A DNA stretch of 64,000 nt, from the sequence record MH494197.1, one strand, 5' to 3'. Numbering within the stretch: position 1 is the stretch's first letter; every line of letters starts with the position of its first letter. Below, one piece after another: positions 1 through 64,000 of this stretch. The notes under the pieces were generated by a model, which had not been told where the DNA came from, did not search any database, and saw only the letters and a program-made list of their open reading frames with translations. The DNA comes from Escherichia phage CMSTMSU. Position numbers and translations under genes: made by a program.

Positions 1-356
1 ATTTGCACTGTGCATTAAATCACCTTTGTTTAAATTACAAAAGTACTGAAAACTGTTCTTAAAAGAATGTACTGATATTACAAAATCAAATTCCATCACT
101 CTTCCCTAGATTGAAATGATTACTAAAATTAGTTTCACCAGTTTTACACCATTTATCTATACATTCCCTGTGAATGCATTTAATTCTACGCTGGATTTCA
201 ACAATCTCTTCTAATGTACAGATGTACTTTTGTCAAATACTAATGACTCCTGAAATAGTGCAGCATCATCCATTAAGGTATAGTCCAGCATATCGGTTGC
301 TTTACAACTAAATCCAGTACCAAGATCCATTAAATAAAATTGTGAATTCCAGAACT

Positions 357-551
357 TTATAACCTTGCCCTTGTGTAGTTTAAATCACCTTTGTACAAAT
401 TACAACACGTAATCAACTCACCCGTGTACATCCATGTCCCTATACAAAATTCTTTATATTTTATTTCCATCTTAATCTCTACTGTAATTAATAAGGTAAA
501 CTCCAATATAAGGAGCACGTTGGGGCGGGGTATTTTTGTTTCAGGAAACAT
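357..551 (-). CDS. hypothetical small protein (weak)
   Basis: Track ORF on the dominant coding strand; 3' end overlaps a repeated promoter-like motif, so uncertain. Confidence 0.25.
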   Translation of the reverse strand: MFPETKIPRPNVLLILEFTLLITVEIKMEIKYKEFCIGTWMYTGELITCCNLYKGDLNYTRARL

Positions 552-869
552 GAACTGTACTCTGAAAACACATTTTAAAACTTTATATTAAACATATACC
601 TTAACATGTTTTTCAGCGAAAATTTTTTGACCCCAGCGGCCTGTGAAAATGAAACGTCTCTATTTATTCAGCCTAGAAAGCTTGATTTCTTCAATCCTTT
701 TCATCGCACAAAGCCTTCGACTCGTCCTCTCGTACATATTCAATACTCGCTGTAATGCATTATCTGTATTATCTGAACTGCAATCTGAACCAAATATGTA
801 TCCTTCAAAATCGAATCCATCATGAATTCAAAACCTTTCACACTAAAGCAATATACCACTTCCGGCTCT

Positions 870-1070
870 TCAAACGTAATCATAATTCCAATCTGTCCCA
901 TCTAACCTTCTAAGATATCTTGCGTAAATTATTTCGAAATATCTGTGCAACGAAATTACGGATTGCTCATAATCATCATTCCTGTACATTGTGCATGTAA
1001 GAAAATCATTTAAACCGTAATCTAAACTGCACTTGAACTTCTCCTTTGCAACATCTCTAAAATTATCCAT
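870..1070 (-). CDS. hypothetical protein
   Basis: Track ORF in co-directional minus-strand gene block. Confidence 0.4.
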   Translation of the reverse strand: MDNFRDVAKEKFKCSLDYGLNDFLTCTMYRNDDYEQSVISLHRYFEIIYARYLRRLDGTDWNYDYV

Positions 1071-1243
1071 AATATGTCCTCTGCACAGCGTAGGTGTACT
1101 GTGAACTCAGCACCGTTAATAGGTAATCTATATTGTAAGCACGATTTCCTCGTTGACTAGCACGACTAGAATAAAGAATATTATCCACATATGTATTGAA
1201 CTGTTCTTCAAATAACTCTTTCATCAGCACCCTTTAACAACCT

Positions 1244-1600
1244 TTAACAACCTTTAACAACTTTTGAAATGTAATCTTCTAATACACCAATGTTCTTTGT
1301 ATTCGTTCGAACTAAAAGATAACTTAAATTCTCGAACTCCTGAACATAATGCTTAACAGCGTACATGCATCGTAATTCAAAATCTGTATGAACCGTTTTG
1401 TACTGAAATAACATCTCTTCTGATGCATCTAAAAGCTCTGTAGCTTGTTCTGTACTGAACTTAAAGGGATTCTGTACTCCTGAACTAAAACACTTTTGTA
1501 CGTTCGTCTGGACACCCTGTGATAGATATAATCCTGTACTACCATCTTGTGTTGATATCGAATTGAAACCATTACTTGCAACCATTAAATCTGAACTCAA
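1244..1600 (-). CDS. hypothetical protein, FQ-motif family
   Basis: Contains SEEMLFQYKTVHTDFE, matching the ExxFQ-YSLVHD core shared by >15 ORFs. Confidence 0.5.
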   Translation of the reverse strand: MSSDLMVASNGFNSISTQDGSTGLYLSQGVQTNVQKCFSSGVQNPFKFSTEQATELLDASEEMLFQYKTVHTDFELRCMYAVKHYVQEFENLSYLLVRTNTKNIGVLEDYISKVVKGC

Positions 1601-1806
1601 TACAAATAATAATTTATCTTCCTTATGAATTAATAAATCTGACTTCAGGATTTTATTCCTGTACTGGTTATATCACCTATACTAAGATTGTCACTGAACT
1701 TCTCAGCGTTGTTCGCAATGCTCTGGACAAGATTTTTAATCTCTTAATGGCACTTCTGTCTTTTTCTAATGTATCTAATAAACTCATTGAACTCATTGTA
1801 CTTTCC

Positions 1807-2151
1807 TTACATATTTGTACCGAACAAAACGGAACTTTGAATACCATTAATCGACACTTCATGTACATATATATTTTGTCTGAATACCTGAAGCAATTGA
1901 ACTAAACTTTGTTGCATAATAATATGCATCGCTACATTATCAAAGGCCGTTTCGTATTGGAATCGTGCAGCTTCATCTTCTATTAAATTCGGAACTTGGA
2001 CTGGATTCTCAAAATTTGTCCTTGTACTGAACTGTACATCATTGTCCTGTACCTTAATACCATATGAATTATCATTGTTATCAACTACATCAAATTCAAT
2101 TAAACTACCATCTTTACTGACGTTCACTATATACACTGAAAATCTACTCAT
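1807..2151 (-). CDS. hypothetical protein, FQ-motif family
   Basis: EDEAARFQYETAFD motif. Confidence 0.5.
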   Translation of the reverse strand: MSRFSVYIVNVSKDGSLIEFDVVDNNDNSYGIKVQDNDVQFSTRTNFENPVQVPNLIEDEAARFQYETAFDNVAMHIIMQQSLVQLLQVFRQNIYVHEVSINGIQSSVLFGTNM

Positions 2152-2194
2152 AATCCTATTTCCTTTAAATCTTCCAAAAATGTTTCATAATCAC

Positions 2195-2464
2195 TTAAGG
2201 AAAAAAGATATCCGTATCGATGTTCGCATCTAATACATTATACAAATTCTGCATCTGTAACACATCAGGAGCATCAATCAATGATTGCTGGAAATAGGCA
2301 GCTTCATCTTCTAAAATATCCCTGAATGTTCTCTCTCGTACTCTGTGGTGTACTGAATTGAATATTGATTTCTCATCCTTAAGCATTGGTAGGTATCGAA
2401 TGTACATGTGTTCTCTTAGCTCAGGACTGATGGAACCCTGAACTGTAACACGTATTCGAAGCAC
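2195..2464 (-). CDS. hypothetical protein, FQ-motif family (possibly one frame-disrupted gene with 2416..2703)
   Basis: EDEAAYFQQSLIDAPD motif; 49-nt overlap with upstream ORF in another frame. Confidence 0.45.
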   Translation of the reverse strand: MLRIRVTVQGSISPELREHMYIRYLPMLKDEKSIFNSVHHRVRERTFRDILEDEAAYFQQSLIDAPDVLQMQNLYNVLDANIDTDIFFP

Positions 2465-2703
2465 ATAGCAACATCCTGAAGGTAATTGGCACTGTAATTA
2501 TTGCTGTAAACAATCTTATGACTTCTGAACTCATCATCATTTCTGAACCAATTGTCACCTACTTTGGTGTACTTATGACTAAGCAATCCACCCTCTAACG
2601 CTTTGATGATCTTCAAAATGTTGTGTGCAAATGCATATGATGTATTGTACTTGGCCTGATACATGTGTGCCTCATCTGCCTCATTTGGCGTTAAAATATT
2701 CAC
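2416..2703 (-). CDS. hypothetical protein
   Basis: Track ORF, minus-strand block. Confidence 0.4.
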   Translation of the reverse strand: MNILTPNEADEAHMYQAKYNTSYAFAHNILKIIKALEGGLLSHKYTKVGDNWFRNDDEFRSHKIVYSNNYSANYLQDVAMCFEYVLQFRVPSVLS

Positions 2704-2875
2704 TGAAATGATTATAACACAAAAGCACCACTATGTTAAGCACTCTGTTGTCAAAATCATCTTGTGATGCAGGATGCAAGGACGCATTGATGTTAAAATT
2801 CACTATATCATTGTGGAATTGGTATGTGAACAAATCAAACTTCGTATGCCTTTGTTTGATATCATAGGCGGTCAT
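2681..2875 (-). CDS. hypothetical protein
   Basis: Track ORF, abuts next ORF. Confidence 0.35.
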   Translation of the reverse strand: MTAYDIKQRHTKFDLFTYQFHNDIVNFNINASLHPASQDDFDNRVLNIVVLLCYNHFSEYFNAK

Positions 2876-2876
2876 A

Positions 2877-3080
2877 TTATATATTCAACCCTTTAACAAT
2901 GGAAATAAATTCTTTGTATACATTTTCAGGTAAAGCTTTACTACCATAAAGAATACTAAATTCAGGTAACATATCCGAAATCTCTTTCGCTAAATTTATT
3001 TCATCCCTGAACATTTGCACAGGCATGATATCCTGTACCAATGATAACTGAAAGAAAAATGATTCAATATCTTCATGCAC
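2877..3080 (-). CDS. hypothetical protein, FQ-motif family
   Basis: ESFFFQLSLVQD motif. Confidence 0.45.
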   Translation of the reverse strand: MHEDIESFFFQLSLVQDIMPVQMFRDEINLAKEISDMLPEFSILYGSKALPENVYKEFISIVKGLNI

Positions 3081-3236
3081 CTCTGAATTTAAATAAATCT
3101 CTTCTGGAAACTGGGCTGTACTGTAATAATAAAATACATCAATTCTTTTTCATTATTTTGTACAAGAGGTAAATTTCTTTCGTCTCTCTTATTAATATTT
3201 GTTTTCCATGACTCAATGTTATTCGGAATCCAAAAC

Positions 3237-3482
3237 TCATAAGGTGTCTTCTCCTGAAATATTATCCAGCTTCAATCCATAATATTCACCTTCTCCGTAC
3301 TTTTGCTTCAAAACAATACCTGTACTACTAATGTTTACAATGTACGTATCAACAATCCCTTCTGTGCTAAAAGGAATATTTAACTCTGAACCTTCAGGGT
3401 ACTTAGCATTGAATGCATCTAATGCTTTACTTAGCACTGGGATTGCACTGGTACTGTACTTCATTAATTGGTCTATGATCAT
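3237..3482 (-). CDS. hypothetical protein
   Basis: Track ORF; 4-nt overlap with the next gene suggests translational coupling. Confidence 0.45.
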   Translation of the reverse strand: MIIDQLMKYSTSAIPVLSKALDAFNAKYPEGSELNIPFSTEGIVDTYIVNISSTGIVLKQKYGEGEYYGLKLDNISGEDTL

Positions 3483-3853
3483 TTTAATTCTGTAATCACT
3501 GCATTTACTGCACTTGATGCAAATAAACTGATATTTGAACGATACATATCGTACACTGTACTTTCTTTCTTGTGCACAATGAAATCATAAAGATCAACGA
3601 ATGCAGGAATAATAATCTTGAATGATTTATTTGGGTACGTCCCAAAATCAACTGTACTCAATTTTGCAACGAGCATAACAACAAAGATTTCTTCTGGACT
3701 ATGCAATGTACTGTACTGAAAATATTCCTCAGCACTCATGGCACTTATTGCATTTATATCTTGTGTTTGTAATGTAATATTAAGATATTCAAAAATAGAA
3801 TAAAACTCTGATTTTGTTTGTATTTTGTATTTGTCAATTGGGGTATCTCTCAT
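3479..3853 (-). CDS. hypothetical protein, FQ-motif family
   Basis: SAEEYFQYSTLHSPEE motif; start/stop overlaps with neighbours. Confidence 0.5.
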   Translation of the reverse strand: MRDTPIDKYKIQTKSEFYSIFEYLNITLQTQDINAISAMSAEEYFQYSTLHSPEEIFVVMLVAKLSTVDFGTYPNKSFKIIIPAFVDLYDFIVHKKESTVYDMYRSNISLFASSAVNAVITELK

Positions 3854-4104
3854 GAACCATAAACGATCTTGTCCATAAAAGGAATGATTGAATTTGGGGA
3901 AGCCAGAAATACTTCTTCACTATCAATATCCTTTAACTCAATTTGCATACCGGATGAATTGGCAATAATTAATTCATTAAAAATATAATGAACCTTGTGT
4001 ACAATCTCTTGTACTGAATTGAAATCATCTGGTATTTTAAAATTTTCCATAGGTATCTCCTTAAAATGATTACACATTGTACCATGCATTTGTACTCGTG
4101 TCAA
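3850..4104 (-). CDS. hypothetical protein
   Basis: Track ORF with coupled stop/start overlap. Confidence 0.45.
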   Translation of the reverse strand: MTRVQMHGTMCNHFKEIPMENFKIPDDFNSVQEIVHKVHYIFNELIIANSSGMQIELKDIDSEEVFLASPNSIIPFMDKIVYGS

Positions 4105-4120
4105 ACAAAAAGCCCATATC

Positions 4121-4618
4121 TTACGATACAGGCATGTTTATTTGAATTTCATTGTACAAATCATCAATATATAGACATGAAAACGATAAACTTTCTTTAA
4201 CTATATTGTTGTGATAAAGCATTTTAAATGCAATATAGAAAAATAAATCAATATCATCATGTACTAAATTCTGCTGGAACCACCACTCTTCTGTTAAATC
4301 TTGTGCATTAAAATCATCAGGAACTACAATTGACGACATATCAGCATCTTCTTTGTACTCAAACCACATGTCGTCATTTGGATAACGTTCATGCTTCTCT
4401 GGGTAACAATTGCTGGGATTAAATGCTAAAATATAAAATGCCGTCGCAGAATGTTCTTTATTATAAAATGAATTATTCCACACCTGATACCTTTCACCAA
4501 CATCAAACTCTTTTGATACTGATGTTATTGCACATAATGTACGATATATTGTTTCTATTTTGTGAACAAATTTAAAGGCTGCATCTAAACTGAACTCTAA
4601 ATCAGACATGCGGTGCAT
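4121..4618 (-). CDS. hypothetical protein, FQ-motif family
   Basis: EEWWFQQNLVHDD motif. Confidence 0.5.
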   Translation of the reverse strand: MHRMSDLEFSLDAAFKFVHKIETIYRTLCAITSVSKEFDVGERYQVWNNSFYNKEHSATAFYILAFNPSNCYPEKHERYPNDDMWFEYKEDADMSSIVVPDDFNAQDLTEEWWFQQNLVHDDIDLFFYIAFKMLYHNNIVKESLSFSCLYIDDLYNEIQINMPVS

Positions 4619-4938
4619 AAAATTACCTCAACTAAAATAAGAACGGTATTGAATTCGAGGCAACCTTTGATACCTTGATTGTACATGTACTTTGCTACTA
4701 CATATTTCTGTACTAAATTATAATTATTAAATTCCTCAAAATTGTAATTTAGAATGAAATTTGTACTCAAAAATAACTTATGCATCTCTAATGCACTCTG
4801 ATAATATTTGTACAACTCACTGATATCAATACTTTGTAAATCACTTTGTTCATATGTATGATAAGGAATGGCGTCAATATCAATATTATTAAACCATTCT
4901 CTTAACTTATTAATATCAAATGTATTATTCAGCTTCAT
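4597..4938 (-). CDS. hypothetical protein
   Basis: Track ORF, minus-strand block. Confidence 0.45.
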   Translation of the reverse strand: MKLNNTFDINKLREWFNNIDIDAIPYHTYEQSDLQSIDISELYKYYQSALEMHKLFLSTNFILNYNFEEFNNYNLVQKYVVAKYMYNQGIKGCLEFNTVLILVEVILCTACLI

Positions 4939-5071
4939 AACTCAATACCTCCATTAAGCACTCATAAACACCATCAATCGCATAAGCACAAAACTGAAAT
5001 TAATTTTGTTATTCTTGTGTAATGGACTATCGTGTACTGTACTCAACATAACACTATAAAACAAAGAACGT

Positions 5072-5500
5072 TCATGTGTAAATAATGATTCCTGAAAAAT
5101 GCTTCCTCTGATTTAATTTTATTATATTCAATCGATTGATCATTAGAATAAAATGAATCTTGATTTGAATTGTACCATGTGTAATCCAAATCATTCTTTG
5201 ATATAACTGGTGTTGGATTAAACTGTAAAAGACTAATAACACTACGGGCATTTGGGGTATCAGGTGTATTGAATCGTTTATCAAAATGACTCGTGCACGC
5301 AATATGTGAATCAAAATCAGATGGTTTAAACCCCATGAATGCGTTAATGATTCTTGTATATGGTTTTTATTATGTGCTGCTTTCTGTACATTATATAAGG
5401 CTGCAACAATACAAGCTAACTTTTGTCCCATAAGGATTGCATTAGCGTAGGTGTACTGAATTTCATTGTACTCATTGCTTTCATTGTACTTCGAGATCAT
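5072..5500 (-). CDS. hypothetical protein (alternative frame 5043..5336 suggests frame disruption)
   Basis: Two overlapping same-strand ORFs in different frames. Confidence 0.35.
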   Translation of the reverse strand: MISKYNESNEYNEIQYTYANAILMGQKLACIVAALYNVQKAAHNKNHIQESLTHSWGLNHLILIHILRARVILINDSIHLIPQMPVVLLVFYSLIQHQLYQRMIWITHGTIQIKIHFILMINRLNIIKLNQRKHFSGIIIYT

Positions 5501-5690
5501 GGAACAGCCTCACTTTGCCTAACTCGTCATTGGATATTAATTCGTTAACAGCTTTTTGTATATTCTTTAATAATAGCACATCAAATCCTTTTGTGTCAAG
5601 CACACATTGCATTTGGAAGAATTCTTCTTCTGATAATGTATTAAAATCCACAAAATTGTCTAATATTACGTCATTATCCAAATGTGCCAT
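5481..5690 (-). CDS. hypothetical protein, FQ-motif family
   Basis: TLSEEEFFQMQCVLD; close paralog of 5818..6129. Confidence 0.55.
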   Translation of the reverse strand: MAHLDNDVILDNFVDFNTLSEEEFFQMQCVLDTKGFDVLLLKNIQKAVNELISNDELGKVRLFHDLEVQ

Positions 5691-5817
5691 GTGCCATGTA
5701 TTTCTTTCGAGCGTTTAATAAAATTCCATCCATCTGGATAATCGGGTTCTAATTCTACATATATCCCCGATACTGTATAAAGCATTTTATATATCATAAC
5801 TATTGTACTCATTGTTT

Positions 5818-6129
5818 TCACTGTACGTCGATGTCATAATACGCTCCTACCTCATAATCTTTCTTGCTTTGGAATTCATTAACGACTTTCTGTATATTTC
5901 TTAATGTTACCATGTCATGTCCGTACATGTCAACCACCAATTGCATTTGGAAAAATTCTTCTTCAGATAATGTATTAAAATCTATAAAATAATCCGTAAC
6001 AACCTGTGCGTCTAAATTTGCCATGTACCATTGATTGGTATCGACCTCTTTAACCAAATTCCATGCATCTGGATCGGATTCTAATTCTACATATATTAAT
6101 GTTAATGTATAAAGCATTTTATACTTCAT
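5818..6129 (-). CDS. hypothetical protein, FQ-motif family (starts MKYKMLY)
   Basis: TLSEEEFFQMQLVVD; part of a duplicated two-gene cassette. Confidence 0.55.
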   Translation of the reverse strand: MKYKMLYTLTLIYVELESDPDAWNLVKEVDTNQWYMANLDAQVVTDYFIDFNTLSEEEFFQMQLVVDMYGHDMVTLRNIQKVVNEFQSKKDYEVGAYYDIDVQ

Positions 6130-6463
6130 AACTATATCCTTGCATTAATAAATCATAAACGTTTGAAAGGTGCGGAATTTTGATATAAAATTTAAAACCC
6201 TTAATTAAAGGATTCGCGTACAATGAACTGAATAACTTTAGATAATGTATTTGACGAGGACTGTATAATAACGATTTCTGAAATAATTCAGCACTACAAT
6301 CTGAACTAATATCAATTAAATCAATTCGTGCTTCTACTTCATCATCTTGTTTCAAAACATAAAAGAAATAATCGTTTGTGTTGACCCACAAATACCCTTC
6401 ACTATTTTCGTATATAACAGGAGATGCTTGTTCTGGATTGCCTTGGCAAATGCTGCAAAACAA
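6119..6463 (-). CDS. hypothetical protein ending ...LLMQGYSYEV
   Basis: Paralog of 6700..7014 (identical C-terminus), SAELFQKSLLY motif. Confidence 0.5.
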   Translation of the reverse strand: MFCSICQGNPEQASPVIYENSEGYLWVNTNDYFFYVLKQDDEVEARIDLIDISSDCSAELFQKSLLYSPRQIHYLKLFSSLYANPLIKGFKFYIKIPHLSNVYDLLMQGYSYEV

Positions 6464-6699
6464 ACTTTTGCATTACTTTCATCTTTAAACATAAACGATA
6501 ATTTATCATATCTATCTTCTATGCGTAAATCACCTATAAAATGTACTTATGCATAGAATGATTATTCTTGAGCATAAGCATTACTGTACTAATCTTGTGT
6601 GCTAATAATTCTATCTCATTCATATATTATTACCTATTGATTGATACATCGTCATTGTCTTCTAATTCAACATAAATCATATCTTTTGTATAAAGCATT

Positions 6700-7014
6700 T
6701 TATACTTCATAACTATATCCTTGCATTAAAAGATCATAAGCAATATCAACTAATTCTAAACGAATGAAAAATTTTAAATTATCTTTCAATGGATTCAAAT
6801 GCATTGTACTAAACAACATAAGATACTTCATTTGATTTGTATTGTATATTAGGGATGTCTGGAATACTTCTGCTTCATTGTAAGGATCAATGAATTTTAT
6901 ACCTTCTTCACTGTAATCCGTTTTGGAATTCTGATATATAAAATAATCATCACCAGCATTGTACCACAAATAACCTTCAAAACTGGAATCAAATTCTGAA
7001 TTTTCATTTCGCAT
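6700..7014 (-). CDS. hypothetical protein ending ...LLMQGYSYEV
   Basis: Paralog of 6119..6463; followed by a truncated MKYKMLYT copy. Confidence 0.5.
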   Translation of the reverse strand: MRNENSEFDSSFEGYLWYNAGDDYFIYQNSKTDYSEEGIKFIDPYNEAEVFQTSLIYNTNQMKYLMLFSTMHLNPLKDNLKFFIRLELVDIAYDLLMQGYSYEV

Positions 7015-7259
7015 TAAAGGTGATACTGAAATTGGATTTGAACCAACTGTTGCACAAACCTCAATGAAAGCATCTTCATTTCCTTAACTTCTTCTTTGAT
7101 TTTATCATTGTACTGACCTGCAAAACCAGCTTTCACTTCCAAATATAAACTACTCCCAACTTTATTAATTCTTAAAAGGGAACTCTGTACTGTATTCGCA
7201 TTGTTCAGCACTAACGATATTGTGCAAATCTTATGTACCAATAACTCAATATCATTCAT
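7014..7259 (-). CDS. hypothetical protein
   Basis: Track ORF. Confidence 0.4.
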   Translation of the reverse strand: MNDIELLVHKICTISLVLNNANTVQSSLLRINKVGSSLYLEVKAGFAGQYNDKIKEEVKEMKMLSLRFVQQLVQIQFQYHL

Positions 7260-7270
7260 ATTGGTATTCC

Positions 7271-7486
7271 TTAATTTGGTGGATTTGGATGTAATAACTG
7301 ATCTATATAATTTAAATGTTCTATTGTAACTAATGAAAGATAATAATTGTAATTATCTATACCACCCTTTAAATGTATATTGTAATACATCTTGATACTT
7401 ACTAATAAAGAATCATTTAAATCATTTATTGCTTTTGTATTAACGGTTTTCATTAATGTTCTTCTCTTAAAAACGCTTAATGGCAC
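7271..7486 (-). CDS. hypothetical protein
   Basis: Track ORF. Confidence 0.4.
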   Translation of the reverse strand: MPLSVFKRRTLMKTVNTKAINDLNDSLLVSIKMYYNIHLKGGIDNYNYYLSLVTIEHLNYIDQLLHPNPPN

Positions 7487-7626
7487 AATCTAAATAAAAA
7501 TCATAATACATCATATCTCTATTCTTAACCCATACACAATAATCTGCATTAATATTTCTTAATAATATATTCATATTATAATCTTCACACCCTAATCGTG
7601 CCATTTAATAGGATACTCCGTTCCAT

Positions 7627-7839
7627 TTATTGTATAAGATATAATCCATCCGTAATGAATAGGATGATTTTTGTCTGAATCAGGAATAAAATATAAAGAT
7701 GTACTGGGTTATAACTGAATAAATCGTTGTTACCAATTGTAAAATGTGATAACTCAATCTTCCTTGTACCTGTACTTGGACGAAGAACATTCTTAACACC
7801 GAAGACTGTACCTTGATATTTCTCGGAAAATTCAAACAA
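7627..7839 (-). CDS. hypothetical protein
   Basis: Track ORF. Confidence 0.35.
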   Translation of the reverse strand: MFEFSEKYQGTVFGVKNVLRPSTGTRKIELSHFTIGNNDLFSYNPVHLYILFLIQTKIILFITDGLYLIQ

Positions 7840-7964
7840 TGCATCTGCAATTAAATCACGAAACTCCGCATGTATGGTTTCAAAAAATCTATATTACACG
7901 ATGTTTTAATATCCTTGAACTCCTTATATAAAGAGCTTCTTGTATTCAAAAGAAATATTACTTT

Positions 7965-8165
7965 TTAAGATCCTGAACTATTTCTGGATTCATATTCATT
8001 TATCTCATTCTGTAACTTAAGCATCAAAATTTGCATATTAATTTTTTGTACAAGGTGATTGAGAAATTTCTGTACTGTATCTTCTTGTTCTTTTGACCCA
8101 AGATAAAATAACATATTAAATTCCGATAACCTCAGAGCAAAATCTTCCTCTCCCCTCGTAAACAA
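7965..8165 (-). CDS. hypothetical protein, LGT-motif family
   Basis: LFYLGSKEQEDTVQKF resembles the LGTNYQE core. Confidence 0.45.
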   Translation of the reverse strand: MFTRGEEDFALRLSEFNMLFYLGSKEQEDTVQKFLNHLVQKINMQILMLKLQNEINEYESRNSSGS

Positions 8166-8199
8166 AAATCCCTGTACTTTGAAGCGTACAAATATTGGT

Positions 8200-8412
8200 T
8201 TACCTTTTTATACCTTTGGGTCTGCATTGTATCTCCTTTTTCAAACACCTTATTAGATTATCAACGTATTGGTCCTGTACTATTGTCCCTAGATAAAATA
8301 ATACATCGAACTCTGATAATTTTATATTGAAAGGATCTACATATACATCTTTAATAAACTCTTTGTACTTCAAAATATATGCATTAGGTAAATTCTTATA
8401 TATCGATTTCAA
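8200..8412 (-). CDS. hypothetical protein, LGT-motif family
   Basis: LFYLGTIVQDQYVDNLI. Confidence 0.45.
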   Translation of the reverse strand: MKSIYKNLPNAYILKYKEFIKDVYVDPFNIKLSEFDVLFYLGTIVQDQYVDNLIRCLKKEIQCRPKGIKR

Positions 8413-8626
8413 TGATCCTCCCTGACATACCTTGTATTAGCTTATCATACATATCTAGCATTACTTTTTGAATACTAATTAATACTGGCATCGTGCAAAT
8501 ATCAATGTCGTATATTAAGCTGTACTGGAATAATTCCTCTTCCTGCATTTGTACTAAATTAGGTAAAAGATAATTGTCTGCCTCTTCATCCGGTACTTGA
8601 ATGCATAACGCCATCCTTTTGTACAA
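8396..8626 (-). CDS. hypothetical protein, FQ-motif family
   Basis: EEELFQYSLIYD. Confidence 0.5.
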   Translation of the reverse strand: MYKRMALCIQVPDEEADNYLLPNLVQMQEEELFQYSLIYDIDICTMPVLISIQKVMLDMYDKLIQGMSGRIIEIDI

Positions 8627-8712
8627 AAGAATGTCAATATCACCTAACTCTTCTGCATAACCAAAAATACATATACTGATGTTTTTGCTATATTAAATTT
8701 CATATTCTTCTC

Positions 8713-9063
8713 TTATATGTGGAATTCACATACGTGTTGAACAAAATTCTTTGGAAGATGACAATGTGTAATCATCTGCTTTTGTACTTCCTTCATATCT
8801 TCGAATGTAAATCCTAAAGAATCATCATGTACTAACAAGTACTGAAACTCTTCTTCTTCAGAGATAGAACATAAATTCGGTACTGAAATTGTGTTTGTTT
8901 TTCTTGCACCTAATTTCCAATGAAAAGAATTATTGCATTTTCTGTACTCAAATATCTTCAACCCAGAACCTGTATTAAAATCAGCTACTACAATGTAACA
9001 TGAATTCTTACGTACAATACAATTGAACTTACGCATTATCTCCACCTCTCTCCGTCTGTACAA
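8713..9063 (-). CDS. hypothetical protein, FQ-motif family
   Basis: SISEEEEFQYLLVHDD. Confidence 0.5.
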   Translation of the reverse strand: MYRRREVEIMRKFNCIVRKNSCYIVVADFNTGSGLKIFEYRKCNNSFHWKLGARKTNTISVPNLCSISEEEEFQYLLVHDDSLGFTFEDMKEVQKQMITHCHLPKNFVQHVCEFHI

Positions 9064-9340
9064 GAGTACTGGTACGTTGTAGTTAGGGTAGGGACCATGT
9101 TTGTAATGGGCATATTATTAACAATAACGGTAACAGGCATAAGAATCGTCTCTTCTCTACTCTGTCCTGTCCTTGTGCAATTCATCTTTTGCATTTCATC
9201 GGACTCCATGAAATACAATACAAATGGTGCAATCCCAAGAACAATACACAAGACGATAAGGAAATTTAAAAATTCAACATAATTTTCTACCCTATGATTA
9301 ACGTACAGGTACTATATCAGTAATGAAAAGTACTGTCAAG

Positions 9341-9715
9341 CTAGTATTGCACTGTTCTAATGAAAGTACCTTTACTCATGGATTTAAGCTTATGAACCTC
9401 TTCCTGCATACCCTTAATTAACCCTAAAGGTATAGGTAAATCATGTACTAAGCTGTACTGAAAGTATTCTTCTTCAGATAAAGTACTAACATCTGGAATG
9501 CCAATTTTAGTTAGATAATCTTGATGTGTTGACCAATAAATTATATCTTCAGTACTATTGTACTCCCCATATACTGAACAATATTGATGAATATCTTTCC
9601 TGTACCCTTGAGCAATAAAGAACTTATCTACTGCATTACCAGCATTAATAGAATTCACTTCGATTGTCACAGTACTTGAGCTTGTTTTTCCTTTACTATG
9701 CATATTAATCCCCAA
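9341..9715 (-). CDS. hypothetical protein, FQ-motif family
   Basis: STLSEEEYFQYSLVHD. Confidence 0.5.
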   Translation of the reverse strand: MGINMHSKGKTSSSTVTIEVNSINAGNAVDKFFIAQGYRKDIHQYCSVYGEYNSTEDIIYWSTHQDYLTKIGIPDVSTLSEEEYFQYSLVHDLPIPLGLIKGMQEEVHKLKSMSKGTFIRTVQY

Positions 9716-9891
9716 ATTAGATATCGAACACTATCAGCTTGATAGTTAGTTCCTACTGTGTGTTTTAATATTAACTCATCTTTCAGTACTGAACATTCTG
9801 CATTAGATATAGGAAGAGAATTAATTCTTTGAATTTCTGGTCGCAAAATACCGCGAAGCTTGCGGTAATCTTCGTATGATAATATTTTCAT
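9667..9891 (-). CDS. hypothetical protein
   Basis: Track ORF. Confidence 0.4.
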   Translation of the reverse strand: MKILSYEDYRKLRGILRPEIQRINSLPISNAECSVLKDELILKHTVGTNYQADSVRYLIWGLICIVKEKQAQVL

Positions 9892-10238
9892 TGTTTAGTA
9901 CTCAATAATGTGTTCTTCATAATCACCATTAGGCTCTGTTTAGCTTCTTTCATTAGTACTATCATTTTATGTACTAATGGCATAGGAAATTCTAAATCCC
10001 ATACTAATGATTCTTGAAAGTATTCCTCTGGTGATAAAGTACTTAAATCTTTAATATCAACGTGCTTGTATATTTTATTTTCGTAATTAACAAATGATAT
10101 ATATAAATCATTAATATAAGAATCATACGTAATTGTGAATGGCTTACCCTTGTAGTCCATTACATCTCTACATAGACTACTTTTGATATATATATGTTCA
10201 TAGGATTTATATACCTTGAGTTGTATATTAGTTTTCAT
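9888..10238 (-). CDS. hypothetical protein, FQ-motif family
   Basis: STLSPEEYFQESLVWD. Confidence 0.5.
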   Translation of the reverse strand: MKTNIQLKVYKSYEHIYIKSSLCRDVMDYKGKPFTITYDSYINDLYISFVNYENKIYKHVDIKDLSTLSPEEYFQESLVWDLEFPMPLVHKMIVLMKEAKQSLMVIMKNTLLSTKQ

Positions 10239-10503
10239 ATTTCTCTTTATTAGATTGTGTGGTTTTATAGTGAATGAAATCTATTAATGTAATCAAGTAC
10301 AACGTCAAATAGTACTCTTGTTGATCTGTACCTAATGATACAAAGAACTTGTGCTCATAGATTAAAACCTGTTTCTCTTCAAATGGACATTTAATCCTCT
10401 GTATAGGCTTAAGTAAATGATAGTACTTATTAAATCTATGATACATTTCTAGTTCTGTCAGTACTTTCATATTAAACACGTACTCCATTAGCTGTAGCAT
10501 CAC
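10228..10503 (-). CDS. hypothetical protein, LGT-motif family
   Basis: LGTDQQEYYLTLYL. Confidence 0.45.
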   Translation of the reverse strand: MMLQLMEYVFNMKVLTELEMYHRFNKYYHLLKPIQRIKCPFEEKQVLIYEHKFFVSLGTDQQEYYLTLYLITLIDFIHYKTTQSNKEKYEN

Positions 10504-10693
10504 GTAAAGCTGTCAAATACTTCTGTACTGCTTGCTCTTGCTTATTTGTACCTAAAAGTATATACATCCATAATTCACTGTAATGTACATCTTCTGTATA
10601 AGGGTTGTTGTAACTTTTTGATAATATAGCATCAAATTCAGATGCATGAACCCTTGTGAACTTAAGAATATCTTGTTGTGTTATGATTCTCAT
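10472..10693 (-). CDS. hypothetical protein, LGT-motif family
   Basis: LLGTNKQEQAVQKYL. Confidence 0.45.
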   Translation of the reverse strand: MRIITQQDILKFTRVHASEFDAILSKSYNNPYTEDVHYSELWMYILLGTNKQEQAVQKYLTALRDATANGVRV

Positions 10694-10899
10694 ATTTTTC
10701 CTGTACTATCTGTATAAGAATACCTATGTGTGAATTAACAGTTCTCTCTTGATGCTGTGTTCCTAAGAGTGTCAGTACTATCATATCTGAACGCAAAAGA
10801 TTTTTTCAAGTTCACTTATATCAGTTCTTGAATCAAGTGCCATATATTTGTGATTATTCTTCCTGAATAGTGCCAAGTACTCTTGATTTGATATTTCCT

Positions 10900-11430
10900 T
10901 CATAGTTTATCCCTGATGCCATTTAAAAGTGCTCTAATATGTTCCTGTACGAATTTGTACTGACTGTCTGTTCCTAGAGTGAGTAGCAATCTTAAATCTG
11001 AACTTTTGATGTGATATTCTAAATCATTATTTGATTCTTGCATCAGTTTCTTAAAGGATGAGAAGTTTGCAGCCATTAGTTCAATGTATTCTGCTGTTCC
11101 TAGTGGTTTGTGTATTGGCTGTTTGTGCATTTTAATTTTATTACCCTTTGAGTGTATTAATGTAATTATACACATTGGCTTTTGATAGTTAGTTCCCAGT
11201 GTAGCTTGAACATAGATTTCATTTAACTTAATAATTTTATCAGTATCTGGTAGTTTTGATGTGTTAATGGCAAATAACTTCAAAACAGTCCATTTAAGAT
11301 TGTTAGGTATTCTTCGTCGGTAATGATTCGCATTTGCATTGGATAAACCTTTTAGTTCTTTGATGTAATCATTAATATTGCATTCTTGATAGTTAGTCCC
11401 TAGGGTAGCTTGAACATAGATTTCACTCAT
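10900..11430 (-). CDS. hypothetical protein with three LGT modules (fusion or read-through of tandem paralogs)
   Basis: ATLGTNYQ occurs twice plus LTLGTDSQYKFVQEHI. Confidence 0.4.
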   Translation of the reverse strand: MSEIYVQATLGTNYQECNINDYIKELKGLSNANANHYRRRIPNNLKWTVLKLFAINTSKLPDTDKIIKLNEIYVQATLGTNYQKPMCIITLIHSKGNKIKMHKQPIHKPLGTAEYIELMAANFSSFKKLMQESNNDLEYHIKSSDLRLLLTLGTDSQYKFVQEHIRALLNGIRDKL

Positions 11431-11533
11431 TAGAATATTTTTTCTTCATCAGGTAAATCTGTGGTCTTTGCTATATACAATTTTAGAATTAAACTACTTA
11501 ATAGTTCGTGGTATTCACTTGGTGAAAGGATTT

Positions 11534-11749
11534 TCATTTGCATGTTCTCAGTACAGATTCTTTAAGTTCATCGATGTAGTCCTCAACGAATTGCTCTTGG
11601 AAGTTAGTTCCAACATATAAAAGAACTCTTAAATCTGCTCTAAGTAACTCTTTTTCATCCTCATCTATATCAGACAATGTTATGTTTAAGAATTTACTTG
11701 TATTAAAGATTAACAATTCTGTTTGTTCACTGTGGTTTAAAATTTTCAT
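11534..11749 (-). CDS. hypothetical protein, LGT-motif family
   Basis: LLYVGTNFQEQFVEDYI. Confidence 0.5.
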   Translation of the reverse strand: MKILNHSEQTELLIFNTSKFLNITLSDIDEDEKELLRADLRVLLYVGTNFQEQFVEDYIDELKESVLRTCK

Positions 11750-11957
11750 AATCTCTTTTTGCTTTCCTCGACAGTAGGTACAAATACGATTCTTCGTATT
11801 GTGCTTGGAAGTTTGTGTTTAAGAGTCGAAACAACTTCTGTTCTTCTAGAACGAGTTGCTTATCTTCATAACAACGGTAGCGTATCAACTTTTTGTATTC
11901 GATGTTGATTACATCCATTACTATAAGCCCATGTTCATCATCTGTCAAGTGCTTCAT
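11727..11957 (-). CDS. hypothetical protein, LGT-motif family (variant)
   Basis: LLNTNFQAQYEESYL. Confidence 0.45.
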   Translation of the reverse strand: MKHLTDDEHGLIVMDVINIEYKKLIRYRCYEDKQLVLEEQKLFRLLNTNFQAQYEESYLYLLSRKAKRDYENFKPQ

Positions 11958-12162
11958 GCTTTTTTCTTTTCCTGATGTGTTTAGTTAAAAGGTATATTAG
12001 TTTTCTGATGTATTCTTCCTGATAGTTTGTTCCTAGGAGTGCAAGAAGTTTTGCTTCAACTAAAGCTAATTGACGTTCTTCGAATGTGTGTTCCAGTATG
12101 TACTTTGGGTTTGATTTTTAGATATTGCACTATTAGTTTTCATTACAATCTTATGATATTCA

Positions 12163-12420
12163 TTAACTGTTAGGATTTTTAAATTCTTGAGCATGTACCT
12201 TTTCCTTTATAGAGAATTTAAGATATCGAAGCATACTTTCAATGTAATACTCTTGTCTGTCAGTTCCAAGAAAGTACAGGAGTTGAATGTATAAAACTTC
12301 TGCACTCCTTTCGGCATGTGACTTGTTTGTGTCGTTTGGAAGTTGATTTGTAAGTTTTCTGGATTTAATTAATCGTTCTTTTAACTCATCGTCTGTTAAG
12401 TATATCATTTCATTTTGCAT
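12163..12420 (-). CDS. hypothetical protein, LGT-motif family
   Basis: FLGTDRQEYYIESML; N-terminus MQNEMIYLTDDEL shared with 12457..12645. Confidence 0.5.
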   Translation of the reverse strand: MQNEMIYLTDDELKERLIKSRKLTNQLPNDTNKSHAERSAEVLYIQLLYFLGTDRQEYYIESMLRYLKFSIKEKVHAQEFKNPNS

Positions 12421-12456
12421 TTACTTTTTCCATAATAGTAATTTTGAGATATTTAA

Positions 12457-12645
12457 TTATACGTTCAATGTGATACTTTGCCTATCAGTTCCAAGAAGGT
12501 ATGGTAATGACTGGAATAAAACTTCTGCACTCCTTTCTGCTGGGGTTTGGTTTGGGTCATTTGGAAGTTTATTTGTAAGTCTTTTGGATTTATCTAGTCT
12601 TTCTGTTAACTCATCATGTGTTAAGTATATCATTTCATTTTGCAT
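12457..12645 (-). CDS. hypothetical protein, LGT-motif family (C-terminus probably frame-disrupted)
   Basis: Near-identical N-terminus to 12163..12420, ends prematurely after LGTDRQ. Confidence 0.45.
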   Translation of the reverse strand: MQNEMIYLTHDELTERLDKSKRLTNKLPNDPNQTPAERSAEVLFQSLPYLLGTDRQSITLNV

Positions 12646-12881
12646 TTAATGTTCCTTACGTAAATTGTCTGGATTAAAAGTGAAATCCATTTTTCTACAT
12701 ATTGGTTTTGATACTGTGTGCCTAAAAGACTCTGCATTTTAAACTCTTCTTCGAGTGCATATCTCGTTTCTATAGTAAAGCTTAAATGACCATATTCTTT
12801 ATCGTATCTTCTCAGTGCTTCCCCAATTCTATCAAATCTTTCTGCTATTCTGATGTTATTAATTTTATTCATCGCATTCAT
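12630..12881 (-). CDS. hypothetical protein, LGT-motif family
   Basis: LLGTQYQNQYVEKWI. Confidence 0.5.
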   Translation of the reverse strand: MNAMNKINNIRIAERFDRIGEALRRYDKEYGHLSFTIETRYALEEEFKMQSLLGTQYQNQYVEKWISLLIQTIYVRNIKCKMK

Positions 12882-12966
12882 CGATCAGTACACCTTAGTG
12901 GACGGGTCATTTGATAAAAGTACAGCTTACCTTTGATTTCCAATAGTAACTCAGCAATTAATCGAT

Positions 12967-13155
12967 TTACTTCTGGCTCTTGATAGTTTGTCCTAACAAT
13001 GCACCCATCTTTAACTCACGCATCATAATCATTTTCTTACTGTGTTGAATTTCTGGGTTGTGATAGATTGTATTACGTTTGTGTGTAATTTTTGTCATAC
13101 GCTCGGTATATTCATCTTTACTTAAATTGATCATTTGCATGTTCATCAACCTCAC
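12967..13155 (-). CDS. hypothetical protein, LGT-motif family (variant)
   Basis: N-terminus MQMINLSK shared with 13563..13811. Confidence 0.45.
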   Translation of the reverse strand: MRLMNMQMINLSKDEYTERMTKITHKRNTIYHNPEIQHSKKMIMMRELKMGALLGQTIKSQK

Positions 13156-13562
13156 ATTTATTTTCGATACAAATCATTAGTTCTCTAAGATAGTTTTTAT
13201 CTTACCTTCCTGATGGTTCGTCCCGAAAGTTGCATAACTCTGCTTCTATCATTTTGATTCTTCTGGTGTCAGGTTTCAATCTTTTGTTATTGAAGATTTG
13301 AATCCTTATATCCCTTGATGCATTTAAACGTTTTGATATTCATGGAAAGATAAATTAATCATTTACTTTGTATCTCTCTCTTGAGGGCATCAATTAACAA
13401 CAGTACAGCATTCTCTTGATAGTTTGTTCCTAAGACTGAAAGCATCTTAATCTCATTTACTACGATCAACTTCTTTGAGCGTTCAATAATGTTACTATTA
13501 TAAACGGCGTTACGTGCTGGATAAGTTTTGCAAGACGATCATAATATTCATCTTTACTTAAA

Positions 13563-13811
13563 TTAATCATTTGCATTTCTCGTACATTTACTTAGTTTAC
13601 TCCCAATGTATTTCTTAAGTGTAATTATATATTCCTCTACATAATACTCCTGATAGTTAGTTCCTAAGAATGCACATAGCTTTGTCTCACGCTTCATAAT
13701 CATCTTATTTTCGTGTTTGTTTACTTCACCGAAATGGATTTCATTAAGTTTAGGTAAGATTTTTGCTTGGCGTTCTTTATATTCAGATTTACTTAAATTA
13801 ATCATTTGCAT
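13563..13811 (-). CDS. hypothetical protein, LGT-motif family
   Basis: FLGTNYQEYYVEEYI. Confidence 0.5.
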   Translation of the reverse strand: MQMINLSKSEYKERQAKILPKLNEIHFGEVNKHENKMIMKRETKLCAFLGTNYQEYYVEEYIITLKKYIGSKLSKCTRNAND

Positions 13812-14014
13812 TTACTTTGGATCTCCTTGACTAATGCATCAACCCACATGTCTATATACATTTGTTGATAGTTTGTCCCTATGAGTGCCCTGCATAGAGT
13901 TCAGCTATCATTGCATGTTTTAGGTTGGCAGGATGCTCTTATCAGATTGAATCTTTACTCTTCTGTTGGCACATGTTTTCAGGAGTCTGATGTATTCAAA
14001 GCCTTGTAATTTTC

Positions 14015-14230
14015 TCATTCTTTAGATATCACCTTGTTACGTAAGGCACTTAACAATACGTCAGTGTAGATGTTTTGATAGTTTGTTCCTACGAAAGCAC
14101 CCAACTTCATTTCAGCTATTATAACACATTTGTCCTCTTGTGCAATAGACTTGTCTAAAGAAATACTAACAACTTTCCTTCTTATAGCTTGTAATCTCCA
14201 ATGATACTGATACTCATTTAGGGTTATCAT
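14015..14230 (-). CDS. hypothetical protein, LGT-motif family
   Basis: FVGTNYQNIYTDVLL. Confidence 0.5.
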   Translation of the reverse strand: MITLNEYQYHWRLQAIRRKVVSISLDKSIAQEDKCVIIAEMKLGAFVGTNYQNIYTDVLLSALRNKVISKE

Positions 14231-14465
14231 TCTCTCGCCTCCATATCTCGGTTCTAATGTGTTGACATTGTGCTTCGATGAACATATCTATTGATTTGGC
14301 AATTGCGTTTTTATCTGTGCCAGTCATCAGTACAAGCATCTCGGCCTCACAGTGAAGTAAACGCATGATATCATAGGGTAATATTCCAGATACCGTGTCA
14401 TAGTGTTTCTGTGCCAGTGTCTGTAATAGTTTACAATACATTTTGTGATTTAGTCTGTGTCGCAT
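14214..14465 (-). CDS. hypothetical protein, LGT-motif family (variant)
   Basis: LMTGTDKNAIAKSIDMFIE. Confidence 0.45.
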   Translation of the reverse strand: MRHRLNHKMYCKLLQTLAQKHYDTVSGILPYDIMRLLHCEAEMLVLMTGTDKNAIAKSIDMFIEAQCQHIRTEIWRRENDNPK

Positions 14466-15587
14466 TGTTTATTCCATTCTTTTTGGCCCTCTGGGTTTTA
14501 TATTGGATTTGGTTTCTTAATGCTGATAAGTATCGTTGAATGAACAGATCTTGATAGTTTGTTCCAATGAATTTCATAAGATAAAGTTCACCGTTGATAA
14601 CATCCACTTCAGGTGCACCATATAAGGCATTGTTTTTCTAAGGGCATGGATTAAAGAGAATAGGGCAGTTTGATACTCAACTCCTGATAAAGTCTTCATG
14701 TTTTGTGAGCCAATAATCATCTAGTTTATCCTGTATAACATTCATTAATTGTTCGACATATTCTGTGCAAAACTTATCTTGATATTGAGTCCCATAAAGT
14801 ACAGCAACCATAGCTCATTAACTTTAGCTCGCATTTGGTTCCATGTAAGGCTGGGGTCATCGTAGACTATCCTTGCTATAGGGTTAGTTTACGGACTATA
14901 GTTTCATATTCATCTAGTGTTAAGTGTTTCATTTACATTTGTCCCTTATTAGATCAGTGAGGGCAACTATGTGTGCAACAACATACTCTTCCTGAAAGTT
15001 CGTCCCAGTACAGCCATCATGCGTATATCGGTGGTGTTTATCCTGTGTTCCCTTACACATAAACCTTCTGTGTGAGGAAGTGTAAAATATTTGTTTATTG
15101 CAGCAATGATAATTTTATTCTTCTCGGAATTACTTAAATGTTTCATAGTTTGCTCTTAATGTATTTCTGGAGTGCAATTATATACTCATTCAAGAAGTGC
15201 TCTGATAATCTGTGCCGAGGAATGCACCCAATAGTATATCATTTTCCAATACTAATGCTAAGTTCAAATCATCAGTCTCTTCATATACTATGAGAATTTC
15301 AAGTTGTCTGGCAGCGACGCGTTCGGTATATTGATTTGAGTTTGCAATGATATTCATAGTTTACTCTTTATGTAATTCTTGAGTGCAATTAAGTATTCCC
15401 CTACATAATACTCCTGAAAGTCTGTATCCAAAAATGCACCCATAAGTAAATCTTTTTCTAATACCCTTGATAAGTTAAGGTCTGCATTTGAAAGGTATAT
15501 AAGTAAGATTTCACCCTGTGCGGAATTGAAACGTTTCTTATATTCTTCTGGTGTTAAAAAATCATAGTTTACTCTTAATATCTTCTA

Positions 15588-15770
15588 TTAAAAATGAATC
15601 CAATCGTCAACATACTCTTCCTGATGGTTTGTGTTCAGTACAGCCAACATGCGGATCTCTGCTCTTGCAACTTGGATTTCAGTTTTAGAAAGGTCTTTGC
15701 TGATATCAAACATTAAGTCCATGTATTTCAAGATAAGACCGAATGATTGGGTTCGTGTTATAGTTTTCAT
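15588..15770 (-). CDS. hypothetical protein, LGT-motif family
   Basis: VLNTNHQEEYVDDWI. Confidence 0.45.
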   Translation of the reverse strand: MKTITRTQSFGLILKYMDLMFDISKDLSKTEIQVARAEIRMLAVLNTNHQEEYVDDWIHF

Positions 15771-15967
15771 TGTTTCCTCGTGGACAATATTTCATTTTTC
15801 AATGCATCCATATATTGAATCACCCATCTTCCCTGATAGCTTGTTCCCAATGTAATCAAAAGGTATAACTCAATTCGTTCTAAGTTTGTGTCTGTGTTAT
15901 AAATCTTTACCATGTTTTTACGTAACAGTTCTTGATAATCTTCTTTATTTAAAATACGCATTTTCAT
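15767..15967 (-). CDS. hypothetical protein, LGT-motif family
   Basis: TLGTSYQGRWVIQYM; 4-nt overlaps with neighbours. Confidence 0.5.
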   Translation of the reverse strand: MKMRILNKEDYQELLRKNMVKIYNTDTNLERIELYLLITLGTSYQGRWVIQYMDALKNEILSTRKQ

Positions 15968-16161
15968 AGTCTACCTTTTATGTCCCTTCGTAATTCTTGT
16001 AAGTATAGTTCGATATACTTTTCTTGATAGTTAGTTCCTATGAAAAGTTTCATAACCAATTCACGCTTATATGCAATACCACGGATATGTGACATATGTA
16101 GGATATATGCCATGTTGGATATGAGTGTGTGGTTGTGCTCTTCTTCAGTTAAAATACGCAT
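15964..16161 (-). CDS. hypothetical protein, LGT-motif family
   Basis: FIGTNYQEKYIELYL. Confidence 0.5.
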   Translation of the reverse strand: MRILTEEEHNHTLISNMAYILHMSHIRGIAYKRELVMKLFIGTNYQEKYIELYLQELRRDIKGRL

Positions 16162-16205
16162 AGGGACTCCATTAAAAATAATATCAATCCCATAATATAC
16201 GATTC

Positions 16206-16380
16206 ATATAAAAGTCAATAACATTTTATTCGTAATACCCTTTATCGAAGTCGCTAAGGTTACCCGCCCTTTAGCCCCTACGCATTTTGCCATAGTCCAA
16301 TCCTTTTATTCATAAAAGTCAAGGGATTACCTATGCATTTTTTAACGCTGAAGTTTAAAAATGCCTTGACTTTTTATGAT
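16206..16380. repeat. TCATAAAAGTCAA repeats (two direct, one inverted) in ORF-free region
   Basis: Copies at about 16206 and 16312 (direct) and 16365 (inverted TTGACTTTTTATGA). Confidence 0.45.
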
Positions 16381-16877
16381 TCAGTACTAAATCCTTTTAC
16401 GCATTAATCCTTCGTTACGCTTACGATTATCTGTGTATCCCCATAGTCCTGCCATACTTCCACGCCAGCCGTCGCCCGGTTAGTCGTGCTGTCATCTGCT
16501 TAATGGTCTTAGGCTTTAGTGGAACCTGTTGCAGTACTGTACGCATAGTATCATCGACGTTATCGTGTACGCCTGCAATAGTGCCTAGGACGCTGTATAC
16601 GTGTATAGAACATATGTATGCCCTCCTGATATAGTTAAGGCCGCTACAAGGCGGCCTATGATGTTTGGTGATGTGTAACGCTTACAGTCCTAAGATAGTG
16701 CGTGCTTCGTTACGTTCCGTGCACAGCTGCATGATGTGAGCAAGTAAGTCCTTGCTAATGTATCCGGTGTTCATAGCTTCACGAATAGATACATCATAAG
16801 CACCGAACCCGTGCGAACGATACGCACATCATTCAGGTTAGTATTATAGATACCGCCGAGATCAACGGCTTCGAATA

Positions 16878-17498
16878 CTACATCAACAGAATATTCATTG
16901 TTGCCATCGTGGAAGTTTTCCAGTGCAATAGTATTGGATACCGCCCAACGTTTGCAGTTTCAATGATGCGGCACTGTTCCGGTTGGATAGTGCCATTACT
17001 TACAGCGTACTCCAGTGCATCTTTACCAAAAGTCCGAGCCAGTACTAAAACGTCAGCGAAGGAAGTGATTGAGAAGGTCATGATAAAACTCCTTAATTTA
17101 GGAGGGAGAACCATTTCCTCTCTATGTAAAACATTATACATGAATCTAAGTACTATGCAAGTACTTTTACATTTTAATACCGGATTCAGGTAGCGGTGAG
17201 ATCCATATTCTGGATCGGTTTCGGTCCAGTACTGTAAATCGATAGTACCTTTCGCGTTAATCTTGTCTACCAGCTTATTCATCTTAGCGTATACTACGTC
17301 AGCATCGATGCGTTTAAAGCCAGTAGCTTTAGTGAAGTAGTAGTGATTTGCTTCACTATCATTAAGGATATACCGAGCACCGTTTGCCGTTTGTGCGATA
17401 ATGATTGAGTATTCTACGTTACGGTCGAGGCCGTCGATGAATACAGAGGAAACATTAGTACGGATGAAAGCTTTAACGATAGCGATTGAAGTAGTCAT
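16878..17498 (-). CDS. composite ORF: probably two frame-disrupted genes read through an embedded promoter/stem-loop cassette
   Basis: Conserved intergenic cassette (…ggagggagaaccatttcctctctatgtaaaacattatac…) lies inside the ORF at about 17090-17170. Confidence 0.3.
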   Translation of the reverse strand: MTTSIAIVKAFIRTNVSSVFIDGLDRNVEYSIIIAQTANGARYILNDSEANHYYFTKATGFKRIDADVVYAKMNKLVDKINAKGTIDLQYWTETDPEYGSHRYLNPVLKCKSTCIVLRFMYNVLHREEMVLPPKLRSFIMTFSITSFADVLVLARTFGKDALEYAVSNGTIQPEQCRIIETANVGRYPILLHWKTSTMATMNILLM

Positions 17499-18022
17499 TT
17501 TGAATCTCCTAACTTTGTGGGCCGTCGCACCATTGCCGCCCTACGAGATACATTATTGCAGTACTGATATACTTTGTCAATACTTTTTATTAATAGTTTT
17601 AGTTCCACCAGCAGATAGTTACTCACCGTTATTAACTATATATTTTGGATACACCTATGCACCCTGTGGGCTAGTTTTTGTCTATGCGTATATATAGCAG
17701 GACTGACCGAGTCAATCCCTTTTTATTCTTTTTGTTAGATGATTCTCCAATCATCAACGATCATGGTAAGATACCGAACCAGTGATTCGAGTGATTCGTG
17801 TTCTCGATAGTCTGCCGCTCCACCAGCGGTACAAGTACAGCCGATTAAGCCGTTTTGTAGTTCCGGATCTTTACGTCGATCTGGTTGGCTTTAGCTTCTT
17901 TCAGTACTTCAACCGGGCGAGAGCGATAGACATAATGTTTTACTCCAAACTATTGGCGGGAGAACTATTCCCCGCTCTATGTAAAACATTATACATTACT
18001 GGTTAGTACTGTCAAATAGTTT

Positions 18023-18280
18023 TTATGAAATATCTTCGATGTAGTCGGCCCATTTCATTTTTTCAGTACTGTCAATGGCTACCGGATTATTTGGATCAAA
18101 CCATTCACCATTACCGCAGTACATACCCACGGCTACGGTTTTATAGCCATCCCGGGCCGCACACCACGACATTGCACGATAGATATGGCCTTTAACTGGT
18201 TGCAGTACTGGTAACGTTTTATGGTCTTCTACGTAGGCCATAGCTTGTGGATTTACCCGATATTGTGTGAACTGTTCCAT
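18023..18280 (-). CDS. hypothetical protein (85 aa)
   Basis: Track ORF; TTGACA-N17 promoter-like motif just upstream at about 18300-18350. Confidence 0.5.
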   Translation of the reverse strand: MEQFTQYRVNPQAMAYVEDHKTLPVLQPVKGHIYRAMSWCAARDGYKTVAVGMYCGNGEWFDPNNPVAIDSTEKMKWADYIEDIS

Positions 18281-18716
18281 TATGTTTCCCCTTGTAGTTA
18301 GTAAAGTTATTACATCAGTACTATCAAGCTATGTCAATAGTACTGAAATAAAACTTTTAGATTAGATTATTGAGGCCGTCAATGGTAGACTCACTTTCTT
18401 CTTTCTCCCATTGTCGGTAGTACTTCCATGCTTCATGATAGGTGGCGATCAGTTCATCTTTTGATCCGGTTACATGCCAGTACTGAATCACGGTGAGCGG
18501 TGTTATAGATAGAATCGAATGATTTCTTCTCTTCTGCCGTTAGCTACTTCCCGCATCAGTTCATCAAAGTTAGCCATTTTATTACTCCTTTTAGTGGGGA
18601 GGATATCTCCCTATGCAAAACATTATACTTTGTTTTAGTTATTATGCAAGTACTTTTTCATATAAACATTAAATTCTACACCGCCGTAACCTTCCACGAT
18701 GATATGTTTTGCGTTA

Positions 18717-18902
18717 TCACGTTTGCACATAGTGAAACCATCGTTTACGTGTTTTGCATTTTCGGGCGACATCACCGATAGCGGCACATACGGCACTAAT
18801 AACAGTATTCCGCAAAGTACTGGTATCATTGGCGGTCATAGTAGTTTGCAGTACTACGTTGTCGTATACGTGTGCATTGATAGTGATTTCGATAGTGTTC
18901 AT
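18717..18902 (-). CDS. hypothetical protein
   Basis: Track ORF immediately downstream of a promoter cassette; overlapping frame 18635..18829 suggests a frameshift. Confidence 0.4.
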   Translation of the reverse strand: MNTIEITINAHVYDNVVLQTTMTANDTSTLRNTVISAVCAAIGDVARKCKTRKRWFHYVQT

Positions 18903-19233
18903 GGTGTATCTCGACTGGCGGGAGAACTATTCCCCGCTCTATGTAAAACATTATACGTTAATCTAACTACAATGCAAGTACTTTTAAATTTTATTTCCGA
19001 TATAGTCCGGTCTATTCTTTTCGGTCATACGCTTTGCTAATGTTTGCATATGGCTTATTGCTTGTAGTGTATCCTCTTCCGGGATGAATCGAGATAATCA
19101 GGATCATTCTTCACCTTGCAATGATTATGATAGCGTAGTACTGCCAGTACTTTTTAACTTCTTCTACTGTCATAATAAGTACCCACTTCGTTAGCTTTCA
19201 GGTTAGTATCAATCATCAGTGGATTTTTGTAGT

Positions 19234-19440
19234 TCACAAAACGAGTAGTTTTCTCGATAGCGAATCCCATATAATCCAGCTTACTAACAGTACATTCATT
19301 CTTAAAACTTCTTTCGCTGCATCGATGGCTGATTGCATGGATAACCGACCATCTAAATTAATGTTTCCAAATGATCCACCAGCAGAAGTAGGATTACCGT
19401 TCATATCTTTAATGATCATAGTAGCGGAGTAGCTGGACAT
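19234..19440 (-). CDS. hypothetical protein (C-terminus probably frame-disrupted)
   Basis: Starts right after cassette at about 19455-19530. Confidence 0.4.
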   Translation of the reverse strand: MSSYSATMIIKDMNGNPTSAGGSFGNINLDGRLSMQSAIDAAKEVLRMNVLLVSWIIWDSLSRKLLVL

Positions 19441-19454
19441 AATTTTGTTTCCTT

Positions 19455-19530
19455 TTATTGGTGTGGGAGAACTATTCTCCCTTGATGTAAACTATTATAC
19501 AGTACTGATATACTTTGTCAAATACTTTTA
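19455..19530 (-). promoter_or_regulatory. promoter + stem-loop cassette (copy)
   Basis: ttgacaaagtatatcagtactgtataatagtttacatcaaGGGAGAAtagTTCTCCC on the minus strand. Confidence 0.55.
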
Positions 19531-19621
19531 TTCGCCCATATAGATTAGATTATCATCGCCTACATAGGATCGCAAACGTTGATTTCTTCGCAGTACTTCG
19601 TGAATACATCGCCATAGTGAC

Positions 19622-19858
19622 CTAAACCACGATCCCAAAACCAGTTCCGTGACCTTCGCGGGTAAGGAACAGATCATGACCAGCTTGCTCATAACCGTAA
19701 TCAATAAACATACCGCGAACTACTTCCAGATCATTACCGTGTTTCTCAATGAAGCGAGAACATGCAATCACTGCCGCTTGATGGGCTTGCTCTGATAATT
19801 CATAATCTTCCGTAATCGCCGTTCTCATTGTGTACAGTACTGAATTGCATAGCTTCAA
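19622..19858 (-). CDS. hypothetical protein (fragment of a longer frame-disrupted gene, about 19560..19935)
   Basis: An upstream ATG with MSTTTNLARN… and a downstream extension …GFWDRGLGHYGD lie in other frames. Confidence 0.45.
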   Translation of the reverse strand: MKLCNSVLYTMRTAITEDYELSEQAHQAAVIACSRFIEKHGNDLEVVRGMFIDYGYEQAGHDLFLTREGHGTGFGIVV

Positions 19859-20339
19859 TGTAAGCTACAACCATTGCAGCATGATTTTTATCGTTAGTGA
19901 TGTTCCGAGCGAGATTAGTAGTAGTAGACATGATTTTATTCCTTTTAGTATCGGGGAGAACTATTCTCCCTTGATGTAAACTATTATACAGTACTAATAT
20001 ACTTTGTCAATACTTAATTACGTTTAAAATGATATGTGCCTTTATCATCCTGTACGCCCCATACTGATTTACCATCAACACCAGTGAAGCCGGATTGTAA
20101 TTCAATATGGAAACCATTATTATCAACTACAAAAACTTTTTATTTTCATCCCGATAACATTGATATTCTGAATCAACATTAAAGGCCGCATCATTCAGAA
20201 GATTAGAAGCGTAAATGCAAGTCATTGTAGTCATGATTTTATTCCTTATTGCCGTGGAACCGTTCCTCTCGATATAAAACATTATACTTGATTCTAAGTA
20301 TAATGCAAGTACTTTTTAAAATAGTTTTCAGTACTGAAT

Positions 20340-20440
20340 ACTTATATAATAGATACACTTCCGCACCCTATGGGTCAGTGAGTTATCTCTCAATGGATAT
20401 ATATAGCAAAGGACTGACCGAGTCAATCCCTTTTTAATCT
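20340..20440. repeat. ~90-bp repeated intergenic element (core GCACCCTATGGG…ending in hairpin + T-run)
   Basis: Near-identical copies at about 17642-17730, 23585-23665, 28068-28165; partial copies at 25866, 34322 and inverted at 32715. Confidence 0.55.
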
Positions 20441-20507
20441 TTTTATCGTGTTACCTTACTTGCTGCCACATCACGCTTTTTATAGTACTGATTCCAGATA
20501 TTGCTGG

Positions 20508-20825
20508 TTAAACCGTAATCAAGTACTTTAATAAGTCCATTACGATCCCGCCGATATTCTGTTTTCTGATATCTCTTATCGTTAGTGTTGATAATGTATC
20601 ATCGACGTGTTGTAGTGCATCAGCAAAGCGGTGCTGGCGTTCAATGGCATTACGTTTAATATTGTACTTTAATTCATTGCACGCGTTTACGTGCTTTACA
20701 CTGCCTTTACTTGCAGTACTCAACCGATCCATAACGATAAACATATTATCAGGATCGCATAAATGCATATGCACCTTTGCAAAGTACTGTTTCAACTGAG
20801 GGCGGTCATAGTCTAAAAATTCCAT
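20508..20825 (-). CDS. hypothetical protein (105 aa)
   Basis: Track ORF, minus-strand block. Confidence 0.5.
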   Translation of the reverse strand: MEFLDYDRPQLKQYFAKVHMHLCDPDNMFIVMDRLSTASKGSVKHVNACNELKYNIKRNAIERQHRFADALQHVDDTLSTLTIRDIRKQNIGGIVMDLLKYLITV

Positions 20826-20891
20826 ACCTTACATTCAGTTTCATTTTGTTCGACACCCGCATCACAATTCGCGACCTTAATCACTAACCGA

Positions 20892-21080
20892 TCATTTAAA
20901 GCGAAAACTATACGGGAAGATCCGCCCGATGATCTCCAGTCCAGCTAACCGACAAGCTGAAAGGATCTCTTTGTTGGTTTCCATTTCTGACAGTGTACGG
21001 ATGAATTTAGTATAATTACGCATTGCATGTTCTCCTTGAGTTAATGAAACTATATTACAGTACTTTACTATCAATGGCAA
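20892..21080 (-). CDS. hypothetical protein
   Basis: Track ORF. Confidence 0.4.
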   Translation of the reverse strand: MPLIVKYCNIVSLTQGEHAMRNYTKFIRTLSEMETNKEILSACRLAGLEIIGRIFPYSFRFK

Positions 21081-21296
21081 CTACTTTTTAACATTAACGG
21101 CGTGAATCACTTCCTTAGTGTTTTTAGTACTGAATACTTTCGCCGCTCCTTGTTCGACCGTGATACGATAGCGACCATTAACATCAACCATATTAATAAA
21201 GTCCGGCGTGCTGAATGGTGTTGTTTTGCATTTGAGTACTGTTAACAGTTCCACCAGCGATGTAGTTTCTTTGATACGTTTTTCTAAAGTAATCAT
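21081..21296 (-). CDS. hypothetical protein (71 aa)
   Basis: Track ORF, tightly abutting the neighbouring gene. Confidence 0.5.
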   Translation of the reverse strand: MITLEKRIKETTSLVELLTVLKCKTTPFSTPDFINMVDVNGRYRITVEQGAAKVFSTKNTKEVIHAVNVKK

Positions 21297-21434
21297 TTTG
21301 TTTCTCCCCGTGTTGGTATGTACATATAGTACTAAAACATTTGAGTACTGTCAATTAGATAATATTATATTTCTTAAAATAAAATGCGTCTTGTGTTGGT
21401 TGATACTCGATACCGTTACCGTTATTGACTTCAA

Positions 21435-21629
21435 CTAATAAACCTTTGTCAATAAGTTTTTAATAGTACGATACCCTTGTTGAAAATTGGTAAAATGTGA
21501 ATCATTACGAAAGGTATAACCGTGCTTAACTGCTTCATCAATAGTTTTCTTTTCGATTTTAGATAATTTCATTTTGTTTCTCCCGTGTTGGTATATGTAC
21601 ATAGTACTAAAACATTTGAGTACTGTCAA
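21435..21629 (-). CDS. hypothetical protein
   Basis: Track ORF; the likely start is the internal MKLSKIEKK. Confidence 0.4.
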   Translation of the reverse strand: MTVLKCFSTMYIYQHGRNKMKLSKIEKKTIDEAVKHGYTFRNDSHFTNFQQGYRTIKNLLTKVY

Positions 21630-22423
21630 CGTGATATTAGTTTTATTTTCTTATTGTATTGTTGATGCTCATAAAGGTTTATCTTTCCTGTGTTCTCGAT
21701 TACTATCCTGTTGTTAGTGTCCACATCGATTACACGCAGTTTCCGTTGCTTAACTTCCGGGTAATAGGTTACCATTAATAAACTCATTAGCAAGCTGTAC
21801 GGCCTTTGTGATGATTCTCTTCGGTGCTTTATAGTGTACCCGTAAGATGTTATCTTTATATAGTTGAACCTTAATCATTTTGTTTGTCCTATAAAAAGGC
21901 GGGAACTGATCCCGCCGTGTTGTTAGTACTGCAAGTTATTAGATAACCGGCGGCGTTTACTGTATACTGTTACACGATTACCCTTACGGTCGTGTCGGAT
22001 CTCTTTCTGGTTGCGAATCAGTTCACTTGGACGCTTAAGGTTTGCCGTGATCCGCGTGAGTCCATGCATTGGCATTTACCTGTACTTTGATATCAGAACC
22101 AGCGATAAACTCATCTTGTGCGTCAGTATTGCCGCCAGCATATCCGCTCGTTTTAGTTCTGCTGCTGTTAGTACTGGCTCAGGTGAATTCACAATATCAG
22201 AGATCTTTGAACTGTACGGCCCAGCGTTGGCCTTTCGGTGCATCTTTGCCCATGTCTTTAAATGCTGCTCCTTCCTCGCGTGCAACAATACGGGCAGCTT
22301 CACGGGTAGCGTAGAATTTAGTAATCATGGTATACATCCTATTAGTTAAGTTAGTACTACAAGTTAGAGTCTATTATAAAGTACTATCTGGGCAATGTCA
22401 AATAGTACTTTAAATGGATTCTA

Positions 22424-22624
22424 TTACATGTCTTTCTTACGTTTTACATCGTGGTAGCGAACTGTTATTTCTTTGTTGATCTCTTCCTCGATGCGGTGAA
22501 TAACTTTTTCTTTCGGGTTGAAACCTATAACGGTTTCTTTAATGATCTCAAGCCCGTGTATTCGCCTTGTGTACCGTAACCGTATGTAAAGGTTTCGTGT
22601 CCCGTGTCTTCCAGCGGTCGCCAA
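22424..22624 (-). CDS. C-terminal fragment of the preceding gene
   Basis: Overlapping same-strand ORF in a different frame. Confidence 0.35.
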   Translation of the reverse strand: MATAGRHGTRNLYIRLRYTRRIHGLEIIKETVIGFNPKEKVIHRIEEEINKEITVRYHDVKRKKDM

Positions 22625-22745
22625 TTAACGCAGACACGTAGCAAGAGTGGTAAGTATTGCCGTGTGAATCAGTCCACCGATTAACGTTAATGTCAAAGGA
22701 GGTTACAATTTTCAATTCTACTTTCTGGGCAAGGATCATAGCCAT
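22548..22745 (-). CDS. hypothetical protein with RWTDSHGNTYHSC motif (frame-disrupted; continues in 22424..22624)
   Basis: Motif shared with the gene at about 29.7-30.0 kb; starts after cassette 22765-22826. Confidence 0.4.
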   Translation of the reverse strand: MAMILAQKVELKIVTSFDINVNRWTDSHGNTYHSCYVSALIGDRWKTRDTKPLHTVTVHKANTRA

Positions 22746-22764
22746 TTTATTTCTCTCTTTTAGT

Positions 22765-22826
22765 TAGGAGGAACCATTCCCTCACTTGATGTAAACTATT
22801 ATACAGTACTAAGATACTTTGTCAAT
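22765..22826 (-). promoter_or_regulatory. sigma70-type promoter (TTGACA-N16-TATAAT) plus 5' stem-loop cassette
   Basis: Minus strand: TTGACA 22820-22825, TATAAT 22798-22803, then inverted repeat GGAGGAACC/GGTTCCTCC before the ATG. Confidence 0.6.
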
Positions 22827-22843
22827 ACTTATTTTTGGAAAGT

Positions 22844-23008
22844 TTACGCATTAATTCTACGCTTTCTTGTGAACGTTTTGCTACCGGCAAGCTGCATGGG
22901 TAGTAAACATTTTGTATAGTCTGACGCTTTGCCACCGAACCGAGCGGCACGTTCACGGGCACTTGGAACTAATACTATTTCTTTCTTGCAGATAGTGCAC
23001 TTAGCCAT
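22844..23008 (-). CDS. hypothetical small protein (54 aa, MAKCTICKKE…)
   Basis: Hand-translated; below the track cut-off; ATG directly after a promoter cassette. Confidence 0.4.
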   Translation of the reverse strand: MAKCTICKKEIVLVPSARERAARFGGKASDYTKCLLPMQLAGSKTFTRKRRINA

Positions 23009-23666
23009 TTTATTTCTCTCTCTTTGTTAGAGGGGAACCGTTTCCTCACTCGATGTAAACTATTATACAGTACTAAGATACTTTGTCAATACTTAATTAT
23101 TGTAAATGTCGTGAATAGTGATAAAGTTTTTACGACCGTAAACCTGCAAATCAATATCAATGTAGTGCTTATCTAGTACATCCTCGACGCTTAACGCGGT
23201 GTCGTGGATATCTTCGTAGAATTGAGTATCTACAATCTTGCTTAAGTCATCCGGCGTTAACTCATCGTTAAGCAGTTGAACCGCCGGATATCTGCTTCAC
23301 GTTTCCAGTCTTCCAGTTAGTAGTCAGTACTTGTTCGATTTCGTTAGCTGTCAGTAGAATCCGCATTTTTATGTTTCCTTATCAGTGGTTGATGTAAGTA
23401 TTATACTCGTTTACTTTCTATTGTCAAACTATTTTATCAGGGAGTTTTTCGTATGTCTTACTCGACTACTTAACGGGGTTACTTGTTTCGTTCCCCGTCC
23501 TGATGTAAAACATTATACTTGATTCTAAGTACAATGCAAGTACTTTTTAAAAATAGTTTTCAGTACTAGCCACCAGCAAACAATAGATACATTTATGCAC
23601 CCTGTGGGCTGATTTGTTTCTATGCGTATATAATAGCAAAGGACTGAATCCCTTATTCAATTATTT

Positions 23667-23816
23667 TTAAACTTCTTTCGGGTTGCGATAGGTGATAGCG
23701 TTCGGGTACATTTGTTTAATGTTATTCCATGCCCGGTTGACATTGTAACCACTTGATCGAATCAGTTGGTTACTACCGACACCTTGAAACACTACTTCGA
23801 ATAAGAATTCTTTCAT
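23667..23816 (-). CDS. hypothetical small protein (49 aa)
   Basis: Hand-translated; SD GAGGTGA 6 nt upstream of ATG. Confidence 0.45.
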   Translation of the reverse strand: MKEFLFEVVFQGVGSNQLIRSSGYNVNRAWNNIKQMYPNAITYRNPKEV

Positions 23817-24351
23817 GCTTTCACCTCGCGATCTGCTTTACCTTTACGCCGACATTACTAATTGTTCGCGTTGCCATAAGTCGAGTGATACAAAAGTTTT
23901 GCGGTATCACTTTTAGGATACTCGCCATTAGTACCTAACCGATAAAACAGATCTTTCAGTACTGATAATTCTACTTGGATCATTATACTTTCTCTTTGTT
24001 GGGAGGGAACTATTCTTCCGATATAAAACATTATACACTTTATTCAGTACAAGTACTTTTAATCTTTCAGCCAATGATCCTGAATGAATTTTTCACCGGA
24101 ACCTTGCTGCATTGATTGTAACAGACGTTCACGATGAGCGGCGGCGAATTGCTCAGTACTATGCGTTACACCGGTTGATATCTGGATTCACCATTGGGGC
24201 TGATGTATTGTACATCCCACGGTTTTTCGTTAGTATCAGACCATTTACGAACGATTAGTTGACCTTGCATTTTTCTTTCTCTTAGTGGGGAGAATCATTT
24301 CTCCCCTTCATGTAACTTATTATACAGTACTAGATTATCTTGTCAATAGTT

Positions 24352-24636
24352 TTATTCACCTTGTTTGAATTTAGTTTTCTCCATTGATTCCATGATTGCA
24401 ACCAATACGCCGTGGATCTCGCTTAACGCGGAATCACTAAAAGCATTAATGAATAGTCGATCATTCTCGCGAATATTTTTAATGTACTTTTCAGCAGTAG
24501 TTGCGAATTCATTCAACGGTAGATCAAATGCTTTATCCCATGATGGATGGCGTAATTGTAACAGTACTGGATTATCACGATCACGGGAAAACGTACCAGT
24601 GATGAAACATACGCCCGAATACTTTCGAACTGGCAA
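24352..24636 (-). CDS. hypothetical protein (94 aa)
   Basis: Track ORF. Confidence 0.45.
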   Translation of the reverse strand: MPVRKYSGVCFITGTFSRDRDNPVLLQLRHPSWDKAFDLPLNEFATTAEKYIKNIRENDRLFINAFSDSALSEIHGVLVAIMESMEKTKFKQGE

Positions 24637-24994
24637 CGGACTTCCTTTGTGATAGTAGTATGAATGTACATTTATTGTTATCCTCTATTAAATTAATATT
24701 ACAGTTTATGAATCAATTCTTTATCTAAGCGATAGCGTACATTATTAATAGTAACGGCATTGTTTTAATGCTACGCTGTACAGGTCCACCAGCAATAACA
24801 AATGTTGCTTTATTACCCCGAACAATGATAGCACTTCCGTGATTACCGAAATCATCTTGTACTAAAATACTTGATAAGTTTTCCATTTTATTTCTCTTAG
24901 TAGGGAAGATGTTTCCTTGATGTAAGTACTATAACAGTACTGAAAACTAATTGCAAGTACTATGATAAAATCATGATAGGATATTCACTATCGA

Positions 24995-25279
24995 TCAGTA
25001 CCTCGAATCCGAACCCTTCGTACCATTCTTTAAGATTAAAGGCGTTATCTTCTCCGTATCGCATTCTAAGATGATACAATCTGAATCATCAGCGGCATCG
25101 ATAAAGGCATTCATTAATTCGTTACCTTCACCATTGCCCCGACTATCAGGATCAACATAAAGAGAATCAATGAAAGCAACACGGTCATAATCAAGATCCG
25201 GTGCAATGATTCCACGTTTAACAAACCAGTACTGCAATTGTGCTACTTTGCTGTACCTGATAACCAGTGATCTCGCCAT
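24995..25279 (-). CDS. GNAT-family N-acetyltransferase, central fragment (full frame-disrupted gene about 24971..25313)
   Basis: VAFIDSLYVDPDSRGNGEGNELMNAF resembles the GNAT acetyl-CoA-binding motif A; …LKEWYEGFGFEV continues in another frame. Confidence 0.55.
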   Translation of the reverse strand: MARSLVIRYSKVAQLQYWFVKRGIIAPDLDYDRVAFIDSLYVDPDSRGNGEGNELMNAFIDAADDSDCIILECDTEKITPLILKNGTKGSDSRY

Positions 25280-25462
25280 TGTCAGTAGTACGCGTGATAT
25301 GTTGTATTCCCATGATTTCTATCCTCAGTTAAGATATAAAACATTATACACTATCTTTCAGTACTGTCAATTACTTTTATCTCATAGATCTATGCCAACA
25401 ATTACGCGGATCTCTTTAAAAGTACTATCATGATCCTCCGGCAAGTAATACAATACATGCAC

Positions 25463-25630
25463 CTATAACGGCCCGGCGTCGATTCTCAGGGATTTTACCG
25501 CCGCAGTCGAGGCAATGTACAGTGATTCTCTTTGTGCGTTAATTTGCTTTCTAGCGTGGTTAACGGCGGCCTGAATCACTGCGTTAATCTCGTCTTGTTC
25601 GGCCCCGTCTTTCGCGAATCCTACAGCCAT
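25463..25630 (-). CDS. hypothetical small protein (55 aa)
   Basis: Hand-translated; MAVGFAKDGAEQDEINAVIQAAVNHARKQINAQRESLYIASTAAVKSLRIDAGPL. Confidence 0.4.
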   Translation of the reverse strand: MAVGFAKDGAEQDEINAVIQAAVNHARKQINAQRESLYIASTAAVKSLRIDAGPL

Positions 25631-25962
25631 TATTTTAACCTCATTATAAAAATACTATAGTACTGTAATGCTACAATAATACTACTAGTGCTAATCTTAT
25701 TCAAACCACATGATACTACATATCCACCAGCATTACCACGGATAGTAACGCCTTTGTACTGTCTATATAAATTCAACTGCGTATATTGCCTTTGATCAAG
25801 AATTGATCAGAATTATACGCCTTATGCTAAATTGATCCAGTACTTTTGATCATTTATTGATCGATGTTATATAGTTACATTTGTGCACCCTATGGGTTAG
25901 TGACGTTCTCGTCTTGATGTAAGTATTATGCCAGTACTGGAGGATATTGTCAATAGATTATT

Positions 25963-26160
25963 TTAATTTTTTCTATCATTAATTAATGCTTTCAGTACTA
26001 TACTAATAACTTGCAATGATTCATCAATGACAATGAAATTATTCTCTTTCATTAGATGATAGTTACCATTGATTGTATATTCTAACGAGTACTGTTTACG
26101 TTTAATTTTTGATAATGTTTCTATTTGTTTTTGTACTGATTTCATGCTAATCATTGTCAA
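25963..26160 (-). CDS. hypothetical protein
   Basis: Track ORF. Confidence 0.4.
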   Translation of the reverse strand: MTMISMKSVQKQIETLSKIKRKQYSLEYTINGNYHLMKENNFIVIDESLQVISIVLKALINDRKN

Positions 26161-26258
26161 ACGTCCTGTAACGCATTCTAACGAGATAAACGGTTGAGTA
26201 CTGGCATTGTATAGGGTAATGATTAAAGCCCACCAGCGTTAACCAGTGGGCTATAATC

Positions 26259-26402
26259 TTACATCTTGCGGATAATCTTAACAGTATCTTTCACCGATTT
26301 ACCGTTTTGCTGACATTGCTCGATCATCGCGTATTGTTCTGCGGTCAGATCCTCGCCAGTTTTTGCCAGTACTGCGTCGATGAATGAATCCAGTGCGATC
26401 AT
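26259..26402 (-). CDS. hypothetical small protein (47 aa)
   Basis: Hand-translated; followed by hairpin AGCCCAC…GTGGGCT. Confidence 0.4.
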   Translation of the reverse strand: MIALDSFIDAVLAKTGEDLTAEQYAMIEQCQQNGKSVKDTVKIIRKM

Positions 26403-28067
26403 TTTGTTTCTCTCTTAGGTTAAGTTAACTACTGTTTATAAAACTTATTATACAGTACTATCAAACTATGTCAATAGTACTGGTAATATATTTTAGCGGT
26501 AGTCGTCGTATGCTTTATTCACGGCGAATATAACTTTCAAAGGCTTCGTCTACCGTTTCATACTCCCGAACATAATCACCATATGAAACTACATACATAC
26601 CTTTTGATCTTCAAACGTCATGATGATAGAATCCAGACCAACGATTTCAGTTTTTGCGATGATAGCCATTTTTAATTCCTTAGTAGTGTAGTTGATAAAA
26701 GTTATTATGTCAGTACTATCAAACTATGTCAATAGTACTGTGATAATATTTTAGTTAATGATAGTCAGTGTAAAATTGTAATCCCCTGCCCGTATAGTAC
26801 TTTATCGCCGAACGTTCCAACACGTTTCATATTGCAATAGATACCCATAACACTTTTACATCTTTGATATTCCGAACGCCAGTAATATCCTTGTTTAAAT
26901 GATCGTGATCAGAAAATAAAACTTGTTTTGCATTTTTCAGTACAGTGCAGATATTAGCCATTTTGTTTTCTCTTCTGTTAGTGGGGAGAAGTTTTTCTCC
27001 CTTGATGTAAACTATTATACAGTACTATAATCTATTGTCAAACTATTTTTTATATTATTCGAAATCTTCTGGACCGGACTGATAATCATCTTCACCGTAT
27101 GCACTTTCTAACCGCTCGCCAGTGCAATCATCAGTTAGTGAGTCATCCTCATAGTTCACGTCTACGCCAGTGATGTAAAACTGGCTATCGTCTGGATCAT
27201 TGAAATTAATTTTCTGGATGTTTACAATAACTGTATTGATGCCGTGACACCGCCATCAGCCGTTACAAAGTACTGATATTTTTCACAACCGCCTGAATTG
27301 AAACCGTAATTAATTTCGGCCCGACCATCACTTAAACGCAGTGTCTGAGCGATGATTTCATTTTCAAAGTTAGATTGAGCAATTGCAATAGTCATGATTT
27401 GTTTCTTATTATCAGGGAAACCGTTTCCCTTTCGATGTAAAACATTATACGCTTATCAGGAAGTAATGCAAGTACTATTTCACGTTAATTTCAAAGTACT
27501 GCTCTTTGATGTTTTCCTGTTGGTAAATCTCGTTTAATGCTTTAAGATCTAAAACCTGTTTACCTGCTGCCTGAATATACTTTTAAGAGTCGCTAACAGC
27601 TTCTCAGGCGTGTTTGTAGTCTTACGTGTTGGGATCTTATCGTGCCCCATAGCGTAGTACTGCTTACGTGCTATAGTACTGATAACACTGCGGTACGGTT
27701 CCATGATCAGCTTGTCTGTATTCGTCGCTATCCCCAAACTTCATACCGTGGATCGCAAAGGTCATCATCATGCGGTCGTTATCGCGGATATTGTGGGGCA
27801 GTCGGCAAGCTCGCGAGTCAGTGACATAGTGATCCCCACGTCGCCACCCAGCGGTAAAGGTCGGGCGATAAAGAAACCGTTAGGGAATACTTTCAGGAAG
27901 TTTTCTTGAACTGCTGCGACGAATTCGATGCTATTCATAATTCATTTCCTTAATTAGTGGGGAAGTTGTTTCCTCTTGATGTAAAACATTATACGCCTAT
28001 TGAGATAGTTTGCAAGTACTTTCTACAAATACTTTTAAAATAGTTTTCAGTACTCAATACTCATATA

Positions 28068-28165
28068 ATAGATACACTTATGCACCCTGTGGGCTAGTGA
28101 GCTATCTCTCAATGAATATATAATAGCAAAATGGCTGACCGAGTCAACCACTTTTTCATTTATTT
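28068..28165. repeat. ~90-bp repeated intergenic element (copy)
   Basis: atagatacacttatgcaccctgtgggctagtgagctatctctcaatgaatatataatagcaaaatggctgaccgagtcaacc. Confidence 0.55.
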
Positions 28166-28271
28166 TAGCTTTTAGAATCGCCGCCTTTCGCGTCATGCCT
28201 TGCTTGATGTATTCTGTACTTTCGCTTTACGTGCATTCGCTTTATTTGCTTTCGTAAACGCCGAACAACTT

Positions 28272-28529
28272 TTATAGTTTAAACCTGTTGGATTCATTTA
28301 AATCACCATAAAGAATAGATAGGTTACTAACAACGCCGCGATCAATGCACCGACCGAACTGTAATAAGCTAATGATCTCATTTTTAGCCTGAAAATAATG
28401 TTTAATTTGAGCGGCGGTCAGTGCACAATTACGCAGGAAGTTTTCTGTATAACTTTTGCGAGTACTGAAAGAGAATTGACCTTTGCTGCTGCCGATAGTA
28501 ACATCAAACCGAGCGTTGTATTGTTTCAT
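28272..28529 (-). CDS. hypothetical protein (85 aa, start MKQYNARF)
   Basis: Track ORF trimmed to the ATG that follows the promoter cassette (ggagaaacaaaATG). Confidence 0.45.
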   Translation of the reverse strand: MKQYNARFDVTIGSSKGQFSFSTRKSYTENFLRNCALTAAQIKHYFQAKNEIISLLQFGRCIDRGVVSNLSILYGDLNESNRFKL

Positions 28530-28544
28530 TTTGTTTCTCCTGTT

Positions 28545-28625
28545 ATTGGGGAGAATCATTTCTCCCTTCATGTAAAACATTATACAGTACTAAAACTAAT
28601 TGCAAGTACTATTTTTAGATTTACG
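28545..28625 (-). promoter_or_regulatory. promoter + stem-loop cassette (copy)
   Basis: …ttgcaattagttttagtactgtataatgttttacatgaaGGGAGAAatgaTTCTCCCC… followed by ATG 28529. Confidence 0.55.
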
Positions 28626-29691
28626 CAAACTTTCTACCATCTCAGGAGTAAGGTCTGCGGGTAGGAAACTACTTCATCAACGAAACGTAAAGGAATACCC
28701 CAGCGAAAGGTGAACGTGCTTTCTTAGTATTACTCTTTTTGATGCTTTCATTTCATATTCTTAATTAGTGGGGAGAATCATTTCTCCCTTCATGTAAAAC
28801 ATTATACGCGTTTAAAACTAATTGCAAGTACTATTTGAAAGTAAATGCTCATACGCTACATTAACTACGTTTTCAATAACCGACTGTACAGAAAGATCCC
28901 CACTTCCGGCTATAGTAGAAATCGCTTACAGTAGTGTCATCGTATGCAAATACTTTACCGTGACTGCATCAATCACATACATATTAACCTTTAAGATGTC
29001 GATCTTATCCTGTACAGTAAGCATATTAATTAACCTTTTAAGTACTGACTTAAGTAATCTTGTTGATCTTCGGTGATTGCAGCCATCTTCCCTAGTACTG
29101 GATTAATGATATAATCCCTGTAACGTCCTGTAACGCATTCTCAGGCGGTTTAACGGCTGGGGTAGCCATAGCCATTGCCGACTTGTTCGACGCTGTAACG
29201 CTCATAAAGGCGGCATTCTTCCGGTGTTAACATAGCATCAATGCGTTTCATTGGTTTAATGATGCTTTCGATCTCATTCAGTACTTGATTAACGTTCATG
29301 GTATAATCCCAATATAAGCGGCCTAAATCGACCGCTAACGATGTTTTGATTAATAGGTGTATGGTTGACGTTCAAACAATGATTGCACGTTGTACGCCCC
29401 GCTTATGGGCTTTGCTGGTAAATCAATTTTATATTGTTCACGCTTAAAGATAATAAAACGGCAATTGTTTTAACATCAAAATTGATTGAACGTTCCGAGT
29501 TTACCATCGTGCACAAATACAAGATAACCGCTCGCTACTTGTTTTGTAGTACTGGTTGCAACCATAGACCGCCGAACATGTGTACCTGCGTCGATTAAAG
29601 TACTGATATTTTTCATTTTACTATCCTCTTAAGTTGATTTAATTTCTTTCCCTATGCAGACACTGTACCAAAGTATCTGCATAAAGTAAAG

Positions 29692-29973
29692 CTAATTAAA
29701 GATCTTTTTACGTTTTACATCCTGTACAGTACAATGCAACGGGATAGACAAATCATTGCACAAACGATAGAGGGAGGTTTCATCAGTATTAAGCCCGTCT
29801 ACTGATTCCTTTAAGAGAGATAACGCCGTTTGTTGGTATGCATCTTCATAGCCATAAGTAAATGATTCAACCGCCAGATCATTCAAGCCGTTATCCAGTT
29901 CGACGCTTACATGACAAGAATGATGTATTGCCATATGAATCAGACCAACGTTTACCGTCAACATTGATTGCAC
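29692..29973 (-). CDS. hypothetical protein (fragment; paralog of 22548..22745)
   Basis: An upstream frame encodes …VDGKRWSDSYGNTS…, the same motif as the 22.6-kb gene. Confidence 0.4.
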   Translation of the reverse strand: MQSMLTVNVGLIHMAIHHSCHVSVELDNGLNDLAVESFTYGYEDAYQQTALSLLKESVDGLNTDETSLYRLCNDLSIPLHCTVQDVKRKKIFN

Positions 29974-30338
29974 GGATTGCAGCCGAAACGGTGTTAATGA
30001 TAGTTTTAGCCATTTTAGTATTCCTTAAATTAATATGTGTCGTCTTGATAAAATCTATTATGCCAGTACTATCAAACTATGTCAATAGTACTGTGATAAT
30101 ATTTTTACTTACTTTTTGCTTTCTTTATTGCTTCCACCGGTCGGCCCATTCTTTACCCCATACTTGTAAATTATAATGGTACTGGCAAAGTGCAACGCCC
30201 CGCTTTAAACCAGTAATAGATTTTTACCACATTGACAAGTTTTCATTTTAGTTTCCTTGTAGTGGGAGAACCATTTTCCCCTTGATGTAATGTATTATAC
30301 TTTATTCGATTTACTTTGCAAGTACTTTTTAATTTAAT

Positions 30339-30551
30339 TCATCCGTAAAGGATACGCTCAACGCCCAAATCAGTTAAACTAATCGACGGCACTTGATAGG
30401 TTTCAATGTATGCTACACTTGCCCACTGACCGAACTCATTAACGGCCGTATTCATTGCATTTTGCAATTCCACACCTTCCTTGTTGGTAATGACTGCAAC
30501 TACTTGTTCGTTGCCAGTAGTACCAGATACGCGAGTAATGATAATAGCCAT
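30339..30551 (-). CDS. hypothetical protein (70 aa)
   Basis: Track ORF directly downstream of a promoter cassette. Confidence 0.5.
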   Translation of the reverse strand: MAIIITRVSGTTGNEQVVAVITNKEGVELQNAMNTAVNEFGQWASVAYIETYQVPSISLTDLGVERILYG

Positions 30552-30619
30552 TTTTTAATTCCTATTCAGTAGTTGATGTATGTATTATGCCAGTACTTAA
30601 AACTATTGTCAAACTATTT

Positions 30620-30772
30620 TTAAAGTTTATCAATGATTGATGCCGTTTCATTGATAGTCTTGCCGTGTTTTGCACACGCGATAACTGCTTTAAATTCCTT
30701 TGATGACCAATCTTTCTTACTGCATACTGACATTACTTGTAAAGTAAAACAATCCAGTTCATAAGTATTCAT
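30620..30772 (-). CDS. hypothetical small protein (50 aa)
   Basis: Hand-translated; MNTYELDCFTLQVMSVCSKKDW…. Confidence 0.4.
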   Translation of the reverse strand: MNTYELDCFTLQVMSVCSKKDWSSKEFKAVIACAKHGKTINETASIIDKL

Positions 30773-30985
30773 CTTTATATCCTCAGTTAGTTAAGGTGTC
30801 TGCCTTGATGTAATTAATTATACGCTAATCTCTTAATCGTGCAAGTACTTTTATTACTTTTTGCAAAATACTTTAAACGCTCTCAATCGCATTACAACGA
30901 CCTTAACGCCACCAGCTAGGCAATGCATCAGATAATCAGTTTAAAGCGTTAGAATCGTTTCTAGGCGGTGCTGGTGGCGTAAACG

Positions 30986-31015
30986 ATAAAAAAAGCCCAC
31001 CGTTTAAGGTGGGCT
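30986..31015 (-). terminator. rho-independent terminator (minus strand)
   Basis: Minus-strand AGCCCACCttaaacGGTGGGCT followed by TTTTTTTAT; 13 nt after the stop of 31028..31261. Confidence 0.6.
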
Positions 31016-31027
31016 AGTGATTCAGTT

Positions 31028-31261
31028 TTATGCTTCAACTTTGCGATGAGCTTCGATCCATTCCTCGCGAGTCATACCACTGGAGTTAATCGCGTCCAGT
31101 ACTACCGCAATGCAGTTACCACGCACCGGAATCAGATATTCTTCCCGTTGTACTACCGCTACGCGTTCCTGAATCCATTTTTGGCTTTTACTTCTGGCTT
31201 GTCTTCCCATACTTAACCGCCGTGGCTTTTGTGCCATCTCTGTAACTACTTCCAGATCCAA
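31028..31261 (-). CDS. C-terminal part of the preceding gene
   Basis: Overlapping frame; ends 13 nt before terminator hairpin. Confidence 0.4.
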   Translation of the reverse strand: MDLEVVTEMAQKPRRLSMGRQARSKSQKWIQERVAVVQREEYLIPVRGNCIAVVLDAINSSGMTREEWIEAHRKVEA

Positions 31262-31406
31262 CTACTGCCGCCTGAATACTTTCGATTGTTGCTTGTAGTT
31301 CTGCTTCACGGGCCGCCTTTGCCGCTTCAATTTCTGCCGCTTTATTTGCTTGTAGTTCTTTCGCAGTACTGTAAGCGATGTTAAAATTATTGCGTACCGC
31401 TTTCAT
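31188..31406 (-). CDS. hypothetical protein, Ala/Glu-rich N-part (frame-disrupted; continues in 31028..31261)
   Basis: Overlapping same-strand ORFs; gene followed by a terminator. Confidence 0.4.
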   Translation of the reverse strand: MKAVRNNFNIAYSTAKELQANKAAEIEAAKAAREAELQATIESIQAAVVGSGSSYRDGTKATAVKYGKTSQK

Positions 31407-31691
31407 GGTATCGTTATCCAGTTCAGCCGGATCTCAGCCGCGACGTTAGTTTCATTTGCACCAGTGCTTTGATGAATGATTTTACATTAGCCATTTTATA
31501 AATCCTCAATTAAAGTTTAGTTTACGTTTATTAGTGTATCAAAGTTTTCTGACGTGTCCAGTTTTTCGTTCGACTTACTGGCGGTCTACTTAGTGCTCCC
31601 CGTCTTGATGTAATACATTCTACGCCTTTTTGCGGTAATGTCAACTACTTTCTTAAAACTATTTTCAAAGTATCTCAGTACTACGATACTA

Positions 31692-31717
31692 CAAAACAAA
31701 AAGCCCACCCGTGGGCT
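31692..31717 (-). terminator. rho-independent terminator (minus strand)
   Basis: Minus-strand AGCCCAC-GGGTGGGCT hairpin followed by TTTTTGTTTT. Confidence 0.5.
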
Positions 31718-31979
31718 GTATTAATCAGTAAGTAAAATATTAAACACTTTACCATTTAACGTTATTGGTGCACTGCTACCGTGCTCAAGATCCGTTAGTA
31801 TACCTGCAATCGCTTTATCATTGGCGACCTTTCCAGTGTCCAACAGTACGACAGTACTGATAAGATTAACGCTCGTTTCAATATCATAATGCACGGCGTT
31901 AAGGAGTTGTGTATACTGCTTTCGTTAAGTAAAACTATTCGTGCTGTCATGATGTACCCGTAGTATCTATCAACGGCAA

Positions 31980-32267
31980 TTAATAACGCCGGAATGCGTT
32001 ACTTTCAGTATCCATAACAGTGACCGAACCGCGTTTAGTACTTGCATCGTAATAAATTGTCGTGCTACCTTTTTCGTCTTCTTCATGGAACGGCCCGTTT
32101 TTAAATGCTTCTGGCTGGATCTCTAAATCCTTTAAAACAATCTCGCCAGTACTTTCATTGGTCATCGCTACAGTGCACTGAATGAATTTTTCACTACTTA
32201 CATCTAACGACGCATTAACAGCGAAAGAGGAAACAGATAAAGCCGTGGCGATGATTGCAATTTTCAT
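31980..32267 (-). CDS. small secreted/periplasmic protein with N-terminal signal peptide
   Basis: MKIAIIATALSVSSFAVNA-SLD: hydrophobic core plus AxA cleavage-like site. Confidence 0.55.
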   Translation of the reverse strand: MKIAIIATALSVSSFAVNASLDVSSEKFIQCTVAMTNESTGEIVLKDLEIQPEAFKNGPFHEEDEKGSTTIYYDASTKRGSVTVMDTESNAFRRY

Positions 32268-32677
32268 TTGATTATCCTTAGTTACGGGAACCGCTCTTGC
32301 GATGTAAAATATTATACAGTACTAAAAACTATTATCAAGTACTTTATGATTTTTATAAAACATTTCAGCAGTGATATTTTACCCGTTGGCTGTACTTTAT
32401 CCAGAATTTTTGATGTCCGGCCGTCCAAATGAATATGATCCGTAAACCGTAAACCAGTAGTTACCCTCAGTGTTTACATGTACAGCATAATAGGGAACGC
32501 CCGCGATTCATCACTAGTAAAGTGTGCTACCGTTCCGTTACATTCGCAGACGTTGATTTGATTTGTTCAAGCATTTTATTATTCCTTAGTTACCGTGGGA
32601 ACTGCTCCTATGCAAAACATTATACGCGTTTAAAACTAATTGCAAGTATTTTAATAAAAGTATTTGAAAAATAGTTG

Positions 32678-32706
32678 TTGACAAGTGCATCCAGTACTGG
32701 CATAAT
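32678..32706 (+). promoter_or_regulatory. plus-strand consensus promoter (TTGACA-N17-CATAAT)
   Basis: TTGACA 32678-32683, CATAAT 32701-32706; faces a terminator about 100 nt downstream. Confidence 0.4.
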
Positions 32707-32712
32707 TACTAC

Positions 32713-32815
32713 ATCAAGACGAAACAGTCACTAACCCACCGGGTGCATAGATCCGTCTATTAAATGATTCAGTACTGAAAAGTAACGGGAGTTATTATCT
32801 CCCCGTTGTTATTTT
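32713..32815 (+). ncRNA. candidate small RNA (promoter to terminator, about 100 nt)
   Basis: No ORF; ends with hairpin AACGGGAG-ttattat-CTCCCCGTT + T-run; contains the repeated GCACCCxxTGGG element in inverted orientation. Confidence 0.25.
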
Positions 32816-33029
32816 GTGGTATAAACAGAAGTCGCCTTTATTTGCTACGCCGCCAGTGTAACGCGAGGAATAGTCACCCGACTTCTGCTATTACCAGTGT
32901 ATCATCATTCAATTCGCGCAAACGGCTGGATCTTGTACGCCGATTTTGTCGGCATGTTCCCGCATAGATTTAACCAGTGCTTCCAGTTGGGAAAGAGTAG
33001 TGATATTAGCCATTGTATTTTCTCATTAC

Positions 33030-33100
33030 CGTGGAGAACCATTTCTCCCTTTGATGTAAAACATTATACAGTACTGAAAACTAATTGCAAGTACTTTTTA
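33030..33100 (-). promoter_or_regulatory. promoter + stem-loop cassette (copy)
   Basis: Same conserved TATAATGTTTTACATCaa + GGGAGAA/TTCTCC module. Confidence 0.5.
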
Positions 33101-34750
33101 ATATTGTTTGTCGTCGTCTTCCTCGATGAATTGACCGACGAAATGATCTACTTTCGCTTTGAGGCTTTTATAATCTTCTTCTACTTCCTTTAAACGTTCC
33201 GTAGTATTCCAGTGCCTCAACATATGCGGCCTCAGCCGTTTTCTCACGCATAGCTAAATTCATTCCACGCGTTTCATCAAATAGCCAAAACCATCGGTGC
33301 ATTCACTGATAGACAATGATTTGTTTAACACATTGTACTTTATTACTTTACTCATTAGATAACCTCAGTAAAGGCGGGAACTATTACCCGCCTCGATGTA
33401 AAGTATTATACGCTTTTAAACTTAGTTTGCAAGTACTTTTAAATTAATATTCGATTGATTCTACTACGCCATCAATAACATTGAATTGATACTCGTTTCA
33501 ATCAGTGCCGTAATGTTTTCCAGTAGTGAATTGATCCTCATATGCATTCTCTAAATCACGGTACAACTTGCGGGACAATTCACGAATAGTGTCAGTGAGT
33601 AGTTCCTCAAGCTCATTAACTAACGTTTTTGTTTTGCGGTTAAATCCAGTGTAAGCCGATTCAATGTACCCGCTTACAGTATTCTTGAGTAGTGGGAGTG
33701 CGAACGCTTTACACTCATCGCCAAACCATCTTCATTCAGCAAGTGACGGATTGAGCGATTAGTTAATGCTTTACCTTGCGTAAAACTTCACTGCGTCAAC
33801 GTGGTCAGTACTGATTGATGCACCGTCCCCGGGACCAAAAGCCACTGAATCGTAAATCAGCGTCATTAATGCCATATTCCGGTAGTACTGTTTCAGTATT
33901 CATTTCACTTTCAGAAAAATAATCATCGTTTAAGTTTTTTCACGTTCCCGAACCAGTTCGATAGCTGACGTTTGTTGTTCTGCGTTCAATTCAGAAAAAT
34001 CCATAACGAAAGTAGTAGTAGTGATAGTTTTCATTTTGTAACCCTCATTCAGTAGTTGATGTAAGTATTATACGCTTTAAAAACGTCAAACTATTTTATC
34101 AGGGAGTTTTGTGCCTATTCCTCGGCTACTTAACGGAAGTTACTTATTTGTTCCCCGTCCTGATGTAAAACATTATACGCCTTTAAACATAGTTTGCAAG
34201 TACTTTTAAAAATAGTTTTCAGTACTGAATATTAAAAAGTATTGACAGCATTATCAGTACTAATATAATTCCCATGACAACAGCTAACCCACGGTGCAAT
34301 TGTAACTGTAATAAACTTTTTCTAGATACACTTCCGCACCCTATGGGCTACGGCTTATCTGCCAATGAATACATTATGCCAGTACTGACAAAATAAGTCA
34401 ATACCGGCAATTGTAAAGATTTGTAAACTGCTTATACTGCAATCGCGTCCGTGCTATAATAATAATAAGTGCTATGGTGTGACTTACCTTTTATTTCAGT
34501 ACTGAATGAATCCGAACGATTTGCATATGATGTTAATTTAAAGTACTTTGATTTGTTGATACGTTACACCACAGATCCGCGTAAGTAGTTTTATTAGTGG
34601 TAGTATCTTTACGGTTTTAACTTCAGTCATATACATATTAGTCATTTTTATTACTCCGAGTTATAGGGGAACTATTCCCGCTCTCGATGTAAAACATTAT
34701 ACGCTTTTAAACTTAGTTTGCAAGTACTTTTATTCAAGTACTGCAATCTT

Positions 34751-34975
34751 TTAGTACGGTACACGGTCACGCGGTTGCTTTCGGTCGAGCTTTATTTCTA
34801 CCACTCGACGCGATACACTATCAGGACTTTTCAACGCCGCTAACCAGTACTGTAATGATCTGGCTGTACTACGCTTTACAATGGCCCAACGTTTACCACG
34901 TTCCGATTGTACGCCCATATCTTTAAACGTTGCCCGTCCGGCGTGCTGCGATCCGAGCTTGTTCACGCGTCGCAA
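34751..34975 (-). CDS. hypothetical basic protein
   Basis: Track ORF. Confidence 0.4.
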   Translation of the reverse strand: MRRVNKLGSQHAGRATFKDMGVQSERGKRWAIVKRSTARSLQYWLAALKSPDSVSRRVVEIKLDRKQPRDRVPY

Positions 34976-35348
34976 AATACTTAATATTCATGTTGTTCTT
35001 ATCGTTGGTGTATGAATAAACACTATTATAAAGTACTATCATCGTGCAATAGTACTTTAAATCTATTCTATTACATTCCAACCATTGCAGCACGGATCGA
35101 TAGTGCTATATTTGAATCCGTCCGGTGTTTTTCTTGTCCAGTCTGTTCTAAAAAATAACATCATATGACGGGCCGCATCATTGCGATTAGTGCTATCGTT
35201 AATAAAGTCCCAACTGGTATAATGATTCATCGTTATTAATCCAAAGGCTTACATTCCAATGAGTTTTGTTTTTGTGACCTAAGAACATTTTGATTTAGCC
35301 ATTTTTAATCTTATATAGTGGGGAACTATTTCACCCTGATGTAAAACA

Positions 35349-35576
35349 TTATACGCTTTTAAACTTAGTTTGCAACTTTATTAAACTTATTTGTAATTTT
35401 GCACTGTCAGCCCATACTGTGAAACGATGCATATTATCCCATGCATCTTGTTTTAAATTTAAACTGTGCAATTCCTCAGTAGTTGCTATCCCCATTGGCT
35501 TACTACACACCGCGAAATTTTTCTCCATGTACTGATAAACCATCGTTAAATCATTTGAGATCATTACATGGATCAT
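35349..35576 (-). CDS. hypothetical protein
   Basis: Track ORF. Confidence 0.4.
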   Translation of the reverse strand: MIHVMISNDLTMVYQYMEKNFAVCSKPMGIATTEELHSLNLKQDAWDNMHRFTVWADSAKLQISLIKLQTKFKSV

Positions 35577-36130
35577 TGAATCAGCTATGAAGTAGCGTAT
35601 TGTTCACGCACGGCAACGGTTCCCGATAAGCTGTAAATGTGAATTTTACAGTTTCAGCCGGAAGACCTTTCATTTCACGGAAGTTAACCGTGTTAAGCAT
35701 GATTTTATTGATTTGAGTCGCCATCGTTTTAATCTCTTAATGTAGCGGGAAGTGTTCCTGCCTCGATGTAAAACATTATACGCTTTTATCAGTATGCAAG
35801 TACTTTCTACAAATACTTTTAAAATAGTTTTCTCTATATAGGGAACTATTATTCAGTACTGCAACCATCCGTGGGAACTATCTTTCTATAGTAGTACTAT
35901 TATTCAGTACTGAATCAATCCACCAAATCATCCTGATACCCGTAAAACGGCCTCAGACGCATTCTAACGCATTAATACACCTAAGCTATACATTTGCACC
36001 ATTCCAATCTTGGCTGGGCCGTTTAAACGCGTTAAATTATTTTCAATTATTTTGTTTTAGCTATTGACTCAGTACTAAAAAGCGTATAATTACACATAGA
36101 CGCGAGAAAGGAAACCAGAGGGTGCGGAAT

Positions 36131-36644
36131 TACGCCCAAAATTCAAGATATAAAAAAAGGATACACCGCACCCTAGCAGGTTAACGCACTTTCTAGTACT
36201 GAAATATAGTAACATAGTCCGCTGATAGCAAGCAATTAAAACTTTTTCATCCGGTATTGCTTTATTTTTCCAGTACTGTATAATAGTTCCATCGTCGAGA
36301 AAGACTCAGCCCACCGTATAGTTACGCCCAAAATTCAGTACTGAAAATTTTAAAAATATCCGTCCGTGCGCGTTGTTCCCCCAGTTTATAAGATAATGAT
36401 TCCAGACTCCAGAACGGTTCATCCCACGCGGTAGGGGAACTATTGGAAAACAAAATAAAATTTTGATTTAGCCGTCTATACTTCCAGACGTGTAACCATC
36501 TAGCCGTTTAGCTGTCCAAACGTCAGCCATCCAGCCATCCAGAAATCTAGCCGTTTAGCCGTCCAGATGGATAGCCATTTCCAGACTTCTGAGGGCTAGA
36601 CATATCTACGTCCAAAATCCATCCGTGGTAACTACGCCCAAAAT
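36131..36644. repeat. dispersed 12-bp motif TACGCCCAAAAT (3 exact copies + 1 variant)
   Basis: Exact at 36131, 36323, 36633; variant TACGTCCAAAAT at 36607. Confidence 0.5.
36500..36566. repeat. direct repeats CTAGCCGTTTAGC(T/C)GTCCA x2
   Basis: Copies at about 36500 and 36548, with AGCCATCCAGCCATCCAG between them. Confidence 0.5.
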
Positions 36645-37380
36645 CCGTCAGTACTATACCATAGATCATCTTTGGAGTATTCAGTACTGCCATCAGCCCC
36701 TCACATGTTACCCTAGGAGGATGAAGATCACCGCGGTACTGAATACTGTTAGAGGGAATCCACCAGCTTGGTGGTATAATCGTTTAGATTAAAATCAGTA
36801 CTGACACCATTCTGTTAATATCAGTACTGTTATTGATTTTCATATGAGGTTCAAAAAGATGTACCCACCACAGGAGGAACTATCTTTTCTGTACTGTCTC
36901 ACAGGAGGTAGAGTAAATGAATCGTTCGCAACTCATCTCTATGTAGAACATTATACAGTACTGAATCATAATGTCAATAGCTTTCTTTCATTATTCAGTA
37001 CTGATATTCTTGAGAACTACCCGACTACAAACATCATTATATCCCACAAATCATAAACGTCCCAACGTAAATTTCAACTTTCGAAGATCCAACTTTATTT
37101 CATAGGTACTCCAAAATTTTAGGATCGAGATTTAGGATGGAGTACTAACCAACTTTTGCTGAGCTCTGGATATTAAGGTGAAAGTAATAATTCAGTAATT
37201 AATCATTGGTGATTACTTTTGATTACATTTGATGTAATTTGCAAAATGGAAAAGGAGCTTGAAACTAGTACGGCAGACTTCCTCTGCCTACTAGGTGCTG
37301 GTTTCATCTATCGGAGGGAAATGGATTAACCTTAGCAATACGTAACTGAATACGTTCTTGATTAAACGTGCACATTCCTG

Positions 37381-37410
37381 TACTCTATTACACTCTAGTA
37401 CACTCTAGTA
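37381..37410. repeat. tandem 10-bp direct repeats (TACTCTATTA / CACTCTAGTA x2)
   Basis: Three adjacent 10-bp units in an ORF-free region. Confidence 0.6.
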
Positions 37411-37429
37411 CTCAATACTGATCACTACA

Positions 37430-37488
37430 ATGATTATAAATGATTACTTAAATGTTTATATATGATTACTTATGACTACATATGATTA
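37430..37488. repeat. iteron array: six ATGATTA-like boxes at 10-12 bp spacing
   Basis: Boxes begin at 37430, 37440, 37452, 37462, 37472, 37482. Confidence 0.6.
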
Positions 37489-37816
37489 GGGTTTACTGGG
37501 AGAATCTAGTGATCGCATTTGTCCAGCTGAATTTTAACATATATAACATATGTTAAAGCCTGTCCAATGCTTCTGCGGAGCTTCTGTCTATATGTTGAAT
37601 TACTTCCTATATATAAGCATTAACATATAGTAGTACTGATTATGCTGTACATTCTCTTTAATATTATAAGGGTCTATAGCAATCTCGGTACATCTGTTAA
37701 ATGCATATCTATTAAATGCCAGTACTATTATAGATCTAATCCATGCTTGGTCAGTCGGTGGTAGTTTACTTATATAGTACTCTTTATAGTTTTTATGTTC
37801 TGCATAGTATACCTTA

Positions 37817-37996
37817 TTATTTCAAAGTACCATATAGTACTCTTAATAGGAAGTAGTACGTATTAGAGATATCATTACTAGTTAAAACAATCTTTGTACA
37901 CATATTAAATTCGTATTGAGTCATTGCTGGGATTAAATTGTTAACCCATGCTTGTTCGTTTTCTTTGAGTTTACTTATATAGAAGTCTTTATACAT
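37817..37996 (-). CDS. hypothetical protein, MYKEFY family (59 aa)
   Basis: Hand-translated MYKDFYISKLKENEQ…; below the track cut-off. Confidence 0.45.
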   Translation of the reverse strand: MYKDFYISKLKENEQAWVNNLIPAMTQYEFNMCTKIVLTSNDISNTYYFLLRVLYGTLK

Positions 37997-38228
37997 AGTA
38001 TTATCTCTATTAATATGATAGTACTAGTGTTAGTACTGAGCACAATTGTTCTTTATAGTTCTTAGGGTATATAGAATCTTTTATGCACTCATTGAAGTGC
38101 CATAGGTATAATCTTGGGTCGCATTCTTTATATATTTTACGCCATAGGTATATATCTTGGGTCGCATTCTTTATATATTTTTTACGGGGACGAATGTTAG
38201 TTTTCTTATATAGAAGTCTTTGTGTTCT

Positions 38229-38438
38229 TTATTCATATAGGAATAGTATACCTATGATGCCTGAGTACATGTTAGTACTGTTATTATTGGCGTTTGCGTT
38301 TAAAGTCATTTGAATACAATTGTTGTAGCATAATCTGCCGAAATATGTATCAGTACTTAAAGGTGCAGTAGTCCTTAGAAACATTTGTTCTGTGGGGCTG
38401 AGGTGTTTGGAGTAGAATTCTTTATGTTCATTATTCAT
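38229..38438 (-). CDS. hypothetical protein, MYKEFY family
   Basis: MNNEHKEFYSKHLSPTEQMFL…. Confidence 0.5.
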   Translation of the reverse strand: MNNEHKEFYSKHLSPTEQMFLRTTAPLSTDTYFGRLCYNNCIQMTLNANANNNSTNMYSGIIGILFLYE

Positions 38439-38634
38439 AGATATATAGGAGTGCCATTATGTTGGAGTATAGTTTATTGTTGTCATTTTCTTGCAGTGCT
38501 TGTATAGTACTACGTATACAGTTATTATAGCATATTTTTGTGAAATTATTTTGTAATTTCATTTTCATTGGTTTTGCTTTATAGAATGATTGTTTTGTGG
38601 GACTAAGATGATTTATGTAGAACTCTTTATACAT
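38431..38634 (-). CDS. hypothetical protein, MYKEFY family
   Basis: MYKEFYINHLSPTKQ…. Confidence 0.5.
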   Translation of the reverse strand: MYKEFYINHLSPTKQSFYKAKPMKMKLQNNFTKICYNNCIRSTIQALQENDNNKLYSNIMALLYIYE

Positions 38635-38651
38635 GTTAGTACCTTAGTGCT

Positions 38652-38837
38652 TTAGTGTCTGTATATAAGTAATAGTAAGAATACGTACTGCACCTGTTCA
38701 TCTTTAGTATTGAGTACTGTACGTATTGCGTCATTAAACAAAAATATAGTACTTGGGTCATTAGAATTTAAGGGGTTTACGGGGACGGCGTGTTTGTAGT
38801 TCCCTTTAACAAATTGTATATAGTATTCTCTATGCAT
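38652..38837 (-). CDS. hypothetical protein, MYKEFY family
   Basis: MHREYYIQF…. Confidence 0.5.
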   Translation of the reverse strand: MHREYYIQFVKGNYKHAVPVNPLNSNDPSTIFLFNDAIRTVLNTKDEQVQYVFLLLLIYRH

Positions 38838-38838
38838 A

Positions 38839-39027
38839 TCAGTACCTATATATTAGGGCGAGAATGTAGTACAGTTCATATGGAATGTAATTTGGGGTGA
38901 TAGCACACTGTGTATGGTAAATGAATTGTTGGGTATTTTTCTTATCCTTGATATCTATTGGGTTTAGTGGTATAAGCATTTGGGAGTTTAGTTCCAGATG
39001 GTTTAAGTAGAATTCTTTGTTATTCAT
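38839..39027 (-). CDS. hypothetical protein, MYKEFY family
   Basis: MNNKEFYLNHL…. Confidence 0.5.
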   Translation of the reverse strand: MNNKEFYLNHLELNSQMLIPLNPIDIKDKKNTQQFIYHTQCAITPNYIPYELYYILALIYRY

Positions 39028-39226
39028 AGAAGAATATTAGTCCCATTACGCCTGAGTACTGAATATTTTTGTTATTGTTTTCTAAAGCTTCTAGAGTAAT
39101 ACGTATACAATTATTAAAGCAATCTCTGGCGTGTGGTGTATCTAAACGTAAAGGTGATACACTCCTTAGAAACATTTGTTCTGATGCACTGAGGTGTTTG
39201 GTGTAGAATTCTTTCTGTTCGTTCAT
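39020..39226 (-). CDS. hypothetical protein, MYKEFY family
   Basis: MNEQKEFYTKHLSASEQMFL…. Confidence 0.5.
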   Translation of the reverse strand: MNEQKEFYTKHLSASEQMFLRSVSPLRLDTPHARDCFNNCIRITLEALENNNKNIQYSGVMGLIFFYE

Positions 39227-39236
39227 ATTGGCCTCT

Positions 39237-39425
39237 TTAGTACACGAAAGCTAGGTACAGTGTATGATACAGTACTCGATGATAGCTATCAAAATCTAGT
39301 ATACATGCTTTAGTGCACATAGTAAAGTACACTTTATCGTTTTGAGCATTGATACCGCGAGGTTTATCTAATAGATTAGTACTGAGGTACATTGGGAAAT
39401 ATTTTGTGTAGTATTCTTTATGCAT
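39237..39425 (-). CDS. hypothetical protein, MYKEFY family
   Basis: Track ORF 39237..39470 trimmed to the family-typical start MHKEYYTKYF. Confidence 0.45.
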   Translation of the reverse strand: MHKEYYTKYFPMYLSTNLLDKPRGINAQNDKVYFTMCTKACILDFDSYHRVLYHTLYLAFVY

Positions 39426-39807
39426 ATTAGTACCTGAATATAAGTAGGATAGTGTTATATAATTGGTCATAGCTACTACTATTTTCTATACTGCGTTCTA
39501 TGCAATTATTGAATCCCAGTACTGCCAAATCGTTATCCGGGGGACTTTATATCTGGCGTAGTGTTCAAATATACTGGGAGAAATTGTGTGTAGTATTCTT
39601 TGTGCATATTAGTACCTATATATTAGTAAAAGGATGTGATACAGTACTCGATTATAGTCTTCAATATATATCGAGGATTTAGTGCACTGAATGAAGTAGT
39701 CTTTTTCGTAGTTTTTTCTATACCCAATGGTTCTGTTGGTAGAAGGTGTTGGAGATACATTGGGAGTTTCTCTATGTAGTATTCTTTGTGGTTATTCATA
39801 TTATGTG

Positions 39808-39981
39808 TTATTTCGTGAAAACAAGGGTTAGTACTGCATAGTACAAGTCATACGTATCTTTAGGGTTAATAGCACCTTTAATACATTCTTTCATTACTTC
39901 ATTATAGATAATTTTAGTACTGAATGTATTGGATGTTACTATATCGGAATTAAGGTACGAGAGGTAGAATTCTTTATACAT
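39808..39981 (-). CDS. hypothetical protein, MYKEFY family
   Basis: Track ORF 39808..40044 trimmed to the internal MYKEFYLSYL start. Confidence 0.45.
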   Translation of the reverse strand: MYKEFYLSYLNSDIVTSNTFSTKIIYNEVMKECIKGAINPKDTYDLYYAVLTLVFTK

Positions 39982-41019
39982 AGTTTGAAATATACGTAAT
40001 GAGGTGATGAAATTTCTTATCAGTACTGATAAGTTCCTGTACATGTTTTGTTAGTTTGTACGCGTTTTATAGAGTCCGGATTATCGATTACAGTACTGTA
40101 CATGAATAGATCTTCTTCTGATAATTCTTTGCCGGTAATTCTTTGAGGAATTGCAGTACTGTATCAGTTTCGTTAGTACGTTGCTTTTGGAAGAAGTGCA
40201 TGTTATCGTGTATTTTTCTGAACCCATGCAGTACATATCTCCGATTTGGAATTGTGCAGTACTGATATCATGGGTGCTATTACAATTCCCGAAGAAGTAT
40301 ACATTCCCGAAAGATAGAATTATAGTGCACGGGATATTATCCATGTGTATATAGATAGATGCATTCTTTAGTGCTTTTGTGCTGGTATTAGTACTCAATA
40401 CTTTTAAATCAGTATTATAGATATTAATAAAAGCAAGAGCTATATTATTTTTCTTCAAGTACGATTTGAGGTTCTTAGATACGAGAACATTTCTGGATTT
40501 TTCTTTTTATTTCGTTTCTTTAGTATATTCGGGTGATACGTATAAGATGATGTAACTGATTCTGCTTGAATACTGTTGAGGTATTTAAAGTGCTTAAGGT
40601 ATTGTTTGCTGTGTGCATTAAGTTTCATTTGGTTTCCTTTATACAGATGCGAGTGCGAGGATTTCCCTGAAGGGATTATCTTTTGTTAGTGCGTGATGAA
40701 TGCAGCTATTGAGATTAATATTTTTAGTACTGTTAGTTGCCGTTGTAGTACTTCACGAAGGTGTCGTACATGAAACGGTCTTTAATGCTTATGTGTTCTA
40801 TATAGTATTCTTGCATATTATTCCTTACATAGAGATGAGTTTCAGTACATCAATATACATATAACGTTCAGATGACTGTACACGGGTAGTGATAATCTCA
40901 ATCGATATATTTTAATTCCATGTGCAGATGATTGATGGTGCTGAATAAATGAGTTGTGCATACTTTGTTCTATGTGGTTTAGTTTATTGAAGTAGTACTC
41001 AAAAGTGTTCATGTCTACC

Positions 41020-41199
41020 TTAGATTGAGATTAGTTTAAGTACTTCTCTGTATGTGTACTTTTCGTTTTGTGCTTCTACTGTACATGATAGTAGGTATCG
41101 TTTTTTATCTCTTTTGTTCCCGACTGTGTAGTACCTTTGGAATTTATTATAGTTGTATCTATCTTTGTGCTGGAGTTTATAGATATAGAATTCTTGCAT
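41020..41199 (-). CDS. hypothetical protein, MYKEFY-related family (59 aa)
   Basis: Hand-translated MQEFYIYKLQHKDRY…YREVLKLISI, paralog of 41208..41393. Confidence 0.45.
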   Translation of the reverse strand: MQEFYIYKLQHKDRYNYNKFQRYYTVGNKRDKKRYLLSCTVEAQNEKYTYREVLKLISI

Positions 41200-41207
41200 A
41201 GAGTACC

Positions 41208-41393
41208 TTAGATTGCTATCAGTTTCAGTACTTCAATATATGTGCGGTACTCTGCTTTAATTAAATTTGTACACACTGTAAGGGAATTTCTTTGTATAAG
41301 TTTATTGCCGCTTTTATACGCATTTCTCCACACATAGAGATGAGATCTTTCAGGCATAGATAGTTTATTTGTATAGTACTCAAATGTATTCAT
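41208..41393 (-). CDS. hypothetical protein, MYKEFY-related family
   Basis: MNTFEYYTNKLSMPERSH…YIEVLKLIAI. Confidence 0.5.
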   Translation of the reverse strand: MNTFEYYTNKLSMPERSHLYVWRNAYKSGNKLIQRNSLTVCTNLIKAEYRTYIEVLKLIAI

Positions 41394-41995
41394 ATATTAC
41401 CTCAAATAGAGATTAGTTTAAGTACTTCTCTGTATGTGTACTTTTCGTTTTGTGCATCTCTTGTGCTTGTATATAGGTATCCTCGACGATATTTGTTGCT
41501 CCCGTTCTTGTAGTTGAATTCGAACTTATTGTAGATGAATCTATCGCCGCTGTAATTTACTTAAGTACAATTCAATGCTCATAGTATTCTCTTTACATAT
41601 CAATAAGTTTCAGTACTGCTCTGTACGTGTACTTAGTTGTTAGTGCTTCTTTATAGCAATACAGAAGTAATGTTGTTTGTCTCTTATACTACCGCGTTTG
41701 TAGTACCATACATTGGAGTTGTGGGTGTACTTGTCCCTGTCGGATAGATTTTGGTAATAGTATAATATATGATTCATGGTAATGTAATTAGCCTTATTAT
41801 GTTAAAGTACTCGGTCCCCGTACACCTTGTAGAATATTATCAACTACATTTTCTTGGTGCAGGATTAATACATTCGGTGCGGTTCTTTTAAGGTTTTTAA
41901 AGTACTGTATTCTTGTTTAAGGATGAACTGTACATCTTTAGGGAGAATATCTAAGTAGTACTGGTGTATGTTCATAGTTTTCATATAGTACTCTT

Positions 41996-42181
41996 TTAGA
42001 ACTTAAAGATGAGGTTCATGATAGATAAGTACTTAGTTTCAGGAAATTGATGTTCTATTGCATAACGTGTCTCCAGTCTGAAGTCAAATTTATAAAAGGG
42101 ACTATTCATATCCATAGGTTCATTGGGAAATGAATCTCTGTATTGTTTGTGCAGCTTACTACAGTAGAATTCTTTATACAT
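41996..42181 (-). CDS. hypothetical protein, MYKEFY family
   Basis: MYKEFYCSKLHKQYRD…. Confidence 0.5.
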   Translation of the reverse strand: MYKEFYCSKLHKQYRDSFPNEPMDMNSPFYKFDFRLETRYAIEHQFPETKYLSIMNLIFKF

Positions 42182-42182
42182 A

Positions 42183-42395
42183 TTAGTGCTCGATTAAAAG
42201 GGTTAGGATGTAATAGTATTGCATACTTTCTACCCCTTGTACAGCATTTCTTATTTTATTATTCCTGTACGAGTTCAAGAGTTTAGGACAATGTTTGAAG
42301 TTTATATAATTATTTTGTGTATACAGTAGGCTTTCTCGTAGACCTTTTGTTGGTAGTGCATCGATGTAGTACTGTTCAATGTTCATAGTGTTCAT
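42183..42395 (-). CDS. hypothetical protein, MYKEFY-related family
   Basis: MNTMNIEQYYIDALPTKG…. Confidence 0.45.
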   Translation of the reverse strand: MNTMNIEQYYIDALPTKGLRESLLYTQNNYINFKHCPKLLNSYRNNKIRNAVQGVESMQYYYILTLLIEH

Positions 42396-42690
42396 AGAGC
42401 TACCAGTACTAAGATTTTTGATAATTGTTTGTTTCTATCCCGCAGATGTTGTTGTGTAAAATGCTCACTACAAGGGTATCAAGTGCATTGTTCAGCATAA
42501 GGTTACATCCAGTACTGTTATATTTTTTAGCTCAATTAGCCACGAACAATCCGCGAGAAATTTCCCGTACTCTAGTTCATTTAGCGTATTAATGTAGTAC
42601 TTAAGTGCATTTGTCATGTACAGTTCTCCTTATATTCCTTCTATAGTACATCAGTACTGAAAGGTTGTCAAGGGTTTTCTTTTTGGGGTA

Positions 42691-42719
42691 AATATGATAT
42701 AATGAATAAAGGAGGAAAT
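42691..42719 (+). promoter_or_regulatory. conserved 5' cassette of RCC1 array unit 1: extended -10 (TGATATAAT) + AAGGAGG
   Basis: TATAAT 42698-42703, AAGGAGG 42709-42715, ATG 42720. Confidence 0.5.
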
Positions 42720-42958
42720 ATGTTACCTTTTGTAAGAATGGTTAAGTACGGGAATATTGCACCAGTACCGAAAAAATAAAGAAAGTTATAGCAGGATATG
42801 ATAATTTATATGTACTATATGGTGATGGTTCGCTATATGGTTGTGGAATCAATAACTATCAACAGTTAAATATTGATGGAACTGCTACACAAAATAATTG
42901 GGTACTAATTACCAATGGTGTTAGTAATGCATGGGCTGGTGGATACAATATTTTATAT

Positions 42959-43645
42959 TTGAAAGAAGATAAATTTATAATGCACGGAACTAATGTCTCA
43001 TTAGGTTTAGGAAATACTACAATTCCATTAGGTGGAGTAGATGTAACTTCTTCATTCCCAGATATCTCTAATATTAAAATGATATCCATTGGTTTTGATT
43101 CAATGCACTATGTTAGTGCTGATGGTACAACTGTATATGGAAGAGGTATGAACACAAATGGTTCTGTTGGTTCAGGTAGTACTTACTCACAGAGTACTTT
43201 CACTTCAGTACTGAATAATGGAACTAATCAGGTTATTGATATATTTGGTAACGTTAATAATACAGTGCTTCTAACATCGAATGGTGAGCTTCGAGCATGT
43301 GGGACAAGTGCTTATGGTTCTATAGGAAATGAAACTGGTAAGTGGACATCGTTTGGTTTAAAATTATCTGGCACTAAAATAATGGGTGGTAATGGGTATA
43401 GTACGCTTGCATATACAAATTCGGGAATGTACCACTCAGGGTGGCAGTTAAATGGGGAACTAGGAAATGGTTTAGATACTAACGTACAGGTATATCCATT
43501 TCAATTTAACTCTAAAACGATAGATAGCAAGATAGATAAAATTGCCAAATCATCATCTGGGTCATATGTTAACATGTACTCAACAACAGAAGGAAAGATA
43601 TATACGACAGGTTCGTTTGGTAAAACGGGTCAACTACTGCATTGA
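42959..43645 (+). CDS. RCC1-like repeat protein, unit 1 body (leader ATG at 42720 in another frame)
   Basis: Leader MLPFVRMVKYGNIAPVPKK stops at an A6 homopolymer; body has GxNxxGxLGxG-type repeats. Confidence 0.5.
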   Translation: MKEDKFIMHGTNVSLGLGNTTIPLGGVDVTSSFPDISNIKMISIGFDSMHYVSADGTTVYGRGMNTNGSVGSGSTYSQSTFTSVLNNGTNQVIDIFGNVNNTVLLTSNGELRACGTSAYGSIGNETGKWTSFGLKLSGTKIMGGNGYSTLAYTNSGMYHSGWQLNGELGNGLDTNVQVYPFQFNSKTIDSKIDKIAKSSSGSYVNMYSTTEGKIYTTGSFGKTGQLLH

Positions 43646-43866
43646 ATTTGTTCACCAATACATTAACACTTATAAATTACAATCCAGATACCGCCTCGTT
43701 GTATACGTGCACAAACTTCAGTGTTGTGTATGATGGTAATGAAACTATTGCTGTAAGTGGTAGTCCTACATATGTACCGAGGGCGTTGCCGCTAATAGAT
43801 GGACTACAATTCCATTACCCAAGTAATACTATGCCAGTACTTGATGCTGGCTTTTCTTTTGATTAA
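43642..43866 (+). CDS. RCC1-like unit 1 C-terminal fragment
   Basis: Frame continues through the terminator hairpin, so probably frame-disrupted. Confidence 0.35.
   Translation: MNLFTNTLTLINYNPDTASLYTCTNFSVVYDGNETIAVSGSPTYVPRALPLIDGLQFHYPSNTMPVLDAGFSFD
43833..43860 (+). terminator. rho-independent terminator
   Basis: GCCAGTActtgaTGCTGGC hairpin + TTTTCTTTT. Confidence 0.6.
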
Positions 43867-43893
43867 ATATAGTATAATGAATAAGGAGGAATT

Positions 43894-44286
43894 ATGTTAC
43901 CTTTTGTTAGAATGTTTGATTATGGGAATATAATCGAAGTTAATAATATAAAGAAAAGTGTTGTTAGTTACACTCTTGAAATGTTTCTAATGCAAGATGG
44001 CACTGTATATGCACACGGTGAAGATTCAAACTATAATGCGGGTTTAAGTACACAGTTTGTATCGTTAGGAGCAGTTCAACAAATCACAACTGAAGTTGAT
44101 GACTTATGGTTAGGATCGTTTTCCGTTGTTATTAAAGGTGATAAAATATATGGTTCAGGTTCAACATATGCATTCACGAATTCTAATACTTTCCAACAAG
44201 GATATACTGACTGGGCTGTGTATTTCACTGGTATAGATGTTACCCAAATTAAAAAATGTTATGTGGTTATACAGCATTTATATTAA
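43894..44286 (+). CDS. RCC1-like repeat protein, unit 2 N-part with conserved leader
   Basis: TATAAT-AAGGAGG-ATG cassette; MLPFVRMFDYGN. Confidence 0.5.
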   Translation: MLPFVRMFDYGNIIEVNNIKKSVVSYTLEMFLMQDGTVYAHGEDSNYNAGLSTQFVSLGAVQQITTEVDDLWLGSFSVVIKGDKIYGSGSTYAFTNSNTFQQGYTDWAVYFTGIDVTQIKKCYVVIQHLY

Positions 44287-44795
44287 TGAAAGACGGAACA
44301 CTTTATGGAAGAGGATGGAATCGAAGTGGTACATTAGGTTTAGGACATAAAAATTATGTTTCAGCGTGGACTGTACTTGACACTAATGTGGATAATATAT
44401 TTGGCGGTTACCTTGGCGATACATTGTTTAAGATTAAAAACGATGGAACTGTATATGGTTCAGGTTCAAATAACAGCTTTCAAGTTAAAGCAACATCGGG
44501 TGATGCAACCACATTTGTTCCGTTGTTTGATGATATATCTTATGATATAAAATGCAGTTTTGTTTCTGGTGTTGGTTTTGTAATGATAACATCTGATAAT
44601 AAAATATATGCAACTGGAACTACTTTTGCTGGTAGTGGTGCACATAGTAAAGTTTTTGATGTTGGTTTTACTATAGGTGATATGAGTAATATATATCATC
44701 CTGATTCGTTGGACTATTCGACTAGTGTTGTATTTTTAATTAATGCAGATACAAACAAACTAATAGCAACTGGGCATACCCATTTACGGAAGTAG
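44256..44795 (+). CDS. RCC1-like repeat protein, unit 2 body
   Basis: YGRGWNRSGTLGLG and similar repeats. Confidence 0.5.
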   Translation: MLCGYTAFILMKDGTLYGRGWNRSGTLGLGHKNYVSAWTVLDTNVDNIFGGYLGDTLFKIKNDGTVYGSGSNNSFQVKATSGDATTFVPLFDDISYDIKCSFVSGVGFVMITSDNKIYATGTTFAGSGAHSKVFDVGFTIGDMSNIYHPDSLDYSTSVVFLINADTNKLIATGHTHLRK

Positions 44796-45024
44796 TTCAA
44801 GTTCCTTCCATATTTTACAGCATTTCAAGAATTCAATTTTACATCGTTCAATTCGAATACACGATATAGTGGGTCTTTATACTGGAATACATTTTACGAA
44901 GGTAATAATGTATGGATGAATGGATATAATCCTGAAAATACGGGTGGAAAGAATTTCTCATTGTGTTCAATACCGTTAGATACTATTATTACTAAGCAAA
45001 TTGATTTACCTTTTTGAATACTAT

Positions 45025-45053
45025 GCCAGTACTCAAGTACTGGCTTTTATTTT
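45025..45053 (+). terminator. rho-independent terminator
   Basis: GCCAGTACtcaaGTACTGGC + TTTTATTTT. Confidence 0.6.
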
Positions 45054-45087
45054 ATTAAATATAGTATAATGAATAAAGGAGGGAAAT

Positions 45088-45606
45088 ATGTTACCTTTTG
45101 CAAGAATGGTTAAGTACGGGAATAAACAGCCTATTCCTGAACCAGTTGAGTTCACTGATGTTTTACAGCAACATTATACTAATGCTATGTATCTACATAA
45201 GCCCACGAATACACTATACGGTTATGGTGGTAATAACTTGAGCCAATTAGGTCTAGGGAATCAATCGACAGTTTCTACTTTTACAGTACTGGCAACGCAC
45301 TGTGCAGCCTTTTGGTTAGGCGTTCATGGCTCATTGATGATTGACTTGGATAATAGAATATATTTCACAGGGAATACAGTAGCATTCCCCGATTATGGAG
45401 ATGCAACTCCAGTTAATGGTTATTTTAGAACATGGACTGATGTTACTGCCGCATTTGACAAAATAAATGTACACGCTAATTTAATCAAGAGTGTACATAT
45501 AGGTGAAAGTACTAGAATATTACTACACGATGGAAGAGTAGTTGTTTGTGGTAAAATGCAAATGCCGAATGTGGAACAGGTAACCAAAATCCCATACCAG
45601 TACTAA
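45088..45606 (+). CDS. RCC1-like repeat protein, unit 3 N-part with leader
   Basis: MLPFARMVKYGN; YGYGGNNLSQLGLGN. Confidence 0.5.
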   Translation: MLPFARMVKYGNKQPIPEPVEFTDVLQQHYTNAMYLHKPTNTLYGYGGNNLSQLGLGNQSTVSTFTVLATHCAAFWLGVHGSLMIDLDNRIYFTGNTVAFPDYGDATPVNGYFRTWTDVTAAFDKINVHANLIKSVHIGESTRILLHDGRVVVCGKMQMPNVEQVTKIPYQY

Positions 45607-45784
45607 CAGTTGTTACTGGTATGGGTGAAGTTCTCAATTGGCGTGTTCATTACAGGGTACGCACTATCTCAAAACAAATAAAGAAGCATGGTTTTGTGGT
45701 AAGGATAACTTTGGTGAAAGTGGTGCTGGGACTAGCTCATACGTTTTACTAATAAGTTAATACGATCCAACGTCGATTATATAA

Positions 45785-46273
45785 GTGCTACTTATGATGT
45801 TACGGTGGTTCACTGCCGGTAGGGTGTACTGGAGTGGTAGAAACAATTCTGGACAAGCTGGGAATGGTACTACTTCAACCACAAACCAATTAACTACAGT
45901 TCAGAATTCACAGGTTATAGTGAATATTAGTGATGGTTTCCTGTGTCCTAGTAATATGGGTAACTCAACAATTGGTGCACCTATGGCTCAATACCCATCA
46001 TATGTCAGAGTGCAGGCATCAATACATATGGTCAAGAAGGGACGGAAATACAACAGTAATTACTTCGTGGGGGCGTTTTCTTTAAGTGCGATACAGGGTG
46101 GATATGACAATGTTCTTATGGCATCCAAAGACTGGTCCAGAACAATAATTATAACTAAAGATTATAAATTATATGCATGTGGGGGCTTTAACGGTTCAGG
46201 TGGTAACTTACCGGATGGTACTTCCGTAATTAAAACATTAACATTAATGCCAACGCAGTTATGGCAATCATAG
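45785..46273 (+). CDS. RCC1-like repeat protein, unit 3 C-part
   Basis: WSGRNNSGQAGNG repeat. Confidence 0.45.
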   Translation: MLLMMLRWFTAGRVYWSGRNNSGQAGNGTTSTTNQLTTVQNSQVIVNISDGFLCPSNMGNSTIGAPMAQYPSYVRVQASIHMVKKGRKYNSNYFVGAFSLSAIQGGYDNVLMASKDWSRTIIITKDYKLYACGGFNGSGGNLPDGTSVIKTLTLMPTQLWQS

Positions 46274-46282
46274 GAGAAAATC

Positions 46283-47404
46283 ATGTTACCTTTTGTTAGA
46301 ATGTTTGATTATGGAAATGAAGCACCTGATCCTAGTTCGGGATTTCGAATAATAAGTACAGGAGACGCATTACTATTAATTACTAAGAGTGGTGATTTGT
46401 GGGTGCGTGGTTATAACCGTTATGGCAAGTTAGGTATAGGTAATAACACCACTACCTATGTACTTGATTGGACGAAGGTTAGAAGTGATGTAAAGTTTGC
46501 GTGTGGTAGTGGATTGGTAACAGTTATCTTTACTAAGGGTAATCGCATATTGTACTGTGGTGACAAATGGTTTGAAACGGGTGGTGTTGGTAGTGCACAG
46601 ATTTTCACATGGACAGATGTTACGCACCAATTTGGGGCAGTAGATTTGAGTACAGTAAGGGATATGAAAATGTCTTATTACACGATTGGATTATTGACTA
46701 CTAATAATCAATTATACGCTAAGGGATATGATAATAACCTATCATTTGGTGGGGTTAGTAATAAGGCGACTGCTGTGTTTATTGCGAATAATGTACAAGA
46801 GTTGTATACGAGTTTAGTTAGTACAATCTACGTTGATACAAGTGGTATATTACATCGTTGTGGCATGAGTGATAACGGTTCGTTGGGTAATAATGTTAAT
46901 TTAACTTCGTATCTAAGTTATTCACAGACTGGTATGACGATTAAGGACATTGGAATGATGACTACGAACACTGGGTTATTATATACTGATTCTAGTGCAC
47001 GCACGAGATATTTTATTGCTGGACAGAACTTGAATAAACAGATGGGTAATGCGGCGGCTGCGAGTGCCATTACGAGTACTTACACAGAGCTTTCTGGTAG
47101 TGTTGATAAGTTTTCTTCTTTATGGGCGAATGATGGGATATTGATGACATTTGCTGTGGGTAAGAACACTAATCAGTTATTTTATGCTGGGATGAATACT
47201 TTTCATGCGAGTGGTGGTGTATCTTCATATGCGGATACATATGAGTTAGTCCCGATGGTGTTTAATGACATACAGGAAGTGTTATGTGCACAGCGTTTAT
47301 CGGTGGTACATGATTCTACGAAGTGGTATTACTGTGGTGATGCTAATTCAATGTATGGTTTACCGGACGTAAGTACTTTTACTGAGTTACCGTTGCCCTT
47401 TTAA
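46283..47404 (+). CDS. RCC1-like beta-propeller repeat protein (intact, 373 aa)
   Basis: Leader MLPFVRMFDYGN; about seven ~50-aa repeats (e.g. WVRGYNRYGKLGIGN); stop immediately before a hairpin terminator. Confidence 0.7.
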   Translation: MLPFVRMFDYGNEAPDPSSGFRIISTGDALLLITKSGDLWVRGYNRYGKLGIGNNTTTYVLDWTKVRSDVKFACGSGLVTVIFTKGNRILYCGDKWFETGGVGSAQIFTWTDVTHQFGAVDLSTVRDMKMSYYTIGLLTTNNQLYAKGYDNNLSFGGVSNKATAVFIANNVQELYTSLVSTIYVDTSGILHRCGMSDNGSLGNNVNLTSYLSYSQTGMTIKDIGMMTTNTGLLYTDSSARTRYFIAGQNLNKQMGNAAAASAITSTYTELSGSVDKFSSLWANDGILMTFAVGKNTNQLFYAGMNTFHASGGVSSYADTYELVPMVFNDIQEVLCAQRLSVVHDSTKWYYCGDANSMYGLPDVSTFTELPLPF

Positions 47405-47411
47405 TAATAGG

Positions 47412-47440
47412 TCAGTACTGAAATATGTACTGGTATTTTT
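47412..47440 (+). terminator. rho-independent terminator
   Basis: CAGTACTGaaatatGTACTGG + TATTTTT. Confidence 0.5.
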
Positions 47441-47476
47441 GTAAATACTATATAATTTAATTACGGAGATTTTATT

Positions 47477-48049
47477 ATGTTACCTTTTGTTAGAATGTTT
47501 GATTATGGGAACGTCGTTGAGCGACCTGTGGGTACACGTTATACCTGTAGTGACTATAGTGCGACTTATAGTTTAATAAAGGATGGTGTGTTATATGTAT
47601 CTGGGATGAATAACTATTATCAGTTAGGTAATAACACTAACGTAACACGTTACAACGAGTGGTTAAAAGTTCCAGAGACTGATAGTGTTAAGTTTTGTAG
47701 TACTGGTTATAGTCAGACAATGTATATTACTAACAATGGGAGGATAATGATAGCTGGTGAAGATCCTACTTCCAGTGCGACGGCGGTAAGTGTTAAGGTA
47801 TGGACTGATATAACTTCTAGATTTAGTGCAGTTGATACAAAGAAGATTGTTTATATTTCAATAGAACGCTTTGGTGTAATGATGATCATGCAAGATGGTT
47901 CAGTATGGGCGTGTGGAGTTGATAATACTGGTTGGAGTGGGCAGGAAGTAAAACTGTTGGTTTCTTTACTTTCAGACAAATATACACCGGAAGTGCAGGA
48001 AGTGCAGTTGCTGGTACTGCTGGTACTGGTACTGCGAGAATTCTGTTAG
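47477..48049 (+). CDS. RCC1-like repeat protein, unit 5 N-part with leader
   Basis: MLPFVRMFDYGN; YVSGMNNYYQLGNN. Confidence 0.5.
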   Translation: MLPFVRMFDYGNVVERPVGTRYTCSDYSATYSLIKDGVLYVSGMNNYYQLGNNTNVTRYNEWLKVPETDSVKFCSTGYSQTMYITNNGRIMIAGEDPTSSATAVSVKVWTDITSRFSAVDTKKIVYISIERFGVMMIMQDGSVWACGVDNTGWSGQEVKLLVSLLSDKYTPEVQEVQLLVLLVLVLREFC

Positions 48050-48320
48050 CTAATGGAACAATCTTGTCCGCTGGTACTAATACATATCATCAATGTAATG
48101 CTAGTACTGATCCGGCTGTTCTAACATTCACTGAATCATTCCACGGGTTGATCCTTCATTGATATATCAAATCAAGATGTGTAATAACAACTGTATTATA
48201 TTTTGAGTGATAAGAGATATTACGGTACTGGCTGGGAAGTTTTGGTGCATTGGGTGATGGTGATATTACGGGTTCGAATAATAAATTCTATGCAGGTACA
48301 TTGTCAGTTGCTCCTAAAAC

Positions 48321-48653
48321 ATGCGTGCTTATATGTCGTATCTATGTAGTTCTTCTGGGGATTCTAGTATGTACATAGGCGATGATAATTTCATATACAC
48401 CTGCGGTTATCGTGGGAGGAACTTAATAAATGCCACTACAGATATTGGTACGTTCACGAAATGCATTCAAAGTGCACAAGGATACAAGAATGGACTTATA
48501 TATAGTGGGAATTATTGTGCTGTAGTTTTTGATCCAGATTTGGGTTCAGGAATGTCATATGCGGTTTCATCACCAAAATTGAATGCACCAGCACCACAGG
48601 CGAGTGTTCCAACATTGGGTATGAGTTCGTTACAAGCTATTATTTTACCATAA
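48321..48653 (+). CDS. RCC1-like unit 5 C-terminal fragment
   Basis: Ends just before terminator 48661-48690. Confidence 0.4.
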   Translation: MRAYMSYLCSSSGDSSMYIGDDNFIYTCGYRGRNLINATTDIGTFTKCIQSAQGYKNGLIYSGNYCAVVFDPDLGSGMSYAVSSPKLNAPAPQASVPTLGMSSLQAIILP

Positions 48654-48660
48654 CATTATA

Positions 48661-48690
48661 CCAGTACTGAAATATGTGCTGGTATTTTTT
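48661..48690 (+). terminator. rho-independent terminator
   Basis: CCAGTACtgaaatatGTGCTGG + TATTTTTTT. Confidence 0.5.
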
Positions 48691-48815
48691 TAAATACATT
48701 ATAATTATTATATGGAGATTTTAGTTATGTTACCTTTTGTAAGAATGTTTGATTATGGGAATACAGTGGCTGCTCCCACTGGTATAAAGGATTTCAAGCA
48801 AATGGAAGCCACTGT

Positions 48816-49211
48816 ATGGCACTAACATATAGTGGTGAGATGTGGGCTTATGGTACAAGTACAAGTGGATCAATGGGAACCGGATTCACGGTGGGTGCTG
48901 CTGATAAGGGTTGGTACAAGTCTAACATTAGTAATGTTAAATCATTCAGTTCTAATATGCAGACTAGCACAGTGGCTTTGACAAATGATGATAGAGTGCT
49001 AGTTTGTGGCTCAACTAGATTTGACAAATTCAGTACTCCAGATATTGCATCATCTAACCTTGATTGGTTGGATGTTACTGATCATATTCCACAGGAAGTT
49101 ATTGATGCTGGGATGAAGCAAGTTATTAACCACGTATATTATGTTGCCATTTTACTGAAAACAATCTATTATATAGTGTGGCATTATCTTTGGGTAATAC
49201 TAGTACTATAA
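48816..49211 (+). CDS. RCC1-like repeat protein, unit 6 fragment (leader ATG at 48726)
   Basis: Leader MLPFVRMFDYGNTVAAPTG… terminates early in a different frame. Confidence 0.45.
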   Translation: MALTYSGEMWAYGTSTSGSMGTGFTVGAADKGWYKSNISNVKSFSSNMQTSTVALTNDDRVLVCGSTRFDKFSTPDIASSNLDWLDVTDHIPQEVIDAGMKQVINHVYYVAILLKTIYYIVWHYLWVILVL

Positions 49212-49310
49212 TAGATAGAACATGGAGAAGAAATACATTTGGTGATATACAAGTTGAACGTGTTGTTTCGTTGACACAAACCCCAAGTGGTCCTTTGTGT
49301 ATAGTTCAAG

Positions 49311-50324
49311 ATGCAGACGGATACCAGTATGGTATTGGATATAATGGTAATAAGATTATTGATAATACTTCCACTAATTCATATTCTGTATATACCAAAA
49401 TGGGTACACTTCCTTACAATGAATTTGCCATATCGAATAGCGGGAAATTCAGTTCAGCGGTATTATCAGATGGGAGAAGTGTTTATAGTGGTACATTTCC
49501 AAAGTCATTCAATAATAGTTTTGGTTCATTTTGAAAGTTGGTGCGGTATCAGATACTGTGTTTGGTTTAGATGCAAAAATATGCGTGGTCAATATGGTCA
49601 AAATCAATTACCAATTGCGTCGGCTGATAACAATGCAAGTAATGGCGTTGTGAACCTTCGTAATGTTCCAGCGGGAACACAAACGAAAGACATTCGATTT
49701 ATATGCGGAAATGATGTAAAGAACGTTTATATCATATACACAAATGAAGACGGCATTAGCTCATTTTATGGATTGGGACCAAACTTTGATCAAAATTCCT
49801 CAACATATGCACAATTCGTCAAAGTGGATTTGCGGGGCATTATCAAATTAAGGAGAGAAATATGTTACCTTTTGTTAGATTGTTTGATTATGGGAATATC
49901 ACACGGTCCTAAAAATATAATTAAAGTTGGTGCTTCTACACAGGGTCAATTCTTATTGACAGATTCACATGATTTATATTACATAGGTAGAAATCAAGGT
50001 GGTGAATCTGGAAATGGAAATACCAACACAGTATCCTCATGGATATTAGTAAGTACAGATGTTTCTAATTTTTTCGTGGGTGATCGTACACTTGTTATTA
50101 TTAAAAATGATAATACGATATGGTCATCAGGTCAAACGTACTGGTTCACATCTTCCACAACTACTTCTTACAGTACTGTATTAGTTGATAGAACCAGTTG
50201 GTTTACCAATGCCATACCAGTAAGTGAAATTGCTGATATAGTATGTTCGTATGGTTTAATATTTGTACTTAGCACTAGTTCAGTACTCTATGGTGCAGGG
50301 CTAATGGATATCGTGGTGCTTTAG
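49311..50324 (+). CDS. composite ORF spanning units 6/7 (RCC1-like, frame-disrupted; internal leader ATG at 49862)
   Basis: Internal aaggagagaaatATGttaccttttgttaga leader in another frame. Confidence 0.4.
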   Translation: MQTDTSMVLDIMVIRLLIILPLIHILYIPKWVHFLTMNLPYRIAGNSVQRYYQMGEVFIVVHFQSHSIIVLVHFESWCGIRYCVWFRCKNMRGQYGQNQLPIASADNNASNGVVNLRNVPAGTQTKDIRFICGNDVKNVYIIYTNEDGISSFYGLGPNFDQNSSTYAQFVKVDLRGIIKLRREICYLLLDCLIMGISHGPKNIIKVGASTQGQFLLTDSHDLYYIGRNQGGESGNGNTNTVSSWILVSTDVSNFFVGDRTLVIIKNDNTIWSSGQTYWFTSSTTTSYSTVLVDRTSWFTNAIPVSEIADIVCSYGLIFVLSTSSVLYGAGLMDIVVL

Positions 50325-50966
50325 GTATTGGTTCATCATCAATTTACACATTAACTCAATGTGCTACTAATGTGCGTAAAGTAATGACGAATGCAAATGA
50401 CAGTATGTATATTACATTAGATAATAAGTTATATAGTTCTGGGTGGAATGACCGTGGATTACATGGCACAGGAACAGAACACAAGTTAACATTTGGGGAC
50501 TGCGTAGTTCTGGTGTAATAGATGCAGCTATTGGTGGACATACACTCAATTACTATAATGGTACATCATATTTCACATGTGGTACAACTCCAAACTTTCT
50601 TAGTTCAGATTCAACTACATTCAAAGCAGTTCCTGTAAGTACTTTACCTAATAATTCACCTTTGTTTATGACAAATTCAGAGGCAACAAGCACGGCTACG
50701 CAAATTATATTAACTAGTGCATATCAGAAAGGTATTGGAAACCGTGGTTTGGGATTAAACAATTCTCAAACGGTGCTATCTATAGTGCTGCTAATTTACA
50801 ATTACCTGTAGAAGTTAGTGAGATTAGTGATGTTGCTTTTAGTGACGGATTAACATCATTATTAACCAAAGACGGAATGTATATAGTACTGGATCGTATT
50901 ACGCCATTCCGTGCAAGTGCAGATGTTGCAGTCTTTACTAAAATTGATTTACCAAAATAACATAAT

Positions 50967-50993
50967 GCCAGTACTTGATACTGGCTTTTCTTT
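50967..50993 (+). terminator. rho-independent terminator
   Basis: GCCAGTActtgaTACTGGC + TTTTCTTT. Confidence 0.6.
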
Positions 50994-51028
50994 GGTTAAA
51001 TATAGTATAATGAATAAAGGAGGGAATT
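50994..51028 (+). promoter_or_regulatory. conserved 5' cassette (TAAATATAGTATAATGAATAAAGGAGG) of RCC1 unit 8
   Basis: Identical module upstream of at least 11 units, always between hairpin terminator and ATG. Confidence 0.5.
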
Positions 51029-52198
51029 ATGTTACCTTTTGCAAGAATGGTTAAGTACGGGAATATTGCACCTGTTCGCCCTGAAATAAAGAAATTGGAT
51101 GGTAGTCAATTACATGTCGGATTACTATATAGTACTGGTAATATGTATATGCGTGGTTCTGGTTCGAACTACAAGTTAGGTACAGGTGATGCTAGTGATG
51201 TATTAGATGGTTGGGTACATGTACCCTATGAAGTTGATGATTTTTGGGCGTGTGTGTCCGGTACATTAATAAAGACTAAAGACAATAAGTTATATTGTGC
51301 AGGACTATACATGGGTGGATATTTTGGTGCTAGTGGTTCATATGTTAACTGGACTGAAGTAACTTCATTATTTGTGGGTATTAACGTCTCACAAATAAAG
51401 AATATAGAATTTACATCAGCGAGTACTTCCGGTAGTACACTAATATTGATGTTAGATGGTAGTTTATATGGGTTCGGTATGAACAGTAGGTCGGAGTTAG
51501 GTGTTAATAACAAAGTCGTATCTCCTATTCTTATAGATACTGGGGTAAGTTCAATAGGAGCACATAAATTAGGTGGTTCATCGTTCCATTATATAAAAGA
51601 CGGTAAGTACTACAGATGTGGGACCGCGATTGGTAGTAATATAGGAAGTTCTTCTTTAACTACATTTACTGAATTGAGTATTGCTGATAATGTTATATCT
51701 ATGCAAATATTATTTGACAACGTACAGTTATTATGTTTTGGTAGTACTGGATATAGTATCTATATGGCTGGTTCTAATGATTATGGTGGAAGAGGTGTTG
51801 GTGGTAGTACTGTTTACACTACATTCAGGAAAATAGATCTTACTGGATTTGGTGTTGTTCCCAGTGAAATACTATTTGAAAATGCAGGGAATGGTTATGT
51901 TAATATATCAACTGATAGTACTGGCATATATACATGTGGTGGTGGTGCTGGTGTTAATGGTTTAGGTAGACCGAGTAATGTTATATCAAGTTCACAGTTG
52001 GGTTTGATTGAGTTCAGTACAGGATTATACCCAGCAAATATAAGTCGTGTATTTTCACAGAGTTCATCTTCTGTTATATATTGTATAGTTAATAATGAAT
52101 TGTACTGGGCTGGGAGTAATTCATATTTTACTGATCAAACTACAAATACTGGTACACAATTTTCATTTATTAAGATGAAGGATATGCCTTCTGCTTAG
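51029..52198 (+). CDS. RCC1-like beta-propeller repeat protein (intact, 389 aa)
   Basis: Leader MLPFARMVKYGN; preceded by terminator + TATAAT + AAGGAGG; stop directly before hairpin terminator. Confidence 0.7.
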   Translation: MLPFARMVKYGNIAPVRPEIKKLDGSQLHVGLLYSTGNMYMRGSGSNYKLGTGDASDVLDGWVHVPYEVDDFWACVSGTLIKTKDNKLYCAGLYMGGYFGASGSYVNWTEVTSLFVGINVSQIKNIEFTSASTSGSTLILMLDGSLYGFGMNSRSELGVNNKVVSPILIDTGVSSIGAHKLGGSSFHYIKDGKYYRCGTAIGSNIGSSSLTTFTELSIADNVISMQILFDNVQLLCFGSTGYSIYMAGSNDYGGRGVGGSTVYTTFRKIDLTGFGVVPSEILFENAGNGYVNISTDSTGIYTCGGGAGVNGLGRPSNVISSSQLGLIEFSTGLYPANISRVFSQSSSSVIYCIVNNELYWAGSNSYFTDQTTNTGTQFSFIKMKDMPSA

Positions 52199-52205
52199 AT
52201 TTTAT

Positions 52206-52233
52206 GCCAGTACTCTGTACTGGCATTTCTTTA
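52206..52233 (+). terminator. rho-independent terminator
   Basis: GCCAGTACtctGTACTGGC + ATTTCTTT. Confidence 0.6.
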
Positions 52234-52265
52234 TTAAATATAGTATAATGAATAAAGGAGGAAAT

Positions 52266-52760
52266 ATGTTACCTTTTGTAAGAATGTTTGATTATGGGAA
52301 TGAAGCACCTGTGCCAGTTGGTATAAAGATGGTAAAAGTTTTACAGAATAATGTGTTTATTTTATTAGAAGACGGAAGATTATATGGCAGAGGGCATAAT
52401 TTTTACTATCAATTAGGTACTGGTAGTAGTTCTCCTACTATAGTTGAAGAGTGGGTTTTATGTTTAACTGATGTAAAGGAATTTTGGACTACTGGTGATA
52501 CACAAGGAATATTAGTACGTAAAAATGATGGCACATGGTGGAGTACTGGTACTCAAATCTATCGTGGTGTTAATACTACTTATCGTGTATGGACAGAAAT
52601 ACTTGGTATTTTTAATGATGTGAATGACACATATAGTAAAATAGTTATAGGAAGCGGCGTTACATTATTATTAACAATAGATAATAAATTATATAAGATG
52701 GGTGACAATAACAACGGTGAAGTTTTACTGGGGCTGTTGGTCAAAGAGTATCAGTACTGA
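52266..52760 (+). CDS. RCC1-like repeat protein, unit 9 N-part
   Basis: Track ORF 52248 trimmed to the SD-supported ATG; YGRGHNFYYQLGTG. Confidence 0.5.
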   Translation: MLPFVRMFDYGNEAPVPVGIKMVKVLQNNVFILLEDGRLYGRGHNFYYQLGTGSSSPTIVEEWVLCLTDVKEFWTTGDTQGILVRKNDGTWWSTGTQIYRGVNTTYRVWTEILGIFNDVNDTYSKIVIGSGVTLLLTIDNKLYKMGDNNNGEVLLGLLVKEYQY

Positions 52761-52762
52761 CA

Positions 52763-53470
52763 TTGACACCAGAAGTTAATGTTAAAGATATTGGTGTAAC
52801 CGCGAATAATGCTTCATTTGTATTATACAATGATGGAACATTAAAGTACAGTGGGAATAAATCTAGTATTGGTTCGACTGGTACGACTAGTACAACTCCC
52901 ACATTGACTACTGTTACTACTGGAGTATTACAGATAAATTCGGAAAATGCATATAGTGCTAATTACGTATTAAAGAGTGATGGGCTATATGTATTCGGTT
53001 CACAAATAGATGGACAGTTGGGTGATGGCACTGATGGCACTATTAACAGTCTTAGAACAATCACAAAGATACCAGCTTCTAGTATTCCTAGTACTGCTAT
53101 TGATTACATAGGTGGTTCTAATTTTGAAGCACACGTTAGAGCAGGTGGTATATGGTATTTCGCTGGGCGTGGAAACGCTTCTGGAGATGGAATAACGAAC
53201 TCTAATGTTATTAAAACATGGCGTGCATGTACTAATATAACTGAACCAGTTCCATATGATAAAATGACACATGGTTATATGATAACATTCATGTTAAAAA
53301 CGGTGAATTATATGGTTCAGGGAATGGTGGTAGAACTGCTGGTATGGGTACAATTCCGTATGAAGAAGAAAATGCCGGAAATACAGGATTATTTAAAAAA
53401 TAGTTACACCGAGTTAAAATTAAAAGCCAGTACTCTGTACTGGCATTTCTTTGTATTAAATATAGTATAA
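52763..53470 (+). CDS. RCC1-like repeat protein, unit 9 C-part
   Basis: Separated from the N-part by a single stop; 3' end runs through the terminator. Confidence 0.45.
   Translation: MTPEVNVKDIGVTANNASFVLYNDGTLKYSGNKSSIGSTGTTSTTPTLTTVTTGVLQINSENAYSANYVLKSDGLYVFGSQIDGQLGDGTDGTINSLRTITKIPASSIPSTAIDYIGGSNFEAHVRAGGIWYFAGRGNASGDGITNSNVIKTWRACTNITEPVPYDKMTHGYMITFMLKTVNYMVQGMVVELLVWVQFRMKKKMPEIQDYLKNSYTELKLKASTLYWHFFVLNIV
53426..53453 (+). terminator. rho-independent terminator
   Basis: GCCAGTACtctGTACTGGC + ATTTCTTT. Confidence 0.6.
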
Positions 53471-53488
53471 TGAATAAAGGAGGGAATT

Positions 53489-53674
53489 ATGTTACCTTTT
53501 GCAAGAATGGTTAAGTACGGGAATATTGCACCAGTTCCGGTAGTTCCTACAATAAAAGATTTTAAGATTGGATTTTCACATGAAGTGTTATTGGACAGTG
53601 CAGGTGATGTATGGGGTATTGGATACAATACAGATGGGCAGTTGGCTTTTTGGATGCAAACACCAATTCATTAG
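53489..53674 (+). CDS. RCC1-like unit 10 leader fragment
   Basis: MLPFARMVKYGNIAPVPVV…GIGYNTDGQL. Confidence 0.4.
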   Translation: MLPFARMVKYGNIAPVPVVPTIKDFKIGFSHEVLLDSAGDVWGIGYNTDGQLAFWMQTPIH

Positions 53675-54306
53675 GTGCGTGGTCTAAGATATATACTGAT
53701 GTTCGATTAATTGGAGTTACTGCTAGATATACAGTGGTAGTTACTAATAATAATAGAATACTATACGCAGGAAATAACTTAATTTCTAGTACTACCACTC
53801 TTGGGTGGACCGATATAACTACCAGTATGGGTCCGGTTGCGGTGGATAGCATCGATGCATTATATTGTACAGAGGGTATGATGCATATTAAAACTTCAGA
53901 TGGTTCTTTATATGCATATGGTCGTAACATGAACGCAAACAGTGGTGTTACTGGTGGTGTTATTAGTGTTGCAACTAAGGTTAATTTGCCTTCTGCTGTA
54001 AATGACATGCGATATACGTTTAGTTATGGTTCAGTACTATGTAGATTGGATACGACTTCTATATACGCATGGGGACGAAACATAAATGGTGAATTAGGTC
54101 AGGGTAATGCAACAGCCATTGTTACTCCAAAACTATTGTCTGGTTCTTCTATTGCAATGGGTACTTCGTATAATGCTACTGCAATTGTTTCTGGTTCTGC
54201 ATTGTTGCTTACATGTGGTGGACAAAACAGTGGGCAGTTAGGTAATGGTATTACAACTGATGGTAATGTATACACCTTTGGTGTCAGGACATACCAGCGA
54301 TCTTAA
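53611..54306 (+). CDS. RCC1-like repeat protein, unit 10 body
   Basis: WGRNINGELGQGN, GGQNSGQLGNG repeats. Confidence 0.5.
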   Translation: MGYWIQYRWAVGFLDANTNSLGAWSKIYTDVRLIGVTARYTVVVTNNNRILYAGNNLISSTTTLGWTDITTSMGPVAVDSIDALYCTEGMMHIKTSDGSLYAYGRNMNANSGVTGGVISVATKVNLPSAVNDMRYTFSYGSVLCRLDTTSIYAWGRNINGELGQGNATAIVTPKLLSGSSIAMGTSYNATAIVSGSALLLTCGGQNSGQLGNGITTDGNVYTFGVRTYQRS

Positions 54307-54595
54307 TACAATAAGAAGTCCAGTGGATTGCAGTACAACGTACACCTCTGCATTTATGAGTCCAGATGGTATATATTACACTGGTGCTAACCGAAGTATG
54401 TTTGGTGGTATTAGTGGTGGTGCTACCGTTGGAATATATACTAAATGTAGTGATTTACCAATAACATATTCTAATATAATTCAGTGGAGTAGTGGTACTA
54501 TTGGTGGTGCTATATGTAGTAGTACAGAGTTATACCAATGTGGTATAGGTAGATACATTGCTGGTGATGGTGCGAGCACAACCGTATGGATTTAG
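54245..54595 (+). CDS. RCC1-like unit 10 C-terminal fragment
   Basis: Overlapping frame of the same unit. Confidence 0.4.
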   Translation: MVLQLMVMYTPLVSGHTSDLNTIRSPVDCSTTYTSAFMSPDGIYYTGANRSMFGGISGGATVGIYTKCSDLPITYSNIIQWSSGTIGGAICSSTELYQCGIGRYIAGDGASTTVWI

Positions 54596-54632
54596 GAAGA
54601 CACCATTACCTTGGGATACTTATTGACATTAC

Positions 54633-54660
54633 GCCAGTACTTGATACTGGCTTTTCTTTT
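54633..54660 (+). terminator. rho-independent terminator
   Basis: GCCAGTActtgaTACTGGC + TTTTCTTTT. Confidence 0.6.
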
Positions 54661-54695
54661 GATTAAATATAGTATAATGAATAAAGGAGGGAATT

Positions 54696-55604
54696 ATGTT
54701 ACCTTTTGTTAGAATGTTTGATTATGGGAATATCACACCTGAACCTCTTCAAATTAAGAAAATAATACCAACTGATACTGAGGTTGTTGTACTTTATACC
54801 GACGGTCAACTATACGCACGAGGCAGTAATAGTTATGGGAAGTTTGGTAGAGGAAATAATAATGCAGTAAGGTCGTGGACATTAATTAGAGAAAATGTCA
54901 AAGATTGCTGGATGACACAAGGAACTTTGTTAGTTCAAGATAAGGACTTAAATTATTTTTATTGTGGATATGGTAGTCATATTGGTTTAGAAACTAGTAC
55001 TACATCATTTTTAAGTTATAACCAATATATTGAAAATTTGTACACACAAAGTTCAGGTACTTCAATTAAACAGATGTATGCAGGTACTACTTGGTTTACT
55101 TTCTTAATGGATAATAATACAATATGGAGTACTGGTTGGAGTGGGGCTAGACAATTCGCTGATGGTACTGGTAGTACTCAACAAATAACAGATGGATCAT
55201 TTGTAAAAGCTGTCACGCCTAATGTTGATATTGCACGAATACAGTCAACAAATAGCTGTGTAATGTTTTATGATACACAAAATAATTTATATATTGGTGG
55301 TAGTACATCAGGTATAAGTACTACTGATACATGGACTCCATACAATCAATATACTTTATATCAGCCAAGTACAACATATACAAAAACATTACAATATGTT
55401 GTATGTACAATTGGTGCAGTCAGTGCTTTAGTGGAGAATCCAAGTACAGGAGCACGTCAGTTCCTAGTGGGTGGGAACGCCAATAATGGGGCATGGGGTA
55501 ATAACACTACGTCTAGTACAGCACGAGCAGTATTAGGAAATAATAGTACAACCTTACCACCGTACTTTGTATTCAATTCATACTGGATACCCAGCACAAT
55601 CTAG
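54696..55604 (+). CDS. RCC1-like repeat protein, unit 11 (302 aa fragment)
   Basis: Leader MLPFVRMFDYGN; YARGSNSYGKFGRGN. Confidence 0.55.
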   Translation: MLPFVRMFDYGNITPEPLQIKKIIPTDTEVVVLYTDGQLYARGSNSYGKFGRGNNNAVRSWTLIRENVKDCWMTQGTLLVQDKDLNYFYCGYGSHIGLETSTTSFLSYNQYIENLYTQSSGTSIKQMYAGTTWFTFLMDNNTIWSTGWSGARQFADGTGSTQQITDGSFVKAVTPNVDIARIQSTNSCVMFYDTQNNLYIGGSTSGISTTDTWTPYNQYTLYQPSTTYTKTLQYVVCTIGAVSALVENPSTGARQFLVGGNANNGAWGNNTTSSTARAVLGNNSTTLPPYFVFNSYWIPSTI

Positions 55605-55884
55605 TATACTAGTTACGAGTTCTGGTGTATATGCAACAGGTTTAAATGCGAGTAGTTATGCTGGTTCATTGGGTGTTGGTTCTAATGTTACCATTGGTAA
55701 ATTTACTGCATGTCCATTGCCGTCAGAAATAACATATTCTATGTATGATAAAATAAAAATATATCGAGGGTCGTTACGTACTTTCCTAACTGCTGATATG
55801 AAAAATATATATTCAACCGGAACTTATGATGATGGTGGTCCTAGTACAAATAGATATGTACTGGATACACCTAGACAATTGTAA
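55567..55884 (+). CDS. RCC1-like unit 11 C-terminal fragment
   Basis: Ends before terminator 55889-55916. Confidence 0.45.
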   Translation: MYSIHTGYPAQSSILVTSSGVYATGLNASSYAGSLGVGSNVTIGKFTACPLPSEITYSMYDKIKIYRGSLRTFLTADMKNIYSTGTYDDGGPSTNRYVLDTPRQL

Positions 55885-55888
55885 AAAA

Positions 55889-55916
55889 GCCAGTATCAAG
55901 TACTGGCTTTTCTTTG
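55889..55916 (+). terminator. rho-independent terminator
   Basis: GCCAGTAtcaaGTACTGGC + TTTTCTTT. Confidence 0.6.
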
Positions 55917-55948
55917 TTAAATATAGTATAATGAATAAAGGAGGAATT

Positions 55949-56164
55949 ATGTTACCTTTTGCTAGAATGGTTAAGTACGGGAATAAAATTGAATATAAGC
56001 CACATGGTGAACAATTAATCACGACAATAGGAACAACACAATTTACAGTTCCTGCTGGCGTTACCGAAATATCAGTATGTGTTATTTCGCCGGTGGTCAA
56101 CGTGGTGCTGGCGGCGGCTTATCGTGGCGTAATAATATTCCGGTTTCTGGTGGTGAGTACTTAA
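55949..56164 (+). CDS. leader-bearing N-part of unit 12 (same MLPFARMVKYGN leader, non-RCC1 body)
   Basis: Track ORF 55826 trimmed to the SD-supported ATG; …TTIGTTQFTVPAGVTEISVCVIS. Confidence 0.45.
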   Translation: MLPFARMVKYGNKIEYKPHGEQLITTIGTTQFTVPAGVTEISVCVISPVVNVVLAAAYRGVIIFRFLVVST

Positions 56165-56683
56165 GTGTTTCTCTTACATCCCAACACTACTACAGCAGTT
56201 GAAAACGGTTTATATCGTGGAACTGAAAAACTATGTGTTAGCTTCACTGGTGCATATACGGTTGGTGGACTAGGTGGAAAAGCTGCTAACGCTATTAATG
56301 ATGGTGGTGGTAATGGTGGCAACACTGGTTTAAGTGGTGGTGCAGTCATTGGTGGTGGTGCTGGTGGCTACACTGGTAAAGGTGGTAACGGAAATGCAAT
56401 CACTGGTGAAAATGGTGCTGGGGGCGGCGGTGGTGGTGGTGCATTCTATAATACCTCGTTCATTGGTACGGGTGGTGGTACTGGTATCATTGTTCAAGGT
56501 GCTAATGGTATTGGTGGTAGCTACGATGGTTCATATAATGGTGGTGCTGGTAGTGGTGGTGCTGGTAATAGGTATGGTGGTGGTGGTAGTATATGGGATA
56601 ATTCTTCTTATACGGCGGCTGGTGGTGGTGCTGTGCGAATAATATGGGGACGTGGGAGATATTATCCTAATAATTCAGTCTAA
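56165..56683 (+). CDS. glycine-rich domain protein (C-part of unit 12)
   Basis: Long GGxGGxG tracts (GGGAGGYTGKGGNGNAITGENGAGGGGGGG…); ends at the terminator. Confidence 0.5.
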   Translation: MFLLHPNTTTAVENGLYRGTEKLCVSFTGAYTVGGLGGKAANAINDGGGNGGNTGLSGGAVIGGGAGGYTGKGGNGNAITGENGAGGGGGGGAFYNTSFIGTGGGTGIIVQGANGIGGSYDGSYNGGAGSGGAGNRYGGGGSIWDNSSYTAAGGGAVRIIWGRGRYYPNNSV

Positions 56684-56690
56684 AATATAG

Positions 56691-56716
56691 GCCAGTACTT
56701 GATACTGGCTTTTCTT
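56691..56716 (+). terminator. rho-independent terminator
   Basis: GCCAGTActtgaTACTGGC + TTTTCTTT. Confidence 0.6.
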
Positions 56717-56752
56717 TGAATTAAATATAGTATAATGAATAAAGGAGGAAAT

Positions 56753-57907
56753 ATGTTACCTTTTGTTAGAATGTTTGATTACGGGAATATTGCACCTGAA
56801 GCTCCAAAGATAAAGAAAGTACTGTGCGGTCTTGATAATTTGTACGTCCTCTATGACGATGGCTCACTTTATGGTTGTGGGGTTAATTCGTATTTTCAGT
56901 TAAACGTTACAAATACAGCAACAAGAAATACTTGGATATTAATTTCAGAAGGTGTTACTGATGCATGGGCTGGGGCGTACAATATTCTTTATATCAAGGG
57001 TGAAGAATTCATAATGCATGGAGTTACCACACAATTAGGCACAGGAAATACTATGATTCCGTTGGGTGGTTTGAATGTTACTTCTTCATTTCCACATATA
57101 TCTAATATTAAAATGATATCAATCGGTGCAGATACAATGCACTACGTTGATGCTAGTGGTTCGATTGTTTATGGTAGAGGCATGAATGGTAACTATTCAC
57201 TCGGTGGTGGGTATTCCACGGCTCAGAGTACTTTTGTTTCAGTTATTAATACCGGAGCTAATACAGTCCTTGATATATTGGGTACACAGAATAACACATT
57301 AATATTAACATCAAATGGTGAACTTCTCGGTTGTGGGAGTAGTGAGTATGGCTCACTTGGCGTAAGTCAAGGACAGTATACTACACTAGTAAGCAGGTTA
57401 ACCAGTGTTAAACTGTTTGGTGGTAACAGTACTGGTACTCTTGCTTATTCAGCCAGCAATATATACAACGCAGGTTGGCAGTATGTTGGTCAACTTGGTA
57501 ACGGTATTACAACGAACACACTAGTATATCCATTTGCATTTAACTCCACTACTATTGATAGTAACATACATAAAATATCAAAATCAAGTACATCTTCACG
57601 TGTTAATATGTACGCAACAACCGAAGGAAAGATATATAGTACTGGTGAATTTGGTAGAAATGGTTCTGGTGGTAGTTTGAGTAGATTCACCAATACACTA
57701 ACTTTAGATAATTACAACCCAGAAAAATCAGCATTATACACATGTGCACATTTTAGTATAGTATTTGATGGTAATAATCAAATTTATGCTTGTGGTTCTT
57801 TTTGTATGTGCGTTCTATTACCACGAACTCATGGTCTGCAATTACAATGCCGAAATGATACTATAAAACTATGCCAGTACTTGATGCTGGCATTTCTTTT
57901 GTATTAA
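56753..57907 (+). CDS. RCC1-like beta-propeller repeat protein, unit 13 (near-intact; extreme C-terminus probably frame-disrupted)
   Basis: Track ORF 56735 trimmed to the SD-supported ATG; close paralog of unit 1; ORF reads through the terminator hairpin. Confidence 0.6.
   Translation: MLPFVRMFDYGNIAPEAPKIKKVLCGLDNLYVLYDDGSLYGCGVNSYFQLNVTNTATRNTWILISEGVTDAWAGAYNILYIKGEEFIMHGVTTQLGTGNTMIPLGGLNVTSSFPHISNIKMISIGADTMHYVDASGSIVYGRGMNGNYSLGGGYSTAQSTFVSVINTGANTVLDILGTQNNTLILTSNGELLGCGSSEYGSLGVSQGQYTTLVSRLTSVKLFGGNSTGTLAYSASNIYNAGWQYVGQLGNGITTNTLVYPFAFNSTTIDSNIHKISKSSTSSRVNMYATTEGKIYSTGEFGRNGSGGSLSRFTNTLTLDNYNPEKSALYTCAHFSIVFDGNNQIYACGSFCMCVLLPRTHGLQLQCRNDTIKLCQYLMLAFLLY
57873..57900 (+). terminator. 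rho-independent terminator
   Basis: GCCAGTActtgaTGCTGGC + ATTTCTTTT. Confidence 0.55.
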
Positions 57908-58305
57908 ATATAGTATAATGAATAAAGGAGGAAAATATGTTACCTTTTGCAAGAATGGTTAAGTACGGAAATAAAAGACCATCTAATAATATCAAAAGAT
58001 TTCATGTACAACCAATAACAGTGTTTTGGTGCTCACCGAAAGTGGAGATTTGTATGGTTTTGGATTCAATTCAGGTGGTGAACTTGGCACTGGTGCAAAA
58101 CTAGTGTTACTTCAGTTATTCAAATTGACACTGGAGTTGATGATGTATGGGGTGGTAGTCTATGTGCAATGTACAGAAAAGGCGATGAATTCTTTGGCAG
58201 CGGGACGGTTCTTATTATGGTTCAAGTGCTGTTAACTCAACCACATTTGTAAATGTAACACACATATTCCAAGATATAGATATTCTTAATATTAAGAAAA
58301 TTAAA

Positions 58306-59070
58306 ATGACAACAGGTTTGTTTATATTAATGCAAAACGGCAACTTATATGGATGTGGGGTAAACACCAATTGTCAATTTGGTACTGGTGAGGCAGTGAA
58401 TTTTCGTTATCCTATAGCTACATTAACACAAACGGATGTTGTTGATTTTGATATTTTAGGAAACTCTAGTATAATATTAAAGACCGATGGGTACATGTAC
58501 AGTGCGGGTGATAATGGTCGTGGACAACTTGGTAGTTCTACTGCAACCACACTTCTGGTATATACACAAATTAGTAAATTTCCAAACGTAACCAATTTGG
58601 ATCTGTTCGGACACTCACAAGTTACTTCATTATTCAAAGATAGTGATGGTAAAACGTGGTTGAGTGGTAATAGTTATGGTATTGATTACCCAGTAGTAGC
58701 TACAACATTATTCAGTAAAGAAGCACCAGTACCTGAAGGTACATTTCGTTTTATCAACACAAGGGCAGGGTCAAATACACCAATAATATGTACACCCACT
58801 GGGTATTATGTTGCTGGTACTAACCCTTATGGTGCATATGGTATAGGTACGAATGTAACTCTGACAACATTCACAAGAATGGATTCTATGGATAGATACA
58901 TATCTGATTATAATAATGTTCCTGTTTTCGATGGATGTTTCTATGGGACATATTTTGCAGTTGGGGAACGTCTGTTTGGTGCAGGTAATGGTAATACTGG
59001 TAATGTTCCGGATATACTGGATCACAGCGTAACTATGTGGAAATTAATTATAAAAATAATTAAACCTTAA
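58306..59070 (+). CDS. RCC1-like repeat protein, unit 14 body (leader ATG at 57937)
   Basis: YGCGVNTNCQFGTG, GDNGRGQLGSS repeats. Confidence 0.5.
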   Translation: MTTGLFILMQNGNLYGCGVNTNCQFGTGEAVNFRYPIATLTQTDVVDFDILGNSSIILKTDGYMYSAGDNGRGQLGSSTATTLLVYTQISKFPNVTNLDLFGHSQVTSLFKDSDGKTWLSGNSYGIDYPVVATTLFSKEAPVPEGTFRFINTRAGSNTPIICTPTGYYVAGTNPYGAYGIGTNVTLTTFTRMDSMDRYISDYNNVPVFDGCFYGTYFAVGERLFGAGNGNTGNVPDILDHSVTMWKLIIKIIKP

Positions 59071-59076
59071 TACTAT

Positions 59077-59103
59077 GCCAGTACTTGATACTGGCTTTTC
59101 TTT
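59077..59103 (+). terminator. rho-independent terminator
   Basis: GCCAGTActtgaTACTGGC + TTTTCTTT. Confidence 0.6.
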
Positions 59104-59435
59104 GGTTAAATATAGTATAAAGAATAAAGGAGGGAATTATGTTACCTTTTGCTAGAATGGTTAAGTACGGGAATACTATACCCAAACCCGCTGGTGTGAA
59201 GAAAATTAGTACTTCCATTAATCACGTTGGGATGTTATTCGATAATGGAAATTTATATCTACGTGGGGTGGTGGTGAGTATAAGTTAGGAAATGACAGTA
59301 CTGGATTCGTACAGAATGGTTGGGTTAAGTGTCCATATAGCGTTGCTGATGTTTGGTGCTTCACTTACGCGACAATTATACTTACTACAAGTGGTGAATT
59401 ATACTTAGCTGGACAATTGGGTTATGTTGGTGTAG

Positions 59436-59849
59436 TTGCAGCGAGCGTACGGATGGACTAATATTACATCTAATTTATCCTCAATACCTGCACTTAGTAC
59501 TATACAAAACATAGCTTATACTGAGACTACAATTTACAATGGTGCTATATTAATTTTGTTAAGCAACGGGGACTTATATGGTATAGGTCGTAATGGTGGT
59601 GGTGTATTAGGCGTTTCTGGAATCCAATCAACTGCACTTAAGATTGACACAGGTGTTACTTTAATTGCTGGCACAGACCGTTCAGCGGCGTTACATTATG
59701 TGAAAAATGGTCAATACTACAGATGTGGGAATAATTCTCGCTACAACCTAGGAACAAGCTCTTCTGTTTTATCTACATTTACGGTAAGTACAGATATCAC
59801 AGGAACCGTACTGGGATTGCATGTACTACAAATGCGACTTCAGTACTGA
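59436..59849 (+). CDS. RCC1-like repeat protein, unit 15 fragment (leader ATG at 59139)
   Basis: YGIGRNGGGVLGVSG. Confidence 0.45.
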   Translation: MQRAYGWTNITSNLSSIPALSTIQNIAYTETTIYNGAILILLSNGDLYGIGRNGGGVLGVSGIQSTALKIDTGVTLIAGTDRSAALHYVKNGQYYRCGNNSRYNLGTSSSVLSTFTVSTDITGTVLGLHVLQMRLQY

Positions 59850-59872
59850 CATCATATAATGGTACTATTAGA

Positions 59873-60205
59873 GTGTATAGTGCTGGGACGAATACCGATT
59901 ATACGTTAGGTATTGGTTATGGAGATACCAGTATAATAATGAGTCCATTTAGTGCTACACCTCCAATTTATGGTATTGTACCAGATGCGGCATCACTGAA
60001 TAATTCTTGTATTAATTCTAATATGATTGCGATGACACAGGGTGGTAAATTGTATACATGTGGTAATGGTGTTGCTCTTGGTAGAGAAATCACTGCATCG
60101 ACACCTAGAACGGCGTACTATCCAGTACTATTTGAGGATTCAAATACTGCACTTGATGTTAATGCTTTTGCAGTGCAGGGGGTTCCGGTGTGTTATACGC
60201 ATTAG
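59873..60205 (+). CDS. RCC1-like unit 15 C-terminal fragment
   Basis: Same unit, different frame. Confidence 0.4.
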   Translation: MYSAGTNTDYTLGIGYGDTSIIMSPFSATPPIYGIVPDAASLNNSCINSNMIAMTQGGKLYTCGNGVALGREITASTPRTAYYPVLFEDSNTALDVNAFAVQGVPVCYTH

Positions 60206-60317
60206 TGGGGGCAAATGAGGTTTACTGGTGTGGTAGTGGTTCTATGTTCCGGAACAGAGTGCAGGTACACAACAAGTTAAAATGAAGAAAATGATTTTAC
60301 CAGAATAGGAGGAAAAT

Positions 60318-60773
60318 ATGTTACCTTTTGCAAGAATGGTTAAGTACGGGAATATAAAAGTAAAGAGTACTATCCAAAAAGTTATCCTTGGTGGTGGTGG
60401 TCAATGTGTGGTAACATTACTCAGTGATGGTAGAGTGTATGGACGTGGATACAATACAACATATGGGTTGGGTACTGGTACAACAACATTCGTAAGTGAT
60501 TGGGTATTAATGGGCGATAATATTGTTGATATCCATTCAAATGGTGTTACTGGCACATTCCTTATTACCAAAGAAAATAGAATTTTGTATTCTGGTTTTG
60601 CGACACCAATCAATGGCACAACATCACATTATACACGTTTCACTGATTTAACATCAACTGTATTTGCTGCGGTGGATGTTAGTAATATTAAAACAATTAC
60701 GGGAAATGGTAATGTTACAATGGTTCTTTTGAATGATGGTTCACTTTATGGGAGTGCAAATACAGGGTTATAG
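60318..60773 (+). CDS. RCC1-like repeat protein, unit 16 N-part with leader
   Basis: MLPFARMVKYGN; YGRGYNTTYGLGTG. Confidence 0.5.
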   Translation: MLPFARMVKYGNIKVKSTIQKVILGGGGQCVVTLLSDGRVYGRGYNTTYGLGTGTTTFVSDWVLMGDNIVDIHSNGVTGTFLITKENRILYSGFATPINGTTSHYTRFTDLTSTVFAAVDVSNIKTITGNGNVTMVLLNDGSLYGSANTGL

Positions 60774-60882
60774 GTAATGGTAGTAACGTTGCATTATCAA
60801 CACAAACATATGTGACTAATGATGTGCGTGATGTGAAAACATATCCATCAATGAACACTATAACAAAAATAATAATCAAATA

Positions 60883-61449
60883 TTGGCTAGTGGTATTTTA
60901 TACCAAGGCGTGAACGGTACAAATTCATCAATAAACACGTCTTCATATACATTACTGTACACATTACCGAGTTCTGATTGTTTTCAATTTGCATTTGATA
61001 CATATACATTTGGATATGTTGACCCTAGTACTAACACTTCTTATATAAGAGGTATACCAATAAATGGTTCATTAGGTAATGGCGTTACTAATAATACAGC
61101 AGTTACAACATGGGTTACTAAAGTTTGGAATACACCAATTGATAGTTCTATACCTAATAAATCATATACAACTAACCATGTCTCCTTGTTCAATGATGGA
61201 AACTTATGGACAACTGGTGCATCTAGTGTCGGCTATTCCAATGGTACAAATAGCACAACAGCTAATACATGGACCAGTTCATCTAATTTACCATTCAACA
61301 CTAATAACATAACAGACTATGCTTTTGGTGGTAGTATTACTGTGGTGGTAATCGACTATAGGACTATGTACATACTAGCTAACAACGCCATTGCTGGTAC
61401 TGCTACGACAACTTATAAATTTGAGCCATATAATTCTCCACCAGTTTAA
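60883..61449 (+). CDS. RCC1-like unit 16 C-part
   Basis: Ends right before the bidirectional hairpin at 61456-61474. Confidence 0.45.
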   Translation: MASGILYQGVNGTNSSINTSSYTLLYTLPSSDCFQFAFDTYTFGYVDPSTNTSYIRGIPINGSLGNGVTNNTAVTTWVTKVWNTPIDSSIPNKSYTTNHVSLFNDGNLWTTGASSVGYSNGTNSTTANTWTSSSNLPFNTNNITDYAFGGSITVVVIDYRTMYILANNAIAGTATTTYKFEPYNSPPV

Positions 61450-61455
61450 TATAAT

Positions 61456-61481
61456 GCCAGTACTATGTACTGGCTTTCTTT
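61456..61481 (+). terminator. terminator hairpin between convergent genes
   Basis: GCCAGTACtatGTACTGGC + TTTCTTT; minus gene 61480..61857 ends on the other side. Confidence 0.55.
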
Positions 61482-61857
61482 ACATATTATATAATGTGAA
61501 TGCTGTCACTTTACCAGTTGTTGTTAGTTCATTATAAAGATACTCCAATATTCTCGCACACTCTAAGTATATCTCGATATCATCATGAATAAGTGAGTAC
61601 TGAAATAGCTGTTCTTCAGATAATTTGTATTGACTTCCTTTTAATGAATTGAGAATATCTTTCACATCATCAAGTACTGGGTAAAGTACGAAATCTTCAT
61701 CATATTTTGAAGCAATAAATTCAAATCCACCACCATCAGTACTAGATATACCAATCAGTACTTTATCAACCAAGTTAATGTTTATATAACGGTTGTGATT
61801 TGGGTGAATTGAAATCTCAAACATACGAGTACTGTTACAATCAACATCAATATACAA
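61480..61857 (-). CDS. hypothetical protein, FQ-motif family
   Basis: LSEEQLFQYSLIHDDIEIYL; isolated family member inside the RCC1 array. Confidence 0.5.
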   Translation of the reverse strand: MYIDVDCNSTRMFEISIHPNHNRYININLVDKVLIGISSTDGGGFEFIASKYDEDFVLYPVLDDVKDILNSLKGSQYKLSEEQLFQYSLIHDDIEIYLECARILEYLYNELTTTGKVTAFTLYNM

Positions 61858-61903
61858 ATATACATCGTTGAATTTATAAGTTAAGCAACCGTACTCAAGA
61901 AAA

Positions 61904-62128
61904 TCAGAGCAAATAATTGATGAGTTTTTCTCGTCTCTGCGTAATGCATCTTGATATTCTTTTCACGCATAAGTAATTCGAACTTTGCACTAAACTTGCC
62001 ACCAGTAAGATAATTAGTATTAGGACGTTTGTAACTTGCAACTGGTCGGTGGGATGATGTAAAGTATTTTTTGTGAATCGTTTCTGTTTAGTGAAATATT
62101 CTTGATAGAACTTACTTCTTTTATTCAT
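61904..62128 (-). CDS. hypothetical protein (possibly frame-disrupted)
   Basis: Track ORF co-directional with 61480..61857. Confidence 0.35.
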   Translation of the reverse strand: MNKRSKFYQEYFTKQKRFTKNTLHHPTDQLQVTNVLILIILLVASLVQSSNYLCVKRISRCITQRREKLINYLL

Positions 62129-62342
62129 GAGTACCTCAATTAAATCGCTGTAAAATTGTACATTATAAAATGATTAAATAAAGTATAACACAAGGAGATT
62201 TTATCATGTTACCTTTCGTATTGTTATTTGATTATGGGAACGAAAAACAAGAAAGTTCTTATGATGTTAGTGTATATGGAAACAATAACTACATTTTAAA
62301 TAAACAAACTGGAAACCTTTTTGCATCCGGTGCTGCGCATTC

Positions 62343-62945
62343 ATGGGTGATAACACAGTTAAGTATTATATTACCCAAATAGAATCAAATGTTCATAGCT
62401 GTGAGATAGGTTTCCTATCATCATGGATAATTAAGAAGGACAAAACTGTTTTCATTTTAGGAAACAAAAGCAGTATTGGATTAACTGATTCGACAACATC
62501 ATGGTTCGAAATTACAAACTTATTTTCTGCTGTTCCTGAAATATGGGACAACCTATTTGAATGTAAAGTTCAATTGGGATATAACTGCATACGTGTTATG
62601 ACACCACTAGGATCAATATATGCGATTGGTACAAACACTTATGGTGCATTGGGTACTGGTACTACATCCTCATCCACTTCGTTCGTTAAAAGTGGTGCTG
62701 TGGATGCTGTACGCATGGAATCAACAGAACGTTCAGTGTTCTATCAAAACAGTTCTGGACAATGGTTTGGATGTGGTGATAACACATATGGTATACTAGG
62801 TCTAGGAACTACCGCTAGTCGTGTAAACTCATACACCGCACCAGTATGGACTAATGCAGAAGCTGTTAGCTTCTCTAACCGTGGATCATATACAGCCTCA
62901 ATGGTACTCTATACTCATGTGGTGACAAAGTTAATGGTCAGCTAG
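62343..62945 (+). CDS. RCC1-like repeat protein, unit 17 body (leader ATG at 62208, MLPFVLLFDYGN)
   Basis: YGALGTGTTSS, YGILGLGTTAS repeats. Confidence 0.45.
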   Translation: MGDNTVKYYITQIESNVHSCEIGFLSSWIIKKDKTVFILGNKSSIGLTDSTTSWFEITNLFSAVPEIWDNLFECKVQLGYNCIRVMTPLGSIYAIGTNTYGALGTGTTSSSTSFVKSGAVDAVRMESTERSVFYQNSSGQWFGCGDNTYGILGLGTTASRVNSYTAPVWTNAEAVSFSNRGSYTASMVLYTHVVTKLMVS

Positions 62946-63312
62946 GGATGGATATACACAAAGCATAGACGCTGCCGAGCACACCATACACCATAGGAAC
63001 CGCATTCCAAATTGGTAAGGCAATAACATCAGCTACACAAGCATCAGCCAACGTATTCATTGGTAAAGATAATAAGTTCTATGGTACTGGTAGTATTGCT
63101 GCTGGTATAAATGGTAGTACTAGTGCTGCATTAAGTAAAGTTACTGCGTTATCAGCATCACTACCACCTGACATTACATACAATGATATTATATCATTTA
63201 ATACAGGGACCGTAACTTTTATTCAAGCAAAGGACAACTATATTATGTTGGTAGAAGAACTTACATAGATAATAGTTCAGACGTTACCACACAGTTCAGT
63301 GTAATTGGTGGA

Positions 63313-63729
63313 TTAGATAATTAAAATTAATCCAGTACTATTATAGTACTGGATTTTTATTATAACATACGTTTTTACGAATAGTATTGTGGATATTTTT
63401 AAGTAGTTCACACCTTTACACAACCCATAAAATACACCAGCACATACACCAAATGCAGGTATCATACATGCAAACATCGTTATCAATTCCCACATCTCCA
63501 TACCATCTTGATTCGGTCCAAGGTCAAAGATAACAACCAAAACCAAACCTGTGATACTTAGCATATAATATGCCATGAAGATAATAAAAGAAACAATACC
63601 AACATCAGAGCGAACTGAATTTAGCATATTATATACTGGGGTTACACAGAAGTAATACAATAACCAAATCAAAGAACCTAAACTAAACACAATAATAGTA
63701 ATGATTGAAAATATTTCACGATAACTCAT
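63313..63729 (-). CDS. multi-pass membrane protein
   Basis: Several ~20-aa hydrophobic segments. Confidence 0.5.
   Translation of the reverse strand: MSYREIFSIITIIVFSLGSLIWLLYYFCVTPVYNMLNSVRSDVGIVSFIIFMAYYMLSITGLVLVVIFDLGPNQDGMEMWELITMFACMIPAFGVCAGVFYGLCKGVNYLKISTILFVKTYVIIKIQYYNSTGLILII
63331..63358 (+). terminator. terminator hairpin at end of RCC1 array
   Basis: TCCAGTACTattatAGTACTGGA + TTTTTAT. Confidence 0.5.
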
Positions 63730-63730
63730 T

Positions 63731-63931
63731 TTAGTCCCTCGTACCTAAACGATCATGGATTTCGGAAATCTTATGATACAACCACGCCATCAACTCAACT
63801 GATGCACAGAGAATAACCACACACAGTGTTAGTGAACATATCATAATACCAAATGTTATAAAATTCAAACTCGATGTTAATAATGCAACCAGCATTAGAA
63901 TAAAACCAAAATTGAATGCTATACTCAACAC
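63731..63931 (-). CDS. small membrane protein
   Basis: Two hydrophobic helices in 66 aa; abuts the next gene. Confidence 0.45.
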   Translation of the reverse strand: MLSIAFNFGFILMLVALLTSSLNFITFGIMICSLTLCVVILCASVELMAWLYHKISEIHDRLGTRD

Positions 63932-64000
63932 AGTATATGCTGGACTATATCTCCTTTGTATTACATCATATATATTTGATAATGGTCGCTTATGGAAGTA

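What the first reader, a model, noticed from the sequence alone, without database searches (positions are those of the whole stretch)
31980..32267. Small protein with a classical signal peptide among otherwise cytoplasmic-looking early genes
MKIAIIATALSVSSFAVNA followed by a hydrophilic 76-aa body suggests Sec-dependent export to the envelope of a Gram-negative-type host, which could fit a superinfection-exclusion or receptor-masking role. The minus-strand terminator at 31692-31717 lies about 260 bp downstream, with another small ORF between.
Basis: inference. Interest (0 to 1): 0.35.

Follow-up and report, generated by a model that had tools for sequence, protein, structure and literature searches.

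The report
Exported small protein of jumbo phage
This is a real, conserved early gene of a 121Q-type jumbo coliphage that encodes a small protein almost certainly exported to the periplasm; its function is unknown, its label "spackle" in one relative is not supported, and its last codons in this window are corrupted by a probable sequencing deletion.

Summary
The ORF at 31980-32267 (minus strand) exists and has its own sigma-70 promoter, a Shine-Dalgarno site and a downstream terminator. The window is an Asteriusvirus (121Q/PBECO4-like) jumbo coliphage. The gene lies about 5.3 kb from the genome end, inside the ~21-kb direct terminal repeat of early genes.

Export is strongly supported. The N-terminus has the n/h/c layout with a VNA|S cleavage site. 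Of 29 family members, some below 30% identity, 28 keep a signal peptide and three carry a lipobox. A cysteine pair (C31, C98) is invariant. dN/dS is 0.06-0.2.

All ~40 orthologues are 99 aa. The window has a 2-bp deletion that replaces the last 11 residues, including invariant G94 and C98. The window carries about 20 times more deletions than insertions against relatives, and about half its genes are frameshifted, so this is most likely a sequencing error.

The repaired mature domain models at pLDDT 91 as a six-stranded antiparallel beta meander, with the conserved cysteines on its first and last strands. No informative match turned up in PDB, Pfam, NCBIfam or PADLOC. T4 Spackle shares only the signal peptide.

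A superinfection-exclusion or envelope-protection role is plausible but untested. Interest is modest.

The parts
32311..32338 (-). Sigma-70-type promoter, TTGATA (32338-32333), 16-nt spacer, TATAAT (32316-32311). It is part of a repeated early-promoter cassette.
   Evidence: 11 of 12 match; the core AGTACTGTATAATATTTTACATC has 11 copies, all on the minus strand and all between 17978 and 36962, where 0 are expected by chance.
32275..32279 (-). Shine-Dalgarno sequence AAGGA, 7 nt upstream of the ATG.
   Evidence: Read directly from the sequence. Identical in relatives.
31980..32267 (-). The ORF as it reads in the window: 95 aa, with its last 7 codons out of the family frame.
32211..32267 (-). 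Codons 1-19, the Sec signal peptide MKIAIIATALSVSSFAVNA, with predicted cleavage VNA|SL.
   Evidence: Heuristic n/h/c scoring. The feature is conserved in 28 of 29 family members. The Muenster homologue carries a SignalP-based annotation.
31970..32210 (-). Mature domain, 80 aa once the deletion is repaired, ending at the family stop codon TGA (31972-31970). Predicted as a six-stranded antiparallel beta meander with conserved C31 on the first strand and C98 on the last.
   Evidence: AF2 pLDDT 90.9, pTM 0.74. Invariant C31, G94 and C98. dN/dS 0.06-0.2.
32004..32007 (-). Site of the 2-bp (GA) deletion relative to all orthologues. It shifts the frame and replaces KVTHSGVINCR with SNAFRRY.
   Evidence: DNA alignment. 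All 31 close tblastn hits stop aligning at residue 88. The window-wide deletion bias is shown.
31721..31950 (-). Co-transcribed downstream gene, 76 aa in BF17 and fEgEco12. In the window it is split into two frames by a 1-bp deletion at about 31913/31914. Function unknown, and the gene is not conserved next to homologues in 121Q or EJP2.
31692..31717 (-). Intrinsic-terminator-like hairpin AGCCCACGGGTGGGCT followed by TTTTGTTTTG, ending the two-gene unit.
   Evidence: Annotated as a terminator in phage UE-S1.

Best explanation
This is the orthologue of a conserved 99-aa pre-protein of Asteriusvirus jumbo coliphages (121Q gp276, fEgEco12 g10, PHROG 31669).

What is shown:
- The gene lies about 5.3 kb from the left genome end, inside the ~21-kb direct terminal repeat.
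- It has its own copy of a repeated sigma-70 early-promoter cassette and shares a terminator with one downstream gene.
- It is under purifying selection.

What is inferred with high confidence:
- Host RNA polymerase transcribes it early.
- The Sec pathway exports it, and signal peptidase I cuts after Ala19.
- The 80-aa mature domain folds in the periplasm as a six-stranded antiparallel beta meander. The invariant Cys31 and Cys98 lie on the first and last strands, and I expect them to form a disulfide.

What is inferred with low confidence:
- No polar residue is invariant. Only Cys, Cys and Gly are. It is therefore more likely a binding or blocking protein than an enzyme.
- Its most likely job is to alter or guard the envelope of the already infected cell against further phage attack. 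That would be superinfection exclusion or protection from lysis from without, working like T4 Spackle/Imm or T5 Llp but with an unrelated fold.

In this window the 3' end is corrupted by a 2-bp deletion that removes the last strand, G94 and C98. That deletion is most likely one of many deletion-type sequencing errors in the window, not biology.
For: Identity and context:
- 90-95% DNA identity to Asteriusvirus phages.
- PHROG 31669, E = 3.7e-54.
- The homologues in Muenster, vB_Ec-M-J and fENko-Kae01 also lie in annotated terminal repeats.
- Promoter, terminator and Shine-Dalgarno site; promoter cassette in 11 copies.
- In the related phage PA5oct, many terminal-repeat genes are highly transcribed early (PMC7318152).

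Export:
- Signal peptide n/h/c layout plus the -3/-1 rule, conserved in 28 of 29 members.
- Lipobox in three members; cysteine count in the mature part always 2 or 4.
- C31, G94 and C98 invariant.
- An E. fergusonii member is named 'putative periplasmic lipoprotein' by its source.

Real gene: dN/dS 0.06-0.21.

Fold: pLDDT 90.9, six strands.

Envelope-related neighbourhoods in prophage-like elements:
- Flanking genes with signal peptides or a lipobox.
- An overlapping 140-aa gene whose product has several hydrophobic stretches, read from the sequence only.
- An LprI-domain protein with a hydrophobic N-terminus two genes away.

Deletion artefact:
- Searches show the two deletions.
- About 40 of 77 genes are frameshifted in the window.
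- 364 deletions against 43 insertions.
- 159:8 for fEgEco12 against the window, compared with 7:12 in the control pair of good genomes.
Against: There is no experimental or homology-based evidence for any function.
- No match to Spackle beyond the signal peptide.
- Nothing significant in Pfam, NCBIfam or PADLOC.
- PDB by sequence: nothing.
- No partner gene is conserved across phage groups.
- Overall purifying selection gives no sign of an arms race.
- No dedicated signal-peptide predictor was available.
- The disulfide is inferred from conservation and strand assignment. I did not have the model coordinates and measured no distance.
- The early timing is inferred from promoters and from a related phage, not measured for this one.
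Confidence: 0.4

Rival explanations
1. It is a Spackle protein, as annotated for the orthologue in phage fEgEco12. On this reading it is a periplasmic inhibitor of the lysozyme carried by the tail of a superinfecting phage, either homologous to T4 gp61.3 or a functional analogue of it.
For: GenBank annotates fEgEco12 g10 as 'protein spackle'. Size, early expression, signal peptide and a cysteine pair all resemble Spackle: T4 Sp is a 97-aa precursor with a 75-aa mature form and a C29-C81 disulfide (PMC7677548; sequence). One chromosomal family member lies two genes from an LprI 'lysozyme inhibitor' domain protein.
Against: Profile comparison aligns only 17 signal-peptide columns. Pfam T4_Spackle matches one of 29 members, at E = 0.27. 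Spackle is an alpha-helical bundle, whereas this family is predicted all-beta. No similarity was found to MliC, and Ivy and PliC families are absent from the Pfam hits. Homology is therefore rejected. Functional analogy is untested.
Confidence: 0.12
2. It is a receptor-jamming exclusion factor of the T5 Llp / T1 Cor type. It would bind an outer-membrane receptor from the periplasmic side so that further virions cannot bind.
For: It is a small, early, exported protein. Three distant family members are lipoproteins. Llp acts from the periplasmic face of FhuA (PMC9586334).
Against: The window protein and all jumbo-phage members lack a lipobox. The gene is not next to a receptor-binding-protein gene; it sits among terminal-repeat early genes. 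The PHROG scan found no match to an annotated exclusion-lipoprotein family.
Confidence: 0.1
3. It acts for the phage's own infection rather than against competitors. Possibilities are neutralising a host periplasmic or envelope defence or stress response, stabilising the envelope during the long jumbo-phage cycle, or helping to complete DNA entry if the terminal repeat enters first, as in T5 two-step transfer.
For: The location in the terminal repeat with strong host-type promoters resembles the T5 pre-early region; that resemblance rests on my own knowledge of T5. The family is shared by several large virulent myovirus groups.
Against: The family also occurs in prophage-like elements and in a chromosomal island. 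That distribution fits a portable accessory gene better than a core infection function. There is no evidence of two-step injection in these phages.
Confidence: 0.15
4. It is a periplasmic component of lysis timing, a sensor or antiholin partner like the periplasmic domain of T4 RI.
For: It is exported and small. In prophage-like elements it lies shortly upstream of terS, where lysis cassettes often sit.
Against: No holin, endolysin or spanin was recognised next to it. In jumbo phages it is in the early terminal repeat, not a lysis module.
Confidence: 0.08
5. The frameshift is real, and in this particular phage the gene is a decaying pseudogene or a truncated variant lacking the last strand and the disulfide.
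For: The deletion is 2 bp within GAGA, not a simple homopolymer. Other truncated variants exist in databases: P0008 at 56 aa and a 61-aa BFVD entry.
Against: After repair, the downstream frame is intact to the family stop and still encodes G94 and C98. The window has a roughly 20:1 excess of deletions over insertions, and about half of all genes are frameshifted, which is not compatible with a viable phage.
Confidence: 0.12

Closest known systems
T4 Spackle (gp61.3, Pfam PF25676)
   Same: Both are early phage genes of about 97-99 codons with a Sec signal peptide. Both give a soluble periplasmic mature protein of about 75-80 aa with one conserved cysteine pair.
   Different: There is no sequence similarity outside the signal peptide. 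Spackle is an alpha-helical bundle (PMC7677548), whereas this protein is predicted all-beta. No lysozyme target is known here.
T5 Llp / T1-phi80 Cor exclusion lipoproteins
   Same: Both are small, early, exported proteins acting in the periplasm. A few distant family members carry a lipobox.
   Different: The window protein has a signal peptidase I site and no lipobox. It is not adjacent to a receptor-binding-protein gene. No sequence similarity was found.
Bacterial periplasmic lysozyme inhibitors (MliC/PliC, Ivy, LprI)
   Same: Both are small exported beta-rich proteins with a disulfide. One family member has an LprI-domain neighbour.
   Different: hhalign against E. coli MliC gives 14% probability, over the signal peptide only. 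My recalled MliC sequence was verified against PDB 2f09. There are no Pfam hits to these families. This protein has six strands rather than the eight-stranded barrel of MliC; the MliC strand count is from my own knowledge.
PHROG 31669 (function unknown) / 121Q gp276 / Muenster gp039 'putative secreted protein'
   Same: It is a direct member: E = 3.7e-54 over the full length, with 76-98% identity to Asteriusvirus orthologues.
   Different: The window copy has a frameshifted C-terminus, 95 aa against 99 aa.

Membership tests
Sec (signal peptidase I) signal peptide | Positively charged n-region, an uncharged hydrophobic h-region of 8-15 residues, and small residues at -3 and -1 of the cleavage site | tested here: met
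   MK / IAIIATALSVSSFA / VNA|S. The same layout appears in 28 of 29 homologues. This is my own heuristic, not SignalP.
Sec (signal peptidase I) signal peptide | Actual export and cleavage in vivo | not testable with these tools
   This needs PhoA or Bla fusions, cell fractionation, or N-terminal sequencing or mass spectrometry.
PHROG 31669 | Full-length profile match | tested here: met
   E = 3.7e-54, residues 1-92 on profile positions 1-92 of 99.
T4 Spackle (PF25676) | Sequence homology of the mature domain | tested here: not met
   hhalign aligns only signal-peptide columns 1-17. The Pfam T4_Spackle hit is at E = 0.27, in one of 29 members.
T4 Spackle (PF25676) | Compact alpha-helical bundle fold | tested here: not met
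   The AF2 model (pLDDT 90.9) has six beta strands and one 4-residue helix. The Spackle fold is as described in PMC7677548.
T4 Spackle (PF25676) | Binds and inhibits the tail lysozyme (gp5) | not testable with these tools
   No complex prediction or assay was available.
Llp/Cor exclusion lipoproteins | Lipobox with +1 Cys (signal peptidase II substrate) | tested here: not met
   The window protein and all jumbo-phage members have no lipobox. Only P0019, P0022 and P0023 have L[ST]GC.
Llp/Cor exclusion lipoproteins | Gene adjacent to the receptor-binding-protein or tail-tip gene | tested here: not met
   All neighbours are small hypothetical early genes of the terminal repeat.
MliC/PliC lysozyme inhibitors | Sequence or profile similarity to MliC (PF09864) | tested here: not met
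   hhalign probability 14%, covering the signal peptide only. No Pfam hit.
Periplasmic disulfide-bonded protein (general class) | Conserved, even number of cysteines in the exported part | tested here: met
   C31 and C98 are invariant in 29 sequences. The count is 2 or 4 cysteines in every mature domain. The window copy itself has lost C98 through the deletion.

The most novel reading that the evidence does not exclude
The family would be a previously unrecognised kind of periplasmic exclusion or envelope-guard protein. It would be a small beta protein carrying a conserved cysteine pair, carried in the first-entering terminal repeat of jumbo phages and shared with rV5-like phages and prophage-like elements. 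It would block a step of secondary infection, such as a peptidoglycan hydrolase, a receptor or the DNA-entry machinery, using a fold unrelated to Spackle, Imm, Llp or Cor.
Probability: 0.3. Interest if true: 0.55.

Novelty: new member of a known kind. Interest (0 to 1): 0.3.

Why it matters
Jumbo phages of the 121Q/Rak2 group carry hundreds of unannotated early genes in their terminal repeats. In this ~27-kb stretch, this is the only gene clearly aimed at the cell envelope.

If the family proves to be an exclusion or envelope-protection factor, it would add a new fold to a short list of understood periplasmic phage proteins. It would also matter for designing phage cocktails, because it bears on cross-exclusion between jumbo, rV5-like and temperate phages.

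Two practical points follow directly. The 'spackle' label in a published relative should not be propagated. This window's sequence has a deletion-biased error pattern that breaks many ORFs, which affects every other finding read from it.

Tried and rejected
- **Pfam, NCBIfam and PADLOC scans of the protein and all 29 family members.** These returned only sub-threshold hits driven by the signal peptide.
- **PDB by sequence and by profile.** Nothing was found.
- **AF2 on the window's own 95-aa sequence with a 12-sequence alignment.** This gave pLDDT 56 and was not usable. It should not be read as an effect of the frameshift, because the alignment was shallower and included the signal peptide.
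- **Spackle homology.** Rejected.
- **MliC similarity.** Rejected.
- **Search for a conserved partner gene across phage groups.** None was found. The 76-aa downstream gene is absent next to the 121Q and EJP2 orthologues.
- **PHROG scan of prophage neighbours.** Uninformative apart from terS.
- **IMG/VR scan.** The first alignment was too divergent to search with. The second found a single locus.
- **Possible tandem paralogue upstream of the L020 homologue.** It aligns in register, including both cysteines, but the match is not significant (probability 3%).
- **Upstream neighbour in E. fergusonii.** Not related to the family.
- **Literature searches for the family or the PHROG.** Nothing was found. 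The fEgEco12 paper does not discuss the spackle label.

Full report
**Observation.** The minus-strand ORF 31980..32267 (95 aa, ATG start) is present and begins MKIAIIATALSVSSFAVNA. Upstream are AAGGA at 32279-32275, 7 nt from the ATG, and a promoter-like site with an 11-of-12 match, TTGATA-16-TATAAT, at 32338-32311. Downstream, a terminator-like hairpin with a T-run lies at 31717-31692, 263 bp past the stop, with one small gene in between.

**Where the window comes from.** The region is 90-95% identical to Asteriusvirus jumbo coliphages such as BF17, fEgEco12, PBECO4 and phAPEC6, and more distantly related to 121Q.
- The orthologue in fEgEco12 is g10, at 5284-5583. That places it inside the 20,993-bp direct terminal repeat, which that paper confirmed with PhageTerm and restriction digests (PMC13070987).
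- Homologues in vB_Ec-M-J, Klebsiella phage Muenster and fENko-Kae01 also lie within annotated terminal repeats.
- Window 1-11000 maps to fEgEco12 26.5-37.7 kb, and window 43.8-62 kb maps to the region just before the right repeat. The repeat therefore occupies roughly 16.5-37.5 kb of the window.
- Within that span, a conserved promoter cassette (AGTACTGTATAAT..TTTACATC) occurs 11 times, always on the minus strand, where 0 are expected by chance. This gene has one copy of it.
- In the related jumbo phage PA5oct, many terminal-repeat genes are highly transcribed early (PMC7318152). Early expression here is an inference from these facts, not a measurement.

**The gene is real.** It matches PHROG 31669 (function unknown) at E = 3.7e-54. 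About 40 phage records encode an orthologue. Pairwise dN/dS among six orthologues is 0.06-0.21.

**The 3' end in the window is corrupted.**
- Every orthologue is 99 aa and ends ...MDTEKVT[HF]TGVINC[RLFK]. The window reads ...MDTESNAFRRY.
- DNA alignment shows a 2-bp deletion, ACTGAGAAAGT -> ACTGAAAGT. When the two bases are restored, the frame runs to the family stop at 31970-31972 and encodes KVTHSGVINCR.
- The downstream 76-aa gene is also split, by a 1-bp deletion.
- This is not local. Of 77 BF17 CDS, about 40 are spread over two or three frames in the window.
- Against BF17, the window has 364 deletions and 43 insertions in 27 kb, about half of them in homopolymer context.
- fEgEco12 against the window gives 159 deletions to 8 insertions in 8.3 kb. 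The control pair, BF17 against fEgEco12, gives 7 to 12.
- I conclude that the window carries deletion-biased sequencing or assembly errors, and that the true product is almost certainly the 99-aa form. I estimate about 0.85 for an artefact and about 0.12 for a real frameshift.

**Evidence for export.**
- A simple n/h/c and -3/-1 scoring gives MK / IAIIATALSVSSFA / VNA|S, with cleavage after residue 19.
- Among the 77 annotated proteins of the equivalent BF17 region, this is the only convincing signal peptide. One other protein has a marginal score and one has a transmembrane segment.
- An exhaustive profile search of 1.8 billion representative proteins found only 24 family members.
- With phage homologues from tblastn, the family covers Asteriusvirus, Alcyoneusvirus (Muenster), the Salmonella Munch/7t3 group, Erwinia phage Hallingskeid, Vequintavirinae (UPEC06, A5-4), a 153-kb IMG/VR phage, prophage-like elements of E. 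fergusonii and Enterobacter, and a chromosomal island.
- Across 29 aligned members, some at 25-30% identity, 28 keep a signal peptide by the same scoring. Three have a lipobox, L[ST]GC. The mature part always has 2 or 4 cysteines.
- The only invariant residues are C31, G94 and C98. That pattern is what a disulfide-stabilised periplasmic protein would show.
- The Muenster homologue is annotated 'putative secreted protein' from InterPro/SignalP. An E. fergusonii member is named 'putative periplasmic lipoprotein' by its source.

**Structure.**
- AF2 on the window's 95-aa sequence with a shallow alignment was poor, at pLDDT 56.
- On the repaired 80-aa mature domain with 30 sequences it gave pLDDT 90.9 and pTM 0.74. 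The model has six antiparallel strands in meander order and one short helix, and the last strand (mature residues 71-79) carries the C-terminal cysteine.
- The window's frameshift would delete that strand.
- Foldseek on PDB gave nothing below E = 1e-3. BFVD returned only family members.
- I had no model coordinates, so the Cys-Cys geometry is inferred, not measured.

**Comparison with known systems.**
- *T4 Spackle.* The fEgEco12 record labels the orthologue 'protein spackle'. The paper does not discuss this label. T4 Spackle is a 97-aa precursor whose 75-aa mature form is an alpha-helical bundle with a C29-C81 disulfide, and it inhibits the gp5 tail lysozyme (PMC7677548). Profile comparison of T4 Sp with the family aligns only the 17 signal-peptide columns. 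Pfam T4_Spackle appears once among 29 members, at E = 0.27. The predicted fold is all-beta. Membership is rejected. Functional analogy is neither supported nor excluded.
- *T5 Llp.* This is a lipoprotein encoded next to the receptor-binding protein, and it jams FhuA from the periplasmic side (PMC9586334). The window protein has no lipobox and no such neighbour.
- *E. coli MliC.* My recalled sequence was verified against PDB 2f09. It does not resemble the family.
- PADLOC and NCBIfam gave nothing meaningful.

**Context clues to function (weak).**
- No neighbouring gene is conserved across phage groups.
- In prophage-like elements the homologue lies a few genes upstream of terS, among other genes with signal peptides or a lipobox.
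- In one element it overlaps a 140-aa gene whose product has several hydrophobic stretches. I read this from the sequence and did not score it for membrane segments.
- In that same element it is preceded by a possible divergent paralogue. The alignment is in register, but the match is not significant.
- In a chromosomal island it lies two genes from a protein with a hydrophobic N-terminus and an LprI 'lysozyme inhibitor' domain, scoring 29 bits against a cutoff of 22.
- Only structural residues are invariant, which suggests a binder rather than an enzyme.

**Most likely mechanism.** The protein is made early from the terminal repeat by host RNA polymerase. It is exported by Sec, cleaved after Ala19 and oxidised in the periplasm to a compact beta domain. 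There it binds an envelope or incoming-phage component, so that the infected cell resists further attack. I rate export at about 0.9. I rate the envelope-guard or exclusion role as a whole at about 0.4. The specific target is unknown. The rivals are listed in the Rival explanations section, each with its own probability: a Spackle-like lysozyme inhibitor, Llp-like receptor jamming, a pro-infection envelope or anti-defence role, and lysis timing.

**Verdict.** The functional reading is reasonable but unproven. This is an uncharacterised family of a familiar kind, a small exported early phage protein, so the interest is modest. The most useful by-products are the correction of the ORF's 3' end, the rejection of the 'spackle' label, and the recognition that the window's sequence is riddled with deletion errors.

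Noticed in passing
window 10100-37300 (measured); probably the whole window: The window has a strong deletion bias against all close relatives: 364 deletions to 43 insertions over 27 kb against BF17, and 159 to 8 against fEgEco12, compared with 7 to 12 in a control pair of good genomes. About half the deletions are in homopolymer context. About 40 of 77 genes are split across frames. This is likely an error-prone assembly, so any ORF-based reading of this window should be checked against relatives.
   Followed up: yes
window 17978-36962, minus strand (11 sites, e.g. 19484-19506, 22788-22810, 32301-32323, 33053-33075): A highly conserved early-promoter cassette, AGTACTGTATAAT[AG][TG]TTTACATC, is repeated 11 times on one strand only and is confined to the terminal-repeat region, where 0 copies are expected by chance. 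More copies are probably hidden by the indel errors. It explains the recurring 'DVKHYTVLKT'-like peptides in spurious plus-strand ORFs.
   Followed up: partly
window 31721-31950 (-): The gene co-transcribed downstream, 76 aa in BF17 and fEgEco12, is split into two ORFs (31795-31950 and 31721-31894) by a 1-bp deletion at about 31913/31914. It is absent next to the orthologue in 121Q and replaced by a different gene in EJP2.
   Followed up: partly
window 32283-32300 (-); L001 and L002 equivalents: Relatives have a 7-bp G/C hairpin (GGGGGAGCGGTTCCCCC, -14 kcal/mol) in the 5' UTR between the promoter and the Shine-Dalgarno site. In the window it has collapsed to GAGCGGTTCCC through deletions in the G and C runs. 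The fold is not unusual against shuffled sequences (z = -0.8), so its significance is unclear.
   Followed up: partly
L020 5503-6803; L008 7624-8693; L011 7618-8769; L021 5411-7632: In prophage-like elements and in one chromosomal island, family members sit in small clusters of other exported proteins. These include neighbours with signal peptides or a lipobox, a possible tandem paralogue, and an overlapping 140-aa protein with several hydrophobic stretches (read by eye, not scored). There is also a protein with a hydrophobic N-terminus and an LprI lysozyme-inhibitor domain. This looks like an envelope-directed accessory gene cluster.
   Followed up: partly
window 34751-35093 (-); L004 3317-3673; L018 4140-4481; L017 5065-5286: Several small early proteins appear to be shared between Asteriusvirus, Alcyoneusvirus/Munch-like jumbo phages and rV5-like phages. 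Examples are the 'ATRE.AR..A...G..FKDMG......RWA' motif and a 'KRW.DS.GNT' motif. This suggests a common pool of host-takeover genes.
   Followed up: no
window 43800-62000: This stretch matches genes annotated in relatives as regulator-of-chromosome-condensation (RCC1-like) or DNA condensation proteins, present in several copies. The matches are fragmented across many pieces.
   Followed up: no

Follow-up and report, generated by a model that had tools for sequence, protein, structure and literature searches.

The lambda OOP RNA is a 77-nt antisense RNA that runs from its own promoter to an intrinsic terminator and overlaps the 3' end of cII. In the same phage the PR'-qut-tR' unit gives the short 6S RNA, and the nut leaders consist of boxA and boxB; bidirectional intrinsic terminators between convergent transcripts are a general bacterial feature. 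The PeSL cassettes of T4-type phages were reportedly treated by Arbiol et al. in 2010. PeSLs (promoter-early stem-loop) are composite terminator/promoter cassettes of these phages (Comeau et al. 2014, PMC4122927). The Pseudomonas jumbo phage PA5oct carries ncRNA001 and ncRNA002, of 236 and 451 nt, which are supported by RNA-seq, lie in ORF-free gaps of the terminal repeat, are highly expressed throughout infection and are annotated without known promoters (PMC7318152).

In jumbo phages of the Rak2/121Q group, small early genes whose function is unknown fill tens of kb of terminal repeat, and the transcriptional organisation of these phages is essentially unstudied; a literature search found no published transcriptome of an Asteriusvirus or of a RaK2-like enterobacterial phage. 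We analysed a stretch of 64,000 nt (the window) of Escherichia phage CMSTMSU (MH494197.1), an Asteriusvirus-like (Rak2-like) E. coli jumbo phage, in which a preliminary description had flagged an ORF-free plus-strand promoter-to-terminator unit, inside a block of minus-strand genes, as a candidate small RNA. The unit lies within the early small-gene region, which is annotated as terminal repeat in relatives. Judged by sequence comparison, the flagged promoter-to-terminator unit is genuine and evolutionarily conserved, and it probably makes a non-coding RNA of about 100 nt. Among published concepts, the PeSL promoter/terminator cassette of T4-type phages comes closest.

Elements of the unit and its neighbours

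The elements of the unit, with the flanking promoter and gene, are the following.

32619..32645, minus strand: divergent "cassette" promoter TTGCAA-N15-TATAAT (N16 in relatives), from sequence and alignment
32646..32677, no strand: AT-rich spacer of 32 bp between two back-to-back promoters, from sequence and alignment to relatives
32678..32683, plus strand: -35 hexamer TTGACA; TTGAC does not vary among 12 Asteriusvirus and Alcyoneusvirus orthologs
32698..32706, plus strand: extended -10 TGgCATAAT; ATAAT is invariant in the same 12 orthologs
32713, plus strand: predicted transcription start, the A of a conserved ACAT, placed from the spacing 7 nt after the -10
32713..32815, plus strand: predicted non-coding RNA of about 100 nt, delimited by the promoter and terminator positions
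32718..32729, plus strand: 5' hairpin hp1, GAC-GAAACA-GUC, with a short stem, a purine/A-rich loop and compensatory arm changes
32734..32746, plus strand: core box ACCCACCGGGTGC (consensus RCCCAYNGGGUGC), able to form a 4-bp hairpin with a 3-nt loop
32750..32760, plus strand: GAUCCGUCUAU box (family variant GUGUAUCUAU), from alignments
32770..32777, plus strand: CAGUACUG palindrome, 24 nt after the core here and about 24-27 nt in the family
32784..32807, no single strand: GC-rich hairpin AACGGGAG-ttattat-CTCCCCGTT (as RNA AACGGGAG-uuauuau-CUCCCCGUU), detected on both strands by scan
32806..32817, plus strand: U-rich tail UUGUUAUUUUGU, with GTTATTTTGT at 32808-32817; expected 3' end of the plus-strand RNA
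32819..33022, minus strand: convergent gene, homolog of G17_00045 (phrog_33522, function unknown), from tblastn and a PHROG match

Sequence reading and a consensus scan place the promoter where the preliminary description had put it, TTGACA-N17-CATAAT at 32678-32706, with CATAAT at 32701-32706 and a TG at 32698-32699 that makes the -10 an extended one. The promoter is of the sigma70 type (TTGACA/TATAAT hexamers 16-18 bp apart, optional TGn), agrees with the consensus at 11 of 12 positions with a 17-nt spacer, and has its extended -10 inside the palindrome CCAGTACTGG, which is common to many promoter spacers of the phage. Sites with at least 11 of 12 matches at N17 are 6-fold enriched in the window (12 against 2.0 ± 1.45 expected), and the 32678 promoter is the sole plus-strand site among them. 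The divergent promoter at 32619-32645 would drive the next gene, a G17_00044 homolog on the minus strand (32349-32574) that by tblastn is also frameshifted in the window; the spacer at 32646-32677 could serve as a UP-like region for both promoters.

On the plus strand an A-rich run precedes the hairpin and a U-rich run follows it, and the minus strand has the mirror arrangement; the resulting tails, CGUUGUUAUUUU on the plus and UUACUUUUCAGU on the minus strand, are those of a bidirectional intrinsic terminator. The GenBank records of the relatives G17 and Muenster annotate the hairpin as the minus-strand terminator of the convergent gene, which further indicates that the predicted terminator is bidirectional. 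In relatives only a few nt (~5) separate the last stem base from the G17_00045 stop codon beyond it, and the U-rich tail extends over the final codons of the convergent gene. The hairpin is kept among orthologs though its stem sequence is swapped for three to four variants, and the window hairpin lacks one G that relatives have, which leaves a bulge. The hairpin and U tail described earlier are in place, but not about 100 nt after the promoter: the hairpin starts 78 nt after the -10, and ~100 nt is the length of the whole predicted RNA.

From A32713 to the U-tract the unit holds only AUG-AUU-CAG-UAC-UGA (four codons), in agreement with its earlier reading as ORF-free. The plus-strand ORF at 32897-33193 had also been rightly dismissed, because it is antisense to the G17_00045 homolog. 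The non-coding interval had, however, been drawn as far as 32900, and this extension fails: 32806-32900 is the 3' part of the G17_00045 homolog, which is frameshifted in the window (tblastn, 71% identity, E 3e-29, in-frame stops, interruption by indels). A 9-bp inverted repeat reported just beyond the terminator is real (32826-32834 / 32879-32887), with a spacer of 44 rather than 46 nt, and its position inside the minus-strand gene is what excludes a non-coding 32806-32900. We rejected this repeat (CAGAAGTCG/CGACTTCTG) as a part of the unit, since it is coding, shortens to 7-8 bp with a longer spacer in relatives, and is at chance level, about 28 such 9-bp repeats being expected per window.

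That the interval encodes a very small protein is hardly credible. Short ORFs are annotated over equivalent units in GenBank, namely a plus-strand 34-aa CDS in SD-2_S15 and 7t3_0179, and gp270 of 121Q is annotated over a convergent pair; these ORFs nevertheless disagree in frame, strand and position between records, the sole ORF within the window unit is the four-codon one, and the conserved blocks are hairpins and palindromes without a codon pattern. Recognition of the unit improves annotation, as such units carry spurious small ORFs in several GenBank records.

Across seven Asteriusvirus orthologs, identity is 0.95 in the promoter, 0.91 in the transcribed part and 0.64 in the terminator, compared with 0.69 in adjacent intergenic DNA and 0.91/0.54 in CDS; the upstream flank and the G17_00044 region vary among these genomes (0.54 identity; the EJP2 flank is replaced). 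Rfam gave no match in the window at the gathering threshold, and at a permissive E-value the unit and four ortholog loci gave only weak, inconsistent, terminator-driven matches (E at least 0.05); ARAGORN found no tRNA or tmRNA in the window. Mimicry of host sequence was rejected, as blastn of the G17 version of the unit against 5,426 E. coli genomes gave no match, and so was a type I toxin-antitoxin system, the neighbours, which fall in phrog_33522 and phrog_9227, being soluble-looking proteins of unknown function, of 83 aa (convergent) and 78 aa (divergent), not hydrophobic toxins.

A repeated promoter-plus-leader module and its orientation

The unit is one copy of a previously undescribed repeated module, made of a near-consensus sigma70 promoter and a conserved leader of ~60 nt that contains a small 5' hairpin, RCCCAYNGGGUGC, a GUAUCUAU-like box and AGUACUG. 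We defined the module by RCCCAYNGGGUGC at 16-22 nt from the start, the GUAUCUAU-like box, and AGUACUG about 24-27 nt after the core. The window unit fits this definition and scores 37.4 bits (E 1e-10) with the sequence model, in whose seed it was itself included. The model, seeded with eight of the nine window copies, gives nine copies in the window; those other than the unit are listed here.

17637-17696, 20342-20404, 23577-23634, 25867-25922, 28061-28123 and 34316-34376, minus strand: six sense copies (span 17637..34376; E 1e-13 to 4e-10)
34261..34313, plus strand: second plus-strand leader copy, with a 12/12 promoter at 34242-34269, forming a convergent pair with the minus-strand copy 34316-34376
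36088..36146, plus strand: third plus-strand copy, with the variant core ACCAGAGGGTG (E 1e-6), also in a convergent pair

The copy at 34261 reaches only E 0.054 in the window because of indels there and is intact in G17. The module is also present in Rak2-like phages of Klebsiella, Salmonella, Erwinia, Cronobacter and Pectobacterium, and was found in K64-1/RaK2, Muenster, 7t3, fENko-Kae01, Hallingskeid, GAP32 and CBB. It stands mostly in the sense orientation, as the 5' leader of early operons, and behind most of the six sense copies of the window (e.g. 20342, 23577 and 28061) come a second promoter and a gene, not a terminator. The module thus provides an easily recognisable conserved element that marks the heads of early operons.

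Several parts of the leader are strictly kept. The CAT motif at the predicted start position is conserved in all module copies, CCC and GGGTG of the core box are invariant in 44 copies, and neither AGTACTG nor its spacing varies among 20 antisense units that come from at least six phage lineages. A 19-nt pattern across the core box (TCACTRRCCCAYMGGGTGC) has six matches at up to 3 mismatches, against 0.08 expected, and the window unit matches it with none; the window contains 257 AGTACT sites where 20.8 are expected. The arms of hp1 change together across copies and orthologs (GAC/GUC, AGC/GCU, GCC/GGC, GAG/CUC, GCCG/CGGC, GUCA/UGAC). In a subset of 12 sequences, which were picked by geometry and are not independent copies, double-sided changes occur at 4 of 4 pairs and 94.8% of cells are paired, against 15-49% in slid controls; an unselected test is only moderately significant, with a stem of at least 4 bp in 22 of 44 leaders against 9.6 ± 2.5 in shuffles. 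RNAalifold on the 20 antisense units, using a MAFFT alignment that misaligns hp1 and the terminators, returned as its sole helix the invariant 4-bp core hairpin, without double-sided changes. An outer helix between the 5' end and the GUAUCUAU box (AGACG/CGUCU here) was rejected, since by eye it is seen in some copies only and is inconsistent across the family. Structure prediction had been proposed in the preliminary description; the predicted fold of the whole RNA is not unusually stable (MFE z = -0.85).

The presence of a terminator follows the orientation of the copy. In a strict automatic test on 79 unique copies, a hairpin 36-42 nt after the core was found in 16 of 20 solo antisense copies and in 0 of 43 solo sense copies (Fisher p = 1e-11); after curation by eye, a GC-rich hairpin was present in 19/19 and 0/43, respectively. 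The window copy conforms to the solo antisense subtype, its GC-rich stem (GGGAG) beginning 41 nt past the core, and its predicted RNA has the same length and architecture as that of 19 antisense units elsewhere. This subtype should yield an abundant non-coding RNA of ~100 nt, and together with the promoter-plus-leader element and the strict orientation rule it offers concrete candidate small RNAs of phages and a lead towards a factor that would recognise the leader. Every solo antisense copy adjoins the terminator of a sense gene.

Orthology extends this pattern. The ortholog of the convergent gene in Erwinia phage Hallingskeid also has an antisense unit at its 3' end, the Asteriusvirus and Hallingskeid proteins being ~37% identical in amino acids, and a second pair of gene and antisense unit is common to RaK2 and Hallingskeid. 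Units at the 3' ends of orthologs this diverged support a discrete RNA of ~100 nt that would end at the shared bidirectional terminator. The core of the preliminary description, a plus-strand promoter-to-terminator small RNA unit in a minus-strand block, therefore stands on comparative evidence (CDS-like conservation, recurrence in at least six phage lineages, the orientation rule); the membership of a repeated module, the bidirectionality of the terminator and the coding nature of the inverted repeat had escaped it.

The same data bear on whether the unit might be an inert relic, a PeSL-type promoter/terminator cassette that was inverted or inserted by recombination among repeated cassettes and persists without function. 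The region consists of promoter/terminator cassettes that are repeated and recombinogenic, PMC4122927 describes PeSLs as sites of modular shuffling, close relatives differ in the flanking genes (the G17_00044 region and the replaced EJP2 upstream region), and the copy diverges from the sense copies after CAGTACTGAAAA, as if truncated. A relic would be expected to decay; yet two genera share invariant TTGAC and ATAAT cores in the promoter hexamers, antisense units occur at the ends of orthologous genes despite the divergence of the proteins, and a near-consensus promoter with a hairpin at the same distance is found in 19/19 solo antisense copies. With evidence of purifying selection on the unit partly in hand, we consider a relic very unlikely.

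Comparison with described cassettes and short RNAs

Like a PeSL, the unit is a short repeated intergenic cassette that combines a stem-loop terminator with a near-consensus TTGACA-N17-TATAAT early promoter; it lies between small ORFs of a hyperplastic early region, and its flanking genes vary between close relatives. The composite definition (stem-loop plus sigma70-like early promoter, intergenic, in a hyperplastic small-ORF region; PMC4122927) fits it. The unit differs in that its promoter opposes the gene strand and its stem-loop lies 3' of its own transcript, so that the two flank an RNA and do not mark a boundary between genes. A layout in which both parts serve the gene strand, which is our interpretation of "composite terminator/promoter" because order and strand are not spelled out in PMC4122927, is found in the cassette promoter at 32619-32645 and not in the unit. 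The conserved transcribed leader of ~60 nt (hp1, core box, AGUACUG) has no counterpart mentioned in PMC4122927, and the hosts of the two elements differ, Rak2-like jumbo phages for the unit and Tquatrovirinae for PeSLs.

An OOP-type layout also fits: a short non-coding transcript, here predicted from 32713 to about 32815, runs from a dedicated sigma70 promoter to an intrinsic terminator, opposes its neighbour and overlaps the last codons of the G17_00045 homolog. The overlap differs from that of OOP in being limited to about 25-30 nt, made up of the shared terminator hairpin and the final few codons; the two RNAs are not similar in sequence, and the body of the unit RNA is a repeated leader that is antisense to nothing nearby. 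As between other convergent bacterial transcripts, a single GC-rich hairpin with an A-tract and a U-tract would serve both the minus-strand gene and the predicted plus-strand RNA; the difference is that one partner here is a dedicated, predicted non-coding unit of ~100 nt with a fixed hairpin distance in many phages. The candidate resembles the PA5oct RNAs in coming from an ORF-free gap of a terminal repeat, and PA5oct shares core genes with the Rak2-like group; the leader sequence model gave only matches with E > 1 in the first 45 kb of PA5oct, and the RNAs therefore appear analogous, not homologous.

The lambda PR'-qut-tR' and nut arrangements raise the possibility that the leader serves, close to the promoter, as a site of antitermination or regulator loading, with a terminator behind it. 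The ~100-nt RNA alone would then be made early, and a phage factor on the leader would later allow read-through into a long antisense RNA that silences the early minus-strand genes; in the sense copies, the leader would let polymerase pass the many terminators between small genes. The layouts are alike, a strong promoter being followed by a short conserved promoter-proximal element and a terminator without an ORF, as for the 6S RNA, and the leader follows the strongest promoters, which head multi-gene arrays with several annotated intrinsic terminators. The short-stemmed hp1 near the 5' end, with its purine-rich loop (GAAACA, AGAACAA, GAGAAA), has the look of a boxB when set beside those of lambda and P22. 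The geometry differs, however: boxB has a 5-bp stem and a GNRA-like purine pentaloop, whereas hp1 has a stem of 3-5 bp only, covarying arms and a 6-8 nt purine/A-rich loop. Direct reading of the leader shows no boxA-like linear element (CGCUCUUA / UGCUCUUUAACAA), no Q- or N-like factor is known for the unit, and downstream in its reading direction lies only the antisense of early genes. In the family, the -35 region of many sense promoters itself incorporates an upstream terminator, an arrangement that speaks for insulated units and against read-through. Antitermination is accordingly given little credence here, no more than a relic.

Possible roles of the predicted RNA

The reading towards which we lean, with modest confidence, is that the unit is a self-contained early transcription unit giving an RNA of ~100 nt, a free-standing, terminated leader copy with a possible decoy role. 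Host sigma70 RNA polymerase would initiate near A32713 at the near-consensus extended -10 promoter, copy the ~60-nt leader (the A-rich-loop 5' hairpin, the box ACCCACCGGGUGC, GAUCCGUCUAU and CAGUACUG) and stop at the bidirectional intrinsic terminator (32784-32817), tail-to-tail with the convergent minus-strand gene, to give an abundant non-coding RNA of about 100 nt. Since the same module heads early minus-strand operons, where a second promoter and genes come after it, the unit can be regarded as a free-standing terminated copy of a cis-leader. The free RNA would offer the same recognition elements as the operon leaders, and our best guess is that it may act in trans as a competitor or decoy, either for a leader-binding protein or for the complementary "anti-leader" RNA of convergent pairs. 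Transcription and termination, like any trans-acting role, we infer from the arrangement of the elements.

Some observations count against this explanation. The -10 of the window unit begins with C, where Klebsiella phage orthologs have TATAAT; some orthologs, e.g. PBECO4, have a weak, interrupted U-tract on the plus strand; GenBank assigns the hairpin to the minus strand; alignment to relatives shows homopolymer indels in the window sequence itself, which touch the hairpin (one indel) and both flanking genes; and the stability of the whole RNA is ordinary.

A search for antisense complementarity to neighbouring mRNAs, a check suggested in the preliminary description, was unproductive, as no target stands out beyond the shared terminator. 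Trans-pairing with the neighbouring convergent pair was considered and rejected: the two share a 17-mer in G17, and the loop variant does not co-vary in 121Q. Predicted transcripts of the convergent promoter pairs contain a 15-nt GC-rich complement of the core; the Fur-box-like palindrome that such pairs have in other genera is absent from the window. A broader and quite doubtful extension of the decoy reading is an RNA control layer over the immediate-early operons of Rak2-like jumbo phages, in which the timing or the stability of early expression would depend on the cis leader, the anti-leader RNA and free terminated copies that buffer or titrate either the pairing of these two or a leader-binding protein. 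Should the RNA be made and act in trans, it would represent a new conserved family of regulatory RNAs of virulent phages.

It is also conceivable, and in our judgement rather unlikely, that the RNA is a by-product and the unit acts at the level of DNA or transcription. The hairpin would then be the terminator of the convergent gene, as annotated in G17 and Muenster, and the antisense promoter an insulator that meets read-through with an RNA polymerase roadblock or head-on interference; alternatively, supercoiling from divergent transcription would boost the back-to-back cassette promoter, the terminator just keeping antisense transcription short. The position of all solo antisense copies beside a sense-gene terminator and the 32 bp between the antisense promoter and that of the next gene suit this view, as do the unexceptional fold and the lack of a trans target. 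A roadblock or supercoiling requires the promoter alone, yet the ~60-nt leader is conserved like the promoter (0.91 vs 0.95), hp1 is kept by compensatory change between orthologs, and AGUACUG is invariant.

The plus-strand promoter, leader and terminator

The preliminary description had proposed a candidate small RNA within the minus-strand gene block, delimited by a plus-strand promoter and a hairpin and followed by a 9-bp inverted repeat. Promoter and hairpin were confirmed at the positions assigned to them, and the region reads as follows.

32678-32683, plus strand: -35 element TTGACA (sequence reading and consensus scan)
32701-32706, plus strand: -10 element CATAAT, 17 nt from the -35 element, with TG upstream at 32698-32699
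A32713, plus strand: predicted transcription start
32784-32807, both strands: hairpin AACGGGAG-ttattat-CTCCCCGTT (consensus scan)
to 32817, plus strand: U-rich tail 3' of the hairpin
32619-32645, minus strand: TTGCAA-N15/16-TATAAT, the 'cassette' promoter serving the next gene

The window contains 12 promoter sites that score 11/12 or better with an N17 spacer, where shuffled sequences give 2.0 ± 1.45, and the unit's promoter is the only one of these on the plus strand. It lies back-to-back with the minus-strand 'cassette' promoter, across a 32-bp AT-rich spacer. The sole ORF from A32713 to the tail has 4 codons, and a micro-protein reading was rejected on this ground.

The equivalent hairpin is annotated in phages G17 and Muenster as a minus-strand terminator, its last stem base is a few nt (~5) from the stop codon of gene G17_00045, and the consensus scan scores it as a terminator in either direction, with comparable U-rich tails. 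Taken together, the annotation, the nearby stop and the two-direction score identify it as a bidirectional terminator, common tail-to-tail to the putative plus-strand RNA and the gene on the minus strand. The inverted repeat is present (32826-32834 / 32879-32887), with a spacer of 44 nt and not 46 as first reported, and was rejected as part of the unit: about 28 such repeats are expected by chance per window, it is located inside the G17_00045 homolog, and relatives have 7-8 bp with a longer spacer. The small-RNA proposal is partly supported, as a conserved antisense promoter-leader-terminator, the repeat being coding sequence outside it.

A megablast search with 32400-33100 matched 37 phage records, all of them Asteriusvirus jumbo phages of ~350 kb from Escherichia or Salmonella (e.g. 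BF17, SP27, G17, phAPEC6, PBECO4, 121Q), and 33 of the 37 cover the query at 90-94% identity. In annotated relatives the region is a series of small 'hypothetical protein' genes, all on one strand, and in vB_Ec-M-J it falls within a 21.5-kb direct terminal repeat. Compared with all relatives (~35 close ones), the window has many 1-8-nt deletions, mostly homopolymer shortening, which frameshift small minus-strand genes generally over 16000-43000 and so account for the fragmented ORF list and the absence of long ORFs in the block; the G17_00044 homolog (32349-32574, minus strand) is split across three frames and the G17_00045 homolog (32819-33022, minus strand) contains in-frame stops. One G is also gone from the terminator stem and one promoter spacer is down to 15 nt. 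These deletions look like errors of assembly or sequencing, or else like decay.

A repeated leader module and its orientation

In self-blast and pattern searches, the promoter together with the initial ~60 nt of its predicted transcript proved to be repeated across the window, where the pattern TCACTRRCCCAYMGGGTGC has 6 matches versus 0.08 expected. With a sequence-only covariance model, nine copies of this leader module were found.

17637, 20342, 23577, 25867, 28061 and 34316, minus (gene) strand: six module copies
32707 (the unit), 34261 and 36088, plus strand: three module copies

The module opens with a near-consensus promoter and a start at a conserved 'CAT'; next come hp1, a short hairpin whose loop is A/purine-rich (an A-rich stretch alone in some copies), the core box RCCCAYNGGGTGC, a GTATCTAT-like box and (C)AGTACTG, ~24-27 nt past the core. 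Most sense copies, those on the gene strand, lead into a second promoter (AGTACTTGCA-N16-TATAAT), then a ribosome-binding site and finally a gene, so that there the module forms a 5' leader. Of the plus-strand copies, those at 34261 and 36088 are each convergent with a minus-strand copy.

Sensitive blastn extended the family to Klebsiella phages K64-1 and RaK2, where the non-coding stretch lies in unannotated DNA at 72% identity, to Muenster (~80%), to Salmonella 7t3/Munch and Klebsiella fENko-Kae01 (~84% over the core) and to Erwinia phage Hallingskeid; an exact-pattern scan of IMG/VR gave matches only in six ~346-378-kb contigs. We then classed 79 unique promoter+core copies by local ORF strand bias: 51 are sense and 28 antisense, each class including 8 copies in convergent pairs. 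Under a strict perfect-stem rule, a GC-rich hairpin starts 36-42 nt past the core in 16/20 solo antisense copies (no facing copy), the remainder being three with a one-mismatch version and one false hit, while at that distance none was found in 43 solo sense copies (Fisher's test: strict count, p = 1e-11; curated count, p = 2e-16). All antisense copies therefore have a boundary, either a fixed-distance terminator or a facing copy. When 20 antisense units are aligned, AGTACTG is invariant, an A-tract and U-rich tails are seen, and the hairpin sequences differ.

Other arrangements of these elements were observed. At 34242-34408 (5020-5200 in the G17 locus, L001), the minus-strand copy at 34316-34376 is faced by a plus-strand promoter of 12/12 consensus (34242-34269) that has a leader copy of its own, and the predicted transcripts of this pair would be complementary over ~100 nt. 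A comparable pair lies at ~36060-36200, and convergent pairs were found again in K64-1, 7t3, fENko-Kae01, Hallingskeid and CBB. In other genera the pair centre is a palindrome, (G)AATGATAATCATT, with a ~15/19 match to the E. coli Fur-box consensus (~30400-30460 in locus L004; ~1380-1410 and ~7650-7680 in the 7t3 locus, L005; ~19380-19400 in the Hallingskeid locus, L007); it is absent from the window.

Tandem promoters occur at 20300-20440, 23535-23670 and 28020-28155, where a strong TTGACx promoter with leader is followed ~90 nt on by a weaker 'cassette' promoter (AGTACTTGCA-N16-TATAAT) for the same gene, which suggests two temporal or regulatory transcript classes per gene. Many sense promoters of the family have the -35 TTGACT inside the 5' arm of a hairpin resembling a terminator, with a T-run leading into the -10 (e.g. 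GGGGTTGACTTCGGTCAGCCCCTTTTGCTATTAT; minus strand at ~28125-28155, 20405-20440 and 17700-17735, and many in L004-L007), apparently a fused terminator-promoter that would end the upstream unit and restart transcription. The palindromic hexamer AGTACT (ScaI site) occurs 257 times in the window versus 20.8 ± 4.5 expected, most densely at 16000-43000, and takes fixed places just 5' of the -35 (AGTACTTGCA / AGTACTTGAC), just 5' of the -10 (CAGTACTGnnATAAT) and ~24-27 nt past the leader core; it may be a binding site for some regulator.

Conservation at orthologous sites

Mean pairwise identity per segment, seven Asteriusvirus orthologs
Promoter: 0.95
Transcribed leader: 0.91
Terminator: 0.64
Adjacent intergenic DNA: 0.69
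G17_00045 CDS: 0.91
G17_00044 CDS: 0.54

Across orthologs, the terminator stems swap among 3-4 variants with the hairpin kept, and the hp1 arms change from GAC/GTC to AGC/GCT to GCC/GGC. G17_00045 (phrog_33522), the convergent gene, has an ortholog in Hallingskeid CDS0055 (36-38% identity, E 1e-13), whose 3' end likewise carries an antisense unit, and units are found at both RaK2_00345 and Hallingskeid CDS0032, which match each other at 38% identity. Intergenic DNA evolving neutrally would be randomised at such divergence, so the unit appears to be under selection; an inert recombination relic is, given this conservation at orthologous sites, highly improbable. That the RNA is a by-product of an antisense promoter serving as insulator or supercoiling partner of the back-to-back promoter is also unlikely, though less remote, as the transcribed part is itself conserved and covarying.

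The predicted RNA and related systems

In a test on unselected leaders, 36/44 had a hairpin with 3 or more base pairs directly 5' of the core, versus 24 ± 3 (max 32) in 500 shuffles, and 22/44 had one with 4 or more, versus 9.6 ± 2.5 (max 18). At least 12 distinct complementary arm pairs form hp1. In a 12-sequence subset of one geometry, double-sided changes occur at 4/4 hp1 pairs, 94.8% of cells are paired versus 15-49% with a slid partner, and the covariation score is matched by no shuffle; since the subset was picked by geometry, this covariation is supportive, not decisive. The core could form a 4-bp hairpin with a 3-nt loop, and its sequence is essentially invariant, so pairing is neither favoured nor disfavoured. 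The predicted 102-nt RNA has no unusual stability (z = -0.85), and the unit matched no Rfam family and no tRNA and had no homolog in E. coli. Layout and purine-loop hairpin would both fit an antitermination site of the lambda PR'-tR' or nut type; however, the leader has no boxA, there is no known factor, and many sense promoters have a terminator built into their -35 region, so we consider this reading very doubtful.

The elements in the sequence, the unit's place in the family, the orientation pattern, the conservation and the orthology are demonstrated. We favour a transcript unit, whose existence we consider somewhat more probable than its absence, and infer its initiation, termination, abundance and any function. 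Host sigma70 polymerase would start at ~32713, transcribe the leader and terminate at 32806-32817, giving a ~100-nt non-coding RNA encoded in the terminal repeat and made, presumably, at a very early stage of infection. Since this RNA would be a free copy of the leader found on early operon transcripts, our preferred guess, made with far less confidence than that of the transcript itself, is a trans-acting competitor or decoy for a leader-recognising factor; the complementary core sequence in convergent-pair transcripts would be an alternative target.

The predicted unit resembles promoter/terminator cassettes known from phages, and also short RNAs that run from a promoter to a terminator. Lambda OOP RNA and the lambda 6S RNA unit have such a short promoter-to-terminator layout; the unit is like them in layout, with no sequence in common. 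RNA-seq-supported ncRNAs in the PA5oct terminal repeat are not homologous to it. Among published concepts, the PeSL, a composite terminator/promoter cassette of T4-type phages (PMC2839356; PMC4122927), comes closest. The window's intergenic cassettes match its description (PMC4122927), whereas the unit lacks the same-strand terminator-then-promoter layout that we infer from that description and has a conserved transcribed leader, unmentioned in PMC4122927. For the early region, the CBB genome paper reports 18 RpoD-like promoters that have UP-like elements and, in the part consulted, does not mention a leader, and no transcriptome of any Asteriusvirus or enterobacterial Rak2-like phage was found in the literature searched. 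The unit is one member of a repeated Rak2-like jumbo phage element, apparently undescribed before, and its comparative signal is clean and testable.

In GenBank relatives, short 'hypothetical protein' CDSs are annotated directly atop such non-coding units or convergent pairs and are probably spurious calls.

121Q gp270: 1084-1269 of its locus (L027)
SD-2_S15: 524-625 of its locus (L016)
7t3_0179: L005 12202-12312
Hallingskeid CDS0054: L007 17375-17497

Follow-up and report, generated by a model that had tools for sequence, protein, structure and literature searches.

Positions 35820–37600 in a 64,000-nt stretch of Escherichia phage CMSTMSU DNA (record MH494197.1; this whole stretch is hereafter called the window) form a 1.8-kb region that is poor in open reading frames and packed with short repeats and plus-strand promoters. 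The initial annotation regarded it as a candidate replication origin or regulatory hub, which raises the question of what such a region does in the source phage, an Asteriusvirus and RaK2-like jumbo coliphage. All repeats and promoters that had been listed were present; they occurred above chance and were mostly conserved. As judged from alignment with relatives, the region contains the physical end of the virion DNA, at 37292|37293, and comprises the last 1.47 kb of a 21-kb direct terminal repeat (DTR) and the adjoining 300 bp of unique DNA (Table 1).

In the relative G17, positions 1–20668 were 100% identical to the last 20668 bp of the genome, and the limits of this repeat corresponded to window positions 16257 and 37292; G17 carries the sequence up to the 37292-homologous point at both DNA ends. 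The termini of fEgEco12 and vB_Ec-M-J were the same homologous nucleotides, so that all three genomes with determined termini end at exactly the nucleotide homologous to 37292|37293. The first 26 nt of fEgEco12 and vB_Ec-M-J, AGTAGGCAGAGGAAGTCTGCCGTACT, are the closing 26 nt of the window DTR. Because the other end of the relatives maps to 16257, we assigned the DTR to 16257–37292. Termini were derived from PhageTerm and restriction digests in the fEgEco12 paper, a DTR is annotated in the vB_Ec-M-J record, and a 20,668-bp DTR was found by PhageTerm in the Sharanji paper. G17, Sharanji, fEgEco12, and vB_Ec-M-J share with the window the same two terminal nucleotides, a repeat of ~21 kb, and a gene-free leader, but the published reports on them give repeat length and coordinates only. 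When the fEgEco12, Sharanji, and phAPEC6 papers were searched by term, neither promoters nor non-coding regions nor skew came up.

Directly after 37292, the window contains 58 bases (37293–37350) that are an Oxford Nanopore barcode-11 adapter and not phage DNA. The layout is AGGTGCTG, barcode 11 with one extra A (BC11 is listed in PMC9575581), TTAACCTT, and AGCAATACGTAACTGAA, standing in place of ~50 nt of native sequence at the DNA end. This segment has matches at the very ends of unrelated phage records, is absent from all relatives compared, and occurs in one copy only within the window. The assembly is a nanopore assembly with systematic errors at Dcm sites and homopolymers: CCWGG occurs 0 times, whereas a relative has 92 such sites over the homologous 64 kb. 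Since the window sequence is error-rich, the fine details reported here rest on the relatives; and since these errors and the adapter break many small ORFs, the record should be polished before annotation.

Table 1. Features in and around the predicted DNA end (window coordinates; the end lies at 37292|37293).
Feature	Position	Strand	Remarks
Direct terminal repeat (DTR)	16257..37292		21,036 bp; single collapsed copy in the window's assembly
Promoter of first DTR gene (homologue of G17_00053)	35775..35805	-	PWM 24.7 bits at homologous G17 site
Early-type promoter M1, outward-facing, TTGACT-N15/16-TATAAT	36064..36090	+	PWM; relatives
Repeat (T/C)TACG(C/T)CCAAAAT(T/C)C, four copies in same orientation	36130..36647	+	starts 36130, 36322, 36606, 36632
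Early-type promoter M2, outward-facing, TTGCTT-N16-TATAAT	36258..36285	+	CAGTACTG in spacer
Repeat block TCCAGA / TAGCCGTTTAGCCGTC / CAGCCATC	36400..36600	+	
GC hairpin CCACCAGC-N4-GCTGGTGG	36760..36775		garbled in window; annotated as terminator in G17
14-bp hairpin CAGTACTG...CAGTACTG followed by AUUUUAAUCU	36796..36829	-	candidate terminator of ~150-nt leader transcript
Consensus promoter TTGACA-N16-TATAAT (12/12), inward-facing	36950..36977	-	315 bp from DNA end
Conserved terminus-proximal element, 42 nt	37105..37146		GGTACTCCA, then two TAGGAT repeats 13 bp apart, then TGGAGTACT
TGATTA-type boxes (TAATCAT, TGATTAC x2, TGATGTAAT)	37199..37243		just inside end
Terminal inverted repeat AGTAC-GGCAGA-cttcc-TCTGCC-TACT	37267..37292		final base is final DTR base
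Adapter artefact	37293..37350		reverse complement of Oxford Nanopore native-barcode adapter
10-bp tandem array (ACTCTAGTAC x3)	37382..37411		just outside end; strain-variable
Six phased ATGNTTA boxes	37430..37488	+	outside end; right four conserved

The ends are fixed: the three records share their terminal nucleotides, those of fEgEco12 are backed by PhageTerm and digests, and the adapter begins where the repeat stops. Both ends are fixed rather than permuted, unlike those of phages with headful packaging from a pac site (P1/P22/SPP1 type). The last base of the terminal inverted repeat coincides with the last base of the DTR, which places the predicted physical end at 37292|37293. The hairpin folds as DNA with -8.7 kcal/mol (z -4.3), abuts the repeat boundary, and is flanked by arrays of short repeats, as at a T7-type junction. 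End A carries terminal hairpins in two lineages with unrelated sequences, since fENko-Kae01 has a different one at the same place (z -2.9). The outside flank starts with TAGY at four of four cut sites (two ends in two related lineages; the motif has 3.5 specified bases). An 'AGGT' common to both cut sites was rejected, as the right-hand AGGT is adapter.

Several elements cluster near the cut, and a set of them recurs in other genera of RaK2-like jumbo phages. The 42-nt element, unique in the genome, shows ~93% identity with its counterparts in distant jumbo phages, located 70–190 nt inside the termini; its carriers are Asteriusvirus, fENko-Kae01, XbC2, and four IMG/VR jumbo contigs. Of six IMG/VR matches to the first pattern, two were chance hits within coding sequence. 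Both TAGGAT repeats change together to TACGAT in UE-S1 and A4. The block of TGATTA-type boxes, in which the two TGATTAC copies start at 37210 and 37220, showed ~93% pairwise conservation among ten relatives and was nearly invariant in the four aligned with the window. Counted on either strand, TGATTA reaches its maximum in the 64-kb window here, with eight copies in 350 nt (Poisson P ~1.7e-8), and this cluster spans both sides of the cut. Outside the end, the tandem array of a 10-bp unit (3.0 copies) was found as annotated, as were the six ATGNTTA boxes, which start at 37430, 37440, 37452, 37462, 37472, and 37482 (spacing 10, 12, 10, 10, and 10). Pairwise identity of the ATGNTTA block at 37450–37499 was 0.98. 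Other lineages carry arrays of different 10-bp units in the place of the tandem array. The array and the two boxes farthest to the left lack conservation among relatives, which makes it doubtful that they act in a sequence-specific way.

On the inner side of the end, a 1.35-kb leader is non-coding and better conserved than the neighbouring genes: among ten relatives, pairwise identity was 0.89–0.98 in this leader versus 0.85–0.92 in the flanking genes, and 0.44–0.63 just outside the cut. Curated relatives are likewise free of ORFs here, in line with the ORF-poor character first noticed. Scans for tRNAs and Rfam families gave no match in the window. The first repeat family had been described as four copies preceded by CCGTGG-like bases; the copies are there, exact TTACGCCCAAAATTCA at 36130 and 36322 and variants at 36606 and 36632, but the preceding bases are miscalled CCAGGG. 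This repeat is conserved in relatives, and the exact 12-mer is confined to the leader in the 352-kb genome of one of them. TAGCCGTTTAGC(T/C)GTCCA occurs at 36500 and 36547, with CAGCCATC x2.4 in between.

A generic sigma-70 scan was uninformative (9 sites versus 9.3 in shuffled sequences), so we used a position weight matrix (PWM) built from the phage's own promoters, which found four leader sites versus 0.13 in shuffles. The two plus-strand promoters proposed from the sequence proved to be real members of the phage's own early-promoter family. The sigma-70-type early promoters of the leader face both ways and are conserved even in another genus; fENko-Kae01 retains outward ones, including a homologue of M1. 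M1 has a spacer of N15 in the window versus N16 in relatives. One exact TTACGCCCAAAATTCA lies at about +33 of M1 and the second at about +33 of M2. The inward-facing consensus promoter scored 32.4 bits and is the sole site in the G17 leader above the 18-bit threshold, and the window copy of the promoter of the first DTR gene is shortened through base-calling errors. The GC hairpin has its loop flipped between strains, and the 14-bp hairpin has one compensatory pair, in A4. Only two of 55 pairs in the leader RNA structure are compensatory, and for this reason a structured leader RNA is put forward as an inference. An 8-bp stem, GGGTGCGG/CCGCACCC, downstream of M1 was unsupported, as fEgEco12 and A4 alter one arm only.

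We next weigh other explanations of the region. That assembly at the DNA end produced the entire feature as an artefact is hardly credible: the embedded adapter and the systematic base-calling errors throughout the window speak for it, but all other elements were found at homologous positions in independent Illumina-based relatives, which already refutes this explanation save for 37293–37350 and small indels. Small protein genes overlooked in annotation, either a plus-strand ORF of 99 aa (g614 in the fEgEco12 annotation) or peptides of 19–27 aa behind AGGAGG sites, would account for both the conservation and the plus-strand promoters. An ORF of 59–121 aa with the same GTG start recurs in nine of ten relatives just downstream of M1, with the TACGCCCAAAAT repeats in frame, and the strong Shine-Dalgarno-like ACAGGAGG occurs twice near 36870–36910. 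However, variable sites of the 99-aa ORF were distributed over the codon positions as 24/18/19, stops or frameshifts interrupt it in five of ten relatives (A4, UE-S1, PBECO4, SD-15, and ECO103), the peptide ORFs are cut short in UE-S1 and A4, and curated records have no annotated genes in the region. We therefore rejected these ORFs as coding and consider such genes very unlikely; the earlier view that the plus-strand promoters have no plus-strand gene to serve holds, the recurrent ORF having no coding signature. A replication origin also appears quite unlikely. It could be iteron-type, with an initiator binding the direct repeats, or T4-type, with a promoter and a downstream AT-rich unwinding element yielding an R-loop primer, or the DTR end could start recombination-dependent forks; in T4, replication is primed by chromosome ends. 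In favour of an origin, the region is conserved, non-coding, and repeat-rich, AT-rich stretches follow the outward promoters, and RaK2-like phages have T4-like core genes. The cumulative G-C minimum of the window falls at 37112, and in a complete relative the global skew minimum lies 230 bp from the homologous end. But in a gene-wise regression the coding strand explained the skew (coefficient 0.109), and an origin at this site contributed a replichore term of 0.006–0.009 after coding-strand correction, with a reduction in RSS of 0.1–0.8%; the weak best-fit origin lay ~150 kb away. The local skew flip is due to a paralogue gene array with a C-rich coding strand. The cumulative GC-skew check, performed on the whole genome of a relative, thus gave a minimum here that was gone after correction, and GC skew was rejected as origin evidence; such a minimum can fall at a genome end without a replication cause. 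The repeats had been called iterons typical of initiator-binding origins, but instead of at least three copies of a 17–22-bp iteron in regular tandem, we found families of two to four copies at irregular spacings (192, 284, 26, and 47 nt) and phased units of 7–10 bp, and no DnaA box in the region even when one mismatch was allowed. In three annotated relatives, the annotation shows no replication gene within ~6 kb; no initiator gene was identified because the neighbours on either side are annotated only as small hypothetical proteins. Of the original proposal, the functional non-coding hub stands, with real promoters, repeats of a protein-binding type, and a leader conserved above its flanking genes, whereas the origin is unsupported by DnaA boxes, repeat spacing, or skew.

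The closest analogues are Repeat Region 3 of T5 and the concatemer junction of T7. The former is a 1.2-kb untranslated stretch that is crowded with direct and inverted repeats and closes the long terminal repeat on its inner side; it overruns ~270 bp into unique DNA and is conserved better than the ORFs of the repeat. The present block (1.5 kb plus 0.3 kb) has the same architecture: untranslated and rich in repeats and palindromes, it occupies the inner end of the DTR, overruns into unique DNA, and is better conserved than the DTR genes, and short tandem repeats form a run close to the repeat boundary. By this analogy, it might be a T5-like injection-stop control region for two-step DNA entry, in which the DTR would enter first and express ~60 early genes while the untranslated block at its inner end would halt transfer until early proteins act. 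The DTR is indeed packed with ~60 small minus-strand genes behind consensus host-type early promoters. Nevertheless, we consider this reading unlikely: the T5 region is defined by paired DnaA boxes within inverted repeats, of which none was found here, the sequence has no similarity to that of T5, genome size is threefold and DTR length twofold that of T5, and all DTR genes point away from the block, so that a T7-like entry of the 37292 end first fits equally well. The T7/T3 junction, reportedly described by Dunn and Studier in 1983, by Chung, Nardone, and Hinkle in 1990, and by Zhang and Studier in 2004, shares with the present site fixed ends, a series of short repeats flanking the terminal repeat, an inverted repeat beside the junction that can form a hairpin, promoters directed at the junction, and, a few hundred bp from one end, strong early promoters of the host type. 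It differs in that the T7 repeat is 160 bp versus 21 kb here and the T7 junction uses the phage's own RNA polymerase. The P1 pac site, reportedly the work of Sternberg and Coulby in 1987, resembles this site in having hexamer boxes on both sides of the cleavage point (TGATCA/G in P1, TGATTA here), but P1 is a headful phage with permuted ends and Dam sites in its boxes, whereas the ends here are fixed and the boxes lack GATC.

Taken together, we consider it likely that the region is a concatemer-cutting and DTR-processing site combined with an early-transcription leader. The 200 bp flanking the cut on either side would be the cis-acting site at which the packaging machinery recognizes concatemers produced by replication, makes its cut at a fixed nucleotide, and restores the repeat. 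Candidate cis elements are the 42-nt TAGGAT element, the TGATTA/ATGATTA boxes, the terminal hairpin, the 10-bp arrays, and TAGY, which opens the outside flank at both DTR boundaries. Processing of the DTR would then proceed in the manner of T7/T5-type phages and not by headful packaging from a pac site. The inner kilobase would serve as the early-transcription leader: the perfect consensus promoter near the end may fire inward and probably yields a short RNA that terminates after ~150 nt, another inward promoter would drive the first DTR gene, and two to three conserved promoters would fire outward, toward the end.

To our knowledge, packaging signals are essentially uncharacterized in jumbo phages. 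Tentatively, RaK2-like jumbo phages of several genera may share a hitherto undescribed 'end module', composed of the 42-nt dyad element with its two TAGGAT half-sites, the terminal hairpin, TAGY at both boundaries, and the helically phased arrays outside the end, that would act as the recognition and cutting site of the terminase. The 21-kb repeat, led by a conserved, promoter-rich untranslated kilobase, could then be a host-takeover cassette that enters first in T5/T7 style, and the ends might seed recombination-dependent replication. The analysis fixes the start/end point of a 350-kb phage chromosome, as predicted from homologous termini, and offers conserved cis elements as candidates for terminase binding, end formation, and early transcription. 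Packaging signals of jumbo phages matter both for phage engineering and for the reading of metagenomic assemblies.

The G17 record is linear and carries the same 20,668 bp at its start and at its end; the limits of this repeat map to window positions 16257 and 37292. The terminal redundancy of G17 was detected as sequence coverage, and a direct terminal repeat (DTR) of the same 20,668 bp was assigned to Sharanji by PhageTerm. For fEgEco12, PhageTerm likewise located the ends and restriction digests bore them out (PMC13070987), and the DTR is annotated in the vB_Ec-M-J record. The opening sequence of each of these two genomes exactly matches the one that, in inward reading, terminates at window 37292, and the other limit of their repeats corresponds by homology to 16257. 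Because the termini or repeats of these four relatives agree, the DTR in the window is placed by homology at 16257–37292. Its right boundary, so mapped, falls inside the ORF-poor region 35820–37600, where the initial annotation, reading an origin or regulatory hub, had overlooked a genome end. Long DTRs were already known in the RaK2-like clade (CBB, XacN1, and others).

A sensitive search with 37100–37600 returned 28–60 nt matches at the extreme ends of unrelated records, namely phages of Enterobacter, Pseudomonas, Yersinia, and Staphylococcus. The matching stretch, directly outside the end, is the reverse complement of an Oxford Nanopore native-barcode adapter with its flanks, one sequencing artefact embedded in the feature. 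The barcode is BC11 according to the list in PMC9575581. After 37292, all relatives read TTAGTGGGATATCGACACCTTCAGTACTGAATACTTTTGGGGCAGTACTGC in place of the adapter. This scar is evidence from CMSTMSU itself that its DNA molecules ended at 37292.

Features in and around the right DTR end
Feature	Position	Strand	Details
Early promoter	36064-36090	plus	
Early promoter	36258-36285	plus	
TACGCCCAAAAT motif x4	36130, 36322, 36606, 36632		
Hairpin and U-tract	36829-36796		14 bp; 3' of inward promoter
Inward consensus promoter	36977-36950	minus	12/12; PWM 32 bits
Terminus-proximal element	37105-37146		GGTACTCCA, two TAGGAT repeats 13 bp apart, then TGGAGTACT; ~93% conserved
TGATTAC x2	37210, 37220		
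Terminal hairpin, imperfect	last 26 bases of DTR		stem reaches terminal base; -8.7 kcal/mol, z -4.3
Adapter stretch	37293-37350		AGGTGCTG-GTTTCATCTATCGGAGGGAAATGGA-TTAACCTT-AGCAATACGTAACTGAA
10-bp array	37382-37411		3 copies
Six ATGNTTA boxes	37430-37488		spacing 10, 12, 10, 10, 10 nt
AT-rich palindrome	37543-37568		TTTAACATAT-N5-ATATGTTAAA; TTAACAATT-N5-AATTGTTAA in fEgEco12 and ECO103

The 2-kb region showed 82–89% identity to about 40 genomes of Asteriusvirus (RaK2-like jumbo coliphages, 350–380 kb), in all of which small minus-strand genes flank a gene-free gap of ~1.9 kb. Scans of the whole 64 kb found neither tRNA genes nor Rfam matches. The window contains no CCWGG sites and 28 homopolymers of at least 6 nt, versus 92 and 97 in the 64 kb of ECO103 4-12-1 homologous to it; its runs are compressed, and indels coincide with CCAGG sites of relatives. 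The window is a nanopore assembly that was left unpolished and has miscalls at Dcm sites. Base-calling errors and indels at CCAGG sites account for the 'CCGTGG-like' bases that the initial annotation had pointed out and for the many broken small ORFs (e.g., the G17_00053 homologue, split into 35349–35576 and 35581–35724). At ~37157, about 36 nt present in all relatives, including a hairpin GGGGTAA...TTACCCC, are absent from the assembly through either real deletion or assembly error.

Conservation, taken as mean pairwise identity among ten relatives, was 0.89–0.98 over 35950–37290 compared with 0.85–0.92 in adjacent genes, 0.44–0.63 directly outside the end (37300–37450), and again 0.98 at the four right-hand ATGNTTA boxes. 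The sole recurrent ORF in the leader (the ~1.35 kb just inside the right DTR end) is g614 of fEgEco12, a plus-strand frame of 99 aa; it was rejected as a gene, since its variable sites number 24/18/19 at the three codon positions and five relatives carry an interrupted version. Small peptide ORFs were rejected for want of conservation in relatives. Judged from these alignments, the leader is functional and non-coding.

Elements near the cut recur across lineages. The distant RaK2-like phage fENko-Kae01 (ANI ~29% to fEgEco12, different genus-level cluster; Table 2 of PMC13070987) has a terminal hairpin of unrelated sequence from its first base (z -2.9); folding at the left DTR boundary (16256^16257; ^, cut) gave none. 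The terminus-proximal element is present in fENko-Kae01, Munch, 7t3, XbC2 (Mimasvirus), EJP2, and four IMG/VR jumbo contigs, always at a distance of 70–190 nt inward of the terminus or of the homologous position. UE-S1 and A4 have both TAGGAT repeats altered together to TACGAT, a change expected of paired protein-binding half-sites. In the two lineages whose ends are determined, the sequence outside each of the two boundaries, taken in the direction leaving the repeat, starts with TAGY (ACT^TAGTGG, CCT^TAGCGA, ATA^TAGCGG, CCT^TAGCCA), and further lineages have AGATA^TAG(C/T)GG. At the left boundary (window 16220–16310), the CCT^TAGC context is conserved in Asteriusvirus and fENko-Kae01, and CATAGTCCAA lies 36–45 nt inside the repeat. 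TGATTA boxes flank the cut on both sides, and just outside the end lie 10-bp arrays whose units differ by lineage (GGATAGTACT x12, CCGTAGCTTA x3.5, GAAGAGTACT x3), with three in CMSTMSU versus two in BF17. Both arms of the AT-rich palindrome differ in fEgEco12 and ECO103, so that the dyad is maintained.

The repeats listed in the initial annotation were recovered at the tabulated positions, as was TAGCCGTTTAGCYGTCCA x2 with CAGCCATC x2.4 in between. They are beyond chance, because the 12-mer and 16-mer repeats are absent elsewhere in a 352-kb relative and TGATTA density here is the window maximum (8 copies in 350 nt, P ~1.7e-8). Both plus-strand promoters proved genuine, belonging to the phage's own early-promoter family (consensus GTATTGACAAAGTATATCAGTACTGTATAATAGTTTACATCAAGGGGAG); a position-weight matrix (PWM) trained on DTR promoters found four sites in the leader versus 0.13 in shuffles. 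The two are paralogous units with TTACGCCCAAAATTCA at ~+33 of each and, like a third site (TTGACA-17-GATAAT) intact in relatives only, fire toward the DNA end. Recognisable homologues of two outward promoters occur in the fENko-Kae01 leader. The inward promoter and the hairpin with U-tract predict an RNA of ~150 nt, at whose structure two compensatory pairs hint; the first DTR gene has an inward promoter of its own. A GC hairpin at 36760–36775 (CCACCAGC-N4-GCTGGTGG) carries either the loop ACAA or the complementary TTGT, depending on the strain, which indicates loop inversion inside a perfect inverted repeat. Over window 16257–64000, AGTACT (257 observed, 21.5 expected) and the palindrome CAGTACTG (53 observed, 0.7 expected) are in excess, with a sharp onset at the left DTR boundary. 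In early promoters the motif occupies the space between -35 and -10, but most copies lie outside strong promoters; it is also enriched in the fENko-Kae01 and XbC2 leaders, and the 10-bp arrays beyond the ends of these two phages consist of it.

The proposed replication origin agrees with a cumulative G-C minimum at 37112 in the window and, in a complete relative, 230 bp from the homologous end. However, the full-genome skew suggested as a check tracks the coding strand, which explains this minimum: in a gene-wise regression the coding-strand coefficient was 0.109, whereas the replichore term at the region was only 0.006–0.009 and its weak optimum lay ~150 kb away. The local flip arises from a minus-strand tandem array at 38000–42700 of ~16 paralogous genes of ~60 aa (MHKEYY...LLLIYRY), whose coding strand is C-rich (GC skew ~-0.2, opposite to the remaining genome). 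Several paralogous plus-strand ORFs of 370–390 aa occupy 43000–58000; their homologues in relatives carry the database names 'regulator of chromosome condensation' or 'DNA condensation protein'. No DnaA boxes were found in the region, no replication genes are annotated near the leader in annotated relatives, and repeat spacing is irregular. Together with the regression, these results leave the origin unsupported and rather unlikely, while the functional, regulatory non-coding hub stands on conservation and promoters. By analogy, the DTR ends could possibly act in T4-style recombination-dependent replication.

The closest architectural analogue of this terminal region is T5 Repeat Region 3, which is 1.2 kb, untranslated, repeat-packed, at the inner end of the terminal repeat, extends into unique DNA, and is conserved above the terminal-repeat ORFs; its defining paired DnaA boxes, however, are absent from CMSTMSU. 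CMSTMSU resembles the T7 concatemer junction in having fixed ends, a hairpin at the terminus, short repeats alongside, and promoters that point toward the junction. The boxes astride the cut resemble P1 pac, which has boxes on both sides of its cut, but packaging is headful in P1 and not in CMSTMSU. We conclude that the feature is a DTR end with its probably cis-acting terminal region, of a kind already known, in a member uncharacterised until now.

Follow-up and report, generated by a model that had tools for sequence, protein, structure and literature searches.

A tandem array of 22 small paralogous genes in Escherichia phage CMSTMSU: a candidate early host-takeover or counter-defence operon

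The host-takeover module of bacteriophage SPO1 contains about 25 mostly small genes that are individually dispensable. It resembles an array of small genes in Escherichia phage CMSTMSU, described here, in that both are clusters of small genes, early in SPO1 and presumably early here, which are served by strong promoters of the host type and by ribosome-binding sites and lie in or beside the terminal redundancy. However, most of the SPO1 genes have no relationship to one another, and they occupy several operons, whereas the CMSTMSU array comprises 22 paralogs in one putative operon just outside the repeat, and the two share no sequence or fold relationship. Host shut-off has been shown for SPO1; for the array we infer it. 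A looser parallel comes from large eukaryotic DNA viruses: the ASFV MGF and poxvirus terminal host-range families are paralogs near the genome ends that vary in copy number among isolates and have a presumed role in host interaction. These viruses belong to a different realm and the proteins are unrelated, so the likeness is an analogy only.

Closer relatives have been described among the jumbo phages. The tandem paralog arrays reported by Hua and co-authors for phages G and 121Q share with the present locus the genus, an origin by tandem duplication and a neighbourhood rich in paralog arrays, but the 60-aa family studied here is far more diverged (20–40% identity). In the related phage CBB, RpoD-like promoters mark an early region of short ORFs beside the terminal repeat (PMC5259590), and RNA-seq of a distant relative, PA5oct, showed early transcription of the terminal-repeat genes from one strand (PMC7318152). 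Both phages thus have short hypothetical ORFs beside or within a long terminal repeat, with RpoD-like promoters in the former and early one-stranded RNA in the latter; however, no homologues of the family were detected outside Asteriusvirus. Part of the family is covered by PHROG 11711, an entry with no assigned function. No description of the 60-aa family was found in the literature searched.

Extent and integrity of the array

We analyzed a 64-kb stretch of the CMSTMSU genome, hereafter the window. On its minus strand, 22 genes of 57–75 aa each lie in tandem between 37,600 and 42,617 (Table 1). According to six-frame HMM scans, family members are confined to minus-strand positions 37,603–42,617, and none occurs elsewhere in the 64 kb. 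A reading made earlier from the sequence only had announced a minus-strand tandem array of ~60-aa ORFs, and it was found at the place claimed; the two 59-aa ORFs listed in that reading (37817..37996 and 41020..41199) exist with exactly these coordinates. The count of about 18 copies has to be raised to 22, and the spacing of 200–250 bp lowered to about 180–215 bp from start to start. The array also overruns its proposed end at 42,400, because the genes reach 42,617 and the promoter 42,671. In the intact array of WPEC5 the intergenic gaps range from -8 to +11 nt.

The start context that had been pointed out, TCTTTATACATGTTAGTAC, occurs once exactly (38624–38642) and three more times with at most three mismatches, against 0.08 occurrences expected by chance. 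It reflects coding conservation, i.e., the arrangement '...Tyr-stop, 1 nt, ATG-(Y/H)-K-E'.

Table 1. Features of the array in the window
Feature	Position	Strand	Remarks
Sigma-70-type promoter, operon head	42643..42671	-	TTGACA, 17 nt, TACTAT; CAGTACTG in spacer; A-rich upstream
Shine-Dalgarno site AAGGAG	42626..42631	-	8 nt ahead of first start codon
Gene 1, subfamily D, 75 aa	42392..42617	-	WPEC5 CDS0093 / 121Q gp249; frameshifts 42438, 42524
Gene 2, subfamily C, 70 aa, intact	42183..42395	-	HMM scan
Gene 3, subfamily A, 61 aa, MYKEFYCSKL..., intact	41996..42181	-	phrog_11711 match
Gene 4, subfamily C, 70 aa	41774..41984	-	CDS0090; frameshifts 41819 (CCTGG site), 41894
Gene 5, subfamily B, 61 aa	41593..41777	-	CDS0089; frameshift ~41650
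Gene 6, subfamily B, 60 aa	41402..41582	-	CDS0088; 2-nt deletion 41549 (CCAGG site)
Gene 7, subfamily B, 61 aa, intact	41208..41393	-	HMM scan
Gene 8, subfamily B, 59 aa, intact	41020..41199	-	HMM scan
Gene 9, subfamily B, 62 aa	40825..41012	-	CDS0085; frameshift 40910
Gene 10, subfamily B, 59 aa	40639..40816	-	CDS0084; 2-nt deletion 40742 (CCAGG site)
Embedded 219-aa gene, other family	39974..40628	-	WPEC5 CDS0083 / 121Q gp256; 5 frameshifts
Gene 11, subfamily A, 57 aa, ATG at 39981, intact	39808..39981	-	phrog_11711 match
Gene 12, subfamily A, 63 aa	39609..39799	-	CDS0081; frameshift 39712
Gene 13, subfamily A, 60 aa	39427..39607	-	CDS0080; frameshifts 39539 (CCAGG site), 39576
Gene 14, subfamily A, 62 aa, ATG at 39425, intact	39237..39425	-	best phrog_11711 match, E 1.9e-27
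Gene 15, subfamily A, 68 aa, CFNNC type, intact	39020..39226	-	HMM scan
Gene 16, subfamily A, 62 aa, intact	38839..39027	-	phrog_11711 match
Gene 17, subfamily A, 61 aa, intact	38652..38837	-	phrog_11711 match
Gene 18, subfamily A, 67 aa, MYKEFYINHLS..., intact	38431..38634	-	phrog_11711 match; without counterpart in WPEC5
Gene 19, subfamily A, 69 aa, CYNNC type, intact	38229..38438	-	phrog_11711 match
Gene 20, subfamily A, disrupted	38010..38236	-	121Q gp264 orthologue; 43-bp tandem duplication (38099–38181) and 1-nt frameshift
Gene 21, subfamily A, 59 aa, intact	37817..37996	-	HMM scan
Gene 22, subfamily A, 68 aa, last in operon	37600..37806	-	CDS0073; 1-nt deletion 37790 near start

Twelve of the 22 copies are intact ORFs in the window and ten are interrupted. 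The array is nevertheless collinear with intact genes annotated as "hypothetical protein" in WPEC5, fEgEco12 and 121Q, and the frames are intact and syntenic in these three genomes as well as in JNE01 and ECO103. Since ten copies and the embedded 219-aa gene are frameshifted, the broken copies could be regarded as true pseudogenes of an array that is decaying in CMSTMSU, but this is hardly credible. Compared with two independent genomes (WPEC5 and ECO103 4-12-1), all indels in the array are deletions in the window, mostly of 1–2 nt (range 1–3), and nearly all of them fall in homopolymer runs of T or G or else at Dcm sites, CCAGG/CCTGG (CCWGG). Short deletions in homopolymers and at Dcm sites are a known signature of nanopore basecalling errors, and the same pattern is seen outside the array. 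Judging by the location of these deletions relative to the two independent genomes, the interrupted copies are assembly errors, not pseudogenes.

The 219-aa gene inside the array is not a member of the ~60-aa family. Its C-terminus bears the 'sEEE-F-x-Y-S-x-v-D' signature of Family 1, a set of paralogs at 1–10 kb of the window, and is matched by the C-terminal profile of that family (hmmsearch, E about 1e-7 for a single comparison); no other gene of the array matches Family 1.

Subfamilies and predicted fold

The members fall into four subfamilies: A ("MYKEFY", 13 copies), B (6), C (2) and D (1). The sequence pattern proposed earlier, 'MxKEFY...C(T/I)...(L/I)YxY/E', describes the 13 copies of subfamily A and fails for B, C and D. 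Subfamily B copies end with '...EVLKLISI', while those of C and D are 70–75 aa long and more diverged. Among ten window proteins compared with phrog_11711, seven matched it, all from subfamily A (E from 1.9e-27 to 4.8e-7, profile positions 1–62, i.e., the whole profile); the other three, two from B and one from C, gave no match at E 0.01 or better and are beyond the reach of this entry.

Profile–profile comparison with hhalign joins the subfamilies over their full length: A with B at 1.7e-6 (55 columns), A with C at 2.3e-5 (57 columns) and C with D at 6.4e-4 (59 columns), against 0.005 or worse for reversed and column-shuffled control templates. The neighbouring Family 1 ('sEEE-FQ-x-SLv-D') and Family 2 ('LGTNYQ') gave only short fragments with E of 0.02–0.6. 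By these profile links, A, B and C are clearly one superfamily; subfamily D is a probable member, not a certain one, because it is linked solely via C. Both the joining of the subfamilies into one superfamily and the 22-copy operon go beyond what PHROG 11711 records. The reading as tandem small minus-strand paralogs is supported by the intact collinear frames, a dN/dS of 0.46 (see below), the phrog_11711 matches and the profile–profile links. The reading frame, whose lack had been named as grounds for abandoning it, is conserved across members. What the sequence-only reading overlooked are the subfamilies, the embedded foreign gene and the assembly frameshifts.

AlphaFold predicts a small four-helix fold. 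The subfamily A model (gene 18, pLDDT 88.7) has helices at 2–8, 12–20, 30–48 and 52–66, and the subfamily B model, obtained from a B-only alignment (pLDDT 79.3), at 2–7, 11–26, 29–44 and 49–58. These independently built models have four helices each in the same order; the topology was compared by helix order. The predicted fold has no informative match in PDB or BFVD. Sequence searches of Pfam, PADLOC and PDB found nothing: with 33 members, PADLOC defence HMMs gave scattered single-member matches with E of 0.0027 or worse. Neither homology nor fold similarity to characterised host-takeover, anti-restriction, anti-CRISPR or defence-related proteins was seen.

The proteins are soluble, tyrosine-rich and about 60 aa long, with pI of 5.5–9.6 and net charge from -2 to +6; subfamily B is basic (+5 to +6). 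Acidic DNA mimics of the Ocr/ArdA type were rejected on this pI range. Small zinc-binding proteins with four conserved Cys/His ligands were rejected as well, as members carry 0–2 Cys; the best Cys column is only ~52% conserved, and CxxxC occurs in just 3–4 copies.

Selection, turnover and distribution

The pooled dN/dS is 0.46 for WPEC5 and 121Q orthologues and 0.27 for WPEC5 and JNE01, the latter from two orthologue pairs only. By region, it is 0.28 in helix 1 (H1), 0.26 in H4, 0.72 in H2 plus the loop and 0.79 in the H3–H4 loop, and in no protein region does it exceed 1. These substitution ratios show moderate purifying selection, with the two terminal helices under the tightest constraint and helix 2 plus its loop varying most. 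The pooled value of 0.46 is compatible with relaxed constraint as much as with diversifying selection.

Array content turns over fast among otherwise similar phages, as comparison of their genomes shows. At the nucleotide level the array of JNE01 hardly matches the window, while the flanks are 76–98% identical. In the complete records examined, the copy number is 16 (121Q), 20 (WPEC5, fEgEco12) and 22 (the window, which gained a copy). The overall order is kept, with D, C, A and C first, followed by several B, the 219-aa gene and several A.

Such variation would also be expected of neutral genome filler, in which tandem duplications enlarged the genome to fill a bigger capsid and the copies drift with little or no function. 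Tandem duplication was proposed as a route of jumbo-genome growth by Hua and co-authors, who cite 121Q (PMC5646251). For phage genes 0.46 is a high dN/dS, copy number differs through gain or loss of entire copies, and homology reveals no function. We nevertheless regard this explanation as unlikely. The frames are intact in all well-assembled genomes examined despite the 20–40% identity of the paralogs, dN/dS is well under 1 (about 0.27 in H1 and H4), and the promoter, the Shine-Dalgarno site, the tight gene spacing and the D-C-A-C-B...-A layout are all conserved.

CMSTMSU itself is an Asteriusvirus, a 121Q/PBECO4-like jumbo phage of E. coli. Relatives of the family comprise 37 representatives among 1.84 billion representative proteins, with Asteriusvirus as the source wherever checked, and a search of 5.8 billion proteins recovered 48 clusters. 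All 33 records matched by tblastn in a phage collection are jumbo phages of E. coli or Salmonella, and two divergent members traced to their source also come from Asteriusvirus. In these searches, no relative outside this genus came to light. Repeated tandem duplication and divergence within Asteriusvirus jumbo phages is the best explanation for the origin of the family.

Transcription and possible function

A promoter scan located the promoter at the operon head as a match to the consensus, and it is invariant in WPEC5, 121Q and fEgEco12; JNE01 retains it as TTGACA-17-TACAAT despite the different array content. The Shine-Dalgarno site is conserved too. The promoter's TTGACA...AGTACTG signature (TTGACA...CAGTACTG) recurs in the strong promoters, with a 12/12 consensus, of which the neighbouring terminal repeat is full. 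The operon ends ~260 bp from the boundary of this 21-kb repeat, a boundary placed with the help of fEgEco12, in which a repeat of 20,993 bp has been verified experimentally. The conserved TTGACA-17-TACTAT promoter suggests that host RNA polymerase transcribes the operon early, and the early regions of CBB and PA5oct described above are in line with this. Small genes with a host-type early promoter beside the terminal redundancy are what is expected of a host-takeover or early module, and the array has this combination. No transcriptome or functional study of an Asteriusvirus was found in the literature.

From these genomic features, we infer a host-takeover or counter-defence function. That the locus is one lineage-specific polycistronic operon encoding an early, fast-evolving arsenal of this kind has, in our estimate, about an even chance of being correct. 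The divergently encoded neighbours of the array are RCC1-like proteins.

Two other roles were considered. The products may be small structural or DNA-associated proteins, either packaged in the inner body and ejected or serving as assembly chaperones for the divergent RCC1-like virion proteins. The RCC1-like neighbours and the basic charge of subfamily B agree with this, as do the presence of RCC1-like gp549 and gp551 in the phAPEC6 virion and of a capsid inner body in that phage (PMC7247149). However, the available rows of the phAPEC6 virion proteome jump from gp347 to gp549 and gp551, so no array gene is among them, although a 4.7-kDa protein was detected (PMC7247149). This absence is weak evidence, because virion mass spectrometry easily misses small proteins. 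In addition, the operon is headed by an early promoter of the host sigma-70 type and not by a late one, and the number of family copies does not follow that of the RCC1-like array. Overall, a structural role seems very unlikely.

Alternatively, the proteins could regulate the phage's own programme, as anti-sigma/appropriator-like factors or small nucleic-acid-binding regulators, and have no anti-defence role. The early-operon position, the basic character of some members and the small all-helical fold, as in some phage transcription modulators, are in line with such a role; T4 AsiA is one modulator of this kind. It is nonetheless improbable: 22 fast-diverging copies with presence/absence variation are unexpected for core regulators, and no similarity to known regulators was found.

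If the array is indeed a host-takeover or counter-defence arsenal, its least certain part is the action of single copies. Each paralog would be a small binding protein built on a scaffold of the conserved helices H1 and H4, and its variable middle part would bind a host or host-defence protein that differs from copy to copy. The array would then be a diversified arsenal of individually dispensable copies, with an arms race driving gene birth and death. A stricter version, a miniature four-helix binder library with a fixed H1/H4 scaffold and a hypervariable helix-2/loop surface, each copy neutralising a different host immune or housekeeping protein, is put forward tentatively and is doubtful. 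Were it true, the set of copies would help to decide which E. coli or Salmonella strains the phage infects, the array would be to phages what terminal multigene families are to large eukaryotic DNA viruses, and it would be a source of new small protein inhibitors.

The operon appears to be part of a co-oriented block of small genes longer than 40 kb. The proposed order of this block is the array, the 21-kb terminal repeat with strong sigma-70 promoters, and two further paralog arrays.

Gene content of the array and errors in the assembly

The window region matches 40 phage records with 80-99% identity (36 of E. coli/Salmonella and four of Enterobacter), and those listed are jumbo phages of about 350 kb of the 121Q/PBECO4 type, genus Asteriusvirus. 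The small-gene array is collinear with CDS0073-0093 of phage WPEC5, gp249-265 of 121Q and g596-613 of fEgEco12, where all counterparts are annotated as "hypothetical protein". The sequence-only reading had described about 18 minus-strand paralogs of about 60 aa at 37600-42400. The tandem family and its strand stand, whereas the number of genes and the right limit had to be extended to those in the table. Lowering the minimal ORF length to 30-35 aa exposes a minus-strand run of 56-78-aa ORFs with some gaps; the two examples of 59-aa ORFs given in that reading are correct, and so is the start context that it quoted, which reflects "...R/K-Y-stop, 1 nt, ATG-Y/H-K-E". All 21 intact WPEC5 proteins were mapped onto the window by tblastn, and the gaps between the ORFs are copies split across reading frames.

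Features of the window discussed in the text
Feature	Coordinates	Strand	Details
Family 1 paralogs	1-10,240	minus	100-200 aa; C-terminal LSEEE(F/Y)FQxSLVxD motif; WPEC5 CDS0620-0648
LGTNYQ family	10,230-16,160	minus	about 30 tandem genes, 58-89 aa; LGTNYQE..V..YI..L motif; WPEC5 CDS0649-0676
Terminal repeat	~16,260-37,340		mapped from fEgEco12; single collapsed copy of the ~21-kb repeat
Near-perfect sigma-70 promoters	17,580-36,977	minus	about 20; 12 score 12/12 (TTGACA-16/17-TATAAT)
Inverted repeat	36,796-36,829	minus	14-bp stem; CAGTACTG palindromes flanking, then ATTTTAATCT
Short tandem repeats	37,382-37,488		10-bp ACTCTAGTAC x3; 22-bp AATGATTA-type units x2-3
Small-gene array	37,600-42,617	minus	22 small genes (corrected total) plus the 219-aa gene
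Copy orthologous to 121Q gp264	38,010-38,236	minus	additional 43-bp tandem duplication
Embedded 219-aa gene	39,974-40,628	minus	
RCC1/WD40_RLD-like paralogs	42,727-64,000	plus	transcribed divergently from the array

Genes of the intact WPEC5 array are separated by -8 to +11 nt, and an AGG within the last codons of the upstream gene occupies the position of a ribosome-binding site. Family HMMs detected no members elsewhere in the 64 kb and none on the other strand. Tandem Repeats Finder reported no nucleotide tandem repeat of about 190-200 bp in the array because the paralogs are too diverged, and there were zero Rfam matches to structured RNA anywhere in the window.

Pseudogenization of the broken copies was rejected by a base-level alignment with WPEC5 and with ECO103 4-12-1, an independent, short-read-style assembly. 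All indels of the array turned out to be deletions on the side of the window, mostly of 1-2 nt, and nearly all of them fall in T/G runs or CCAGG/CCTGG sites. From this pattern, we attribute them to long-read assembly error and not to gene decay. Systematic 1-2-nt deletions relative to the same two genomes occur across the whole window (e.g., at 39539, 40078, 40742, 41549, and 41819). This suggests that Dcm-methylated phage DNA was assembled from nanopore-type reads without polishing; with deletions in homopolymers and CCWGG (Dcm) sites, ORFs called anywhere in the window are not reliable. Uncorrected long-read assemblies of this kind break nearly half of the array genes, and thus the numbers of genes counted in such regions cannot be relied on either.

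Subfamilies, distribution and structure of the small proteins

All-against-all BLASTP of the copies gives four subfamilies. Subfamily A (13 copies, MxKEFY...N-x-C-T/I...LIYRY) is PHROG 11711, a PHROG of unknown function. Subfamily B (six copies) is basic and has the C-terminal end ...YTYREVLKLISI; subfamily C includes two copies of 70 aa, and subfamily D is represented by the first gene only (75 aa). The earlier description of the members by M(x)KEFY, a central Cys-containing segment and a (L/I)YxY/E end holds for the A copies, whereas B, C, and D differ from it. Profile-profile comparisons resulted in essentially full-length alignments with E-values of 1.7e-6 (A-B), 2.3e-5 (A-C), and 6.4e-4 (C-D), while the controls, i.e., reversed or column-shuffled templates and two unrelated paralog families of the window, gave 0.005 or worse. 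Since the full-length matches are better than the controls, A, B, and C are one superfamily by profile similarity, and D is a probable member.

In the combined alignment, one Tyr in the N-terminal helix is invariant, a Leu in the C-terminal helix is nearly so, and the central Cys is half-conserved. The operon order (D, C, A, C, several B, the 219-aa gene, several A) is kept across phages, and the B and A blocks expand or contract between them. The 219-aa gene is the sole array gene that belongs to Family 1, with which it has the LSEEE(F/Y)FQxSLVxD signature in common; its interpretation as a member of the small-protein family with an insertion was rejected (family HMM scores are marginal, about 4-5 bits). 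"LS..E..F" motifs had suggested that the three small-gene families of the window share one ancestor, which was also rejected (hhalign E 0.02-0.6).

A word-indexed search of 5.8 billion proteins gave 48 clusters, and HMMER, run exhaustively over 1.84 billion representatives, gave 37 relatives, all of 59-75 aa; both searches combined returned matches of 57-98 aa only. No relatives beyond the genus were found: every match traced to its source (two divergent members by contig, plus tblastn of the phage collection) belongs to Asteriusvirus. The sources of the most divergent matches are Asteriusvirus JNE01 and short metagenomic contigs with the same small-gene array, including its 224-aa gene. With one member as a query, tblastn detected 33 phage records, all of E. 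coli/Salmonella; of the 25 records listed, five lack an annotation of this member. The GenBank records of PBECO4, UB, Sharanji, phAPEC6, and Turkey3 contain no feature for the orthologue of the 68-aa member, so the small genes of the array are under-annotated. Our literature search found no paper describing the family and no Asteriusvirus transcriptome.

The AlphaFold2 model based on the family alignment folds compactly into four helices (residues 2-8, 12-20, 30-48, and 52-66; pLDDT 88.7, pTM 0.71), and modelling of subfamily B from its own alignment alone gave four helices in the same order (pLDDT 79.3). Foldseek found nothing with E below 2 in the PDB, and among viral models it matched only Asteriusvirus members of the family. 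There were zero matches of the array proteins to Pfam, PADLOC, or PDB sequence profiles. The proteins are soluble (negative GRAVY), contain 10% tyrosine, have pI of 5.5-9.6, and show neither a signal peptide nor transmembrane character. Cysteines are too few for a zinc site, and the composition excludes zinc-finger and DNA-mimic readings. A role as phage-internal regulators seems unlikely to us.

The pooled dN/dS between WPEC5 and 121Q orthologues is 0.46. By region it equals 0.28 in the first predicted helix, 0.72 in the second helix with its loop, 0.47 in the third helix, 0.79 in the loop between the third and fourth helices, and 0.26 in the fourth. Tandem duplication in 121Q was remarked on earlier for another array (Hua et al., PMC5646251); we consider it rather improbable that the genes studied here are neutral filler produced by such duplication. 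Between JNE01 and the window, the flanks have 76-98% nucleotide identity, and the array itself gives two short matches only (68-72%); by this comparison, the array is a hypervariable island. About 5 kb of the Asteriusvirus genome is a single fast-evolving family of tiny proteins. The array is thereby shown to be one operon with 22 copies of a genuine family of small helical proteins, which is confined to the genus and combines moderate constraint with rapid turnover. Its family dynamics are similar to those of terminal multigene families in large DNA viruses. The array genes were already present in databases as hypothetical proteins, partly as a PHROG; the superfamily definition, the layout, the hypervariability, and the promoter context are new.

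Terminal repeat, promoters and possible role

The direct terminal repeats of fEgEco12 are 20,993 bp long, as confirmed experimentally (PMC13070987). The position of the repeat in the window means that the window is a collapsed junction, in which both termini of the linear genome are joined. About 260 bp separate the end of the last array gene from the repeat boundary. The LGTNYQ family, unrelated to the studied one according to hhalign, adjoins the other side of the repeat; at this left boundary, G+C rises from about 0.31-0.35 to 0.36-0.41.

Upstream of the first array gene is the promoter TTGACA-17-TACTAT, with an A-rich stretch before it and AAGGAG after it; four phages have it without any change, and JNE01 keeps it as well. 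The promoters of the terminal repeat lie on the same strand as the array, and many have an AGTACTG spacer element, as the array promoter does. They look like a repeated early-promoter cassette, often with an A/T-rich upstream part and a conserved "AGTTTACATCAAG" start region followed by an inverted repeat (e.g., GGGAGAAtagTTCTCCC), a likely 5' stem-loop. In the related phage CBB, RpoD-like promoters mark a region of short ORFs beside the repeat, which its authors read as early (PMC5259590), and RNA-seq of PA5oct demonstrated early, one-stranded expression of terminal-repeat genes (PMC7318152). We infer that the array is transcribed early by the host polymerase. In the portion of the phAPEC6 virion proteome considered, the RCC1-like gp549 and gp551, encoded next to the array, are virion-associated, and array genes are absent (PMC7247149). 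That the array encodes virion or assembly proteins appears quite improbable.

The array has a location typical of early host-manipulating genes, and by placement and style of its genes it is most analogous to the SPO1 host-takeover module (PMC6873191). Its products may be small binders, diversified as a set, that serve host takeover or counter-defence. In that case, each phage would supply about 20 new small inhibitors, and the array would mark how near-identical phages differ in host range. Jumbo phages are candidates for phage therapy, and most of their genes have no known function.

The RCC1-like neighbours are annotated as "regulator of chromosome condensation" or "DNA condensation protein", and the start of the first of them is masked by frameshifts in the window. 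A 1:1 pairing of them with the small-protein array was set aside because copy numbers and promoter type do not fit. The inverted repeat inside the terminal repeat resembles a terminator; the perfect promoter at 36,977 is about 120 bp upstream of it. The short tandem repeats between the last array gene and the inferred repeat boundary could be related to terminus formation.
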